In this document: piece after piece, positions 1 to 64,000 of the stretch | How the letters are laid out: each line of letters begins with the position of its first letter | Position numbering within the stretch: the stretch's first letter is position 1 | DNA from: Pachysolen tannophilus NRRL Y-2460 | Lineage: Eukaryota | Direction: 5' to 3' | Assembly: GCA_001661245.1 (NCBI GenBank) | Contig: KV454013.1 | Location: 83,005-147,004, forward strand | DNA length: 64,000 nucleotides | Program-made: the position numbers and the translations under genes | Notes under the pieces: generated by a model | Database searches by the model: none | What the model was told of the DNA's origin: nothing | What the model saw: only the letters and a program-made list of their open reading frames with translations

Positions 1-381
1 TGGGGTCAACCTATTACCAAAAGTCCTCAGAATAATATTAATAATAATAATAGTAATAATAATAATAATAATAATAACAATAATGAAGAAGTAATTTCTC
101 AGTTATCCACTGAGAGAACAATACCTAGAAGTGTTGGAAGTGGTTCAGAAACCCGCAGTGGTAGTGGCAGGGTCAATTACACTGGGGTAAGGAGAAACGG
201 AATTTACATTAATGAGAATAAAAAAAATGATTCTCTCAACACAATAAAAGACACATATTTTTTTTTTCTTTTCTATTTTAGCTATTTTTTTTTTTTTATT
301 TTTATTTCATTTTTTGGAAAAGAAATCAGAGTATTGATTTTGTCTGATAATATTAATACAGTAGTGAGAAGTGGTTTATAA
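1..381 (+). CDS. Possible 3' end of a gene entering from the left edge (poly-Asn, low complexity)
   Basis: Frame 1 is open from base 1 to TAA at 379-381 and has an (AAT)n Asn tract like those in coding regions here. The distal part crosses poly-T runs and looks non-coding, so the extent is uncertain. Confidence 0.3.
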   Translation, partial: WGQPITKSPQNNINNNNSNNNNNNNNNNEEVISQLSTERTIPRSVGSGSETRSGSGRVNYTGVRRNGIYINENKKNDSLNTIKDTYFFFLFYFSYFFFFIFISFFGKEIRVLILSDNINTVVRSGL

Positions 382-890
382 TAAAATAGCTTATATATAA
401 TTTAGCACTTAAAGCTGGAAAAGAAAACGTAGCAATCCAATGTAGCCGCATATTGATTTGCTTCTCAAAAAAAAAAAAAAAAAAAAAAAAGAAATTAAAA
501 AGTTTTGCGCTAATGTACTCTGATAGAAGGTGTAAGGTGTATGTGTCTTAGGACAGAGATTTCCGTTCAGCTTTGAACTAATTTAATTTTAGTTTTAGTC
601 AATCATGCTAGATAAATGAACAGTTGAAAATCCTATATTACTAATGATTACAACATAATTATTAATATAGCAAGCATAAATCCAAATTTCTTACAAAGAT
701 AATAATAAGATAACGATATATCTTGAATTTTTATACTTTATTATTTGTTTCAAAATAAGATAGAGATACAAACAATAGAACAGAAAGATCAGTACGATTT
801 TTTCCCACGTGTAATTTTTTTTTTTCATGTCTTCATACCATTCATTTATTCATTATCTTTCAAAATCTTAAAACACCTTGAAACTAAAGC

Positions 891-922
891 CTGGAAATCT
901 GGAAATCTGGAAATCTGGAAAC
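891..922. repeat. Tandem 8-mer (CTGGAAAT)x4, last copy imperfect
   Basis: ctggaaat ctggaaat ctggaaat ctggaaac read directly from the sequence. Confidence 0.9.
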
Positions 923-1369
923 TCAATGTTCGATTGGTAGTATTCCAACGTTTAAATGATTTCACATAATACCTTCTTATGTGCGGCTTATCAAAAAAAT
1001 CCTGTATGTTTTTTTTATCTTCTTCGGGACTTTATTATCACATTGTATGCATGCAGGCTGAAACCAAAGAAGAAAACCGTTTTATATTTGGTTGGATTAC
1101 ACACGACCCAATAATGGCACTTGAAGCCAGCCAAAAATACCAGTATTTTCCCATTTGTAAAATGGGTTCTTTTAGTTCTAGTTCATTGTTTTTAAAAGAA
1201 TCAGAATTATCTTCATCTAAATTGATTTAATATTCTGCCATGTGTATTATACAAAGATGGTATTTTCATTTGGGGCTATCTAAAAAATAAAAGTATAAAA
1301 TTGCAAAGAAAAAAAGAAAAAAAAAAAAAGGGCCAGAGATGAAAATATTTGAAAATATTTTGTAGAATC

Positions 1370-2932
1370 TTAAAGAAGTAGACGACCAATACCTATACCT
1401 AGAATTAAGTTGAGGATCAAGATTACATTGAGTTGGATTTTATCAAAGCTTAATAGTACATCTCTGCCGTCGATAAACAGGTCTCCTTTGAAGTTGTTTG
1501 TGAAAAAGTGAATATTTGGAATAAAAATAATTTTGGAAATATTACGTCCAACCATTGAAAATAATTCTTTACAATATGTCCAGAATGAATTTTGGTCTGA
1601 ATTGGGTAATGAAAATTCAATTTTGTAATCAGGAGCATGTGAGTCTTTTGTGTTGTTCAAGGTTGCTTCTGGAATTTGATTTATAGCTTTATCCGTATCA
1701 TTCAGATCAAGATCACTCACCGGTTTTACTTCAGATGGGGTCAGGGTTATTTCTTCTAAAGAAACCGGCTGCTTTAAAATTTGATCATTAGCTAACATGT
1801 CTTTAACTTTTGCTTCAAATGAATTTACTAACCTTCTTCTCTTCCAAGGCTCAAATACTAACTGAACAATGATGAACAAAAACAAATTTACACCCATTAT
1901 TAATAAAGTGCCCCATGTTGAGAATCGCCTTATTTTATCAGACCAAACTTGCTCCTCATGGTACCTTGTTAATATGACTGTCATCAAACTGCTTTGGTTT
2001 TCTTCTTGCTGAGATTCTAGTTCTTGTAACATTTTCAAATTTTCTTGTTCCTGTTTTTCTAAAGTATGATCATTTTTATATAAATTGGTAAATTTTTCCA
2101 AATCTTCTAAAGACCAAGAATTTTGTCTTTGCAACAATTCATTAATTTGCTTTTGAGATTGAGATCTCAAATGTACAGAGCTATTATAAGCTTGTTTTGC
2201 ATCTTTTATTTTCAACTTCAATTCTTGAATTAAATTTTCCTTTGCGGTAATATCAGCTTTCAATTTTTCAATTCTTGTATAGCCTGTAAGTTCATTGATA
2301 ATCCTCACTATAATTGGAAAAGTTTTCTTCAAGTCCTCAGCGTTATTTTTCAATCTTTCGGATAAATCTTGTTTATAATTATTAGCATTTTTCTTTTGAG
2401 CATCTGTAAATTTATGTAATTCTTCCTTCAACTGCTGGAAATTTTCATTTTCCTTTATTTTATCAATCAACAACTGGTACAGTCCAGCTACATTTTTCGG
2501 ATCTGCTTTCGTATCCTTATCCTCTATAACATTCTCTTTATGACTTGGGTTCTCTTTCTCTTTTTTAGTAGTATCTTCAATTTTGGCGTCATTTCCCTCT
2601 AATTCAGATCTATCCCTCTCAGCTTCTGGTTTATCATATTTATTTCCCTGTGGTTGCACTTGTTCCTGTTTCTGTTGCAATTCTTCCAATTGCCTTTTTT
2701 TCTCTTCAATGAAATTATCTCTCTGTTTTTGTTCCATCTGGCGTTTCTCCAGTTCTCTTTTCTTAATACCTTCTCTCCACTCGTTAATTAATTGATCATT
2801 TAATTCCTTATTATTTGGGTTATTGTCATCAGAAATTGCTCTCCTAGTTCCCAGTAAAAAGACTCTAGAGCTTTTTAACGTCGTCAATGCCCTGGGTAAA
2901 ATAAAGCAACACGCCCTATTCAAAAGAATCAT
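1370..2932 (-). CDS. SHE9: Mitochondrial inner-membrane protein She9/Mdm33
   Basis: Coiled coil with NELTGY, SQKQINELLQR, RYHEEQVWSDKIRRFSTWGT and FEPWKRRRLV motifs. First ATG at 2932 (the ORF track starts at TTG). Confidence 0.92.
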   Translation of the reverse strand: MILLNRACCFILPRALTTLKSSRVFLLGTRRAISDDNNPNNKELNDQLINEWREGIKKRELEKRQMEQKQRDNFIEEKKRQLEELQQKQEQVQPQGNKYDKPEAERDRSELEGNDAKIEDTTKKEKENPSHKENVIEDKDTKADPKNVAGLYQLLIDKIKENENFQQLKEELHKFTDAQKKNANNYKQDLSERLKNNAEDLKKTFPIIVRIINELTGYTRIEKLKADITAKENLIQELKLKIKDAKQAYNSSVHLRSQSQKQINELLQRQNSWSLEDLEKFTNLYKNDHTLEKQEQENLKMLQELESQQEENQSSLMTVILTRYHEEQVWSDKIRRFSTWGTLLIMGVNLFLFIIVQLVFEPWKRRRLVNSFEAKVKDMLANDQILKQPVSLEEITLTPSEVKPVSDLDLNDTDKAINQIPEATLNNTKDSHAPDYKIEFSLPNSDQNSFWTYCKELFSMVGRNISKIIFIPNIHFFTNNFKGDLFIDGRDVLLSFDKIQLNVILILNLILGIGIGRLLL

Positions 2933-3101
2933 CTTTCTCTTAAAAGAACAAAATATAACCAATTTGTATTAAAAAGACTCTATTTTTTTTTCAGTATTTA
3001 TTTTTCAACTAAAAATTATATATTATGATTAAAAATTAATTAATAAATTACAAATATTTTTCAGATATACAGCAGTTCCATAATAATTGAGATCATTCAA
3101 G

Positions 3102-4094
3102 ATGAGTCAGGATAAATATCGTTATCGAATAGAGATACAGCAGATGATGTTTGTTAGCGGGGAGACTGAAGATCCAGTTCCAGACACGTTATCTTTGATT
3201 GAGGATATAGTGAGAGAACAGGTTATTGAAATTGTTTTACAAAGTTCAAAGACAGCTTTAGCAAGAGGATCTAAGTCGATATCACCTGAGGATGTTATTT
3301 TTTTGATCAGACATGATAGAGCAAAAGTTAATAGGTTGAGAACATATTTGAGTTGGAAAGATGTTAGAAAAAATGCAAAAGATCAAGAAGAAGGAAACCT
3401 TGGTACTGGTAATGAGTTATTAGAAGACGCTACTACTAATGCTAATAATGGGCCCGGTGGAACTGGTAAATCAGCAAGTCAAAATGACATAGATAATAAG
3501 ATGAAAAATTTTAGAAAATCAAAGATTAGACTTCCTTGGGAATTACAGTTCATGTTTTACGAACAACCTATGGAAAATCCATTGCTGGATGAACAAGATG
3601 CTGTAGATGACGATGAAAAAGAAGCAACAATTGCATCTTTGAAACGTTTGAAGACAAACGATGATAGAACAAAATATATGACAAAAGAGGAGTATGTTCA
3701 TTGGTCTGAATGTAGACAGGCGAGTTTCACTTTTCGTAAAGCTAAACGTTTTAGAGAATGGTGTGGATTATCGCAATTAACCGATCAAAGGCCTCAAGAT
3801 GATGTTATTGACATATTGGGGTTTTTAACTTTTGAAATGGTGTGCTCTATTACAGAAGAAGCTTTAAGAGTGAAAGCCTTGGAAGAGGAAAATTTAGGAG
3901 ATGAAATAAAAATCACCAACAAGAAAAAGAGAAATCGTCATTATTTATTTGATCCTCCTGATAATAGTAGCTATCCTATAACACCCGGACATATTGAAGA
4001 AGCTTGGAGGAGGTTGCAAAGTGTTAGCTTTGAAAAAAGGTGTATCAAAAATTTTAAAGGTGGAAGATTAAGATCAAGAGCAAGATTAATATGA
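3102..4094 (+). CDS. SPT3: SAGA complex subunit Spt3
   Basis: YRIEIQQMMFVSGE, RLRTYLSWKDVRKNAKDQ and YVHWSECRQASFTFRK motifs. ATG at 3102. Confidence 0.96.
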   Translation: MSQDKYRYRIEIQQMMFVSGETEDPVPDTLSLIEDIVREQVIEIVLQSSKTALARGSKSISPEDVIFLIRHDRAKVNRLRTYLSWKDVRKNAKDQEEGNLGTGNELLEDATTNANNGPGGTGKSASQNDIDNKMKNFRKSKIRLPWELQFMFYEQPMENPLLDEQDAVDDDEKEATIASLKRLKTNDDRTKYMTKEEYVHWSECRQASFTFRKAKRFREWCGLSQLTDQRPQDDVIDILGFLTFEMVCSITEEALRVKALEEENLGDEIKITNKKKRNRHYLFDPPDNSSYPITPGHIEEAWRRLQSVSFEKRCIKNFKGGRLRSRARLI

Positions 4095-4185
4095 AACCAA
4101 AAGAATATTTTCTTTGATTTTTCTTTTTTTATTTCTATAAAATACAAGTTTGAAATACGTTCTAGACATTATACAGTAATTAATT

Positions 4186-6978
4186 TTATAGTTTTTCCAA
4201 CCTTTCAAAACATGCTTCGACCCAATTATTGTCACTATTCATAACTACAACTCGACCATTTTCATCTTTATAGTTCGAAGCACAAGCAGCACCTTTAATA
4301 ATCAAAGATTTTGGGTTCAGTTTAAACTTTAAATCTTCATTGTACTCTAATCGAATACTTTCTCTTCTAGAAATCAGCAAAATATAGTAATAGAATTCCA
4401 AGAGAACTAGCTCTTTGTTTTTTTCAAAGTTTAAATTGTAGTAAATGTTATTGTGATTTGATAAAAAGTCGGCAACAGATTTGAAAATTGTATCCCTCGG
4501 GTATCTTCTAGAAGCGGAATACTTATGTTGTTTATGCTTTGATATGTAATATTCCATTGACTTGTTTACTAATAAATCGGAATTCTCCTTTCTGAGCTCA
4601 TTTAAGTGGTAGGATTCAGAACCCTCTTCAGTCAAACCTTGCATTTGCCCCTGATATAAAGATTCTTCCAATTGAAGGTAAAAATCATAGTCATAATCAC
4701 GATCATACTTTTTATCTAGATCCAACAAATAAGAATAATCATTACCACTATTATTTTCTTTATTTTCAATGCCTTTTCGAATTTTTCCTTTTTCCGATCT
4801 TTCTATATAATTCACGTAAGTGATACCGAATTCCTCATCATCTATGATTTCACTTTCATTATGATTTCCAATTCCTTCAGTTAATAGCTGTAATTCATTA
4901 ATGCATTTTCTCAAATCATTTCTATTTTGGTTCGAATTATCAATAATATTAAGCAAGATTTCGTCACTTATGTTAAATCCAATTATTAAGCCTAAAATTG
5001 AAAGATAATTCAACAAGACTTTCCTGCTAATTTTTTTAAATCCTATTTGTTTATAGTAACTTTGATTAGACAATAACCAATCTGGTAATTCAAAATATTC
5101 GGTAGGTTTTAACAACAAAATTACAGGTTTTCTTGTTACTAAGAGTAAATTTTTTAAAATCCCCAAAAAAATATCTCTTTCTTGTTCTAACATTGGCAAT
5201 TCATCAAACAAAATTATACTATCTTGTTTTTCACCATTACTACTATTAAACTTCTGGTGTATTGCAATTTCTTTCAAATTCTTTTTATCGATCATGGATG
5301 AGTCAAGATTATAAATGTAGTATCCCATCTCCTCTACAATTGTTGTGATTGCTGCTGACTTTCCTATACCAGAATCTCCTGTAATTATTAATAGTGGTAA
5401 TTCCTTATCTGCCTCTGGTAATTCATTATCCGAATAGTAATAATAATCATCCACATCATTCACTATAAATGAATTTAAACTATTATCAGCTTCATCTTCT
5501 TCATTGTTCTTTAACTTTGCATGTAACATATGTTTCCTGTTCGGCTTCTTCTTAGTATAATTTAATTTTTTAAAAATATTATCAAACCACATAACTATTT
5601 CTTTTTGTTTTGAGGATGGAATTAATAAATCTTTGTAGCTTGAAGGTTTGAACAAATCAGTGAATAATAGGTTATTTTCCAGTTTCAAATTTGCAAATGT
5701 TTCATCATCCAATAAATTTACTAACCTTTTCAATCTGGAATTTTCTTTTATGCTATTGATCTTTGTTAATATTTGTCCAAAAATATCATCTTTGGAAAAA
5801 GGTTCGAATTGGTATGAATAATTTAAAAAATGCCTTGAAACGTCTAACATTTCTATATTTTGAGTTAATAATGGTCCTAGACGACTATCACTTTCTTTAT
5901 TTGTAATAATTTCAACATAATAATCATTTTCATTATTATTATTTTTCTCTTTAAGTTTCAAATCCAATTTTCTATGAGGTGTATTATAATTATGTGTAGA
6001 ATAAATATGGAAATCATGTGAAGTTAATATAGGGGGGTTGATAGTTTTATTAATTCCTTTTTCTTTCATTAATCGTGATATCTCAGATTTTTTATTAAAA
6101 ATCTCAAGAAAACTAGGATGTGAATTTTGGTATTGATTATCATCAAGAGAAATAGGAACTTCAACGTTATCGAGATCATTTTCTTTTAATTGCTTTTTCA
6201 ATTCCAGATCTTGTTGTCTTTCTTTAAAATTTTGAAGACAAGATGAAGCATTGACTTTTGATATAAATTTTCGTGTTTCTAATGGAAAAAAATCGTGACT
6301 ACTTGTATCAACGTCTTCAATTTCATCTGTAGTAGTATTAGTATTACTATTAGTATTACTATTAATAAAGTTGCTTTCTGGAACCATTACTATTCTATTT
6401 TTCATATGCTTTGGTTTTTTTTTCTTTGTAGTTTTCATAGAAGGTCTTTTCAAAAAATCACTAATATTAATAATTTTGTTATTATGTTTAACATCTCGGG
6501 GTTCGTGTTCTTGTTCTTGTTCTTGTTCTTGTTCTTGCTCTTCATCGCTAAGTATTTCTATAGGTCCACCATGCACTGGTTCTTGATTAAGTTGTAACCA
6601 TTTCTGTCTTGAATATCTCAAAGTAACGAAAACTTTGTCTATACTACCAGCTGTAGTATATGTCCCGGTATTACCTCTATCTTCGAACCCAGTATTTTGT
6701 CTTTTCAAATTTTGTTGATTCCCAGATAACAACTCCATTAAAGATCTTCTTTTCTTCATATTTTCTTGCTCCAAATCCACAAATATCCCATTCCTAGTAT
6801 CGTCCGTGTCCGTTTGCAAAAACCCATCATCACTGGTTTCAGTTTGAGTCTCATCACTTGTTTCACTAGATATGGATTCTTTAAGCACAGGTAAATTATT
6901 TATAGTATTATTTAAATTTCCATTTTCTCGTATTGGCGCTTTTGTGCTGGGAAAAAATCTCTCTAGACTTGACTGCAT
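4186..6978 (-). CDS. ELG1: Elg1/ATAD5-like large subunit of the PCNA-unloading RFC-like complex
   Basis: AAA+ Walker A GDSGIGKS, ILFDE Walker B and DLRKCINELQ motif. Segment KRRSLMELLSG resembles the Elg1 N-terminus. Confidence 0.82.
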   Translation of the reverse strand: MQSSLERFFPSTKAPIRENGNLNNTINNLPVLKESISSETSDETQTETSDDGFLQTDTDDTRNGIFVDLEQENMKKRRSLMELLSGNQQNLKRQNTGFEDRGNTGTYTTAGSIDKVFVTLRYSRQKWLQLNQEPVHGGPIEILSDEEQEQEQEQEQEHEPRDVKHNNKIINISDFLKRPSMKTTKKKKPKHMKNRIVMVPESNFINSNTNSNTNTTTDEIEDVDTSSHDFFPLETRKFISKVNASSCLQNFKERQQDLELKKQLKENDLDNVEVPISLDDNQYQNSHPSFLEIFNKKSEISRLMKEKGINKTINPPILTSHDFHIYSTHNYNTPHRKLDLKLKEKNNNNENDYYVEIITNKESDSRLGPLLTQNIEMLDVSRHFLNYSYQFEPFSKDDIFGQILTKINSIKENSRLKRLVNLLDDETFANLKLENNLLFTDLFKPSSYKDLLIPSSKQKEIVMWFDNIFKKLNYTKKKPNRKHMLHAKLKNNEEDEADNSLNSFIVNDVDDYYYYSDNELPEADKELPLLIITGDSGIGKSAAITTIVEEMGYYIYNLDSSMIDKKNLKEIAIHQKFNSSNGEKQDSIILFDELPMLEQERDIFLGILKNLLLVTRKPVILLLKPTEYFELPDWLLSNQSYYKQIGFKKISRKVLLNYLSILGLIIGFNISDEILLNIIDNSNQNRNDLRKCINELQLLTEGIGNHNESEIIDDEEFGITYVNYIERSEKGKIRKGIENKENNSGNDYSYLLDLDKKYDRDYDYDFYLQLEESLYQGQMQGLTEEGSESYHLNELRKENSDLLVNKSMEYYISKHKQHKYSASRRYPRDTIFKSVADFLSNHNNIYYNLNFEKNKELVLLEFYYYILLISRRESIRLEYNEDLKFKLNPKSLIIKGAACASNYKDENGRVVVMNSDNNWVEACFERLEKL
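6505..6540. repeat. Coding hexamer repeat (Glu-Gln)n in ELG1
   Basis: (tcttgt)n on the plus strand encodes EQEQEQEQEQE on the minus strand. Confidence 0.85.
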
Positions 6979-7397
6979 TGGTCCAATTTTCCCCAGTATC
7001 TCCTCAATCAGAATCTGTTCAAATAATCAATCATCGACCTGATCTTATAACGATTAATTCACTATTTCAATATTGTTTATTTCAATGTTTAGCTTACTTA
7101 CTTTTTACTTACTTATATTTAAAGTCAAGTTAACTTTGCGCGTCTTCAAAAATAATAACAAAAAAAAAGCACATCAAGAAAGGACGTGCTCTAAAAACTC
7201 AAAGTTCTATTTTAGGAAATCGCTACAGTGAAGAAGATATTTGCACAAAAGTATTAGATAAACCAACGACAAGACGAAAAAAGATAAGAAGAAGATAAAG
7301 ATGATTGGATGGGGTCAATGGTAAAGGGGTAATTTTAGAAGCTTGTATTGTTAGCTTTATTTTTTCATTCATTAATTTTTTCTAACTATTATGCTAT

Positions 7398-8237
7398 TTA
7401 GTACCTTTCTTTCATTCTTGAAGAGACAGTTCTCAAGTTACCATAAATTTTACCTGGAGGAGAACCCAAGATCAACGAAACAACAGCATGCCTAGCTAAT
7501 TTGATATGGGTGAATCCACCCAAGATGTGTATCTTTGAGTCTGCAAGAACAATTCTTGTTCTTGTAGAGTTTTCTATAGCAAATTTTGTTCTTCCATCTT
7601 TACCTGCAATTCTTCCTATAGCACGAGAAAGATGATCTCCTTTTAAAGTCTTGATATCTTTGATTTCAAATGTTTCAATATATAAATCATCCAATCTTAA
7701 AAGTGCAATTGCATCATCTATATCAAACCCCAAGGTGAATGCCTTGATGAAATCTGCACCTTTCTGTAATGCACCAGGATCAGTTGTCTTGTTACAAGAC
7801 CTAAGTTCAACTGTTTTAGTTTTCAAATTCATACGAACTTGTAATTTCAAATGATCAACCAATGGTGGGTATATCTTGAGCCATGAATTTTTTAAAGGCG
7901 ACATTCTATGTGGAGGTACTGGAACTTTTCTTGATTCCAATTTAACTTTTTGACCTGAACTAGCTGCAGAAGTAAACTTTGGTTTCCCAGATTCATCCAA
8001 TATCACCCCACTCTGCTCTTTAACGCTAGACAGTACTGTATCCTCTTCATCTTGTCCCAGACGCTCTGCATCAATAAGTACTTCATCATCATCTTCATCT
8101 TCATCTTTATCATCATTCCCATTTCCAGCGCCCCTAATTCCTACTCCCACACCCGTATTCATATCCATACCCACACTCTCAACACCAACATTATTATCAA
8201 TATTTGTTATATCTTTCACAGCAGTTGGAGCAACCAT
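7398..8237 (-). CDS. PNO1: KH-domain pre-40S assembly factor Pno1/Dim2
   Basis: ESRKVPVPPHRMSPL, GDHLSRAIGRIAGKDG and C-terminal YGNLRTVSSRMKERY. Confidence 0.97.
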   Translation of the reverse strand: MVAPTAVKDITNIDNNVGVESVGMDMNTGVGVGIRGAGNGNDDKDEDEDDDEVLIDAERLGQDEEDTVLSSVKEQSGVILDESGKPKFTSAASSGQKVKLESRKVPVPPHRMSPLKNSWLKIYPPLVDHLKLQVRMNLKTKTVELRSCNKTTDPGALQKGADFIKAFTLGFDIDDAIALLRLDDLYIETFEIKDIKTLKGDHLSRAIGRIAGKDGRTKFAIENSTRTRIVLADSKIHILGGFTHIKLARHAVVSLILGSPPGKIYGNLRTVSSRMKERY

Positions 8238-8872
8238 ATTGTCTAACAGAACTTATATCCACAATTTATAAAAATCCTATTAATATGATTGATTACTTTA
8301 TATCATCTTCTTCTATATATTATATAGATAAAGAAAAATTTTTTTCTGCCTTAAAAAAAAGAAAAGAAAAAAAAAAATTTTTTTTTCAAAAAAAAGAAAA
8401 AATTTAAAAAATTTAAAAAATTTCCTAAAATGGAAATTGTGTTCCGAGATCACGACCGATCATTTTTTTTTTTGCTTTTTTTTCTTTCTTTTTTTTTATG
8501 TCTCGGTGAATTTTTAGTATCGGCGGTTAATTGAATAAATGAATGAATAATAGATGACCATAAGAGTTATTTAATAATAAGAAGAAGAAGAAGAAGAAGA
8601 AGAAAAGTGATAGGATATTTATATATTAGTGATTTATCAAAAGGAAAAGAGGATAAGTTTTCAATTATTTTGAAAATAAGATTTTTCTTTTGCTTTTTTT
8701 TTTACTTTAATTCAACGGAAATTATTGTACATTCCGCAAAATAGCAATATTGAGAAATTTTTAAATGGTATATTGAAAATTGATGGAAAAGTAATATAAG
8801 TTATATATGTATATGTTTATATATTTATGTGTTTGTGGTTTATGTGTTCATGTATGTGTATGATTGGGTAAT

Positions 8873-10831
8873 ATGTTTAGAGTAGGGAGAAGTTTACTGT
8901 CGGTTTCGATGTATAAGAATTCGAAATCGATTTTTTTAAATCCTTATTTGATAAGAAGAGGTTTAGTTAAAAATCAAAGTATTAGTGGCAATTTAATATT
9001 TAATTTTAAAAATTTAAATTGTCGTTATTTTACCAATAGATCTAATAAACCTAATAATGGGAAATCTTTAAAAGAATTACTTTCACAAAGTGAAAGTTTT
9101 TGGGAAAAATTAAAAATTAGATTTAAATGGCTGTTAATACGTCAAAATAGACCATTTGATATAGATGATTTATCAGCTTTTGCATCATGGGTATTAATGG
9201 GGAATATGTTATGGATTATAATTGGTACAACAACTTTTTTTGGATTAATATTATATATTTCAAATCAAGTTTATCATCATGAAAGTTTAAAAAATTCAAT
9301 TATAAGTCATTCATTATTACTGAAATTACTTAAACTTGATACAAATATTAATATGGATTTAAAAAATATGGATTTTTTCAAAATTAAATATTTAAATGGT
9401 AAAATTTGTTTTGAAAATGTTTATATTATTGATAAAAATTTTAAATTTAAAATTGAATCTTTAAGTTTTGATTTAAGTTTTAAAAAATGGAAAGAAGGTA
9501 AAGGTTTAATAAAAGATGTTGATATTAGAGGTTTAAGAGGAATTTATTATATTGATAATTATGATTTAGAAGATATAATTGGTAATTCATTTATAAAATT
9601 ATTTCCCAAAAATTATGAATTTGAAAAATTTAAAATTGGTGATTCAAATATTGATTTTTCAACAATTAATAATACTAATAATTTTTTAAAAAATGAAAAT
9701 CCAATTAAAATTTCAATTTTTAATTGTGAACTTGAAAAATTAAGAAATCAATTTCTGTTATATGATTTTTTTAATTCAAATAATTGTAATGGTGCTATAA
9801 ATGATTCTCTTTTCACAATTCATCAAAAACAAGAAAATGTTAAAAATTTTGCCCTGTTTGAAGAAATGGATTTTTTTGAAATGGAAAAAATTAAAAAAGA
9901 AAATGAAATTAGAAATAGAAATTTAATTTTAAATAATACAACTAATTATAATGGTGATTATAATGATAATGAAAATCCATGGAAAAAATTTATAAGATTT
10001 AGAATGGATCATTTTGATCTTAAAAATCTTTCAAAACCAATGAATTATCAATGGTTAAATGAAGGGAAAGTAGATATTGTTGCAGATATAATGTTCCCTA
10101 AAGAAGAAGATGATTTTGGTAATAGTAGTTATAGTGAAACTAAGATTAATGATGAATTAAGTAGTTTAATTGGTGGATTATGGAATAAATTTATTTTATC
10201 AAAAACTAATAATCAAGAAATTCAAGAAATTCAAGAAAATCAAATATCCATATCAAACAATAGAAATACTTTTACAAAGCTTAATAAATATGTTGTCATT
10301 GATTTAAAATTTCAATTTACAGATTTGAAAACAACTTTTGGTAATGGAAATTATTTAAAAATTAATAATACAAAATTATTAAATGATGATGAATTTAAAT
10401 CTTTAATTAAATTTATAAATAATTACAATCAAAACGAATATCAATTTTCATATAATAATAATGACGAAGATAATGAATACTATTTTGGAGATGAAATGAC
10501 ACATTCAATGGGTGGTCTTTCCGGTTCACAAATACTGAATAATTCCTCCCCCTTAGATACAGATCAAATTTTCCCCACAATAAAGTTCCGGGTAGTGAAA
10601 AATTTAGAGGATTTTTCATTTACCAATCTTAACGAGTCGCAGCAACAATTTGACGGGGTTAATTTGGATCTAAAAGATTTAATCCTCGTTGAATTGATAA
10701 ACAACATGAGATTAATCCAGAGAAATAACGAGTTGAATTTAATTAATAATAACTACAACTTGAATTTTAAGAAAACTTTTTTCTTAATAAATAACTTGTT
10801 AATAGTGGGATTAGGTACTTGGCTAATATGA
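8873..10831 (+). CDS. MDM32: Mitochondrial distribution and morphology protein, Mdm31/Mdm32 family (Mdm32-like)
   Basis: Presequence-like N-terminus, RPFDIDDLSAFASW followed by a TM segment WIIIGTTTF, and KISIFNCEL motif. ATG at 8873. Paralogue assignment is tentative. Confidence 0.75.
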   Translation: MFRVGRSLLSVSMYKNSKSIFLNPYLIRRGLVKNQSISGNLIFNFKNLNCRYFTNRSNKPNNGKSLKELLSQSESFWEKLKIRFKWLLIRQNRPFDIDDLSAFASWVLMGNMLWIIIGTTTFFGLILYISNQVYHHESLKNSIISHSLLLKLLKLDTNINMDLKNMDFFKIKYLNGKICFENVYIIDKNFKFKIESLSFDLSFKKWKEGKGLIKDVDIRGLRGIYYIDNYDLEDIIGNSFIKLFPKNYEFEKFKIGDSNIDFSTINNTNNFLKNENPIKISIFNCELEKLRNQFLLYDFFNSNNCNGAINDSLFTIHQKQENVKNFALFEEMDFFEMEKIKKENEIRNRNLILNNTTNYNGDYNDNENPWKKFIRFRMDHFDLKNLSKPMNYQWLNEGKVDIVADIMFPKEEDDFGNSSYSETKINDELSSLIGGLWNKFILSKTNNQEIQEIQENQISISNNRNTFTKLNKYVVIDLKFQFTDLKTTFGNGNYLKINNTKLLNDDEFKSLIKFINNYNQNEYQFSYNNNDEDNEYYFGDEMTHSMGGLSGSQILNNSSPLDTDQIFPTIKFRVVKNLEDFSFTNLNESQQQFDGVNLDLKDLILVELINNMRLIQRNNELNLINNNYNLNFKKTFFLINNLLIVGLGTWLI

Positions 10832-11427
10832 AAAAAATTTTAAAAAAAGAGAGATCACAGAGATAAATTAAAATAAAATTTAGAATGTTATTAATAGGTT
10901 ATATAGGTAATAGGTAATAAGAGTAATAGGATAGATAGAGATGAAAACAAAAAAATACAAAAAATTAAAAGAGAAAAAGTTTTTAATGAATATAAATTTT
11001 ACGTAACTTCTTAAATATATCCCTGTAGACTCAACAAGAAATAGTACCGTTAATGTTATCTGTCGGTACTAAACCTTTTTTTTTAAGGTTTGAAAAATTT
11101 TCCCTTTTAGGCAACGGGCGATCTTGCATTTCAGTTGTCGTTTCTTTTCTCGTCCATTTTAACCATTCATCATTTCTTGTTTCACATAACTAGCTAGCTA
11201 GATTTAAACTTTTCAAAGTATAAAAAAAAAATGTAACAATAAAAAAAATTTTTTTTAACGAGATAGTTTTTCAGTATATTTATTTTTTTTTTTTCAATAA
11301 ATAAAAAAAAAAAAAAAAAACAACTAAAAATCTTGACTTATTAAACAAATCACCAGGCTATGGCTATCTATCTATCTCTCTTGAGCTTCAAATATTCAAT
11401 TCTCTCGATAGTTTCAATATTTCAAGA

Positions 11428-12708
11428 ATGTCAACTTCTATTGAGATTAGTGGTGGTAGTGCTGCTTCTGACAAGTCGGGGTTATCTGCTCATCCTTTGG
11501 TCACAAAGTCTAGCAAGAATGTTACTTCTTTTGCAACTGAACAGAAACAGGCCATTGATATCCATGGTAATGTCTTCAAAGTTCCAGATTATACTATAAA
11601 AGATATTCTTAGTGCTATTCCAAAACACTGTTATGAACGTAGATTATGGCAATCTCTTCATTATGTTGTTAGAGATATTTTGGCTTGTGTTATTTTAAGT
11701 AAGATTGGTTTTACTTTGATTCCAATGGTTGAAAATCAACTTGTTAGATTTGTACTTTGGGGAGTCTTGAGTTATTCTATTGGTTTATTTTATTTTGGAT
11801 TATGGATCTTGGCTCATGAGTGTGGTCATGGTGCTTTTAGTGATTATACTTCTGTTAATGATACCGTTGGTTGGTTTTTACATTCTTATTTACTTGTTCC
11901 TTATTTTTCATGGAAATTTTCTCACTCAAAACACCATAAAGCTACTGGACATTTAACTAGAGATATGGTTTTTGTACCATACTCTAAAAAAGAATATTTA
12001 GAAGCTAAGGGTAAATCAAAAATTTCTGAAGTTACTGAAGAAACACCAATTGTAACTTTTTTCACTTTGATATTTCAACAATTGGGTGGTTTACATTTGT
12101 ACTTATTAACAAATGCAACAGGTCAACCACATCCAGATCATTCAGCACTTGGAAGAAGTCATTTTAATCCTTCTTCACCAATTTTTGAAAAAAATGATTA
12201 TTGGTATATTATCTTATCTGATATAGGAATGATTTCAACGTTTACAGTTGTTTACTTATGGTATAAGACTTTTGGTGGTTTCAGTGTCTTGATCAATTGG
12301 TTTATCCCATGGTTATGGACTAACCACTGGTTGGTATTTGTCACTTTCTTGCAACACACTGATCCAACAATGCCACACTACGACGCAGAAGAATGGACTT
12401 TTGCAAAAGGTGCTGCTGCCACTATTGACAGAAATTTTGGCTTTATTGGACAGCACATTTTCCATGATATTATTGAAACTCATGTCTTACATCATTATGT
12501 TTCAAGAATTCCTTTCTATAACGCTAGAGAAGCAACTAGAGAAATCAAGAAAGTTATGGGAGAACACTACAGATATGATGGTGAAAATATGTGGAAAAGT
12601 TTATGGAAAGTCGCAAGATCTTGTCAATTCGTCGAAGGTGACAATGGTGTTAGAATGTTCAGAAACATTAACAATATTGGTGTAAAGCCAACCGATAACA
12701 TTGAATAG
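11428..12708 (+). CDS. FAD3: Membrane fatty-acid desaturase, delta-12/omega-3 family, probably omega-3 (FAD3 type)
   Basis: Three His boxes (HECGH, HSKHH, HVLHH). GLWILAHECGHGAF, LGGLHLYLLTNATGQ and WLVFVTFLQH match the yeast FAD3 subgroup better than FAD2, as recalled. Confidence 0.82.
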   Translation: MSTSIEISGGSAASDKSGLSAHPLVTKSSKNVTSFATEQKQAIDIHGNVFKVPDYTIKDILSAIPKHCYERRLWQSLHYVVRDILACVILSKIGFTLIPMVENQLVRFVLWGVLSYSIGLFYFGLWILAHECGHGAFSDYTSVNDTVGWFLHSYLLVPYFSWKFSHSKHHKATGHLTRDMVFVPYSKKEYLEAKGKSKISEVTEETPIVTFFTLIFQQLGGLHLYLLTNATGQPHPDHSALGRSHFNPSSPIFEKNDYWYIILSDIGMISTFTVVYLWYKTFGGFSVLINWFIPWLWTNHWLVFVTFLQHTDPTMPHYDAEEWTFAKGAAATIDRNFGFIGQHIFHDIIETHVLHHYVSRIPFYNAREATREIKKVMGEHYRYDGENMWKSLWKVARSCQFVEGDNGVRMFRNINNIGVKPTDNIE

Positions 12709-12763
12709 TTTTTCAATAGTGGTTGTGGAATACTTCAAGTTTTTCATTTTTTATTTTATTATT

Positions 12764-12796
<33 letters not shown>

Positions 12797-12953
12797 TTTA
12801 TTATAGCAGAGTTAAGATGAACTTAGAAATTATATAACACTTGTGATTTTTGGGAGGTTTTTTTTTTGTGTGTCTTTTGTATATTTAACAACCAGTTTAT
12901 CTTATATAGATAGAAGTATATTACACTATTATCAAATTTACTTATTTATATTA

Positions 12954-13670
12954 TCATTCCGACTCATCTATATCGAGTTTAGTTGCCCCTAAACCTAGCT
13001 GATTACCATAAGTCTTTTTCTGATTAACCTTATCCTTTTTATTCTCTTTTTTCTTTGGTTCTTCCCTATATCCAAGTCCTTTCAAAAAAGCAAGACCAAA
13101 CTGGTCAACTGAAATTTTATTATAGTCAGGCTTTTCATCCAGTATTTCATCATGATCTCTAGACTCTGATTCCTCATTATTAATAATAACCGGATTCTCT
13201 CTCCTCTGAACAACATCTTCTTGATTCCTTATTGATTCCCTTGCCTGATCTTCCAACGATTTAGAAGCTTGAGAATGTGTGACTGTGACTTGATCTACTT
13301 GTTCCTGTTCTTTTTCCTGATCTTTTTCAATCAAATTTAAACCATATTGCAAGTTTGGAACATCATTTAACTTCTTCTTGATATTAGAATTTTCTTTAAT
13401 TAATAATTTATTGGGTACCAATTTAATAACTACATCTTTTTCTAATTCCTCTCTTTTCTTCTCTTTTATACGATCATAAGTATCTATTGATATCTTTGAT
13501 ATTTCTTCTTCTTCTATCTCGTACCCTAAGGCTGCACCTTTCTTACCAACCAGTGGTTTTTTCACTTTATTTGAATTCACATCTTTTAACGAAAAGGAAC
13601 CAAATTTCTTCTTATTTTGTTTATTGGCATCACCACTGGAATCCTTTTGTTTCAATGAAAACCCAACCAT
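12954..13670 (-). CDS. SPP2: G-patch splicing factor Spp2 (Prp2 cofactor)
   Basis: N-terminal GFSLK and G-patch DYNKISVDQFGLAFLKGLGY...LGLGA. Confidence 0.85.
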   Translation of the reverse strand: MVGFSLKQKDSSGDANKQNKKKFGSFSLKDVNSNKVKKPLVGKKGAALGYEIEEEEISKISIDTYDRIKEKKREELEKDVVIKLVPNKLLIKENSNIKKKLNDVPNLQYGLNLIEKDQEKEQEQVDQVTVTHSQASKSLEDQARESIRNQEDVVQRRENPVIINNEESESRDHDEILDEKPDYNKISVDQFGLAFLKGLGYREEPKKKENKKDKVNQKKTYGNQLGLGATKLDIDESE

Positions 13671-13928
13671 TACTTATTTCCCTTGATTTACTGCTTGAAA
13701 CTTTACAGAGAGTTTTTTTTTTTGCTTTTTTGCAATAAATATTTTTATAATTTTTAATTGTAATTTTCATAAAAATATATTTTTCATTTTTTTGACTTTA
13801 TATATATATATTTTAATACATTGATAAGTTTTCCAGGTTAAATTGATCTTGAATCAGAAATAGTAGCTTGTAGGTGGGGATTGGATTGGATTGGATTGGA
13901 TTGGTAAAGGTAAAGGTAAAGGTAAGCA

Positions 13929-14927
13929 ATGGCAGAGAATCATGGAAAGGAAGAAGTCGTTGAGCGTCCAGATGACTTTCATATAGATGTACCATCTGAT
14001 GATGATGATAATAATGCTAATATTAATATCATTGAACCTTTTAAACTTAAGGCTGGTCTATCGGTCAATTCAAAGTCAAGTTTATTGATATTGAATCAAG
14101 AAATCAATATGCCTTGGGTAACGTTTATCAAGATTTGGAATTCTACAAGTTTACATGTATGTGCTGATGGAGGTTCTAATCGATTGTTGCTGTATATTAA
14201 TAAATTTGCTAATTCAACTCATGATGATGATTGCAAAAAATTTAAACCTGATTATATAGTTGGGGATTTGGATTCAATTACTGATAAGACTAGAAAATTT
14301 TATTCTGATATGAAGGAAGAAGTTAAGATATTATTACAAGAGACTCAATATTCTACAGATTTGATGAAAAGTTTATCATTAATCAATTTACATTTTAATT
14401 TTCATAAAGAATTAATTAATTCATTAAAAGAATTTGATGAACATGATGGTATTGAAAAATTAAACAAAAATTTAAATAAAAATTTAGGATTTGAAAAATT
14501 ATCATTAATTGATGTATATATCTTGGGAGGAATTGGTGGTAGATTTGATCAAACAATTCATTCAATAAATCAATTATATCATATTTCATCATATTATCAT
14601 AATAAATTACATTTAACCTTCTTTAATAGAGATTTTGAAGATTTAGTACTTTTAATTCCAAAAGGTTTAAATTTTGTCAAGATTCATAAGCAACAAATAG
14701 GATCAAAAAAAAATCTGAAACATAATAGAGTTGTTGGATTATTACCCATTGGTAAAGAGGTTATAATAAATACCAAAGGTTTAAAATACGATGTAACAAA
14801 TTGGAAAAGTTCGATTGATTCAAAAGTAAGCACAAACAATCTTATTGCAGGTGATAATGGGTTTGAAATGGAGTGCACTGAAGATATAGTCATCAATTTC
14901 CAAATATTTGATAATGATTTTGCATAA
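13929..14927 (+). CDS. THI80: Thiamine pyrophosphokinase
   Basis: VCADGGSNRL, PDYIVGDLDS, QYSTDLMK, GGIGGRFDQTIHSINQL and TKGLKYDV motifs. Confidence 0.96.
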   Translation: MAENHGKEEVVERPDDFHIDVPSDDDDNNANINIIEPFKLKAGLSVNSKSSLLILNQEINMPWVTFIKIWNSTSLHVCADGGSNRLLLYINKFANSTHDDDCKKFKPDYIVGDLDSITDKTRKFYSDMKEEVKILLQETQYSTDLMKSLSLINLHFNFHKELINSLKEFDEHDGIEKLNKNLNKNLGFEKLSLIDVYILGGIGGRFDQTIHSINQLYHISSYYHNKLHLTFFNRDFEDLVLLIPKGLNFVKIHKQQIGSKKNLKHNRVVGLLPIGKEVIINTKGLKYDVTNWKSSIDSKVSTNNLIAGDNGFEMECTEDIVINFQIFDNDFA

Positions 14928-15050
14928 TATATAAAACCTAATAATTAATACAAGTAATTTTCAATTAACTTTTTTTTTACTCCAGTAGTAGTAATTCTCA
15001 CCTACTCTATTGGCCAAACCACTTTGGAGCCAAAAAATAAAAAAAACTTC

Positions 15051-15491
15051 TTATGGGTTTCCATTACCCTTTGTAATCTTACTAATCAATTCCTTTTTCA
15101 AATTGTCTATTATCCTTTCGTATTTCAGAGCTGTAATTTTTTCACCTTGATAATAACCAGCCCAAAACCATGACATTATCAAATTTTTTTCATCTTGAAA
15201 CTGTGACCCCAACTTGTCACCACCTTCACGAGAACCTAAAGTACTAAATATCGAGTTTACCATTTCCTCTGTGATACCACCACCATTTCCAGTATCAGTA
15301 TCAATGGTTGTTTTCCCATCAACTTTTACATCCGCTTTAGTATTAGTACTAGCATTAGCACTAGAAGTTTCTGAATGATATCTATAATACGTATCCACCG
15401 TATTATCCCACTCCCGATCCAACTCCTTCAGAACGTCCTCGCCAAGACAAACAGTCTCATTCACTCCATTAGGACCACCACCACTAGCCAT
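15051..15491 (-). CDS. SMN1: Small SMN (survival motor neuron)-like protein, 146 aa
   Basis: C-terminal KNLIMSWFWAGYYQG resembles the fungal SMN YG box (LIMSWYYAGYYTG). The N-terminal helix ELDREWDNTVDTYYRYHS resembles the Gemin2-binding helix. ATG at 15491. Confidence 0.75.
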   Translation of the reverse strand: MASGGGPNGVNETVCLGEDVLKELDREWDNTVDTYYRYHSETSSANASTNTKADVKVDGKTTIDTDTGNGGGITEEMVNSIFSTLGSREGGDKLGSQFQDEKNLIMSWFWAGYYQGEKITALKYERIIDNLKKELISKITKGNGNP

Positions 15492-15587
15492 ACCTTTCAA
15501 CCTATATTTCTATAACAGTAACATACTATCTTCCTCTCTTACCACTAAAGCCTTCCCAAAAAGCCATTTTGCAAAAACAAGTTTTGA

Positions 15588-15730
15588 AACTTCTCCGAAC
15601 AAACATCTCCGGAAAAAAATAAAAGCCAAAACATCTCCGGAAGAAAATATAGGTTTCCCCTTCTCCATCAAGGAATTACAAAGGAGATTTTTTTTAACCA
15701 AATCTTCTCCGGTTACCTTCTCCCCGGATT
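15588..15730. promoter_or_regulatory. Cluster of TCTCCG(G) motifs in the SMN/LSC1 divergent promoter
   Basis: AAACATCTCCGGAA occurs exactly twice (15601-15614, 15629-15642), with variants near 15590, 15706 and 15720. Confidence 0.5.
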
Positions 15731-16063
15731 TTTCAATTGCGGAAACATTGAATCCGAACTGTATAAATCTTCCAGTAATTCCTTGAACAATTTTGTATGA
15801 TTTTGATTAGGAGTTTTTTTTTTCTTCTTCTTCTTCTTCTTCTTCTTGTTCTTCTTTCTTTCTTTCCCTGTTTTGATATATCAGTTATCAATTTCTTGGA
15901 TTTTAATTTTTTTGATTTTATCAAATTAACTGGTTAGCCAATTGAATTGGAAATTTTCTTCTTTTTTTTCTTTCATTGGATTTTTCCTAATTTTCAGTTG
16001 TGTTTTTTATTATTTTTCACTTTTTGTTGTCAGTTTCAATCAATCATCAATTTTTATTGAAAA

Positions 16064-17044
16064 ATGTTAGGTAAACAATTTGTTCGTAAATTTTCTTCAT
16101 GTCGAGGATTATCTGCTGATTATTCAAAGACAATTCCTAATTTAAAAGTTACAGAGAATACAAAAGTTATTTTCCAAGGTTTTACTGGGAAACAGGCTAC
16201 GTTTCATGCTCAACAAGCATTAGATTATGGAACTCAAATTGTTGGTGGTACGAATCCTAAAAAAGCTGGTCAATTGCATTTGGGGAAGCCAGTTTTTGCT
16301 AATGTTAGGGATGCTATGAAGGAAACAGGAGCTACTGCTACTGGTATTTTTGTTCCACCAACGATTGCTGCAAGTGCCATTGAAGAAGCAATTGAAGCTG
16401 AAATACCTTTAGCAGTTTGTATTACTGAAGGTATTCCACAACATGATATGTTGAGAGTTGCTCAGATCTTGAAGACTCAGGAAAAGACAAGACTTGTTGG
16501 ACCAAATTGTCCAGGTTTAATTGCTCCAGAAAAATGTAAAATTGGTATTATGCCTTCAAATATCCATAAACGTGGTAAAGTTGGTGTTATCTCAAGATCT
16601 GGTACTTTGACATATGAGGCTGTCGATCAAACTACAAAAGTTGGTTTAGGTCAAACATTGGTTATTGGAATGGGTGGTGATCCATTCCCGGGAACAAACT
16701 TTATTGATGCTTTGACATTATATTTAAATGACCCGGAAACTGAAGGGATTATCATGATTGGTGAAATCGGAGGAAGTGCAGAAGAAGATGCTTCTGAATT
16801 CTTGAAACAATACAACTTGACTAGATCAGTTCCAAAACCAGTTGTTTCATTTATTGCAGGTGTTACAGCTCCTCCAGGTAGAAGAATGGGTCATGCAGGT
16901 GCAATTGTCTCTGGTGGTAAAGGAGATGCAAAATCAAAGATTTCTGCTTTAACAAGTGCAGGTGTAATTGTTGAAGAATCTCCAGCAAGATTAGGAAAAG
17001 CTTTATACGCAGATTTTGTCGCTAAAGGTTTGATCAAAGAGTAA
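16064..17044 (+). CDS. LSC1: Succinyl-CoA ligase alpha subunit, mitochondrial
   Basis: [28 protein letters not shown] and the phospho-His motif RRMGHAGA. Confidence 0.98.
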
Positions 17045-17900
17045 ATCTAATTGAATAGACCAAAAGGAAAAAGGAAGAAAAAAAAAATTATTTGAAATTG
17101 TTCCAATTTGAATTGAAAACTTATTCTCTTTTTTTTTTTTTTCCTTTTTTCTTTTTTCTTTTTTCTTTTTTCTTTTTTTTTACTGGTTGCTAGATTATCA
17201 TATAATTTACAGGATCTCTTCTCCTTATTCCCTGATAAAAAAAGAACTGCTTAATCTTAATAATTTTCGTCATTAATTTGTGTGCCTTTTTTTTTCTTTT
17301 TATTATTATCTTTTTTTGCTAAGTTCAATGATTAGTTTTTGAATGTCTCATTTAAACGTTATGATAAATCTTTTTCTTTTTTTTTTTTTATTCATTCATT
17401 GTTATAAATACAGTTATAAAGATATACGGTTTTTCTTTACTTTTAGACCTCAATTTGCTGTATTATATTGGTGATTTCTGTGATCAATTTGAAGCAAGGT
17501 TGAAAGGCATCTGCACGAAAATAACTAGCTGTATTTATTATAAGTAGAATTACATAAAAAAAATTTTTTCACTTCAATTTTCTATGGAAATACCTCCGAG
17601 GAAAAATCCTATGATCTTTACTTGAATTCAAGAAATATCTGAAACCATTTAGTTTGAATCAGCCTTGAATCATTTATCTTTCGGTCTCTCTATTTTTATT
17701 TTATACCCTTTAACCCCTTCTCCTTTACCCCAATGGAATAATTAAAAAAAAGCTGCAATTTTTCTTAAAATTTTACTAGCCAAAATATGCACCAGATCAT
17801 ACAGATTATTATAAAGACATGCAGCTAACTAGCTAGCTACTTTTTTAGATATATTTATTTAATCCGTTCACACGCTTATTTTCTGTTTTCGGACAATACC

Positions 17901-18914
17901 ATGATAAATTTCATTAACGAAGTTATGGAAATTGTTGAAAGTTGTAATGTTACTTTAAAGCAAATTATTGATCCTACTATGTGGGATATTTTCAAGATGA
18001 CTTTAAATGCTTTGGATATTAGTGGAGTGGAATTTTGTGATGTTTTGCCATTTTTAGAGAGTTGTATTAATTATGGATTTAAGGGGAAATCTATTAACGA
18101 TGAAGCAGTTCAACTTTTAATTGTTCATACTTTAAAGATTTTAAACAATTGCTTTTCAGGTGTTTCTGATTTATCGGTAATTGAATTCTGTTATGATATA
18201 TTGTATAAGGTAATATTAACAGTTGATGATGTTAATAGAATTTTGCCCGAGATTTTGAAAAGTACTAACGGAACATTTAATGAGTTGGGCGGGGTTGATG
18301 CAGATTTACAAGAAGATTGTACGAAAACTTATTTAAAAGTTGGATTGTGTTCGATATATAGGTTTCCGGAAGATACATTTAAGGTATTAGGTGATGAAGA
18401 ATCTAGTAAATTGATGGAATTATGGTTTAATAACAGTGATTCGACATTGAAAACGTTTTTCGATAACAAATTACAAATAATGGCATTGATAAATTTGCTA
18501 AAAGTGCATTATAGTGGGAATACATTACCACCAACTATTTCCCAATCTATTCCTACAGTTAGACAAAAGGTAATCAAATTAATTGAAAATCTACCACAAC
18601 TATTATCCAAACAGCAAGAGTTGATGAAAAACACAATAACTAACAAGGCTCAAAAGGATAGAGGTATTGAAGATTTCGAATCAGAACAAGATTACATAAA
18701 TTTCCAAAATGAGGAATTTCTTGAATACGATGAACTGGAAGAATTAGATTTGTTAAAAGACGTATTACTCGATAATGTAAATGTTTATACCGAATTTGTC
18801 GACAACTTTTTAAAAGTGGGCGATGTTTATAACAAGTTCATGGAAGGTATTAATGATCAGGAATCGATTTCTGTCATTAATGATTGCATCACACTTGTTG
18901 GAGGTAATAAGTAG
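17901..18914 (+). CDS. SXM1: C-terminal third of importin-beta family karyopherin Sxm1 (Kap108), encoded as a separate ORF
   Basis: (DNT)MINFINEVMEIVES, IDPTMWDIF, FLESCINYGF, FFDNKLQIMAL and an acidic C-terminal loop follow the importin-7/8/Sxm1 C-terminal pattern. It continues exactly where the minus-strand ORF stops. Confidence 0.8.
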   Translation: MINFINEVMEIVESCNVTLKQIIDPTMWDIFKMTLNALDISGVEFCDVLPFLESCINYGFKGKSINDEAVQLLIVHTLKILNNCFSGVSDLSVIEFCYDILYKVILTVDDVNRILPEILKSTNGTFNELGGVDADLQEDCTKTYLKVGLCSIYRFPEDTFKVLGDEESSKLMELWFNNSDSTLKTFFDNKLQIMALINLLKVHYSGNTLPPTISQSIPTVRQKVIKLIENLPQLLSKQQELMKNTITNKAQKDRGIEDFESEQDYINFQNEEFLEYDELEELDLLKDVLLDNVNVYTEFVDNFLKVGDVYNKFMEGINDQESISVINDCITLVGGNK

Positions 18915-19056
18915 AATTTATATTCCTTTTTGTCTTTTTTTTTTTTTTTTTTTTTTTTCTATTATTCTATAATCAAACAAATGACTTTCCTTTATTTTCA
19001 TCAATAAAACATCTTCACGGAATTTGTTCATATAGCAAACTGAAAAATCTTCTCCG

Positions 19057-21087
19057 TCATACAATAACTATTTCAATCGAAGGTGCAAATTGTTGTAATA
19101 ATTTGGAAGTTATATCCTTTGATGATGTCATTGATAAAATCATTGTGGTCATAGTTGACAATAAGCCTATAGCCTGGTATTCTTTATTAATATCATCAGT
19201 CAAATTATGGTTTTCTAATAACTCAGTAGCGATTTTAATAAACTGAGCGTTCAAATTACTTGCTATTTGGACTGCAAATGGCTCTAATTGTAAGGCAAAC
19301 TGATCAACAAATTCATCCATTATATCATTGATGATATCAAACTCATGATTATCAGATAAATACAATAATTTTTCCATTATAGATGTAATATGTTCAGAAA
19401 TTGCCTCTTTAACATTTGGTTCGGTAATTAAATTACTTAAAGCATCTACAGCACATACTTGTAAAGGCATACAATCTTGATTTTGGAAACATGTTAAACA
19501 TCCTTGATAAACCGACAATAATACATTCATGTCCTTATATTGATAGGTAAACCTTGCAATAGTGTCACATGCTCTTGTACTTAAAAATTTAAATCTATTT
19601 TGTGGAGATAATTCTGGAACAATAAAAGAATTAATGAGCTGATCCACTTGATTAGAAACTGGTGAAGATTTTTTATCGATTTTAAAAGATATAGTGGATA
19701 ATATTCTTAATGCACCTTCAACTTCTTTAGCAATTTCAACATCATCCATAGATGCTGATCTTTTCGTAAATACATTATTCAATAAATTTAAAACACTATT
19801 GATGATGACTGGGAATCTTTTAAAGCATAAGCTAAATAGCAAATTAATAGAAGCAACATCCGATGTTTTGAAATCTTTATTCATGTCAAAAAATCTTCTA
19901 AAATATTCTTCTGGATCATCTTCAAATAATTCTATAGTTTCATTAGTAGCACATAAAGATTTAAATAAAACATGTTCCAATATACCATCAAATTTCGGTT
20001 GAATCAATTGCCAAGATTCATCAATTCCACAACATTGGTCTATAAATGAAATTAAATGATAAAGACAACTTTCAGTATACAATCTTTTCCCTTGAGACCA
20101 TTCTGCAATCAGTTGCCAATAAATATTTAAAATTTCTGGTACAAAATGACTACTAAAAATTTTAGTAAATTCTGAATCTTTTATAGTTGTTGACATTCCA
20201 CCTCCAAACTTAGCTTGTAATCTATGTAAATTTGCAAAAGACCATTTTAAACATTTCAGTTTTTTATTATTATTTCTTTCTATTTCATCCAAAGAATTTA
20301 ATTCTTGTAAATTATTTGAATCAATAATCAGTAAATGAAATTGAACCCATTTACTTAGATTATTTAAATTATTGATAAAATATGGTGATAATTCTAAAAA
20401 AGTGGAATATTTAAAAATTTTTAATAGCAAATACAACATTTCGCTATATATATTAGAATTTGTATTATTATTATTTGAATTTATTTCACCATTATTTCCA
20501 GTAAAAGATGAAATTAAAGGTTCTGCAATTGCTGTTAAAACTGGGAAACTTTTTTCTACTACTTCATTTAATAATTTTCTATCTTCATTTAAAGACCATC
20601 TTTTCGATTTTGTTATTTCATAAATCAATAATAAACCTGTATAAACATGATCTTGTTGTTTTTGTTCCCTTACTAAACTTAATGCTAAATCACAAAGTTC
20701 TGGCCATTCTTCAATTACCAAAATATGATACAACGCAGTAGTCAATTGTTGCCTAATCTGTTGATCATTACAACTAATTAATATTGAATTAACCAAATTT
20801 TCTCTTATAGATTTTTTTTCATCGGGACTAATAACTAAAATCTTATTATTCCTATTCTTACTAGTATCTAAATGCATCCAATTTTGAATCACCTTGTTTT
20901 TAAAATAAATTGATGAAGAAGCCCTAGTCTGCTTTGAAGATTGTACATCAATAGATAATCCTAATAATAAATTTAAAAAATTTGGCTCATTTTCAAAAAT
21001 AGCCAACTTTAATTCACTTTGTTTTCTAACATCTTGGCTAGGAGAAAGCGTACCTTCCAAAGACTCAACAATCACTGACGAATCCAT
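19057..21087 (-). CDS. SXM1: N-terminal two-thirds of importin-beta family karyopherin Sxm1 (Kap108)
   Basis: IBN_N domain (SSIYFKNKV..W), KWSFANLHRL, FEDDPEEYFRR, EGALRIL, RACDTI and TMTTMILSM. Ends abruptly at PSIEIVIV*, 676 aa, versus about 950-1050 aa expected for the family. Confidence 0.88.
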   Translation of the reverse strand: MDSSVIVESLEGTLSPSQDVRKQSELKLAIFENEPNFLNLLLGLSIDVQSSKQTRASSSIYFKNKVIQNWMHLDTSKNRNNKILVISPDEKKSIRENLVNSILISCNDQQIRQQLTTALYHILVIEEWPELCDLALSLVREQKQQDHVYTGLLLIYEITKSKRWSLNEDRKLLNEVVEKSFPVLTAIAEPLISSFTGNNGEINSNNNNTNSNIYSEMLYLLLKIFKYSTFLELSPYFINNLNNLSKWVQFHLLIIDSNNLQELNSLDEIERNNNKKLKCLKWSFANLHRLQAKFGGGMSTTIKDSEFTKIFSSHFVPEILNIYWQLIAEWSQGKRLYTESCLYHLISFIDQCCGIDESWQLIQPKFDGILEHVLFKSLCATNETIELFEDDPEEYFRRFFDMNKDFKTSDVASINLLFSLCFKRFPVIINSVLNLLNNVFTKRSASMDDVEIAKEVEGALRILSTISFKIDKKSSPVSNQVDQLINSFIVPELSPQNRFKFLSTRACDTIARFTYQYKDMNVLLSVYQGCLTCFQNQDCMPLQVCAVDALSNLITEPNVKEAISEHITSIMEKLLYLSDNHEFDIINDIMDEFVDQFALQLEPFAVQIASNLNAQFIKIATELLENHNLTDDINKEYQAIGLLSTMTTMILSMTSSKDITSKLLQQFAPSIEIVIV

Positions 21088-21642
21088 TATTTCTTACAAT
21101 TGTACAACAAGAATAAAAACACATGCACATTCACACAACACACATATATATATATATATCGATATATCAATATATATGAATTTTCTTTTTGATTTGATTA
21201 AAGAAAGTTTCTTACCTTTAAAACATGGTATATATTTCTATGGGCGAATTTTCTTCTTCTTCTTCTTTTTTTTTCCGCTTAGAAAAATTTCAACCAAAAA
21301 TCACATCGCATTTTACTATGCGCAAGTGCGGTTGGATTTACTGGTTTTTAAAACGCACTTGTGCATATGCACTTGTTTACCGCAAAAAGTTTTATATGCG
21401 TACACTTATTTTGGAAAAATGCGCGCATTTAATTTTTGTTTTTGTTTTTGTTTGTTTACGCACTACTGTTTTGAGTGTTTCTTTTTAATCATTGATCTTA
21501 GAGATAGAACTTAGAGATCAAGTCTAAGTATATAAATAATAGTTGTTTTTTTTTTTTTTTTTATAGGTTTTTCGAAATCAAAAGAATTGGCGAGGTATTT
21601 GCTTTTTTGGAGGCATTGGCTTCTTTCGGTTAGATTGTTTAA

Positions 21643-23421
21643 ATGTTTTTTGATGCTAAAAATTCTGTTTTCAATTGGCGAAACATTTACATCTTGTCGG
21701 TTCCACTGAGATTTTTTTTCGCATTACAACCATCTTATTTACACCCAGATGAGCATTTCCAAAATTTTGAAGTCTTAACTAATAGTTTGTTAAAATATAA
21801 TACTAATGTGCCGTGGGAATTCTGGGAGGATTCACCAGCTCGTTCGGTTTTACCGTTATTGATCCATTATGGTCCTGTATTAGGTTTGATCAGGTTTTTC
21901 AAATTGGATGTGGATCCTATTATAATTTATTATATTCATAGATTTATCTTTTGTTTTATATCATGGATCGTTACTGATTGGTGTATTTATAGGATTATGC
22001 CTACAAAGCAGGAAAGAATTAAGACCATATATTTCAATAGTGTGAATTATATAAGTTTATGTTATCAATCTCATTGTTTTAGTAACTCGGTGGAAACTTG
22101 GTATTTATTATTAACTTTAGTTATTATAGAAAATTTTAGAAATACACTTGAAGTATTTGATAAACTGAATAATGAACATAAAAAAATTTTAATTTCACAA
22201 AATTTGAAACAAAGTATTTACTTGGGAGTGTTAATAGCTATAGGATTATTGAATAGAATTACATTTTTAAGTTGGCTTATTTTCCCAAGTATTTTTCTTT
22301 TAAAATTTTGGTTCACAATTTCTTTAAAAAGTTTTATAATAACTTTTTCATCATTTTCATTAACAATTTTAATTGGAATTCTGACTGATATTTGGTGGTT
22401 CAATAAAGATAATATAGTTTATGAATTAATAATTCCTAACTTACATGAATTTTATACATCTTTCAATTATCTCTATTTAATCAATATTTTAAGAAAATTG
22501 GTGGAATTTAGTATACCCGATTATACAAATCAGCGAGCATCTATAATACCAATAGTTAATAACTTTGCTTATAATTTAAATAAGGACAATTTAATTAAAC
22601 ATGGTTTACATTCTAAATTCAATCATATTTTAACAAATATTCCATTAATTTTTGGACCTTCATTAATATTAATTATTTTCCAAAAATCATATCTTAGGAC
22701 AACCCCATTTTTAAGTTTAATAAGTGGTTTATCATTTCTAAGTTTAATCCCACATCAAGAATTAAGATTCCTAATGCCATTAGTGCCCTTGGGGTGTGCA
22801 TGTATTAATTTATACATTTCCAATAAAGATAAACAAGAGAATACTAATTTTTTCAATTTAAAACTGAATTTCATTAAGTGGATACTTAAAGCAACAATTT
22901 TTTTCAATTTAATCATGTCAATATTGATGGGAATATTTCATCAAGGTGGTGTTATTCCAACTTTAGAATTTTTACACAATAATAAAAATAATATTATATC
23001 TGTATATTGGAGAACATATAATCCTCCATCTTGGCTATTGGGAGATGAAACCCTTAAAATATATCAAAATTTTTCTGATTTAGGAGAAAATAGATCTCAA
23101 AAATTGTATGAATTCATTGATAATATTTCTTCTTCTTCTATTGAAAATAATTACCTTATAGATTCTATGGGAATAGATAGCGAACTGATAATTAAGAGTT
23201 TACAGAAACTTTTGGTAAAGGGAAATACAAATGACATAATTTTTGTTGCACCTATTGCATCATTTAATAATCATTTCAAAGATAATAATCATGGCCTAAA
23301 TTTTACTCAAGAATTTAGTTCTATCTTGCATTATGATTTTGATCATTTTGATGAATTTGAAGAATATGGCTACAAAGTGTTTATACCAGGTATTGGTGCT
23401 TGGAAAGTTGAATTACTATAA
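21643..23421 (+). CDS. SMP3: GPI mannosyltransferase 4 (Smp3/PIG-Z)
   Basis: PSYLHPDEHFQ, YQSHCFSNSVET, PHQELRFL and HQGGVIP motifs; multi-pass hydrophobic protein. Confidence 0.94.
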   Translation: MFFDAKNSVFNWRNIYILSVPLRFFFALQPSYLHPDEHFQNFEVLTNSLLKYNTNVPWEFWEDSPARSVLPLLIHYGPVLGLIRFFKLDVDPIIIYYIHRFIFCFISWIVTDWCIYRIMPTKQERIKTIYFNSVNYISLCYQSHCFSNSVETWYLLLTLVIIENFRNTLEVFDKLNNEHKKILISQNLKQSIYLGVLIAIGLLNRITFLSWLIFPSIFLLKFWFTISLKSFIITFSSFSLTILIGILTDIWWFNKDNIVYELIIPNLHEFYTSFNYLYLINILRKLVEFSIPDYTNQRASIIPIVNNFAYNLNKDNLIKHGLHSKFNHILTNIPLIFGPSLILIIFQKSYLRTTPFLSLISGLSFLSLIPHQELRFLMPLVPLGCACINLYISNKDKQENTNFFNLKLNFIKWILKATIFFNLIMSILMGIFHQGGVIPTLEFLHNNKNNIISVYWRTYNPPSWLLGDETLKIYQNFSDLGENRSQKLYEFIDNISSSSIENNYLIDSMGIDSELIIKSLQKLLVKGNTNDIIFVAPIASFNNHFKDNNHGLNFTQEFSSILHYDFDHFDEFEEYGYKVFIPGIGAWKVELL

Positions 23422-23655
23422 TAAATATTAATTAAAACTGATTTCATTTTCCGTTTTCTTTTTTGTTTTAAAAAAAATTTTTTTTTTTTTTTGTTTTGTT
23501 TATTTAAGACCAATATAATAAAAGACAAATAAATTAGATGGAAATTTTATTTTAAAATGAAAAATTCAAGTCAAAAACAAAAAAGAAAAAAAAAAAAAGA
23601 TAAGATGAAATATAAAAATTAAGTAATTTTTTTTTTTTTTTTTTTGATGATTTGA

Positions 23656-24942
23656 TTATTTATAAAAATCAAACTTATCGACATCGCTACCTGTTTTAAC
23701 TTGACTAGTATAAGCTTCTTCTAAATCATTTTGTAATATGACATATCTATTTTTCCTAACAGCTCTTAATCCAGCTTCTTGCATGATTGCAGCAATGACT
23801 GCACCACTTACTGCGTCATTTCTAATGATTAAACTATCCAAATCACATTCAGGAGCCAATGACATATTTGCAGCAATAGTTGCAAAAATTAATCTTCTTT
23901 CTCTTCTATCTTTTAAATTTGGGAATTCAATTTTTCTATCCAATCTACCTGGTCTTAATAAAGCAGGATCTAAAGTATCAGCTCTATTTGTAGCCATAAT
24001 TACTTTAACATTTGTTGATTGTTCAAATCCATCCATTTGTGTCAATAATTCTATCAAGATTCTTTGAACTTCTCTATCTGCACCAGTTTGAGCATCAAAT
24101 CTTTTTGTTGCTATAGCATCAACTTCATCAATGAATATAATTGAAGGAGCATTTTCTCTTGCTAATCTAAATACATCTCTAACCATTCTTGGACCTTCAC
24201 CAAGATATTTCTGGACAAATTCAGAACCAACAACTCTAATAAATGAAGCACTTGAAGAATTTGCAACTGCTTTAACTAACATTGTCTTACCTGTACCTGG
24301 AGGACCATATAATAATACACCTCTTGGAGGATCTATACCAATTTGTTTATATAAATCTGCTTGTACTAATGGTAATTCAACAGCTTCTCTAATTTCTTGT
24401 TTTTGCATATCCAAACCACCAATATCATTATAAGTAACATCTGGTTTTTCATCTTCACCAACTATTGAAATTGAAGAATCAGCTTCTGGCGGTAATATAG
24501 CAACTAAAGCATTTGAATGTCTATGTAATGCAACAGAAGAAGAAGGTTTTAATAATTCCCTATCCAATGTTGAAAGAATTCTAACCACATAATTCGAACC
24601 TGTAGTAGATGAAACAATACCTGTATGTTGATCAATTGGTTCTAAAAATTGCCCTATAACCAATGGAACAGATTGAATTCTTTTAACTTCTTCTTGAGCT
24701 CTAATTAATTCTCTTTTTAAATGACGTTGTTCATCTTTAATATAATCCTCTTGTAACTCAATCAAATCTAACTCTTTTTCCAACTTCTTCAACTTCAAAT
24801 AAACATCACCATTCAAATCTTGTTGTTGTAATTGTTGTTGTTGTTGATCTTGTAAAGAAAAATTCGATTTCTTATTAAGTAAAGAATCACTCTTATTTAT
24901 TAAATCAGAATCCCCAGATGCAGAAATTCCTAACTCTTCCAT
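23656..24942 (-). CDS. RPT3: 26S proteasome AAA-ATPase Rpt3
   Basis: [35 protein letters not shown] and C-terminal FDFYK. Confidence 0.98.
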
Positions 24943-25111
24943 AATTTACAACTTCAATACTAAAAACTCAACCCAATAAAAAAAAACACACCAATTACGA
25001 AAAATTCCAAATCTTTATTAAATATCTCAACTAAAATTTTCCAATTTATAACTTCTAATTCAATTAATAATATATTATATAATTTATAATTTATATTCTT
25101 GTTTTTGTTAT

Positions 25112-25121
25112 TTTGGCCACC
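25112..25121 (-). promoter_or_regulatory. PACE/Rpn4-like element upstream of RPT3
   Basis: GGTGGCCAAA on the minus strand about 170 bp upstream of the RPT3 ATG; one mismatch from GGTGGCAAA. Confidence 0.55.
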
Positions 25122-25352
25122 GATTTTTTCTTTAATCAAAGAAAATCATCATCATCACCAGAAAAGTCGTCTTCAGAAAATCAAATTTCCCAAAACGGGT
25201 TTTGTTAGTGAAGAGAAAAAATTTTTTAAAGAAACCATAATAAAAAGAAGAAGAAGAAGAGAAGATGATGATAAAGAGATGATAAAGTGATGAGATAAAG
25301 ATAATTTGGCGGTATTTATTGATTGCTGGGATATTGAGTTTTTAAAGAGGTT

Positions 25353-26729
25353 ATGGGGTCGAGGTTAGTGTTGCGAGATGATTTGAAAGAGAAGGAGACG
25401 ATTACTGAAAAATACGGGAAGTATGTGAATAATGATAAGCAAAAAAGTGTAAAGACAATAAATGATAAGGCTAATAGAGCTACAGTTGATCAAGTATTAG
25501 ATCCAAGGACTATTCGATTTGTTAAGAAACTTTTCAGTAATGGGCTTATTACTGAGATGAATGGTACGATTTCTACTGGGAAAGAGGCTAATGTTTATCA
25601 TTGTTATAATAAAGATACTAATATTGAATATGCTCTTAAAATTTATAAAACTTCTATATTAGTTTTCAAAGATAGAAGTAGATATATTGCTAATGAATAT
25701 AGATTTCAAAATAATACATCTACTAATCCAAGAAAAATGATTAAACTTTGGGCTGAAAAGGAATTTAGAAATTTGAATAGGTTATATGCAAATAATATTC
25801 CATGTCCAAAACCAATAGAATTAAAATCTCATGCTTTATTAATGGAATATCTAACAAAGGGAAATCATGAACCTTCACCAAAATTAAAAGATTATGATTT
25901 TAAAAATTTAGATCAAATTATCTTTTTTTATCATCAAATGATCATTTATATGAGAAGAATGTTTCAAGAATGTAAATTAGTTCATGCAGATTTATCAGAA
26001 TATAATTCAATAATTCATAATGGAAAACTTTATATTATTGATGTTTCACAATCAGTTGAACCAGAACATCCAATGTCTTTAGATTTTTTAAGAATGGATA
26101 TTAAAAATATAAATGATTTTTTCACTAAAAAAGGTTTAAAAGATATTGCAATAATAAGTGAAAAATCTATTTTCCAATTTATAATTCAAGATATTAAAAA
26201 TTTTAATAATTTTAATAATTCAATAGATTTTAAAAATATAATTTCTTTAGAAAAAGAATATTTTAAAATATTGGAAAATTTACCAATAAAATCATCTTCT
26301 TATAAAGATGATTTAGAAGATGAAATTTTTAGATCTATTCATCTTGTTAGATCTTTAAATCATTTAGAAGAAAGAGATTTTGAAGAATATTCTCAAGGAA
26401 ATATAGATACTTTGAAAAAATTATCAATCGATGTAGTTCATAGTTCAGATTCAGATTATACCGATTCAGATTCTGATACAGATTCTGACACAGATACTGA
26501 AAATCATCTTCATGATGATGATGATGATGATGAAAATCAAGAAGATTCTGCAAAAGAATCATGGGAAGAAAGACCAAAAGAATTAAAAGGTAAAAAATAT
26601 GAAGATAAAACATTTAAAAAGGAAAGAAAGAAAGAACAAAAAGATCTTGCAAGAGAAAAGAGAAAGACAAAAATGAAAAAACATGTAAAAAAGAAACTTG
26701 TTGCAAAATCCAGTTCTAATAAAAATTAA
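25353..26729 (+). CDS. RIO1: Atypical kinase Rio1 (40S maturation)
   Basis: ISTGKEANVYH, KIYKTSILVFKDR, LVHADLSEYN, IIDVSQSVE and a Lys-rich tail. RRPE-like and GATGAG (PAC-like) motifs lie upstream. Confidence 0.97.
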   Translation: MGSRLVLRDDLKEKETITEKYGKYVNNDKQKSVKTINDKANRATVDQVLDPRTIRFVKKLFSNGLITEMNGTISTGKEANVYHCYNKDTNIEYALKIYKTSILVFKDRSRYIANEYRFQNNTSTNPRKMIKLWAEKEFRNLNRLYANNIPCPKPIELKSHALLMEYLTKGNHEPSPKLKDYDFKNLDQIIFFYHQMIIYMRRMFQECKLVHADLSEYNSIIHNGKLYIIDVSQSVEPEHPMSLDFLRMDIKNINDFFTKKGLKDIAIISEKSIFQFIIQDIKNFNNFNNSIDFKNIISLEKEYFKILENLPIKSSSYKDDLEDEIFRSIHLVRSLNHLEERDFEEYSQGNIDTLKKLSIDVVHSSDSDYTDSDSDTDSDTDTENHLHDDDDDDENQEDSAKESWEERPKELKGKKYEDKTFKKERKKEQKDLAREKRKTKMKKHVKKKLVAKSSSNKN

Positions 26730-26865
26730 TTCAAATAAATAACTACATAAACTTTTTCCATCAATAAAGTAAACCATTTTGTCATTGTTGTTGTTCTTGT
26801 TGGCATTTATATTATAAATTCTTTCTTATACATATCTAATAAAATAGGTAAAACTAGTTATATTT

Positions 26866-27477
26866 CTATATCAATTCTGTACTTAAATCATCTTCTATCC
26901 CATTTTGAAATTTACTTGGTAGTAACTCATCTAAAACCAACACTTTTTTCATATAATAAGCATCCTCTCCATCTTGATAATATTTATCTTCAATTGATAA
27001 AACTTCAAACAGTAAAGTATCCTTATATAAATGTAATGCAGCTCTATTGGATTTTCTAACATGTAATGAAACATATTCGGCTTTATAATTCTCTGTTAAT
27101 GAGTATAAACATTGCCTCATCAATTTTTCAGCAATCCCCATCTTTCTATAAGTCCTCATGACAGATAAAGAAGTAACATGTCCATTAGGTGGATTTTTCA
27201 GTTGAGATTCTGGATCATCATCCATTTTCCCCAAAACATAACCAACAATTTTTTCATTCTCCCTACTAATATAATTACAATCATACTTAACAACATCACT
27301 TTCATCTTCATCATTTACAGTATCGTCATATGTACAAGCAACAAATGAACCTTGAGGCCATGAAAGAAGGTGATACATATAATATTTCATCGTATAATTC
27401 TCCGGTAAATTCTGTAAATTGGTATTCTGCATTGCCTGAATATCATCAATGGTTGCTTGTCTTATTGTAATCCCCAT
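26866..27477 (-). CDS. ARD1: NatA catalytic N-acetyltransferase Ard1/Naa10
   Basis: [42 protein letters not shown] and YYQDGEDAY. Confidence 0.97.
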
Positions 27478-27732
27478 CTTGTCACCAGCCTTTTCTCTCT
27501 TTAACTTATCCTATTAGTTGTTTTAAATCAATGAATATTTATCAATTTTTATCAATTTTGGTCAATTTTGATCAATTTTTTTTTTTATTTTTTCATCATC
27601 TTTTTTTCACCTGTTGTTGTGTATAATACAAATTTAAAAGAGAAACAAATTATTTATAATTATTTATATAAAGTGAAATAGATAATAATTACGAAGGTGA
27701 TTATTTTATAGAAGAGATAGAATAGATTAATC

Positions 27733-28407
27733 ATGGCTAGCCAGAGTATATTGAATCCGCTATCATCCATATCGAACACATCTTCATCGGCGGCTTTGAA
27801 AAATAAGCCTGCTTCATCAATTTATGATAAGAATTTATTCCGAAATAACCATGATATAAATTTATCATCGTTAAGTTTTTTATTTTCAGAAATGATAAGT
27901 TTATCACAAAGTAATTCTAAAGGAATTCAACATTTGGAGAAGAAATTGAATAATTTAGGTTATTCTATAGGTATAAAATATTTGGAATTAATTAATTTAA
28001 GAGAGAATTATATAAATAATTTAAACAGTAATAAAAATTATGTTAATGGAAGAAGAGAAATAAGAATTATTGAATTATTACAATTTATTCATACAAAAGT
28101 TTGGAAATCATTATTTGGTAAAATTGCAAATAATTTAGAAAAATCTTCAGATAAATTAAATGAATATATGATTACAGATGATGAACCAATTTTCTCTAAA
28201 TTCATCTCAATTCCAAAAGATTTCGGTGATTTGAATTGTTGCGCTTTTGTTGCTGGTATAATAGAAGGTATAACTGATAGCGCATATTTACAAGCAACTG
28301 TTACTGCTCATACTGTTGCTAGTGCTGAGTTTCCAACTAGAACAGTCTATTTAATCAATTTTAACGAAGATGTCATAAAGAGAGAAAAATTGAGATTTAA
28401 GAATTAA
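27733..28407 (+). CDS. TRS31: TRAPP complex subunit Trs31
   Basis: SLSFLFSEMI, LGYSIG, FIHTKVWKSLFGK and LNCCAFVAGIIEG. Confidence 0.94.
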   Translation: MASQSILNPLSSISNTSSSAALKNKPASSIYDKNLFRNNHDINLSSLSFLFSEMISLSQSNSKGIQHLEKKLNNLGYSIGIKYLELINLRENYINNLNSNKNYVNGRREIRIIELLQFIHTKVWKSLFGKIANNLEKSSDKLNEYMITDDEPIFSKFISIPKDFGDLNCCAFVAGIIEGITDSAYLQATVTAHTVASAEFPTRTVYLINFNEDVIKREKLRFKN

Positions 28408-28814
28408 TCCATAGGTGACACAAGACTTACAATTACCCAATTACCTATACTCATCTTTCTCTCTTTCTGTCTCTTTCTGCCCATTATCCCAATATTATCT
28501 TAACTCTCGTCGGTTCTAATTCTTATCTTGAAACTGGATTTACATTATGACTTCCGTATTAAGTAATTATTTCCCTGATTAGATATATCAGTTTCCTAAT
28601 ATGGAATGATATTACCCAAAGAGGAAATGCCATTGCAATATTTCTTTAATACTGACTTTTTTTTTTTAAAGTATATATAATAAATATATAATATATAGAA
28701 GAAGAAGAAGAATTAGTTTTCAAGATTTTATTCAATATAGATTAGCAAGAGTCTAAATTTGAGATTAAAAGGACTGAAAGACCTGTTTGAAGTAGATGAG
28801 TTGTTATCTTGTTA

Positions 28815-29267
28815 ATGGATCGAATAAATAAACTTATACCTTTTCGGAAACAGTTATATTACAAATGGAAGTCTTTAAGAGACATACCCTTCAGAAAACG
28901 GTTTTTCATTGGGTACGATCTAAATGGTAATACATATTGGGAATTTAAATTAGAATCTCGTTCAGGTCGTCTTAGAAGGATATTGGAGCCTTATAAGAGG
29001 AAAGAATTTATGGTGGATTATTATGATACAGTGCCCCCACCATGGCAGCAATGGTTACGATTTAATAGATCTCATTCACCAAGTTTACAAGAATTAATAC
29101 AAGAAGAGAAAAGGATTAAGCAACTTAAAGAAAAGTCTAGTGCTATAGATTCAACTTGGAAACAACGTAAGGATGAAAAAGATTATGAAGATAATTTAAA
29201 ATTAGAAAAAGAGTTAAGAAAACTTAGGCATAATGAGTTGAACATTGAAAAGGAAAGAAAATCATAA
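28815..29267 (+). CDS. NDUFA12/NDUFAF2-like complex I assembly protein
   Basis: KWKSLRDIPFRKRFFIGYDLNGNTYWEF and VPPPWQQWLRFNR..SPSLQEL. ATG at 28815. Confidence 0.82.
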   Translation: MDRINKLIPFRKQLYYKWKSLRDIPFRKRFFIGYDLNGNTYWEFKLESRSGRLRRILEPYKRKEFMVDYYDTVPPPWQQWLRFNRSHSPSLQELIQEEKRIKQLKEKSSAIDSTWKQRKDEKDYEDNLKLEKELRKLRHNELNIEKERKS

Positions 29268-29450
29268 AAATTTATTTATTTATTTATTTATTTATTTTAT
29301 TTTATTTATTAATTCACAAACTATTTAGGAATTTATCTATGGATAGAGTGGGTTTTTAAATCGTAATCATTATTTATTTATACAAGGGGGTCATGCAATA
29401 TTATTATTTTATATAAAGTGAAATCTTTGTATTGATATTTTTTTCAATTA

Positions 29451-32400
29451 TTATTCGATTTTGTTCAATTTTACCTTTAGTAAATCAACTAATTTATCAC
29501 TATATCTTTCCAATAATTCCTCATGGTTGTGCCAATCTTCTTTTCTTGTAAAATTTTCTTTATTACTTTCATCATTTTTCTCATGTAATAATTTTAAACA
29601 AGCTCCTAATTCTAAATCTAATAATTTCTTATTTTCATCTGATAATTCTTGATTTTCCTTTTGTCTTAAGAGATCTTGTAAATCGTGAAGCATAGATAGC
29701 AATACTTTAATATGAAATTTATCTTTTTCGTCGTTGGAATCACCTAAAATCTCTTTTTGAGAAAGATCAGGTGCATTCTTAATTGACAGTTCCTTCAATG
29801 GTGACTTGACAGTTGTTAATCTTGCAAAAGTTGAAGCCGACATCCCCGATTTCCCTGCAGATGGTGAATTTTTTTCTGAATGATTTGTATTTGCATTTGC
29901 AATAACCTGTGATGAAACAGAAGATACCCTAGGAAATTTCAGTCTACTCCTAGTTGGTGATGTACTTGGAGAGTAACATGGCTTTCTTGCTATTGGTGAA
30001 CGGCTTCTACTAGATGGTGAAAACGATGCTGACGATCGAGATGAGGGCAGACTTTTCAAACTGGAAGTAGGTATCGCTTGAGTTGCAGGAACAATCTTTC
30101 TAGTAACTTTTTGAAATGACAGTGGTAAAGTTGTTTCAATTTCCAGGTATCCTGAAACATCATCTGTTGGTTTATTCTCTTGATCTGTTTCTAATTTCCA
30201 ACTAAACATACATCCATCTTTACCAACACTCAATAAAACGTCTTTCTCAAGTTTAAATAATCCTCTTATTAAATCCGAATGGCCCCAATTGCAACATATT
30301 TGCTTACCAGTCAAGAAATTAAAGCAACGCAAACTCTTATCCAGAGATGCCACATATATTAAATCGTTATCAACTAGAAAATTTTCAACCAAAAGTGAAT
30401 TCTGGTTTTCATCCATTAATTTCACAACTCTATTCTTATCAATTGATTTTTCAGAGACTTTGTAAATGGTTAAATTTTTATCGTTGGTCGAAATCACTAG
30501 TTCATCATTAAAAATATTCATCGTTATTGGAGAATTTTTGTCAGATAGAATTTTCTCCTGATATATTATTAAATTCAGTTTTCCGGATTTAACTGTAGAC
30601 GATATTGATTCATTATCTTTGATATCCATACTTTCCAACTGGCCAGTTATAGACGCAAGGTCATCTGTAGTTGAGTCATCTTCATTAATAAATTCAAATT
30701 TATGTATGGACACAGTTCTATCTGAGGAGCATACAAATAATCTATTATTATGATGCACTAATTTGATCAAATTACCTCTGTGTACAGATAAAGTTTGAAA
30801 TAACTCCCATTTACCTTCATCTTTTGTGAAAACCTGAATCATTCTGTCTCTACTTATAGAAACCACTATTTGTTTCTGTTCAATTTGAAATAATGATAAG
30901 TCATTCACACTGGATTCGTGTGCTTTTATGGTAGAAGCCAATTCATAATCATTTTGTTCTTCATTTTTCACTAAGAAATATAAATTACCATATTTATCAC
31001 CTAAAACTAAATCTGAACCATTTGAATCTAGCGCTATCAAATTATTTTGGATCAATTCATTTGTTGGTAAGTTGAAATCAAAGAAAGGAACGATTTCGCC
31101 ATTTTCAAGTTTTTTAATTATTCCATTTCTAGACCATAACAAGAAATCACCATTAAAACACTCTTTTACCCCAGATAAATCTTTCATTAGAGTATTGATT
31201 AAAAGTTTTTCTTTTCCTTTCCACTCGTTACCCATTACCATTACTTTGATTTCTTCGTTATCAGTCAAATAAACGAGTTTATCATCATCTAGTTTGGCCA
31301 ATGTCAATATTCCTTGTCTCTTAGGTATGAGCTTGGAAGGTGATCTTGGTCTTGTTTTCAGGCTAAGCTCCGAGTTTGTTTCTTCTTCATCAAGAGTTTT
31401 ATTTAAAATATCATCTAATTTCATGCTTCTGATACCAGTATCAGCTAGCCACATTAAATTTTCATCAATTAAAATCTTATTTGTCTTTGCAGAAATTTTA
31501 CAAAGTTTCTTCAAAATCAACTGATCATCTAGATCTAATAAACATAGATCTCCCTGATCTGTTAGTAATATCAATTGGTTATAATTTACAAAAGAACAAT
31601 CAATAAAATTATTATTTAAAAGATCGGATAACAAAATATTCCTGCCCTTTAATGGTAAAACTCTTCGCAAAGGTGAACTTTGATCATTTTTTTCTTCAAC
31701 AACAGTCCAAACTTTTACATGTCTTATTCCAATTGTAATCAACATTTGATCATGCCATATTGCCTTGTTAATAGCAAATGAACACTTGTTACTTCCAAAT
31801 AATACAATTTTTTTATTTGGCATAAGCTTCCAGACATTTAAGAATCCATCATTTGTTAAACCTAATGACATCAACATCTTAGAATCTGGTGAGAAATTTA
31901 AACAATTGATTCCAAAATGATGTTCATTAATGATATACACAGGACGACAATTTGCATCTGGAGCTAAAGAATAAATTAAAACTCTTGGTTGATATCCAAC
32001 TTCACCAACGGCTAATAATTTTTCATCTGGTGAAATCGCTATACAACTTATTGTTCTAATTCTATTAGCCAACTTTGAAGGAGAAGTTTGTTGAGAATTT
32101 TCTTCATTGAAAAATCCCACAGATGTTGATAACGATGTACTATTATTTACATTATTTATAGTAGCACTATCATTTAAATTAGACAAATTTGATCCATGTA
32201 TTACTTCTGGCTCATTAGAAATAGGAAACCCATATGCATCAGTCTTATTAATTGATTCTTCAATAGCGCCGCCATTCATTCCAGGTATCATATTCAAGTA
32301 ACTATTAGCAGTTGTCTTTGCATAATGTTTTAACCCCATATTACCAGCATTTTTACTATTCGCACAGAAAAACCTTTGCTTCACAATAGATAAATCAATC

Positions 32401-32570
32401 TTATTGATTTCAGATACAACTACTCCACCGCTGGCAACATAAGCAACTATATTATCCACCACAACAAAATTCGAATCTTTTTGAGATGAGGTACCATAGA
32501 TCTTAGAAATGCTCAACTGTAAATTATTAATATTCAAGCTCACAAAAGTAGAATCAAAATTTGGTGACAT
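29451..32570 (-). CDS. Large WD40-repeat protein, WDR62/MAPKBP1-like
   Basis: AYVASGGVVV, QRFFCA, LLAVGEVGYQPRVLIY, SRDRMIQVF and CSSDRTV motifs, then a Ser/Pro-rich tail and C-terminal LLERYSDKLV helix. ATG at 32570. Confidence 0.75.
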   Translation of the reverse strand: MSPNFDSTFVSLNINNLQLSISKIYGTSSQKDSNFVVVDNIVAYVASGGVVVSEINKIDLSIVKQRFFCANSKNAGNMGLKHYAKTTANSYLNMIPGMNGGAIEESINKTDAYGFPISNEPEVIHGSNLSNLNDSATINNVNNSTSLSTSVGFFNEENSQQTSPSKLANRIRTISCIAISPDEKLLAVGEVGYQPRVLIYSLAPDANCRPVYIINEHHFGINCLNFSPDSKMLMSLGLTNDGFLNVWKLMPNKKIVLFGSNKCSFAINKAIWHDQMLITIGIRHVKVWTVVEEKNDQSSPLRRVLPLKGRNILLSDLLNNNFIDCSFVNYNQLILLTDQGDLCLLDLDDQLILKKLCKISAKTNKILIDENLMWLADTGIRSMKLDDILNKTLDEEETNSELSLKTRPRSPSKLIPKRQGILTLAKLDDDKLVYLTDNEEIKVMVMGNEWKGKEKLLINTLMKDLSGVKECFNGDFLLWSRNGIIKKLENGEIVPFFDFNLPTNELIQNNLIALDSNGSDLVLGDKYGNLYFLVKNEEQNDYELASTIKAHESSVNDLSLFQIEQKQIVVSISRDRMIQVFTKDEGKWELFQTLSVHRGNLIKLVHHNNRLFVCSSDRTVSIHKFEFINEDDSTTDDLASITGQLESMDIKDNESISSTVKSGKLNLIIYQEKILSDKNSPITMNIFNDELVISTNDKNLTIYKVSEKSIDKNRVVKLMDENQNSLLVENFLVDNDLIYVASLDKSLRCFNFLTGKQICCNWGHSDLIRGLFKLEKDVLLSVGKDGCMFSWKLETDQENKPTDDVSGYLEIETTLPLSFQKVTRKIVPATQAIPTSSLKSLPSSRSSASFSPSSRSRSPIARKPCYSPSTSPTRSRLKFPRVSSVSSQVIANANTNHSEKNSPSAGKSGMSASTFARLTTVKSPLKELSIKNAPDLSQKEILGDSNDEKDKFHIKVLLSMLHDLQDLLRQKENQELSDENKKLLDLELGACLKLLHEKNDESNKENFTRKEDWHNHEELLERYSDKLVDLLKVKLNKIE

Positions 32571-32892
32571 CTTGAAACTAAATATTATTCCAACCACTAC
32601 AGAAATTAACCTCTAATAAATCTACCTGATAACTTGAAAAAATAAATTACTATTGAATTCAATCAACAATCCCCGATAACACAATATATTTTACGCTAGC
32701 TTGGTATGTTCTACGTTATGCTTTTGTTCTTTTTGTTTACATTTTCCTCTTTAATAATAAAAACAAAGTGTCATGACACCAAAAATTTTGAGCCGTGACA
32801 TAAGCCAAGCGACACTTCATATAAAGTACGTAGATTTTGACTATACAACAATATATATATATATACATATATATTTCTATATAATATACAAC

Positions 32893-35800
32893 TCAGATTG
32901 CTTCTATGAGGTCCGAGAGCCTTGGGTTTATCAATAGGATTTCACGTATGATCTCCAGGTTCATGTTGGTGTTGCTGTTATTATTGTTGCTGTTATTATT
33001 TGTATTTGCATTTGCATTTTCTTTTAAATTAATTAGTAAATCTATGATTTTGTTTTTGAAATTTAGTTCATTCAATTTTTTGAAATAAATCAATAAATAA
33101 TTCTTTAAGTTTTTGTAATCCTTCAAGTATTCATATATTAAGATTTTATTTTCCAAATGGTTTAATGATATTATAACTTCCAAATTCTCGTATCCTTCTT
33201 TCATTAATATTATTTTACTAATCTTGTTGAAAAATTTGGATTTACCCTTTCTTACAATTTCTTCATTTGTATGTCTTTCTAATAACGACACCACGTTGGT
33301 GTTTGAAGATCCACCAACCAAAGTAGTGTCCCAATATTCCGAGCCAAAAGCCCACCATGAATCACTGATCAATGACCAAGAACACATATCGCTGTTATAT
33401 AAGTAGCCATTACCGTTGGATAAAGTAACTACTGGGATACCATTTGAAGTGATGGAACATAAAGTTAAATTCTCTGCTCGTGAAAGAATATCTGATTGTT
33501 CTAATAACTGCTGCAGTTCACCACTTGAGAATTCATCATCATCCTCATCTCTGGATTTATTCTTAGCCAAAGTTCTAGTCAAGGGTTGTAATAAATTATA
33601 CAATGAAGTTGGTTCAAAAAGTGCTTTTTTCAAAGAAATATCCCACACAAATATTTCACCAATACAAGTAACTGCCATTAAGCAATTTCCCTTGGATTCC
33701 AAAAAGGATAACGGAGTTCCTAATATTATAGGTGGTAATATTCTTTTACCAGAATCAGAATATACAATGATGTTACCATCTACTGTTCCAATAGCCCAAA
33801 ACAAACCTTCACCACCAGCAGATAATAAAATTTTCTTGGGTAAAAAATCCACAAAAATTTCACTCTCGTGCTCTACTTCAGGATCAATACTATTGCTTTC
33901 ATCACCATCCATAATTTTTTGATTTCTTACTAAACTTACTCTTGAAGGTCCAGTCTCATTCCCATTACCGTTTCTAACTACCAATATTAACGATTCATCA
34001 TTGGGAGAACTATACCTCCATAATTTTCTGATTTTCGGTATTGAAAGTCTTACGTTACTAAATGACGTTGAAGGATTAATAACAACAGATCCTATGAACT
34101 CTACTGGAATTAATTCCTTCTTACGTTTTTTCAAATTTGAATTTTGTTCATCATCATTTTCATCGGTAGATTGTTTTCTAACCATTTGTTTAACATTTTT
34201 AGAAACAGCATAAGATGGTGCATCAAATTCCATTGTAGTATTAGAATTTTTTGAATCTATTCTTGATGAAACTGGTTGCAGCTTATTAGCGTCTGTGTCA
34301 TTATTATCATTATTATTACTATTATTATTTGAAGAAATAAGCATTGGACGAATTCTTTTCTTTCCATTTTTATCAGTAATTTTCTGTTGATTTGTTTGAT
34401 GATTTGAAGGAACAAACCCTGGTTGTAATTTTTCACCTGTTGGAAATTTCAAGTTTTCTGCAGATTCTTGTACTTCTATTTTTTCTATTTTTTCTTCTTC
34501 TTTCAATTCTATTTCGTCCTTTTTTTCTTGAGATTGATTTTCAATCATTTGTTTTTCTTCTTCTGTCCAATTTTTCAAAATTTTAACCAATCCAAGTCCA
34601 CCTTCAGTAATAGGAAGTTCTTTTTCTTTAATTTCGCCTAATTCATTGATACCAAAAGTAACTACAATGAATTCACCATTTGTAGATATTAAGAATAATG
34701 CATCACCTGTGGAATTCCAACATATATCTAAAATTGTAGATGTAGTAATATCTTGTGCTACTATTATTGGTGAATCCACTGAAGTATTCCAAATGGCCAA
34801 CGTTTTATCTGAACCTGCTGTTGCTATAACGTAGTAATAAGGGTGATTTAAAGGTGAATTTTGGGCATTATTGGAAGTTTTACAATTCTTATTGATGAAA
34901 ATATTAGGATTAAATTTTGTGACTTCACAATTAAAATTATGACCAACTAAGGAACACCAATTTTTCCAAAATCCGGATGTATCTTTAATATTATTATTTG
35001 TGGAGAGTGTTTCAGAAGGTGGTTCAACATTATGATTAAACAAGATATTAACCAATGACATTTTCCCCTTATTCGAGTTAGGAATACTGATTAATTTATC
35101 ATCTTGTGACCAATCAAGTCTTCTAACTCTACTATTTGAATTAAGAGGATTACTATTGATCAATTTGTTCATCTTTTGATACGATTTATAACTGAAAACT
35201 CTTTTTGTATTGAGTTTATTATTGGATTTATTCCATTGAAGATCATATTTAATAATATTAATCAATTTATCATTTCCAATTGAACATAAAAAATTACCAT
35301 GTAAATTATCAAATTTAATACCTTTAATTGGAGTCATATCCAGATGAATTTTCAAAATATCCAAGATTTCACCATACCTAAAATCATAAATTATAATTTC
35401 ATTTGTAATACTTGCTAGTGCAATCAATTCATCATCAAAAGACCAAGAAATATCAACAATAGTAGAATTCTTATTATCCAACATTAACGTCAGTTGATGA
35501 TCACCATCCGGTAACAATTCAAACTTATACACCTTACCATTATCATAACTCGCAACAAACTGATTTGTATTAGATACTAAATTACTAAATCGCACACATT
35601 TAATAGAACTTAACTTATCATCACTTGGATTCGGAATAGTAGAAATAGGTTTTAAAAATTTAAAATCTTCTTCAGATTGAACCTCTTTATTAGTAATATT
35701 TATCAAAGTCATTGTATCCCAAACATTCAAATACCCATATTTACCACCACTCAATATCAAACTATTACATGGTGATAATGATATAGAATTCATCTCACCT

Positions 35801-35942
35801 AAATATATATATATATATATTTCAAAATTGAAATAAATAAATAAAAAAACATGTTAGTATCAATAACGAACAATCATATCCTATTCCAAATTACTCTCTA
35901 CATACCATCATTGAATACTCCAGGAACCTTGATCAAATGCAT
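32893..35942 (-). CDS. HIR2: HIR histone-chaperone subunit (Hir2-like; WD40 plus HIRA domain), two exons: 35942..35906 and 35798..32893
   Basis: WD40 repeats, B-domain KNGKKRIRPMLI, PVEFIGSVVINPS and ISDSWWAFGSEYW. The intron has GTATGT, TACTAAC and TAG, and splicing gives MHLIKVPGVFNDGEMNSISL. Confidence 0.88.
35799..35905 (-). other. Spliceosomal intron in HIR2 (107 nt)
   Basis: Donor GTATGT at 35905, branch TACTAAC near 35859-35853, acceptor TTTAG at 35799. Phase 1, frame preserved. Confidence 0.88.
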
Positions 35943-36289
35943 ATTGCCTCAAGATCTACTTCCCACCCTTGATCGCTCCAATCTCTCCGTTATTACAATA
36001 TATATCTCGTATATTTTATATATATTTTATATATTTTGTATATATATTTTTTGAAGCGTCGTGTAGCACTTTTTGAAATCTAGAAAGAAACAGCAAAAAA
36101 ATTTTCCTTTTAAAACAATTTGATTATCAAGAAGGTGGTTTGATTAAAATAGTTGAAGATTTAGATATTGGATTGATATTAGAACTGATATAGGACTAGA
36201 CTGGTTTAAAAGAGTCTTTTTCTCTTTTATTTTTTTTGTATTAAGTTGATTGTTTTTATTTTTTTAAAAAGAAAAAGAGATAGATAAAA

Positions 36290-37105
36290 ATGTCACTTCA
36301 TCAGCCAGAACAGAGAGGTGTTGTTGATAATAATAGTCAAGATATACAAGAATATACTAGTGAATCTGGGTCTGATTTTACTGAGTATTGGATAGATTGG
36401 TTTTTAGGGATGAAGGGGAATGAGTATTTTTGTGATATTGATGTTGAATATATAACGGATAGATTTAATTTAACTGGATTAAATTCTCAAGTTGAAAAAT
36501 TATCATTATTAGTGGATATAATAACTGATAATCAAGAGATTGATGAGAATCAATCTGAACAAACAAAGGCTAGGATTGATAATAATGCTCGGTTTCTATA
36601 TGGGTTAGTTCATGCGAGATATATTATAACAAGTAGAGGTTTGGCCAAGATGTTAAATAAATATAGAAATGGAGATTTTGGATTTTGTCCAAGAGTTTAT
36701 TGTAAATTAAACCCATTATTACCAATAGGACTAACAGATCAACCAAAAGTTTCTCCTGTAAAGTTATATTGTTCGAATTGTGAAGATATTTATAATCCAA
36801 AATCTTCAAGACATTCAACAATTGATGGTGCTTTTTTTGGAACAAGTTTCCCAGCAATGTTTTTAACAACATATCCACAATTAATTCCAATTCATAATTT
36901 GAAAATATATACTCCAAAAATTTTTGGTTTCCATCTTCATGATTATGCAAAATTGACAAGATGGAAAATTTTGAAAAGAGAACAATTATTTAAAGAATTG
37001 GATGGTGCTGGTGTAAAAGTATTGGATTGTCCAGGAGGATTCAAAGTTTCCACAGATGAAGAAAATGAAGAACAATCCAATAACAGCCCAACAAAGAAGA
37101 AGTAA
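36290..37105 (+). CDS. Casein kinase II regulatory beta subunit
   Basis: WIDWFLGMKGNEYFCDID.EYITDRFNL, LYGLVHARYI, zinc ribbon CPRVYC..C..CEDIY and IDGAFFGTSF. CKB1 versus CKB2 not resolved. Confidence 0.95.
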   Translation: MSLHQPEQRGVVDNNSQDIQEYTSESGSDFTEYWIDWFLGMKGNEYFCDIDVEYITDRFNLTGLNSQVEKLSLLVDIITDNQEIDENQSEQTKARIDNNARFLYGLVHARYIITSRGLAKMLNKYRNGDFGFCPRVYCKLNPLLPIGLTDQPKVSPVKLYCSNCEDIYNPKSSRHSTIDGAFFGTSFPAMFLTTYPQLIPIHNLKIYTPKIFGFHLHDYAKLTRWKILKREQLFKELDGAGVKVLDCPGGFKVSTDEENEEQSNNSPTKKK

Positions 37106-37973
37106 AAGAAAAAAGAAAAGAAAAAAAATATATATATATATATTTTGAAAACTTTACTAATAGTTGTATAATAGGTTGTATAGGAAATAAGTGTGTCATT
37201 TTAAATATTTTACTTGTTTTAGCTAAAAGAGAAACAACATCATTTAGACGAAAAAAAAAGAAAAAGAAAAAAAAAAAAAAGAAATAAATGATAACTTCTC
37301 TCAACTTCTCACAAAGTGAGAAACTTAGAAATGCAGAGTTCAAAGTCATCTTTATCTATTTCTTTTTCTTTTTCTTTTTCTTTTTATGCCCATGTACTAT
37401 CAATAAAATTTTAAATGAATTTTTAACACCGATACGGCCACACTCAACCTTATTATCAATCTCCATTCTTACTCATTATCTCTATCTCTACTCCCACTTA
37501 CTCTATCCAATATCTTCTATCTACATTCAAGCCTCTCAAAAGATCATGCATACCATACCCTTTTCGTAGTCATCTTGTCATGAATTGCTGTTTATCCGAT
37601 TTCCGATTTGGGTTTAAAGTGAAAATTTTTTATCTTTTCCATCGTTTTTTTTCTTTCTTTTTATCTAAGCAGAAATAGTACGAAATAGTACGATGATATG
37701 TACCGTATTAATAATATATTATAATAATAATAATTATCTTAACTTAATTTATTTTGAATTTAAAAGATTTTTGAATAATTCAATTTGAAATATTGAGGGA
37801 AGTAAAGTGAGTAAAGGGAGTAAAGGGAATCAACTATATTGGGTTGTGTGAAAGACTTGAAGAAGGTTTTTTATAAAAATTCTTGGTGTTTGCAGGTGAT
37901 TTTTTTTTTTTTTTATTTTTGCTTTCTTTCTTTTTATTGAAGCTTGAATTTTTTTTGAATTTTGTTTTGCAAG

Positions 37974-40900
37974 ATGGTACGGTGTACAACTTCTTTAAGA
38001 GTTGGAGGAATGACATGTTCTGCTTGTGTGAATGCTATAACTTCATCACTTGAACTGTTGCCGGAGGTAGAGTCGGTAAATGTTTCGCTAATGACCGAGA
38101 CTGCCGTTGTGGTACATGATAGTGATGCCACGACACTGGAACAGTTAAAAGAAGCTATTGAAGATTGTGGGTTTGATGGGGATGTGTTGACTCATGAGGT
38201 GATACCAGCAAGTAATGGTAGCGAGGTTGGTAGTGGGGTTGGAGTTGATTCTTTACTTCCAAAGATGGCTCATACTTCGTTAAAGATATATGGTATGACC
38301 TGTACTAATTGTTCCAATACTATAGAATCCGGATTGAACAAATTGGATGGTATAATATCTTGTAATGTTATGTTATCTACCGAGGAGGCAAGTATTGAAT
38401 ATAATCCAGATATTATTGGGATAAGAGAAATTTTTGAAAAAATTGAAGATTTTGGGTTTGAAGCTATATTAAATAATAATTTGGATAATTCAGCTCAATT
38501 AGATTCTTTATCAAAGATTAAAGATATACAATATTGGAAATTAAATTTTTTTAAATGTCTCTTATTAGGAGCACCTGTTATTCTATTAGGTCATATATTA
38601 CCACAATTTTATAAAAATCGAGATCAAAAATTACATCTGTCTATTGGTCCAAGTTTAATACCTGGATTATATTTGGATCAATTAATAGAGTTGGTACCTG
38701 CAACTTATATTCAATTCATCTTAGGGAAAAGATTTTACTTAAATGCTTATAAATCATTGAAACATGGTAGTGGTACCATGGATTTATTAATTTGTATATC
38801 TACATCATTATCATATTTTTATTCTGTTTTCATTATGTTATATGCTGTGATAAAAAAATTGGATACTGCCCCAGAAGTATTATTTGAAACATCAGCAATG
38901 TTGTTTATATTTATTAGTTTTGGAAAATGGTTGGAAAATAAGGCAAAGGGTCAAACATCTTCAGCATTGTCAAGGTTACTTTCATTAACCCCTTCAACTT
39001 GTACAATAATAGATAACATTTCAGACCAGCTGGCAATGTTTGATATAAATAATAACATTAACCAAGATGCTAATGATTTATCTACAAAAATTATTCCAAT
39101 AGAATTATTACAAAAAGGTGATATTGTAATAGTGACACCTGGATCAAGAGTTCCAACTGATGGTGAATGTATATTTGGTGAATCGGAAGTTGATGAATCT
39201 TTATTAACAGGTGAATCATTACCAATTTATAAATGTAAAGGTTCTAACTTGGTTGGAGGATCTGTAAATGGTTCAAATACTCTTTATTTAAAAGTTGTTA
39301 ATGTGGGAGAATCAACTCAATTACAACAAATTGTTAAACTTGTTAAAGACGCTCAGATTTCTAAACCACCTATTCAAAGAGTGGCAGATGTTATTGCAAC
39401 AAAATTTGTACCAACAATCTTAGTGTTGGCCGTTTTAACTTTTGTCGTATGGTCAATGATTTTAAAATGTCTACACACAAGAAATGAAGACTATAAAATT
39501 CCAAAATATTTCTCCACATCTGATAGTGAATTTACTAAAATTTTACTTATTTCCATTAGTGTAGTGGTTGTTGCTTGCCCCTGTGCATTAGGATTAGCTG
39601 CTCCAACGGCTATAATGGTGGGGACAGGTGTCGGTGCTTCACATGGTGTCTTAATCAAAGGTGGAGATGTTTTAGAAAGAGCAAATGAAATTAATTGTAT
39701 CTTATTTGACAAGACAGGTACTATAACTACTGGAAAATTTAAATTACATTCTTACAAATTTTTACCTAGCGAGATATTGACAGAATCAGATATTTGGGAA
39801 ATTATAGGTTCCATTGAACAAAATAGTGAACATCCTTTGGGTAAAAGTATTACAAAATCGGCTTTAGAAAAATTAAAATTAGATAATTTTGGCTCTACTG
39901 GTAATAATTTGATTGTTGAAAAATTTGAAACATTGGTTGGTTTAGGTATATCTACTCATATTTCATATAATGACAAGAAATTACTTGTCAAATTTGGTAA
40001 CTTTAGAATGCTAAATGAAAACGACATTACAAATATGAATGATTTTCTTAAAACAACAAAGGACTCTGAAGTTTACCATGAGCTTTCTAATACCGTATCC
40101 CATATATTAATTAATAACGAGTATTACGGTTACGTTGAGTTAATAGATGGAATCAGACCTGATTCCAAAGCCACAATTAGTTTCTTGTTAAAAGAAGGCT
40201 ATTCTGTTGCGATGGTCACTGGTGATAGTGAGAAACCTGCAAAGAGAATTGGAAGACTTGTTGGGATACCTGAAGAAAATATTTATAGTAGTGTTACAGC
40301 TGAAGGAAAACAGAAATTGGTTGAAAATTTACAAAACGAAATGGGCTTGAAAATTGCATTTGTTGGGGATGGTATCAATGATGCACCTGCTCTCGTGAAG
40401 GCGGATTTAGGAATAGCAATAAATACTGGTACTGATATTGCTATTGATGCAGCAGACATTGTATTATTAGGTGGAGGTGACAATCATGTCGACGACGTCA
40501 TCAACAATCTGGAAAGGAATGGAGGAAACGTTGTTTATGAATCAAGACCTTCATCTTCTTTAACTCCTGTGGCTTCAGAATCCAATAATGTCTTTGTTGA
40601 GAATCTGAATAATACAAAAGTTACGAGATCAAGTTTGGGAGGAATAGCTTCTGCTCTTTCGATTTCAAATGTCACTTTTAAAAGGATTAAGTTGAATTTC
40701 TTATGGGCAATGATTTATAATTTAATCATGTTGCCATTGTCTATGGGTTTTTTAATTTTCCCTCTAAATGTGACATTGGATCCTATGTTGGCTTCAGCAG
40801 CTATGGCATTTTCTTCTATAAGTATTGTTGTTTCTTCATTATTACTTAAAAGATGGCAACCACCAAAACTAGATGATGAAAGTACCCTTTCTGAAAGAAG

Positions 40901-41138
40901 GTGGTTCAATTTTTACAATTCTGAAAACAGTGAAGAATTTGTTTCTTCTGGTAGTGATTCCCAAGGTGCATTTGATCTGGATTTGGAGAATCCTGAAATA
41001 TTAAGATTCCGCAGAAATCAAAGAAAAAGATTACCTCAAATATTTGGCTTGAATAAACTTATCCAAAAAATACCACTCATCACTGGAAGAAGGGCAGAAG
41101 AAGATGTACAAGAGTATGAGATGCTTCAAAGTTCTTGA
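37974..41138 (+). CDS. CCC2: Cu(I)-transporting P1B-type ATPase Ccc2
   Basis: Two HMA domains (GMTCSAC, GMTCTNC), TGES, CPCALGLA, DKTGT, SEHPLG, GDGINDAPAL and YN/MAFSS motifs. ATG at 37974. Confidence 0.96.
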   Translation: MVRCTTSLRVGGMTCSACVNAITSSLELLPEVESVNVSLMTETAVVVHDSDATTLEQLKEAIEDCGFDGDVLTHEVIPASNGSEVGSGVGVDSLLPKMAHTSLKIYGMTCTNCSNTIESGLNKLDGIISCNVMLSTEEASIEYNPDIIGIREIFEKIEDFGFEAILNNNLDNSAQLDSLSKIKDIQYWKLNFFKCLLLGAPVILLGHILPQFYKNRDQKLHLSIGPSLIPGLYLDQLIELVPATYIQFILGKRFYLNAYKSLKHGSGTMDLLICISTSLSYFYSVFIMLYAVIKKLDTAPEVLFETSAMLFIFISFGKWLENKAKGQTSSALSRLLSLTPSTCTIIDNISDQLAMFDINNNINQDANDLSTKIIPIELLQKGDIVIVTPGSRVPTDGECIFGESEVDESLLTGESLPIYKCKGSNLVGGSVNGSNTLYLKVVNVGESTQLQQIVKLVKDAQISKPPIQRVADVIATKFVPTILVLAVLTFVVWSMILKCLHTRNEDYKIPKYFSTSDSEFTKILLISISVVVVACPCALGLAAPTAIMVGTGVGASHGVLIKGGDVLERANEINCILFDKTGTITTGKFKLHSYKFLPSEILTESDIWEIIGSIEQNSEHPLGKSITKSALEKLKLDNFGSTGNNLIVEKFETLVGLGISTHISYNDKKLLVKFGNFRMLNENDITNMNDFLKTTKDSEVYHELSNTVSHILINNEYYGYVELIDGIRPDSKATISFLLKEGYSVAMVTGDSEKPAKRIGRLVGIPEENIYSSVTAEGKQKLVENLQNEMGLKIAFVGDGINDAPALVKADLGIAINTGTDIAIDAADIVLLGGGDNHVDDVINNLERNGGNVVYESRPSSSLTPVASESNNVFVENLNNTKVTRSSLGGIASALSISNVTFKRIKLNFLWAMIYNLIMLPLSMGFLIFPLNVTLDPMLASAAMAFSSISIVVSSLLLKRWQPPKLDDESTLSERRWFNFYNSENSEEFVSSGSDSQGAFDLDLENPEILRFRRNQRKRLPQIFGLNKLIQKIPLITGRRAEEDVQEYEMLQSS

Positions 41139-41244
41139 TTAATATTTAAAAGTTTTATTTTATCGTCAACTTTAAAAATTGTATAAATATTCATTAATAA
41201 TATATCTAATAATTTATTAACACCGATAAGTTGAGAGAGACTAG

Positions 41245-41545
41245 ATGGAGTCAGATCCAAGATTTAAGCCTCTTCGGCCCGCCATAGGAGCTTTTCAAAA
41301 TTCCCTAAAAAAAAAAACATTATTCTGTAATACTTAAATCTCTTTTTACAACTGTTCTAGATACTTGATTGATAATAATGCTATTGTAGTCATCTAACTC
41401 ATCTACTTTTGTGACTCGCTTAAATTTGAATGAATCTTTTCATAGCTCTTTTGTCTCATCCATTCTTCGATGAGATGAGTTGAAAAATTTTTTTTTCATG
41501 TCCACAACGGGTCATCATGCGCGATGCCTGAAAATTTTCACCGCA
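41245..41545. promoter_or_regulatory. Gcn4-like, PAC and RRPE motifs upstream of the amino-acid permease
   Basis: GAGTCA (about 41248), TGACTC (41412-41417), GATGAGATGAG (41469-41479) abutting TGAAAAATTTT (41481-41491), and TGAAAATTTT near 41529. Confidence 0.55.
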
Positions 41546-41646
41546 TATAACGACAGGAGGTATTATTGAATAATGTCCATAAAACTATTATTTAATACTG
41601 AATTGCTTTATTTTCTATATCTAGTTTATAGGTGAGTTGAAGTATA

Positions 41647-43374
41647 ATGTCGGGCAGTAGTAGTAGTGGGCCTAGGCTTGCTCGTCAAAACTCTATTGAG
41701 TTGAAAGATATAGCGTCCAAGTCAACAGGTTTTAGTAAAAAAAGTGATTTTTTGGGTGAGAACACATTATTGAGGTCTGTTGGAACTTCGTCCAAAAATG
41801 ATGGTAGTGACTATGAAGATGGGGACTATGAAGAATTGAAAGTGCGTAGAGGTCTTAAGGCAAGGCATTTAAGTATGATTGCCTTAGGGGGTACAATCGG
41901 TACTGGGTTGTTTGTTGGTATTTCCACTCCGTTACAAGATTCAGGACCGGTTAATTCACTTATAGCCTATATATTTATGGGATCGTTGGTTTATATGATC
42001 ATTCAAGCATTAGGAGAGATGTCAACTTATATTCCAGTTGCTGGATCATTCACTGTGTACAATACGAGATTTTTATCAAGACCTTTGGGAGCTGCAAATG
42101 GCTGGTTATATTTTTATAATTGGGCCGTTACATTTGCTGTGGAAGTTTCAGTGATACCTGATATTATAGAATATTGGACTGATGCTGTACCTGTTGCTGC
42201 TTGGGTTTCGATTTTTTTGGTTGTGATCACATTGGCCAATCTTTTCCCTGTTAGATACTATGGTGAGATTGAATTTTGGGTTGCTGCAATCAAAGTTATT
42301 GCCATTGTAGGATGGTTAATTTATGCTCTTTGTATGGTATGTGGTGCAGGTAAAGAAGGTCCTATTGGTTTTAGATATTGGAGGAACCCCGGTCCATGGG
42401 GTCCTGGTCTCTTGGTAGAATCACATTCTACTGGAAGATTTTTAGGTTGGGTCTCATCGTTGATAAATGCGGCTTTCACTTATCAGGGTACAGAAACTGT
42501 TTCCATTGCTTCAGGTGAAGTTTCTAACCCAACGAAATCAATACCTAAAAGTATTAATAAGGTCATTTTTAGAATATTGTTCTTTTACATTCTTTCTTTA
42601 TTTTTCGTTGGTCTCTTAGTTCCATATGATGATCCTGCTTTTTCTTCTGATGGTTCTTACACATCGGCTTCACCTTTCATCATTGCCATGGTCAATTGTG
42701 GAACTCCAATTTTGCCTCATATATTTAATGCAGTAATTTTGACAACGGTCATTTCAGCAGGAAACTCAGATGTTTATCTTGGTTCAAGGGTTCTCTATGG
42801 TTTAGCAGAATCTGGAATTGCACCAAAATTTTTCACAAAATGTTCAAAGCAAGGTGTTCCATATATCAGTGTATTTTTCACAGCTATATTTGGATGTCTC
42901 GCATACCTTTCAGTCTCTAACGGTGGTACAACTGCATTTAATTGGCTTGTTAATATATCTACATTAGCTGGTTTAGTTGCGTGGGCTTTCATTCCAATAT
43001 GTCATATTAGATTTACTCAAGCTTTAAAGCACCGGGGTATATCAAAAGATGTTTTACCATTTAAGGCAAATTTTATGCCTTGGGGTGACTATTACGCCTT
43101 ATTCTTCATTGTATTGATAACTTTTGTTCAAGGATATGCTGTTTTCTTTGATTTCAATGCTTCTGATTTCTTTGTTAATTATATTTCGTTGATTTTATTT
43201 TTTGTATTCTGGATTATATTCCAGATTTATTACAGAGAAACTAGAATCTATATCCCAATTGAAGAAGTGGATATCGATAGTGATAGAGCACAAATGGAAG
43301 GTATTGTTTGGGAGAATGACGAAGATGATGAACCTAAGAATCTTTGGGAAAAATTCTGGTCATTGATTTCATGA
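41647..43374 (+). CDS. LYP1: Basic amino-acid permease (Lyp1/Can1/Alp1 group, most like Lyp1)
   Basis: RHLSMIALGGTIGTGLFVGISTPL, YYGEIEFW, IGFRYWRNPGPWGPG and SSLINAAFTYQGTE. Confidence 0.8.
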   Translation: MSGSSSSGPRLARQNSIELKDIASKSTGFSKKSDFLGENTLLRSVGTSSKNDGSDYEDGDYEELKVRRGLKARHLSMIALGGTIGTGLFVGISTPLQDSGPVNSLIAYIFMGSLVYMIIQALGEMSTYIPVAGSFTVYNTRFLSRPLGAANGWLYFYNWAVTFAVEVSVIPDIIEYWTDAVPVAAWVSIFLVVITLANLFPVRYYGEIEFWVAAIKVIAIVGWLIYALCMVCGAGKEGPIGFRYWRNPGPWGPGLLVESHSTGRFLGWVSSLINAAFTYQGTETVSIASGEVSNPTKSIPKSINKVIFRILFFYILSLFFVGLLVPYDDPAFSSDGSYTSASPFIIAMVNCGTPILPHIFNAVILTTVISAGNSDVYLGSRVLYGLAESGIAPKFFTKCSKQGVPYISVFFTAIFGCLAYLSVSNGGTTAFNWLVNISTLAGLVAWAFIPICHIRFTQALKHRGISKDVLPFKANFMPWGDYYALFFIVLITFVQGYAVFFDFNASDFFVNYISLILFFVFWIIFQIYYRETRIYIPIEEVDIDSDRAQMEGIVWENDEDDEPKNLWEKFWSLIS

Positions 43375-43458
43375 TAGCATTCATTATGTATAGATACATT
43401 TAAATATATAAATTTTTTAAAAAAAACAAAAAAAAAATACATTTTATTATAAACAAGA

Positions 43459-44634
43459 TTAAAGGAAACCCATTAATTTTTTAATTTCTTTCAAGTTAAC
43501 ATCTGCAATTGATTTAGCTCTTTCTGATCCTTCTTTGGCAATTTTATTTAAAAGATCAGTATTTTTCATGTATTCATTATATTTGATTCTAGGTTCAGCC
43601 AATTCTTTTATTAATAATTCTGCTGTATAATCTTTCAACTCTTTCTTTGTGAAAAATTCTACTTCCATTACAATTTCTTGTATCGTCTTATCAGTTACAG
43701 CACTAATTATGGTTATCAAATTTGATATACCGGGACGTTCAACTGGATCAAAGTAAATTTTTCCCTCGATTGAATCTGTCATTGCTTTATGCATTTTCAA
43801 TCTAATTGAATCTGGTTCTTCTGTTATCATTATCTTGCTCTGTTCAATTGGATCAGATTTTGACATCTTCTTGAGAGGTTCTTTTAAAGAACAAATTTTT
43901 TTAGAAGGTGCTAATAAAGTCTTTGGTAATTGGAAATATTCTTTCTTAACGAAATTGTTAAAAGAATTTGCAATTGTTCTAGTTAATTCTAGATGTTGTG
44001 TTTGATCCTGCCCTACAGGAACATGAGTCGATTTATAAATTAATATATCTGCAGCTTGTAAAACTGGATATGCAAATAAACCCAACTTGGCAACCCCGAT
44101 GGTTTCCTGAATTGTCAATGCTGAACGTTCGTCAATGTGAGCTTTACTCTTAAACTGAGTCATTCTATTTAAGGAACCCATACTGGTAAAAGTAGATAAA
44201 ATCCAAAACAACTCTGAGTGTTGTGGGACTGAGGACTGATGAAACAATATCACATTCTTGGGGTCAATACCACTAGCCAAAAGGCTTGCCATAGCTTCAA
44301 CTCTTCTTTCTCTAAGTAAAGATGGTTCTTGTGGTACCGTTATTGCATGTAAATCAGCAGTCCCAAATATAAGTTTTGAGTTCCCCGATAACAATGGTGA
44401 ACCACTAATAATATCAGATATCTGTCTCCAAACTTTAATAGCTCCAAAATAATTACCCAAATGAATCTTACCAGTTGGTTGAATAAGACTGAAAATAGTA
44501 CTATTAGGAGGAATAGTACTCAATGTAGTATGATCAGTTTCCACCACAGTCTGCGAATAACATCTCTCCTGACACCCTCTAAAACATTTACCAACAACCA
44601 GCCTCACTCCTTTCACCGACACTGGGAACCACAT
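43459..44634 (-). CDS. MSW1: Mitochondrial tryptophanyl-tRNA synthetase
   Basis: IQPTGKIHLGNY, YPVLQAADIL, VPVGQDQTQHLEL and KMSKS. Confidence 0.96.
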   Translation of the reverse strand: MWFPVSVKGVRLVVGKCFRGCQERCYSQTVVETDHTTLSTIPPNSTIFSLIQPTGKIHLGNYFGAIKVWRQISDIISGSPLLSGNSKLIFGTADLHAITVPQEPSLLRERRVEAMASLLASGIDPKNVILFHQSSVPQHSELFWILSTFTSMGSLNRMTQFKSKAHIDERSALTIQETIGVAKLGLFAYPVLQAADILIYKSTHVPVGQDQTQHLELTRTIANSFNNFVKKEYFQLPKTLLAPSKKICSLKEPLKKMSKSDPIEQSKIMITEEPDSIRLKMHKAMTDSIEGKIYFDPVERPGISNLITIISAVTDKTIQEIVMEVEFFTKKELKDYTAELLIKELAEPRIKYNEYMKNTDLLNKIAKEGSERAKSIADVNLKEIKKLMGFL

Positions 44635-44849
44635 TCTTTAAAAAACACCTATATTATCATGAATAATCTTGGTATTATTCATTTAACTCTTTTATATGGG
44701 ACATATTCTTTCACACGCCTTTTTTATCTATTTTTTATTTGTTTTTTTTTTTTTTTGTTTACATTTTGACAAAGTTTATAAAGTTAATGAGAGAGAGAGA
44801 GAAGCTGTTGTTGTTGGTTGTTGGTGATATGGATAGGGATATATAGAGA

Positions 44850-46580
44850 ATGGAGTTGCCTCAGGATTTGAAACACTTGTTTGCTGGGTGGTTAGAGCAA
44901 GAAGCAAGTCATGCGCTGAAACATGGTAATAAATCTGTGATGTTGTATAATAAGGCCTTGGATAGGTTGAGGAAATGTCCAATGATTATAAAAGAGCCCA
45001 GACAGCTTTTGTCAATTCAGTTTATAGGACCCAAGATAGTTTCTAAATTGAGTTCGAAATTGGTTGATTATTGTGAAGATAATGGGTTTAAAGTACCTGA
45101 ATATTTACTTGAGAGAGATAATCAGGAAGGGAAAAGGAAAAATAATGAGAATGATAAGAATGATGATGGCGGTAATGGAGAAAGTGTTGAACCACCACTG
45201 AAGAAAAGGAGAAAAACTGTTAGGAGGTATGTTCCTGCTAGAAGAAGTGGAGGGTATGCTATATTATTGGTGTTGTTAATCCATGATCCAGAAAGAGAAG
45301 GTATGACTAAAGATGATATTATAAGATATGCAACACCTTATTGTGATACTTCATTTCACTCGAATCCTTCTACTAATCAATTTTATTCTGCATGGATTTC
45401 ACACAAGACCTTAATTAATAGAAATTTGGTAGAAAGTAGCGGGCGACCTTTACAATTTTTTTTAACTGATGAAGGTGTTGAATTAGCAACTTTGTTAAGA
45501 CAAACACATGATCAAGATAATATTATAAATAAGGATAATCAAGTGATTAATGAAAAAAATTCTTGGAATTCAAATTCACCAAATTTATTAGAACAAGAAT
45601 TAATTGTTGATGATTCTAATGAGGAGACAATATCTAATGAACAAATTTTAAATAAATTAATTTTCCATAAAAATCAATATTGTATTTGGGAACTGGGTAC
45701 ATATTCAATTTTATTAGTTATAGATAATAGAGAAATTCGATCACAATCTCAAAGAGATTATTTTACTAAGAAATTTTTTGAACTTGGTATAGATTCCAAG
45801 ACATTACCGTTAACAGTTGGTGATGGGATATGGATAGCTAGAAATGAAAAAACTAATACTGAAGTTGTATTAAATTTTATATTTGAAAGAAAAAGATTAG
45901 ATGATTTAGCTTCAAGTATTAAAGATGGAAGATATCTGGAACAAAAATCTAGATTAAGGAAAACTGGTTTAAAAAATGTTTTTTATATAGTTGAAGAACA
46001 AATGGCATCTGATGTTTCAATGATGGGAGATGCTATTCAAACTTCAATTTCAATGACAATAACAACATCGAATTTTTTCATTAAGAGAACAAAAGATTCT
46101 GATGATACAATCAAATTTTTATCTTTATTAACTGAAAAAATTAAAAATTTTTATTCAAATAAAAAATTAATTGTTATTGAAAAACCTCATGATATTAAGA
46201 CCCAATTAGAATATTCTCAAATTTTACAAAAATTTCAAGCCCAATTTGATACTGATCTTCAAGAAAGTGTTCATAAATTAAGCAATTTCCAATCCATATT
46301 ATCAAAATCAGATATGATTACAGTTAAAGAATTATTTATTAAGATGTTAATGACTATAAAAGGTATGTCTTTAGATAAAGCTTTAAAAATTCAAACACAT
46401 TTTAAAACTCCAAAGAATTTGATTCAAAATTACAGAAACTGTGAAAACATCTCAGATAAGGAAAAATTATTATCAGATTTATTCTGTAACGAAATCACTA
46501 ATAAGAAAATAGGCCCATCTTTAAGTAAAAAAGTTTATGAAATATGGGGTGGAACCTCTATAAAAGAATCCTCTATATAA
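44850..46580 (+). CDS. MUS81: Structure-specific endonuclease Mus81
   Basis: N-terminal HhH, YVPARRSGGYAIL winged helix and ERCC4 nuclease motifs IDNRE, VGD, ERKRLDDLASSIKDGR. Confidence 0.96.
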   Translation: MELPQDLKHLFAGWLEQEASHALKHGNKSVMLYNKALDRLRKCPMIIKEPRQLLSIQFIGPKIVSKLSSKLVDYCEDNGFKVPEYLLERDNQEGKRKNNENDKNDDGGNGESVEPPLKKRRKTVRRYVPARRSGGYAILLVLLIHDPEREGMTKDDIIRYATPYCDTSFHSNPSTNQFYSAWISHKTLINRNLVESSGRPLQFFLTDEGVELATLLRQTHDQDNIINKDNQVINEKNSWNSNSPNLLEQELIVDDSNEETISNEQILNKLIFHKNQYCIWELGTYSILLVIDNREIRSQSQRDYFTKKFFELGIDSKTLPLTVGDGIWIARNEKTNTEVVLNFIFERKRLDDLASSIKDGRYLEQKSRLRKTGLKNVFYIVEEQMASDVSMMGDAIQTSISMTITTSNFFIKRTKDSDDTIKFLSLLTEKIKNFYSNKKLIVIEKPHDIKTQLEYSQILQKFQAQFDTDLQESVHKLSNFQSILSKSDMITVKELFIKMLMTIKGMSLDKALKIQTHFKTPKNLIQNYRNCENISDKEKLLSDLFCNEITNKKIGPSLSKKVYEIWGGTSIKESSI

Positions 46581-47030
46581 AATTAGCATACAAATACAAA
46601 TATATATATAAAACCAACGTCGTGTAGATCAACGCAAAAAGTTGAAAAAGAGTAATTTTTTCTTCTTATTTACCCGTTTTGTTTTTGTTTGTTGGCAGAC
46701 ACACAAAAATAAAAAAAAAGTAATTTTTTGGCAGAGTTTTTTGTTTTTTGAAATCATTTTTAACGGTTAAATAATAGTCTGCAAATAGTTTTACGTGCAA
46801 AATAAACAAACTTGTTTGCTAAAACGGCACGACCTTTCGTTTTTCTTAACAAAAATATTTTTCCAAAATATTTCAAAAAAATTTGCTTAATATGTCCAAT
46901 TATTATTCAAACTATCAACATTTAAGAGAGTGAAAGAGATAGAGTTAAAATCATTCTATTATTATAAATTTTTTATAAAAAAAAAATTTTTTTTTTTTTT
47001 TTTTCTAGGAGTTGACAAACAATTTATCAA

Positions 47031-47960
47031 ATGGGGAAAGGAGTTGCAAAGTTTGGAGGCAAGTCTGGGATCTTGCCTCTTCCAAGACAAATTTTTAAAC
47101 AACCAATTAAGCCTTTAAAGATTGAACATAATCCTAATATTGGTTATGCTCCTGATGTTAAACATCCAAGAGGTTCAACAAGAGAACCAATATATCCAAA
47201 AGTTGTTCCTGTGGAAGAACGTATTGTGAAGACGATTGCTCTGCCAAAGCGTAATTTTACTGAAGAAGAATTTGGGAAACTTCCAATACTGCAACAATGG
47301 AAATTGAAAAATTCTGCATTACGTCGTGATTATTTAAAAGATAGTTATTGGAAAGAAGCTAAAAGATTAGAATTAAAAGAGGCAAGGGAAGAAGAAGCTA
47401 AGAAGAAATTAGAAGAAGAAATTAAAAAAGCACAACAATATGAAGAATCTACAGCTTCTAAATTAACATTACCATCTGTTGAACAATATTTAAAAGGACC
47501 AATTATGAGACAAAGAACTGAAGCAGAAACAAAAGAATTACAAGCAAAGAGAAAATTAAATTTATTAAATCATGAGTTAAGATTAAAAGAGAAAAAAGCT
47601 CTGGATTTGTTGGAATTATATAATGCTTCTACACAATTCATCATTACAGAAGAACAATTACTGGATGCTGTATCAAAAGCATTTGATACCAATAGTTCTT
47701 ACTCATCAGCATTTTCCACAACACAAACTTTCAAATCCTTATCTTCTACTTCAAATTCAAGAGTTAGTGTTGGTAACGACATTGATACTGCAATAGCTAA
47801 TGCTTTATTAGGAAGAGTAAATGGAGGTCCAGATTTAAATGATGTTAAAGATACATTACATGGAGAAACTTATAAATTAGTTGAAGAAGCTGGAAAAAAT
47901 TTCTCTGAAATGCTACAAAAAGACCAACAAAAATATGAAAAAAAATATAAAGATAATTAA
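47031..47960 (+). CDS. PET123: Mitochondrial ribosomal small-subunit protein Pet123 (mS26)
   Basis: N-terminus MGKGVAKFGGKSGILP, GYAPDVKHPRGSTR and LTLPSVE..L.GPIMRQRT. Confidence 0.9.
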   Translation: MGKGVAKFGGKSGILPLPRQIFKQPIKPLKIEHNPNIGYAPDVKHPRGSTREPIYPKVVPVEERIVKTIALPKRNFTEEEFGKLPILQQWKLKNSALRRDYLKDSYWKEAKRLELKEAREEEAKKKLEEEIKKAQQYEESTASKLTLPSVEQYLKGPIMRQRTEAETKELQAKRKLNLLNHELRLKEKKALDLLELYNASTQFIITEEQLLDAVSKAFDTNSSYSSAFSTTQTFKSLSSTSNSRVSVGNDIDTAIANALLGRVNGGPDLNDVKDTLHGETYKLVEEAGKNFSEMLQKDQQKYEKKYKDN

Positions 47961-48095
47961 AGAAAATAAAACAAGTACAAAATAATTTTTATTTTTATGT
48001 TTCTTTTTGTTTTGTAAATAGTTAACTAAATTATGAATAAATAATTTTATACATAAAAACATCTATAGTACACAATTTTTTTTTCTCTCTTCTCT

Positions 48096-48452
48096 TTATG
48101 CTTCACCAATCAAAGTAATATTATCACCTTTTAACATTATTCTACCCAATTTTCTTTTAGAATCTTTTTTCAAATCCATTTCTACAGCTTCATCTATTAC
48201 AATATTCATAAACTCATCAAACCCTTTGATCTTCCCCTGTATTCTCAAAGCAGTCTGCTCATACAACCAAATATTCACTGTTGACTGCTGTTGTAAAAGC
48301 TTAAATAAAAGATTAATTGGTGGTATCATCTATAAAAAAAAAAAAAAAAAAATTATTAATGATGTTAATATTACTGGAAATATTTCAAACTAGAAAAATC
48401 AATAAAATTAAATAATTAAACTTACCACTTTCTGTTGCCGTCTCCCACTCAT
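48096..48452 (-). CDS. SME1: snRNP core protein SmE, two exons: 48452..48426 and 48329..48096
   Basis: Spliced product MSGRRQQKV-MIPPINLLF..IWLYEQ..GFDEFMNIVIDEA..GRIMLKGDNITLI. Confidence 0.95.
48330..48425 (-). other. Spliceosomal intron in SME1 (96 nt)
   Basis: Donor GTAAGT, branch-like TATTAAC, poly-T tract and TAG acceptor. Phase 0. Confidence 0.88.
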
Positions 48453-48674
48453 CTTGAAATAATCTTTAAAAATTTAACCAATCACTAGATAATCAAAAAC
48501 CAATATAGATTTATATATATATATAGATATACTATTTTTTTATCACTAAATAATTAAAATAACTTCTTCTTTTATACACCATGTTCAACCATTTCAATTT
48601 CAATTTCCATATAAAAAGAGAGGGAAAAATAGAAATGTAGTGGTGAAAAATACCAATTTCCAAATTCGGAAATT

Positions 48675-48709
<35 letters not shown>

Positions 48710-49161
48710 GGTTTTTTTCATTTTGGTCAAAAATAGCGGTGAAAAGTGAAAAGGTGCTCCGTTAGTATTAGTATTAAGATGAAGAGAAATAATAGTTGAT
48801 TTGAATTTTTTTATATCAATTTTTCAATTTTTCAGTTTTTTAATTTTTTTTTCTTAAAAGGATTTGATCTATTGTTTGAATAATAGGGTTTATAATCTTG
48901 AAAGCTAAGAGGAGGTTTTTTAAGGTTTTATTCTTGATTTGAACCTGATTTATTTTTTTTTTGATTATTATTATTACATTATTGATTACAAGTTGTCTTG
49001 AATTGGTTTCTGATATTATATGTTAATATTAGGATAGATATATTTAGATATATTATTTGATCATTATTTGATTGAGCGCTATAATCAAAAAAACAATTTC
49101 AATTTTTGTTGTACTGGGGAGGGTAGCTCTTTTTTTTTTTTTTTTAAGCCATTTTGCCATT

Positions 49162-52086
49162 ATGTCAAACGGTACAATTACACTTGAACTGCTTCAGCAG
49201 GCATTACAAACAATGTATAGTAATGTCAGTAATGATGTAAAACATCAAGCAAATAATTATTTGGAGAATTTCCAAAAATCACAAGAAGCGTGGAATGTTG
49301 TTTTTGAAGTTTTAAATAATTCATCTTCAAGTCCTGATTTACTTTTATTAAAAATGTTTTGTGCTCAAACTTTAAGATCTAAAATTAGTTATGATTTACA
49401 TCAATTACCAAGAGAATCATTACAAGGTTTAAAAGATTCTATTATTAATTTAATTATAACTTATGAAAGGCAATCACAAAAAATTATATTTGTTCAATTA
49501 TGTGTTTCATTAGCAAATTTTGCATTACAATTTTTAGAATGGAAAAATTGTATAGAAGAAGTTATTAGTAAATTTTCATCATCAAATTGTCTTATTTCAA
49601 TGTTGGAATTTTTAAAAGTTTTACCTGAAGAATTATCCGATGTTAAAAAGACACCATTAACGGATGAAGAATTCATGAAAAGAGTTCATGAATTAATTAC
49701 TGATAATGTGAAAAAAGTATTATTGGTATTGAGTGAATTATCTAATAATAGATCAGCAAATCCTCCTCAAATAAATTCTTTAATTTTAGAAGTAATAAAT
49801 TCTTGGATAAAAGAAATTCCAGTTGAAAGAATATTATCAATAAATTCAATTGCTTCATTGATTTTTGAAAGTATAACTCAAGATGATACTTTTGAAACTT
49901 CAATTGAATGTTTATGTACAATAATAAGAGAAACAGGATGTATTCAACAATCAGATATAATGAGAGCATTATGTCAACAATTATTAAATTTAAAAGTATT
50001 TTTGGTGGAAAATAAAGATGATCCTGAAAAAATTGAAGGTTTAACAAGATTATTTTCAGAAGCAGGTGATTCATGGCATGCTCTTATTGCATTATCACCA
50101 AAAGAATTTAAACCTCTTGTTGAAATAATACTAGAATTAACTGCTTATGATGAAGATTTGGATGTTGTTAAATATACTTTTTATTTTTGGTATCAATTGA
50201 AACAAATGCTCATTCTTGAAAATTTTAAAGAAGCTAGATTAGAATTTAGCGATATTTATTTAAAATTAGTCGCTGTTATCATTAAACATTTACAATATCC
50301 TATTTCACAATCTAACCCATCATCAACTAATACTACAGAATTATTTAATGGAGATAGAGAATTAGAAGATAAATTTAAAGATTTTAGATATGATATGGGT
50401 GATATCTTGAAAGATTGCTGTGCAGTGGTTGGATCAGAAACTGCATTATCCATCCCCTTCCAACAGATCCAACTGTATTGTGCATCTCCATCTCAAATGC
50501 CTTGGCAACAAATTGAAGCGCCATTATTTTCCTTAAGAGCTATGGCTAAAGAAGTTGATCCAAATGAAAATAAAATTATGCCTGAAATTATGAAACTATT
50601 GATTCAATTACCAGAAAATAATAAAATTAGATATGCTGCAACATTAGTACTTGGAAGGTATACTGAGTGGACAGCAAAACATCCAGAATTTTTAGAAGTT
50701 CAGTTGAATTATATTACAAATGGATTTCAAGTTGCAAGTAAAGATGTGAAAACAGCAGCAGCACATGCTCTAATGTATTTCTGTCAAGATTGTTCAGCAT
50801 TGTTAGTTAATTATTTAGAGCAATTATTCGAGTTCTACAACAATGTATCTGATTCGTTAGATTTAACGAGCTTATACGAAGTCACAGATGGAATTGCTCA
50901 TATATTAAAAGAAATTGATGATGATGATAAACTTTATCACATTGCGTCTATGTTTTGGGGACCAACTTTAGAAAAATTAAATGGCTATTTGAACTTAAAT
51001 CAGATTTCAGATGAAATTAACACTAAAATAGCAGATGAAATTGAATTAATTACCATTTATGTTGGAGTTTTAAGGGCTAAGAATTTCAGGTCCCAAATAT
51101 CATCATCTATAGCTACTAATCCGATATCTAAACTTGTTATTGAAACCTGTTGGCCAATAGTTTCCAAATTGGTGAACAAATATGGACATTCTTTGAAAGT
51201 TAGTGAGAGGTGTTTAAAATTTGTCAAGGCCACTGTGGTGTCTCTTGGTATCTATATTACACCAATTCTTCCTGAGATTGAACATTTATTAATTCATGGG
51301 TTCAAAAAATTCAAATTTGGATGCTATTTATGGGTTAGTGGTATAGTGATTAGAGAAATAAGTCACTCCAATTATAATGAATTAAAGGAAAGTATATGGA
51401 AGTTTTCTTACCAACAATCAATAAATTTTATAGAATTCTTGAATAATTCATCTTCACCACAGACAACTGTGGCTAAAGAATTCCCAGATTTAATTGAAGA
51501 TTTTTTCAGAATGGCTAATGACATATTGATGTTTTATCCTTCTAATTTTATTGCAGATGAAAACTTATTATCAAAAGTATATGATGTTGCCATTATGTCA
51601 TTGAGCAACATTGATAACTTTGATCCTTTAATAGCTACATTACATTTTTTGATTGATTTATATTCATGGGGGTTTGAAAATATTCCTATTTCTTTCTTTG
51701 ATCTGGATGAGGAACAAATCAGCAAAGATACTTTACTTAAAACTAGAACTAATTTATTAAATTTTGCTAGAGTTACAGGTGCAAATTTAACTGTTTTCTT
51801 ACTCAATGGATTGGTATTTAGGTTCCCAGTCGACTGTATTCTAGATGCTTCCGATTTATTGACTAAAATTTTGAAATTATCTTCTAATGATGAAGAGGCA
51901 ATTACATGGTTAGATAATGCATTAAAGAGTTTAGATAATGTTAGTGAAAAGGAAAGAATGAAGTTATTAGGGAATGTGAAGGTTGCTATAAATAACGGGG
52001 ATTTCAGAAGAGTTAGAACAAGTATTAAGGATTTTGTTAATTGGTATACTAGAAAGAATATAAGGTCAAGTAACTTGACTGCATGA
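49162..52086 (+). CDS. MTR10: Importin-beta family karyopherin Mtr10 (transportin-SR)
   Basis: FCAQTLRSKISYDL, FRYDMGDILKDC, EAPLFSLRAMA and RYAATLVLGRYTEWTAKHPE. ATG at 49162. Confidence 0.95.
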   Translation: MSNGTITLELLQQALQTMYSNVSNDVKHQANNYLENFQKSQEAWNVVFEVLNNSSSSPDLLLLKMFCAQTLRSKISYDLHQLPRESLQGLKDSIINLIITYERQSQKIIFVQLCVSLANFALQFLEWKNCIEEVISKFSSSNCLISMLEFLKVLPEELSDVKKTPLTDEEFMKRVHELITDNVKKVLLVLSELSNNRSANPPQINSLILEVINSWIKEIPVERILSINSIASLIFESITQDDTFETSIECLCTIIRETGCIQQSDIMRALCQQLLNLKVFLVENKDDPEKIEGLTRLFSEAGDSWHALIALSPKEFKPLVEIILELTAYDEDLDVVKYTFYFWYQLKQMLILENFKEARLEFSDIYLKLVAVIIKHLQYPISQSNPSSTNTTELFNGDRELEDKFKDFRYDMGDILKDCCAVVGSETALSIPFQQIQLYCASPSQMPWQQIEAPLFSLRAMAKEVDPNENKIMPEIMKLLIQLPENNKIRYAATLVLGRYTEWTAKHPEFLEVQLNYITNGFQVASKDVKTAAAHALMYFCQDCSALLVNYLEQLFEFYNNVSDSLDLTSLYEVTDGIAHILKEIDDDDKLYHIASMFWGPTLEKLNGYLNLNQISDEINTKIADEIELITIYVGVLRAKNFRSQISSSIATNPISKLVIETCWPIVSKLVNKYGHSLKVSERCLKFVKATVVSLGIYITPILPEIEHLLIHGFKKFKFGCYLWVSGIVIREISHSNYNELKESIWKFSYQQSINFIEFLNNSSSPQTTVAKEFPDLIEDFFRMANDILMFYPSNFIADENLLSKVYDVAIMSLSNIDNFDPLIATLHFLIDLYSWGFENIPISFFDLDEEQISKDTLLKTRTNLLNFARVTGANLTVFLLNGLVFRFPVDCILDASDLLTKILKLSSNDEEAITWLDNALKSLDNVSEKERMKLLGNVKVAINNGDFRRVRTSIKDFVNWYTRKNIRSSNLTA

Positions 52087-52487
52087 ATTAAAAAATTATT
52101 CCATTTACCTTTCGTTTTTTTTATATATTTTTCTTTTTCTTTTTTTATTCTATTTATTCACCGGATTTTATTTGATGCTCACTTTGTACCATTTAGTTTG
52201 AATTCAGATTGTTCAAAAATTAATATTTATAAACCAAAAAGAAAGAAAAAAAGGAAAGGAAAGAAAAGAAAAGAAAAAAAAAATTAGCATTTAATCACAT
52301 GGATTATTTTTTAAAAGAAAAAAAAAAGCTTGTACTTCTACAGCAAAAGTGGTGATGTTGTTTAAAGGTTCCATCTTCAGTAGTCGTATTTCTGTTTAAA
52401 TCATGCTAATAATTTGTATTTAGTTTGCAAACAAAATAAATAAATAAATAAATAAATAAATGAAATGAAATGAAATGTTCCTTTTTT

Positions 52488-53319
52488 TCAAGATTTCAGA
52501 TCTTCAATTGATTTTACATCATCAATTGGTTGGTTATTTTCTGATCTTGTATTTCTTATAGTTTCCCATAAATCACTATCACATAAAACTTTTATATTTT
52601 CAATGTACAATGAATAAGGTCCATATTGACCATCCGTTATACCTATTCCAATAGATTTTATTCGTTCCCTTTCCATTTCAGATTGGTATTGATTCAGTAA
52701 TCTTCCTCTATTAGTTAATACAAAATCGTCCAATGGTATGATTACAGTTTCCCATTTTCCTGGATTATTTAAAAATATTCTATGTTGAAATAAATCTGTT
52801 CTTGAAGGATTATCAGTTTGTATATTTAAAAAATATTTTCTATTATCACCTTTTACTCTTAATACTAATGAATGATAAAATGAAAAATCCCATTTGTAAT
52901 TCCCAAAATAATCTGTTAAATAAAAAAGTTTATGTTGATAATTATTCTTATGCTTTGTTCTAAACATTGCCCAACCACTATGCAAAACTTTTGGATTTTT
53001 CTTTGGAGTATCTAAATTCAAAATACCATGGAAATGAGCACAAGTCAAAGGTTTATTTTGTACTCTATCAATTTCCATAAAACAAGTAGAATAACCACCT
53101 AATTCTTGGTCACACCTAGTTATAATTTGACTTAATTCATATGGTTTGGTAAAATCCAATACCGTCATTGTATTTTTCATAACAGGTGGTGAAAAAGCTA
53201 AATTACAAAATTTAGTTAGTTAATTGAAAAAGCAAAAAAATAAGGAAAAAGAAAGAAAAAAAAAACTTACTGCTCTTCAACCCATCTTTAAAAATAGATA
53301 ATAACCTATTCTTAAACAT
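52488..53319 (-). CDS. CIA30: Complex I assembly factor CIA30/NDUFAF1, two exons: 53319..53271 and 53197..52488
   Basis: CDQELGGYST, SGWAMFRT, LRVKGDNRKYFLNIQT and DLFQHRIF. The upstream exon supplies a presequence MFKNRLLSIFKDGLKS in frame. Confidence 0.9.
53198..53270 (-). other. Spliceosomal intron in CIA30 (73 nt)
   Basis: Donor GTAAGT, branch AACTAAC, acceptor TTTAG. Phase 1, frame preserved. Confidence 0.85.
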
Positions 53320-53963
53320 ACTTCTTGATGTCCAGTATCAATTCTTTTTAATTAGTAGTAAATTGTACCGTAGTTCTTACTTCTCATTCCTCTATATTAT
53401 TGTATATACAAACCTTAACGTACAGTACAGTATAAATATTGCATTTTGTATATGATTTTTTGTATTGGCACACGCACGACTTTTTGTCTTTCTCTTTTTG
53501 AAAAAAAAAACTCCCAAAACAGCCCCCATTTATTGTGTATGTAAGGATTACGTAATCTTTTTTTCTTTGTTCCCTTTTTAGTATATTTGCTTGCTTTTAA
53601 ACACTACTCTTATAACGTATATTGTGCTTGAGTTCACTACCTTATACAAAGTCGTGTGTTTTTGTCTCCAAATTGTCAAATTTCGAAAGGTATTAATTGC
53701 TGTGAAACTTTAAAATGCACAAACGTCAACAAATAGCAATGTTTCTGTCTCGCCGCACACCCTGCATCTTCTTTTAAGGTGCAACAGAATAATATTCTTA
53801 ACTATTTTGTCCTATTGCTGTGAATCAAAAACTACAGATAATAATAGTTACTCTGAAAATAATTTATATAAAAATATTTAAAAGAATTTTTCAGAAAAAT
53901 TGGTCAATTGGTTTACAAAAAAGTATTTTAATTTTTTCATTAATTTAAAATTAAAGAAAAAAA

Positions 53964-53994
<31 letters not shown>

Positions 53995-54010
53995 CGAAAA
54001 TTCTGTTTAC

Positions 54011-55609
54011 ATGTCACAAAACGCATCAAGTCCTCCTCCAACTTATCAACCGCAACCACACCCGGGTTATGATCAATCATCATCACACGATAGTAGCAAT
54101 AATACTTTTAATAAACAACAACAAGAAAATGATATAGAAAGAAATGATGAAAAAAGGCCAGATGGAAGTTTTGATACTTATAAACCACAACCTTCTGAAA
54201 ATTTCGATGACTCTTTTAAAGTTGCAAAACCTTGGTTTAATGATTGGCCTTTTACTATATTATTTACTGCTACTCTCGCTGGTTTTATTTGTGTTGCTGT
54301 AATTACTATTAAAGAATATTCAGAAAATTACGGATTTCAAGGTAGTTCGATTTATAATTCTGGTAATGATTTTTCATTGAATTCTAATACAATCATATTG
54401 TTTGCCTTTGTCATTGCAATTTCTATGGTTTTATCCTTTTTAAGTATTTTATGGGCAAGATTATCTCCTAGGAGTTATATTATTACTGCATTGATTTGTA
54501 ACGTTATATTTGGAATTGGTACTGCTATTGCATACTTTGTTATGCATTACTATAGCGCTGCAATAGTTTTTCTTGTAATAACATTAATCAATATTTGGTG
54601 TTATTGGTCAATGAGAAGTAGAATCCCATTCTCATGTACTGTATTAACAATTATAATTGACGTTATGAAATGGCATCCAACAACTTTACTCATTAGTGTC
54701 ATTGGACTTATAGTAAGTGGAATGTTTAGTGCTTTATTTTCAGTCACTGTTGTAGCAACTTATATCAAATATCAACCAAATAGTAATAATCCAAGTTGTA
54801 CTTCTGGTTCATGCTCAAAATCAAAACTTATTGGAATCTTGGTTTTTGTATTTTTTGCAGGTTATTACATATCAGAAGTTATCAAAAATGTTATTCATGT
54901 AACTATAAGTGGTGTTTATGGTACTTGGTATTACCTTTCAAAATCAGATCAAGGTGTTCCTAGATTTCCAGCTCTTGGTGCTTTTAGAAGAGCAATGACT
55001 TATTCTTTTGGTCCAATTTGTTTTGGTTCATTAATTGTAGCTCTTGTTCAATTATTAAAGCAATTTATTCAAATCATGAGACAAAATGCAATGAACAATA
55101 ATGATATGTGTGGTTCAATAACAGCCGTTTGCTTTGAATGTATTATTTATATTGTTGATTGGCTGTTAAGATATTTCAATCAATATGCCTACTCTTATGT
55201 TGCATTATATGGTAAAAGTTATCTTAGATCAGCAAAAGATACTTGGCAAATTTTACGTTATAAAGGTATTGATGCCTTGTGTAACGATTGCTTGATTGGT
55301 ACCAGTTTATCAATGATTTCAATGTTTGTTGCATATGTGGCATCATTATTTGCTTATTTGTACTTGAAGTGTACTAAACCAGAATATAACTCTGATGGTG
55401 GATTTTACGCACCAGTGGTTGCATATACATTTGTTGTATCAATGCAAATCAGTAATATCACCAACTCTGTTATCAGAAGCGGTGTAACAACTTTTTTCGT
55501 TGCTTTAGCAAAAGATCCGGAAGTCTTTATGTTGTCCTATAGAGACAAGTTTGATGAAGTCTTACAAAATTATCCTAATGTATTAGAAAAAATTACAGCT
55601 GATAACTAA
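54011..55609 (+). CDS. PNS1: Pns1, choline transporter-like (CTL) family
   Basis: RSRIPFS, YISEVIKNVIHVTISGVYGTWYY, RAMTYSFGPICFGSLIV and YFNQYAYSYVALYGK. ATG at 54011. Confidence 0.94.
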   Translation: MSQNASSPPPTYQPQPHPGYDQSSSHDSSNNTFNKQQQENDIERNDEKRPDGSFDTYKPQPSENFDDSFKVAKPWFNDWPFTILFTATLAGFICVAVITIKEYSENYGFQGSSIYNSGNDFSLNSNTIILFAFVIAISMVLSFLSILWARLSPRSYIITALICNVIFGIGTAIAYFVMHYYSAAIVFLVITLINIWCYWSMRSRIPFSCTVLTIIIDVMKWHPTTLLISVIGLIVSGMFSALFSVTVVATYIKYQPNSNNPSCTSGSCSKSKLIGILVFVFFAGYYISEVIKNVIHVTISGVYGTWYYLSKSDQGVPRFPALGAFRRAMTYSFGPICFGSLIVALVQLLKQFIQIMRQNAMNNNDMCGSITAVCFECIIYIVDWLLRYFNQYAYSYVALYGKSYLRSAKDTWQILRYKGIDALCNDCLIGTSLSMISMFVAYVASLFAYLYLKCTKPEYNSDGGFYAPVVAYTFVVSMQISNITNSVIRSGVTTFFVALAKDPEVFMLSYRDKFDEVLQNYPNVLEKITADN

Positions 55610-56050
55610 ATTAATAAATTATTATTATAGCTCATTAGCTGTGAAAAGTATTTTCCTACAATTTTTAAGCTTGTTTTATTTATAATATTATTCTGTTTCT
55701 TCAATTTTTTTTTTTTATTTTTTAATTTCTACTTTTTCCAATTATATTATTACCTTTTGGAAAACTTTTTATCTTTACTCTTGGTTCATTTAATTTGTTT
55801 TAATATTTCAAAATTTTATTTTAAATGAATTGTAGTTAAAATGAAGAAAACCTAAATCGTTTATATTTAAAAAATAAAAAAAAAAAAAAACACACTTTTA
55901 AAATGATATTCAAAAGAATAATAGAGTAGAATAAAAGAGGACGAAATAGAAGTAAAAAAAAATAAAATATTTCTCAATAAAAAATTTGAATAAAAGGGTA
56001 TTGGGGGGTATCTAAACCTTTTTATGTTAAAAAAAAAAAAAAACTCTACT

Positions 56051-57766
56051 TCATGCTGAAGTTGAATTTGAAGATGATGTAGAATTTGTAAGAGAAGAAG
56101 TTGAGCCATAACAAATAGCATCAAACTCATCATCGTTCCATAAAGTTTCCAAATGGTCAATAAAAGTGTCAAATTCGCACCAGCCATCAACTCTGTCACC
56201 GCATGTAGGAATACTTTTGTTTAATGGAATAGTGTTTTCATTAACAACCATATGGATATAACTAGTGGTTGATGTACCATTAGCATAAGCTTTACTACGA
56301 TCAGCTGGAACTTCACTTTCACATTCAATAACTTCAAAGTAAGTTTGCGAAGCGAATGGAACAAGTTTTGAAATTCTGAAAGGTTGTTCACCATCTACAT
56401 CTGGACCTTTACCAGTAAAATTACTTTTAAATTGGTTTAAACCCAATGCAGTAAAAATGTTAATGATGACACTATCATGAGTGAAATCAAAATACAAATT
56501 TTGATCAGTTGGGAAATAACCAACATTTTTATCAAAAGTAGTATTTTGTTCTGCTTGATACAGTGGGTTATAAGATTGTTGAGTTAATCTGTTATAAAAT
56601 TCTTCAACCCAACCAATACCTAATGCTTTTGAATAATTGGTACCAAAACTATTTGTTTCATACCAGTCAACATCAATATAATATTCATAACCTTCCCATT
56701 CTTCTTGTGTAAATAATGAACAAAATTTAGAATAACCTAATGCATTAGTTTCATATGCACAAGCACTTTGCATATCAAATACTTGAGTATAATTCAACTT
56801 AACTCCGGTTAATTGACTATTTATTCTATTTGTTGCATTTGTCAAATAAGTTTTTAACCAAGATTCTGCCAATGAACTATTTATTGAATCTTCATTTTTA
56901 ATATAATTTGGACATGAATCATAAGGTGCCAAAGTATTATTAAAACCATCTTCTTCAATTAATAATTCCAAATTTGCATAATTTTCCCAATCAAGACCAT
57001 AAAATCCAGTCAAGAAATAAATTGCAGAATATTTCATTCTTTCTTCACTAGTACTTCTAGCAACATATTTTTTACCACTATCAATATTAGCTAAACTACC
57101 ATAATTGAACCATGTAGCAACACCTTTATCAAACAATTGTTGATTACCTAAACTTGTTAATATTTGTCCACCCATTTTATCTGTCCATGTATTTAAAAAT
57201 GATAAATTTCCAGACGCAGTAAAATTTGCTTTTTGTAAAGTTGAATCAAATGAAAATTTTGAAGTTGGATATCTACTACCATGACGAGTTAATGATTGTA
57301 CTTGTTTAATTGTACATTGATCTGGTAATGAATATTCATAAATACCCCATCCATCAGATATAAAATATGGAGAATAAGATCCCATTAATTCAAAAATATT
57401 TGTATCATTTTTTTCATAATCCAAACTTTGATCTGAAGTTTCAATTGGTTGTGGTCTAATATAAGATTTTGTTGGTATACCACTTACCGCTGCAACATCA
57501 TCTGTTTCAGCCAAGAAAGGTGGAGCTCCAGTGGTTGTTGCACCCAAATAACCTTCTGAAAATGGGTTTTCAAAACTAACACTTGCAGTAGTAGTTCCAC
57601 TATATCTTTGTGAAAAACTAAGTAAATAACCTGGTGTTGAAGTATAACTTGCCAAATTACTTGATAAAGTAGCAGAAGATGCACCAGAAGAAACTGGTAA
57701 AGCATTGACTTTTAACAAAATTGAAAACAAATTTGTTAATAGAATTACTTGCAATTTTGCAAACAT
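56051..57766 (-). CDS. Secreted histidine acid phosphatase/phytase (Pho3/Pho5/PhyB-like)
   Basis: Signal peptide, catalytic RHGSRYP and FTHD, many N-x-S/T sequons. Confidence 0.93.
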   Translation of the reverse strand: MFAKLQVILLTNLFSILLKVNALPVSSGASSATLSSNLASYTSTPGYLLSFSQRYSGTTTASVSFENPFSEGYLGATTTGAPPFLAETDDVAAVSGIPTKSYIRPQPIETSDQSLDYEKNDTNIFELMGSYSPYFISDGWGIYEYSLPDQCTIKQVQSLTRHGSRYPTSKFSFDSTLQKANFTASGNLSFLNTWTDKMGGQILTSLGNQQLFDKGVATWFNYGSLANIDSGKKYVARSTSEERMKYSAIYFLTGFYGLDWENYANLELLIEEDGFNNTLAPYDSCPNYIKNEDSINSSLAESWLKTYLTNATNRINSQLTGVKLNYTQVFDMQSACAYETNALGYSKFCSLFTQEEWEGYEYYIDVDWYETNSFGTNYSKALGIGWVEEFYNRLTQQSYNPLYQAEQNTTFDKNVGYFPTDQNLYFDFTHDSVIINIFTALGLNQFKSNFTGKGPDVDGEQPFRISKLVPFASQTYFEVIECESEVPADRSKAYANGTSTTSYIHMVVNENTIPLNKSIPTCGDRVDGWCEFDTFIDHLETLWNDDEFDAICYGSTSSLTNSTSSSNSTSA

Positions 57767-58280
57767 CTTTCACAAAAAATAGGTTTTTTTTCTTTTTCTG
57801 AAGAAAGGAAACAAATCTCTTTTACCAGAAAAACTAAAAGGGTGGAAATGATTTTTAAAAACGATTGAACCCAAAAAAAATCTTTCTTAGTGAATGAAAT
57901 TTGTTAAATTATATATATATATATTTATATATATATATTAAAAAGATTTAATAAGAGAACAAATAGTGTGTTTTTTTTTTACAATATTATTAATTTATTT
58001 CATTAATTTTATATACTAATTACATGTTCATAATCATTGATTGCTTCAATTATAACCGGTAAATGTAAAAACTTCAATTAGAATTTTCAATTAACTTTAA
58101 TACATTAATTATATGTACGTAATTAACCTATAGAGGAAATATTTTATTTAAAAAAAACAAAATATTATTATTATAGTCATCGTCATCGCACAGTATAAAA
58201 AGTTAATGGCCCGAAACGGAAGAAATTAAACCAAAATGATTATAGCAATTAGAAAATATAAACAAACGGTATTAACAAAA

Positions 58281-58286
58281 CACGTG
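58281..58286. promoter_or_regulatory. CACGTG E-box (Pho4/Cbf1 type) upstream of the phosphatase
   Basis: aaaCACGTGtgc about 515 bp upstream of the ATG at 57766. Confidence 0.5.
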
Positions 58287-59744
58287 TGCAACAATTTGAT
58301 CGTGGGTTCCGGTAAAGATATAATAATAATTTTTTTATTAAACTATTATTATTATGTATTAAAACTAATTTCTTTTTTGTGTTTATTTTGTTTATTCATT
58401 ACCGAGAAGCCGCCCAACACGTCGCATGTCGTATGTCTCATGTCTTATGCCGAGAAGCCGAGAAGCCGATCAAGTCCCCAAAAGACTTTAAAAGACTTTA
58501 AAAAGACCAAAAGCCTCCTACGCGGAAAAAAATTTAAATTACGGAAAATTGCCAGCACATTGTCGGCAAACTTTTTTTCAAAAATCTTAATTTTCCTTTC
58601 CTACTATAGTCAATACAAATAATACTCATTAATTATTAGATTTACATTTTCTACAATTTATGACTAAAGTTATTTTTCTTTTTTTTTTATTTTGATTTTT
58701 TTGCTTTGTAAAAATACTGAATTTCGATGCATATAAACAATGAAAATAAAGGTATGATTTAATTCTAACTAGGGTTCACACTCTCTTTCACACTCTTTTT
58801 TTTTTTTTGTTTATGAAACGGCCCTTATTGTAAACCCTTATTGTAAATCATTCATCAAACAAAATATAGCTTATAGAATAATAATTTTTTTTAAGCCAAC
58901 TAAAAAAAAAAATACTATTACATACATAAACTTATTATAAATCGGTTGTGATTGTAACTGAACTTGTGACGAATTGTTGAACATCTCTGAAGATAATAGT
59001 TTATATTGTTGTTGTGTCAAAATTGATGCCATTTGTTTGAAAAAAAAAAAAAAAAAAAAATATGGTATCTTTATCTTTTATCCTTCTCTTTTTACACAAT
59101 CAAGTTTAATGGTTGCAAAACTATTACTTATGATAACTTTTTTGTGGTATATCTGAAACAATATGGAAACGAACTAAAAACTCAAAAATGAAAAAAGATA
59201 GTAACCAAAACCAAAACCTAATTGAAATATACGTTGACTCCAGGTCAATATTTGGAGCTTCAAAACTTTTTAAAAAAAATAAAATAAAATAAATTCACAA
59301 CCTTATATATATATTAACTGTTTGATTAACAAGAAAAAAAAAAAGAACAAAAATTCAAAAACTCTGTTGAGTTGATTTTGTTCAAAAATTCGTTATTATT
59401 GTTGTTATAGATCGAAAAATTGAAAAATTAGTGTGATTATATGAAACTTTTTTACTTTTTTTCTCTCCCCCCTTTGAAAATATCTATTTCAAATTTATGG
59501 CAACAAGAAAAGATAAATATATAATTGAATATTTTTGATTACTTATTATTATTATTATATTTTCTTCTTTTCTTTCAATTTCTTTGAAAATGATAAATTA
59601 TTAAAAAAAAAATGAAATAAAATGATTAAACCTTCTCACCCCCTTACTATCAATTGCTTGTCGACGAACAAAAAAAAAATTATTAAAAAGAAATAGAGAA
59701 GAAAGGAATTTTGTTTATCAATTATATGTGAAACGCATTAATTA

Positions 59745-60031
59745 CTTTACCTAAAAGGGAAATCCTCACTTAATTCCCAAATAGGAAATGTAATTGGAAA
59801 TAAAAAAATTTTGTTTTTAAAAGAAAAAAGTGAAAAAAAAAGGCCAGCACACCTCACCAATATTGGGAATTATGTGCAAAAGAAAAACCAGAGCTTTAGT
59901 AGGTATAACAAAGAGTATTATAGTGCAGGATACACTTTGTGGGTATGGGATTTTTATTTTCAAGTGCGACGCGTCTTTCCCTTTGGCCCTCAAGACAAAA
60001 AAAAAAAAAAAGAAACTTTGGAATGACGCGT
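59745..60031 (+). promoter_or_regulatory. Cell-cycle promoter: three Mcm1/ECB-like boxes plus two MCB elements
   Basis: CCTAAAAGGG 59750-59759, CCCAAATAGG 59776-59785 flanked by TAATT, CCAATATTGG 59857-59866, and ACGCGT at 59969-59974 and 60026-60031. Confidence 0.75.
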
Positions 60032-60112
60032 AAACTGTAACTTTGATTTTCCTATTGTGGACTTTTTCAATATATACAAAGCAACAAAACAAGCACACTA
60101 TAACAACAACAG

Positions 60113-61912
60113 TTGCTGTCTCTTGAACCTCAAACTCCAAAGAAACGTCGTGGTAGGCCTCCAAAGAGATTATCAACAACAGCAGCAAATGGTATCATGA
60201 CAACTTCTTCAGATGCTCCTAATGTGTTGAAAAATACAAATTTTTATTTTCATTCACCAGCAGCTGCTAGTTCAGCAGCTGTATTGAAAAATGGATCACC
60301 AAACACTTCTTCACCTTTGATGAGAGTTTCTCCTGATGGGAAAAAGAGGAAAAATTCAATTTCAAAAGTATTACAATCAGGTCTAAAAGATAAAAGAATA
60401 ATTAATCAAAAATTATCTTTAAATAATAATAATAATATTAATAATAATAATGAAATTGAATTAAAATATAAGAGAATGCTTCCTCCTGCTTCAACAACTG
60501 TTCAAAAATTGGCAGATATAACTTTAAATGATGAAAAAAATAATAAAAAAAGAAGATTAAGTAATAATCATACTAAAGTATCAAGTTCAATCAAACCAAT
60601 TTTACCAACATCCTTAAGTTCATCTTCGCCTTCAAGGTTGAGAAACGATAGCTTAAATCCATCCATATTACTTTCGTCGCCAATCGTTAGTGTTCAACAA
60701 CAACAACAGCAACAGCAGCAACATCAGCAACAACAAGAATCGATGATGATGATGAAACAACAATGTAATAATCAAAGTTTCCCACAGATGAATTCCCCAT
60801 TAACTCCAAGCTCGCATTTTTCAAGTATAATCCAATCATCACCATTATATGCAAGCTATTATTTGAATCAAGAAAACCTCACTACAGGGAATTCAATGAT
60901 GACACCATCATCTGCCAAGAGAATATACAATTTTAACGAAACTCCTGTGCAACTTTCTTTAAATTCATCAAAAAATATTGAAGATCTTATGGATAGAGAT
61001 TCAAATTTAAATTCTCAAGATAAAAATAGTATTAATAACACTAGTAGTATTGCTGTAATGGATATAATAGCTCAAAATATCGCAAAGAAAAATACAGGTG
61101 CTGGTTATTCTTCTTCGTTGGTACAACCTCGTTGTTTTTCTAGTAATAATGTTTTATCAAAGAGTCCATTACCTGCATTTCCATCATCATCACCAGTAAG
61201 ACCAAAAGCAAATAGTTTATTACAAGCTTCTCCTTTCCAAAAATCTTTTTCAACATCAAATTTACCGATTGGAAATAAAAGATTACAAAAATCAAATACA
61301 TCTAATAATAGTATTAATAATAATAATAATAATAATGATAATAATACAAAGCCAGTAAATATTTCTACAGAAAGATGTTTGAAATTAGCTTTGAAAATAG
61401 ATAAAGAAGGAAAAGCTATTGTTGAAGAAGAAGAAAGTAATCAGATTGAACAACAAATCTTGAGAGATTCAAGCTCAAATTTAACGATAAAGCCATCTTT
61501 AATTTTAAATAATGCTATATTGGCATATAATAGAGATGTAGTAGATCATTACCAAAATCAGCTGCAGTATCGCAATAACATGGCTTTATCTTCGCTGGGT
61601 GAAATGCCGCTAATGGAATCATCAAGCTACTCCTCATCACCAGCAACCCTTTCGAATAGATCATCAACCATTTCCAGTACAGCAAACACTTTAAGAAGTA
61701 GTTCTGCATTACCTTCATCATCTTCAAATAACACAACAGATGTAGAAACAGATTATATTTCTACAACAAATAATTTGAAAAGAATGTTTTACGACAATGA
61801 ACATTTTTATAAAGGAATATCTGAATATGAAGAAGGAAATTCGTTATTCGAAGATTCAGAAAATGATGCAAGAAATGCCTTAATGAGAGCTTTCAAGACA
61901 AACAGTGTTTGA
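60113..61912 (+). CDS. MSA1: Msa1/Msa2-like G1 transcriptional co-regulator (start codon uncertain)
   Basis: Short conserved blocks in the expected order: KKRRGRPP, SPLMRV, LKIDKEGKA and C-terminal DARNAL. Low complexity with many SP/TP sites. First in-frame ATG is at 60197. Confidence 0.65.
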   Translation: MLSLEPQTPKKRRGRPPKRLSTTAANGIMTTSSDAPNVLKNTNFYFHSPAAASSAAVLKNGSPNTSSPLMRVSPDGKKRKNSISKVLQSGLKDKRIINQKLSLNNNNNINNNNEIELKYKRMLPPASTTVQKLADITLNDEKNNKKRRLSNNHTKVSSSIKPILPTSLSSSSPSRLRNDSLNPSILLSSPIVSVQQQQQQQQQHQQQQESMMMMKQQCNNQSFPQMNSPLTPSSHFSSIIQSSPLYASYYLNQENLTTGNSMMTPSSAKRIYNFNETPVQLSLNSSKNIEDLMDRDSNLNSQDKNSINNTSSIAVMDIIAQNIAKKNTGAGYSSSLVQPRCFSSNNVLSKSPLPAFPSSSPVRPKANSLLQASPFQKSFSTSNLPIGNKRLQKSNTSNNSINNNNNNNDNNTKPVNISTERCLKLALKIDKEGKAIVEEEESNQIEQQILRDSSSNLTIKPSLILNNAILAYNRDVVDHYQNQLQYRNNMALSSLGEMPLMESSSYSSSPATLSNRSSTISSTANTLRSSSALPSSSSNNTTDVETDYISTTNNLKRMFYDNEHFYKGISEYEEGNSLFEDSENDARNALMRAFKTNSV

Positions 61913-62509
61913 TAATAAAAAAAAAAATCTAGATAGATTAGAAGCTTGGAATTGCAGAATGTATATTTATGGTAATTAAGATGTGTAATCAAGATATTTT
62001 CGAACTTTTAACTTTTTTTTTTTACTTAAATTATTATTATTATTATTCTTATCTTCGGTTGTGTCGTTTTTTATATAGTTTGCATTTTAAATATCTTTTT
62101 GGAGTTTTTATAATGAATAAATGTAGATATTTCAGGAAATTACTATATTAGGAATTCTAAAGAAGAAACAATCAAATGCTTACCAATTAGGAAATTTATT
62201 TCTCAATTGAGAATGTTTCCACTTTAAGTATATTTGACCGTTGCTATTGTTTTATTCTGTCAAGACTGGGTTTTACACTTTAAATGTTAATGTTTTGAGG
62301 TAATTTTCAGAATTTGTAAATTTTTCACACAAAAAAAAAAAAAAAAAAAAAATTTTTTTGAAAAATTTTTCAGTTCTTTTAGCCTTGGAAAGGTAAACTT
62401 TGTGAAAAATTCAAAAAAAAAAGCATTATTTAAATATACTTTATTTTTCTATATTTTTAATATTCTATAAATTAATTCATTAGATAAAAATAAAATATAT
62501 ATATAGACA

Positions 62510-63679
62510 ATGTCTCACAGAAAGTTCGAAGCTCCACGTCACGGTTCTTTAGGTTTCTTACCAAGAAAGAGATCTGCTAAGCAAAGAGGTAGATGTAAGT
62601 CATTTCCAAAAGATGTTAAATCAAAACCAGTTGCTTTAACTGCATTTTTGGGTTACAAGGCCGGTATGTCAACCATTGTTCGTGATTTAGATCGTCCAGG
62701 TTCTAAGATGCACAAGCGTGAAGTTGTTGAAGCTGTCACAGTTGTTGATACTCCACCAATGGTTGTTGTTGGTGTTGTTGGTTACGTTGAAACTCCAAGA
62801 GGTTTACGTTCATTGACAACAGTTTGGGCTGAACATTTATCTGATGAAGTCAAGAGAAGATTTTATAAAAACTGGTATAAATCCAAGAAGAAGGCTTTTA
62901 CCAAATATTCTGCTAAATATGCTCAAAGTGCTACTGAAGTTGAACGTGAATTAGCAAGAATTAAGAAATATGCTACAGTTGTTAGAGTCTTGGCTCATAC
63001 TCAAATTAGAAAAACTCCATTATCTCAAAAGAAGGCTCATTTAGCTGAAATTCAAATTAATGGTGGTTCTATCTCTGAAAAAGTTGATTGGGCTGGAGAA
63101 CATTTTGAAAAAACTGTTTCAGTTGACAGTGTTTTTGAACAAAATGAAATGATTGATGCTATTGCCGTCACTAAAGGTCATGGTTTTGAAGGTGTTACTG
63201 CCAGATGGGGTACCAAGAAATTACCAAGAAAGACCCATAGAGGTTTAAGAAAAGTTGCTTGTATTGGTGCTTGGCATCCAGCTCATGTCCAATGGACTGT
63301 TGCTCGTGCTGGTCAAAGAGGTTACCACCACAGAACTTCTATCAACCACAAAGTTTACAGAGTTGGTAAAGGTGATGATGAAGCTAATGCCGCCACTGAA
63401 TTTGACAGAACCAAGAAAACCATTACTCCATTGGGTGGATTTGTCAGATACGGTGAAGTTAAGAATGATTTCGTTGTCTTAAAAGGTTCTATTCCAGGTC
63501 CAGTTAAACGTGTTATTACTTTAAGAAAATCATTATACACTCATACTTCAAGAAGAGCTTTGGAAGAAGTTAACTTGAAATGGATCGATACTGCATCTAA
63601 ATTCGGTAAAGGTAGATTCCAAACCCCAGCTGAAAAGCACGCTTTCTTGGGTACTTTAAAGAAAGATTTGGAAAACTAA
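62510..63679 (+). CDS. RPL3: 60S ribosomal protein L3 (uL3)
   Basis: [21 protein letters not shown] and [13 protein letters not shown]; strong codon bias; RRPE-like TGAAAAATTTT near 62360. Confidence 0.99.
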
Positions 63680-64000
63680 GTTAATTGAAAACAAATTACC
63701 CTTTCTTTTTTTTTTCAATTATTATTATTAACTTTATTCTATTAATAAAGTTTATCGTTTTCTTTTTTTTTTTTTTTTTTTTTTTTTCCTTTCTTCAAAA
63801 TAATAGAATCAAAGTATTTATTTTTTTGACTTGACTGTAGATATAAAGAATTATGGCCTCAACAAGTAAAGTATTGAAGTATCAAAAACAGCAGAAGTAA
63901 TGCTCTGCACGTACAAAAAAAAAAAATAAAAAGAAATATTAATGAAAACGGAAAAACCCTATGTACTTAAAACTGCATACAATCACGCTATGTTTTTATT

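Follow-up and report, generated by a model that had tools for sequence, protein, structure and literature searches.

An Sxm1-like importin gene divided between two strands in the Pachysolen tannophilus assembly is most likely a single intact gene

The stretch of the Pachysolen tannophilus NRRL Y-2460 assembly analysed here (64,000 nucleotides, hereafter the window) carries two convergent open reading frames (ORFs) that read as the two parts of one importin. Does this yeast possess a karyopherin naturally divided into two chains, or is a single gene only displayed as two in the assembly? The original prediction proposed that an inversion had broken the gene and that both halves had survived. 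The two parts are as follows.

19064..21087, minus strand: importin N-terminal part, 2024 bases (674 codons and 2 bases); from the ORF list, Pfam and identity to full-length importins
17891..18914, plus strand: importin C-terminal part, 1021 coding bases and the stop codon; from BLASTP, alignment A1 and the contigs

According to the ORF list, both half-ORFs sit where they had been placed. The minus ORF (19057..21087) encodes 676 aa, its frame continuing past 19064 into GTA TGA (19062..19057). The plus ORF (17901..18914) encodes 337 aa and begins at an internal Met (17901) that lies three codons past the break, is conserved in alignment A1 and is preceded in frame by GAC AAT ACC, as had been read. 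No internal stop or frameshift occurs in either half, a claim borne out by both the ORFs and the contig frame described below.

A Pfam search of the minus ORF found IBN_N (PF03810) at residues 25–103 (E = 1.2e-10, 41.6 bits vs a cut-off of 21) and Cse1 (PF08506) at residues 182–502 (E = 7.4e-10). The plus ORF matched no Pfam family, and the C-half alone gave no solved-structure relatives at E up to 0.01; its identity therefore follows from alignment to full-length relatives. BLASTP aligned residues 3–675 of the N-half with residues 4–654 of the closest full-length relative (P0002, 976 aa; 52% identity), and residues 1–331 of the C-half with residues 658–974 (41% identity, E = 4e-73). Thus, as the original prediction anticipated, the 337-aa ORF matches the C-terminus of the family, and the two halves cover P0002 side by side without overlap. 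In alignment A1, which includes nine full-length proteins, the halves abut at column 700 without a gap, the C-half occupying columns 700–1061. The N-half shares 38–52% identity with full-length importins labelled SXM1 or importin-beta-like by their sources, and its residues 1–663 match residues 1–632 of the Xenopus importin-7 chain 6n88_A (E = 3.7e-50). To judge from the reading frames, this half-gene pattern is not chance: two ORFs on opposite strands account, to the residue, for successive portions of a single protein family.

The relatives are full-length Sxm1/importin-7-like karyopherins (976–1013 aa) of CTG-clade yeasts, in which the N-half accounts for two thirds and the C-half for one third. 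Named Sxm1-like proteins come from Candida, Suhomyces, Scheffersomyces and Spathaspora, and the importin aligns collinearly over its whole length with those entered as "Importin beta SMX1", "SXM1" or "importin-beta like". The closest named matches, SXM1/SMX1 by source naming, have 38–43% identity; S. cerevisiae Sxm1 was not among the matches, and S. cerevisiae Nmd5p was a weaker one (29%, E = 1.6e-84). None of the nine relatives in A1 has the asparagine-rich insert seen at about residues 205–222. The Sxm1/importin-7-like identity given in the original prediction is upheld by the Pfam domains, A1 and BLASTP to P0002. The gene is a predicted Sxm1/importin-7-like karyopherin gene of the importin-beta superfamily (importin-7/8 / Sxm1 / Nmd5 branch), and its product is presumably, by family membership, a RanGTP-dependent nuclear import receptor. 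It shares IBN_N and Cse1-type domains with Sxm1/Kap108 of budding yeasts. Kap108/Sxm1 has been described as a karyopherin, and as the receptor that imports the yeast La protein, Lhp1p (PMC4825647, PMC2132966).

Could the split be the normal state of the organism, the convergent halves being expressed and reassembling as a two-subunit karyopherin? Neither ORF is interrupted, and a conserved Met is available as a start for the C-half, features that are compatible with such an arrangement. However, a protein search covering 371–1183 aa gave 74 other matches, none of them near 676 aa and the shortest of 825 aa; 71 of the 74 measure 904–1058 aa, and the remaining three 825, 826 and 997 aa. The 676-aa product is already recorded in the protein collection, from a 1.75-Mb contig, so the flip sits in the public assembly and did not arise from handling of the stretch.

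Independent data came from Logan contigs of four public runs, which represent two samples and two studies: X1, X2 and X4 (sample S1, study P1) and X5 (sample S2, study P2). Sample S2 is flagged as a possible source of the assembly DNA. In all four runs, 19064 was joined to 17891, and 17890 to 19063, each on opposite strands. One contig runs from 21105..19064 (minus) directly into 17891..18920 (plus), and a second from 17406..17890 into 19063..18972; both were recovered from every run. No contig of at least 99% likeness bridged 17890/17891 or 19063/19064 collinearly in the four runs (all five of five records for X2 and X4; for X1 and X5, the four records of at least 99% likeness, which are the same four contigs), where contigs drop rare variants and a minority form could escape. 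The joint-bridging contigs had depths of 228/91/217/125 and 171/69/163/80 across the runs, the flanking contig having 236/90/230/122. The contigs cross the joints unbranched in each run, they are not twice as deep as the flanks, and the number of letters common to both sides is 0 at either joint.

Read in the contig arrangement, the importin gene forms a single open frame of 1015 codons, so that the seamless frame expected on undoing the inversion was indeed recovered. The halves are joined by GTTAT followed directly by GGACAAT, and this contiguous junction, one base off the predicted one, is the only form that the contigs support. The original prediction had itself named support for the contiguous junction alone as grounds for refutation, and the idea of a surviving two-subunit karyopherin consequently finds no support in any of the four runs. 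Since the DNA of two samples has the halves joined in one frame, a naturally split, two-gene karyopherin was rejected as a candidate, and we regard it as extremely improbable that the split is the normal state of this yeast. It should be noted that, relative to Sxm1/Kap108, the contig arrangement shows no structural difference: there is one 1015-aa chain, and two pieces exist only in the assembly.

The contigs also define the inverted segment and its limits.

17891..19063, no strand: inverted segment, 1173 bp, in opposite orientation vs the contigs of all four runs
17890..17891, no strand: left junction, bridged by no contig of at least 99% likeness
19063..19064, no strand: right junction, bridged by no contig of at least 99% likeness; it gives the 676-aa ORF its V-stop end

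A single inversion of about 1.17 kb had been proposed to separate the halves, and the contigs agree with this, giving 1173 bp. The breakpoints, originally placed at 17892 and 19062, have to be moved to 17890/17891 and 19063/19064, and the residue at the junction is M (EIV-M-DNT) instead of I. Within the segment lie the coding sequence of the C-terminal part and, downstream of it, 149 bases that include a long T tract (18921..18971). The exchange of ends is exactly reciprocal; 0 bases are lost or gained at the junctions. Among the 25 longest of 179 inverted-repeat pairs, none was positioned at 17891 and 19063, and the search near the breakpoints gave only pairs of low-complexity A/T tracts; the breakpoints are unique sequence without repeats.

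Wherever contigs align in the interval 16000..21600, the letters of the stretch equal those of the contigs save for the flip and two homopolymer indels, where the contigs of all four runs carry one extra base (A at 17077, T at 17286). This identity points to the same strain. The extra bases indicate that the assembly consensus has other small errors relative to the run data, and the homopolymer differences suggest that the assembly was built from another data type than the four runs, and perhaps from a separate preparation of DNA that could truly carry the inversion.

Based on the above results, the split is almost certainly either a mistake of assembly or a lesion that arose once, a pairing that the original prediction had kept as its fallback and that fits the contig data. 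Our preferred reading is that the organism has one intact 1015-codon importin gene and that the flip is most likely an error of the assembly or of the record. Several lines of evidence lead to this: the agreement of all four runs, flank-like depth and joints without shared letters make such an error the most likely source of the split; the 1015-codon frame fits the lengths of the relatives, which favours an intact gene; and halves that are open, together with an exactly reciprocal flip, are what an in silico reversal is expected to give. Further observations were counted for the same explanation. No contig of at least 99% likeness crosses the junctions as the stretch has them, the consensus differs from the run data at two homopolymers, no inverted repeat flanks the segment, and all five public sequence sets sharing words with the stretch carry 0.97 of the sampled words, of which those over the two stretch junctions make up 2.8% (2 × 30 of 2171). 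Two arrangements of the segment exist and the contigs carry one of them throughout; we infer that the cause of the flip is computational rather than biological.

The two gene models can be explained as follows. The normal gene would encode a single 1015-aa chain in which HEAT-type repeats come after a Ran-binding domain at the N-terminus. In the assembly the 1173-bp segment 17891..19063 is reversed, so that the importin frame hits a stop after 676 codons. The C-terminal third thereby comes to lie on the other strand, where the conserved internal Met mimics the start of a separate gene.

A real but private inversion, that is, a very recent non-homologous event confined to the clone or culture from which the assembly was made, or to some of its cells, would break the importin without being the normal state of the organism. 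We consider this doubtful, though still the most serious competitor of an assembly error. Repeat-free, unique breakpoints are hard to produce in assembly and possible by end-joining, the four runs are seemingly not the data behind the assembly, and halves without further mutation are expected of a very recent event. SXM1 is non-essential in S. cerevisiae, and its loss could be tolerated, which was also counted for a private event. On the other hand, the intact form alone, at full depth, is present in every run from both samples, including the possible source sample, and the letter identity with the contigs, apart from the flip and the two indels, points to the same strain. A reciprocal flip with 0 base change at the junctions would also be unusual for end-joining. 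It is very unlikely that the clone of the assembly truly carries the inversion and that both half-genes are, moreover, expressed and reassemble into a working importin.

Both orientations of the segment do exist in public data, one in the assembly and the other in the contigs, as would be expected if a programmed, reversible inversion toggled the importin between whole and split, or if the genome held two copies, intact and inverted. However, the segment ends offer no inverted repeats to a recombinase and share 0 letters at the joints, and unbranched joints with undoubled depth speak against a mixed population or a second copy in the four runs. A programmed invertible segment was rejected, as each of the four runs has one orientation in its contigs, from which rare variants can be missed; the chance of a toggle or of two copies is accordingly put as close to negligible.

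An assembly error accordingly remains our preferred explanation, and the locus can be compared with two kinds of known rearrangement. Small inversions in the evolution of yeast gene order likewise reverse a segment of about 1 kb between close breakpoints. Their ends are normally both intergenic and they are fixed in the species, whereas the present inversion has one end within coding sequence and is missing from the independent contigs. Local inversion mis-assemblies resemble the locus in that the arrangement exists in the assembly alone, is absent from independent contigs of the same strain and is accompanied by differences in homopolymer length. Assembly errors are usually sited in repeats, and inversion errors typically occur between inverted repeats or at contig joins, but the breakpoints here lie in unique sequence without shared letters, which was counted against the preferred explanation.

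Elsewhere in the window, no second half-gene pair emerged from a Pfam scan of the 29 other ATG-started ORFs of at least 120 aa, a result that bears on all but the five ORFs that had no family match; the scan left out the 5′-open ORF 1..381 and 33452..33922, which lies within an opposite-strand ORF. No tRNA genes were found across the whole 64,000-nt stretch and no Rfam matches in 15000..23000 at E up to 0.1. With both searches empty, an RNA gene was discarded as an explanation of the long spacer beside the locus.

Thus, the public assembly most likely contains a local inversion of 1173 bp, together with probable homopolymer undercalls, which makes one importin gene appear as a pair of false gene models (676 and 337 aa). 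For anyone using the assembly or its annotation, the locus is best handled as a single 1015-codon gene. More generally, a gene split that a seamless inversion undoes needs checking against reads before it is interpreted biologically. If the clone of the assembly did carry the inversion and the two halves worked, nature would have newly produced a split-HEAT-repeat karyopherin, and a true split would offer an uncommon opportunity to see, in a natural setting, whether two chains can do the work of a solenoid transport receptor.

The importin gene of the window lies in two open reading frames, which are convergent and separated by 142 bases:

19057..21087, minus strand, N-terminal half, 676 aa in the standard code
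17901..18914, plus strand, C-terminal half, 337 aa in the standard code

The window has a G+C content of 28.9% and contains no N. Based on a Pfam search, the 676-aa product includes an importin-beta N-terminal domain (PF03810, residues 25–103) and a Cse1-type region (PF08506, residues 182–502), while no family was assigned to the 337-aa product. The 676-aa protein was searched among proteins of 371–1183 aa, giving 75 matches, one of which was the protein itself, encoded on a 1.75-Mb contig. Among the other 74, 71 were 904–1058 aa long and the rest 825, 826 and 997 aa; none came near 676 aa. The named matches were annotated as importin-beta-like or "Importin beta SMX1/SXM1", came from CTG-clade yeasts (Suhomyces, Scheffersomyces, Candida, Spathaspora and Yamadazyma) and shared 38–43% identity with the N-terminal half. 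The closest match was P0002, a full-length relative of 976 aa (52% identity). S. cerevisiae Nmd5p was more distant (29%), and S. cerevisiae Sxm1 was absent from the 75 matches.

The adjacent, non-overlapping coverage expected of two halves of one gene was found on P0002 and in a MAFFT alignment. By BLASTP, residues 3–675 of the N-terminal half matched P0002 4–654 and residues 1–331 of the C-terminal half matched 658–974, the three P0002 residues in between corresponding to the DNT codons that precede the ATG of the C-terminal half. When both halves were aligned by MAFFT to nine full-length relatives, the N-terminal half ended and the C-terminal half (read from 17892) started at column 700, with neither gap nor overlap there. 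Residues 1–663 of the N-terminal half matched the solved Xenopus importin-7 chain 6n88_A (E 3.7e-50); a sequence search for a solved relative of the C-terminal half returned none. Thus, the original observation of two importin half-ORFs was correct in every material respect, as judged by the ORFs, alignments and searches. Domain content and collinearity place the gene in the importin-7/8/Sxm1/Nmd5 branch of the importin-beta superfamily, and the source names of its nearest relatives, together with the weaker Nmd5p match, point to a putative orthology to Sxm1 rather than Nmd5. Kap108/Sxm1 is described as a karyopherin and as the receptor by which the yeast La protein is imported (PMC4825647, PMC2132966). 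The N-terminal half also carries an asparagine-rich insert (residues about 205–222; window about 20422..20475, minus strand), about 12–15 residues longer than in the relatives and missing in all nine full-length ones.

Of the sampled words of 17400..19600, a share of 0.97 was present in five public runs, four from sample S1 (study P1) and one from S2 (P2), the latter flagged as a possible source of this DNA. By our own arithmetic, 31-letter words across the two window junctions make up 2 × 30 of 2171 possible (2.8%); the share in all five runs is as expected if only these words were missing, which is a consistency check and not proof. Four runs (X1, X2, X4 and X5) were compared with window 16000..21600 as Logan contigs. 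Each of the four has a contig of about 3.6 kb that follows the minus strand from 21105 down to 19064 and passes unbroken into plus-strand 17891..18920. Another, about 0.66 kb long, covers 17406..17890 and switches there to the minus strand, which it follows from 19063 to 18972. At both joints opposite strands meet, and no letter is compatible with both sides. Contig depths (228/91/217/125 and 171/69/163/80) were close to those of a flanking single-copy contig (236/90/230/122). In X2 and X4, where all records were examined, none of five was collinear across 17890/17891 or 19063/19064; the X1 and X5 records of at least 99% likeness were the same four contigs, the remaining ones being less alike. 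By these joints, the 1173-bp segment 17891..19063 is reversed in the window relative to the runs.

When the contig arrangement is applied to the window, a single open frame of 1015 codons results, with EIV-M-DNT at the junction versus LL-D-NA in P0002. The original prediction that one inversion rejoins the halves therefore holds, while its ends, 17892..19062, were one base off on each side, giving I instead of M as the junction residue. Its proposal of a natural split karyopherin found no counterpart in the contigs, in which the halves are joined. Branching contigs and doubled depth would be expected of a second copy or of a mixed population; neither sign was found at the breakpoints in the four runs, the run evidence consisting of contigs, which lose rare variants.

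No inverted repeat was found at either breakpoint among the 25 longest of 179 inverted pairs; those in 16900..21300 are A/T-tract matches elsewhere. This rules out the usual substrate of a recombinase switch, and an assembler's inversion error would lack its usual cause as well. Even when added up, an invertible switch, two copies and a fixed karyopherin of two subunits are very improbable. The flip is exactly reciprocal: bases were neither lost nor gained, and both halves are otherwise unchanged. Within the covered parts of 16000..21600, and apart from the flip, the contigs of all four runs differ from the window only by one extra base at an A run (after 17077) and at a T run (after 17286), so window and runs come from the same strain or nearly so. 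These undercalled homopolymers suggest that the data behind the assembly consensus were of a different type from these runs; frameshifts elsewhere in it may be artefacts too. We consider it probable that an assembly or record error turned 17891..19063 round, which would have split one gene model into two, although the segment is bounded by unique sequence, which speaks against such an error. A real but private and very recent inversion in the assembled clone or culture is distinctly less likely.

The importin locus is flanked by two genes:

16064..17044, succinyl-CoA ligase alpha subunit
21643..23421, Alg9-like GT22 mannosyltransferase

The gene order in 7398..24942 is PNO1-like KH protein, MDM31/32, fatty-acid desaturase, G-patch protein, thiamin pyrophosphokinase, succinyl-CoA ligase alpha, importin, GT22 mannosyltransferase and proteasomal AAA ATPase. 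Several of these genes are presumably also adjacent on chromosome XV of S. cerevisiae, whose RPT3 and SXM1 probably adjoin each other on chromosome IV. The spacer 17045..17890 (846 bases) is unusually long for a compact yeast genome and contains no ORF of at least 60 aa, tRNA or Rfam match, but a short palindrome around 17826..17840; with the tail of the flipped segment, the spacer between the ligase gene and the true importin 3′ end is about 995 bases. An Rfam search of 15000..23000 also gave no match. Long T tracts at 18921..18971 (inside the flipped segment, just 3′ of the importin stop codon), 17117..17185 and 17363..17405 coincide with contig ends in all four runs.

A Pfam scan of the 29 other ORFs of at least 120 aa revealed no second half-gene pair among those with a family match, and the domain matches looked whole. 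Five ORFs (128–930 aa) had no family at E ≤ 1e-5:

4186..6978, minus strand, ORF without Pfam family
15051..15491, minus strand, ORF without Pfam family
47031..47960, plus strand, ORF without Pfam family
58236..58622, plus strand, ORF without Pfam family
60197..61912, plus strand, ORF without Pfam family

The window contains no tRNA genes and a second importin-beta family gene, about 28 kb from the first:

49162..52086, plus strand, intact transportin-3/Mtr10-type karyopherin, 974 aa (IBN_N, Xpo1 and three TNPO3/IPO13 TPR domains)

The split is thus well observed but is explained as no feature of the organism: the two half-genes belong to this assembly, and what remains of value is a flag on it and on its two false gene models. 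The importin of P. tannophilus is an ordinary single-chain Sxm1/importin-7-like import receptor.
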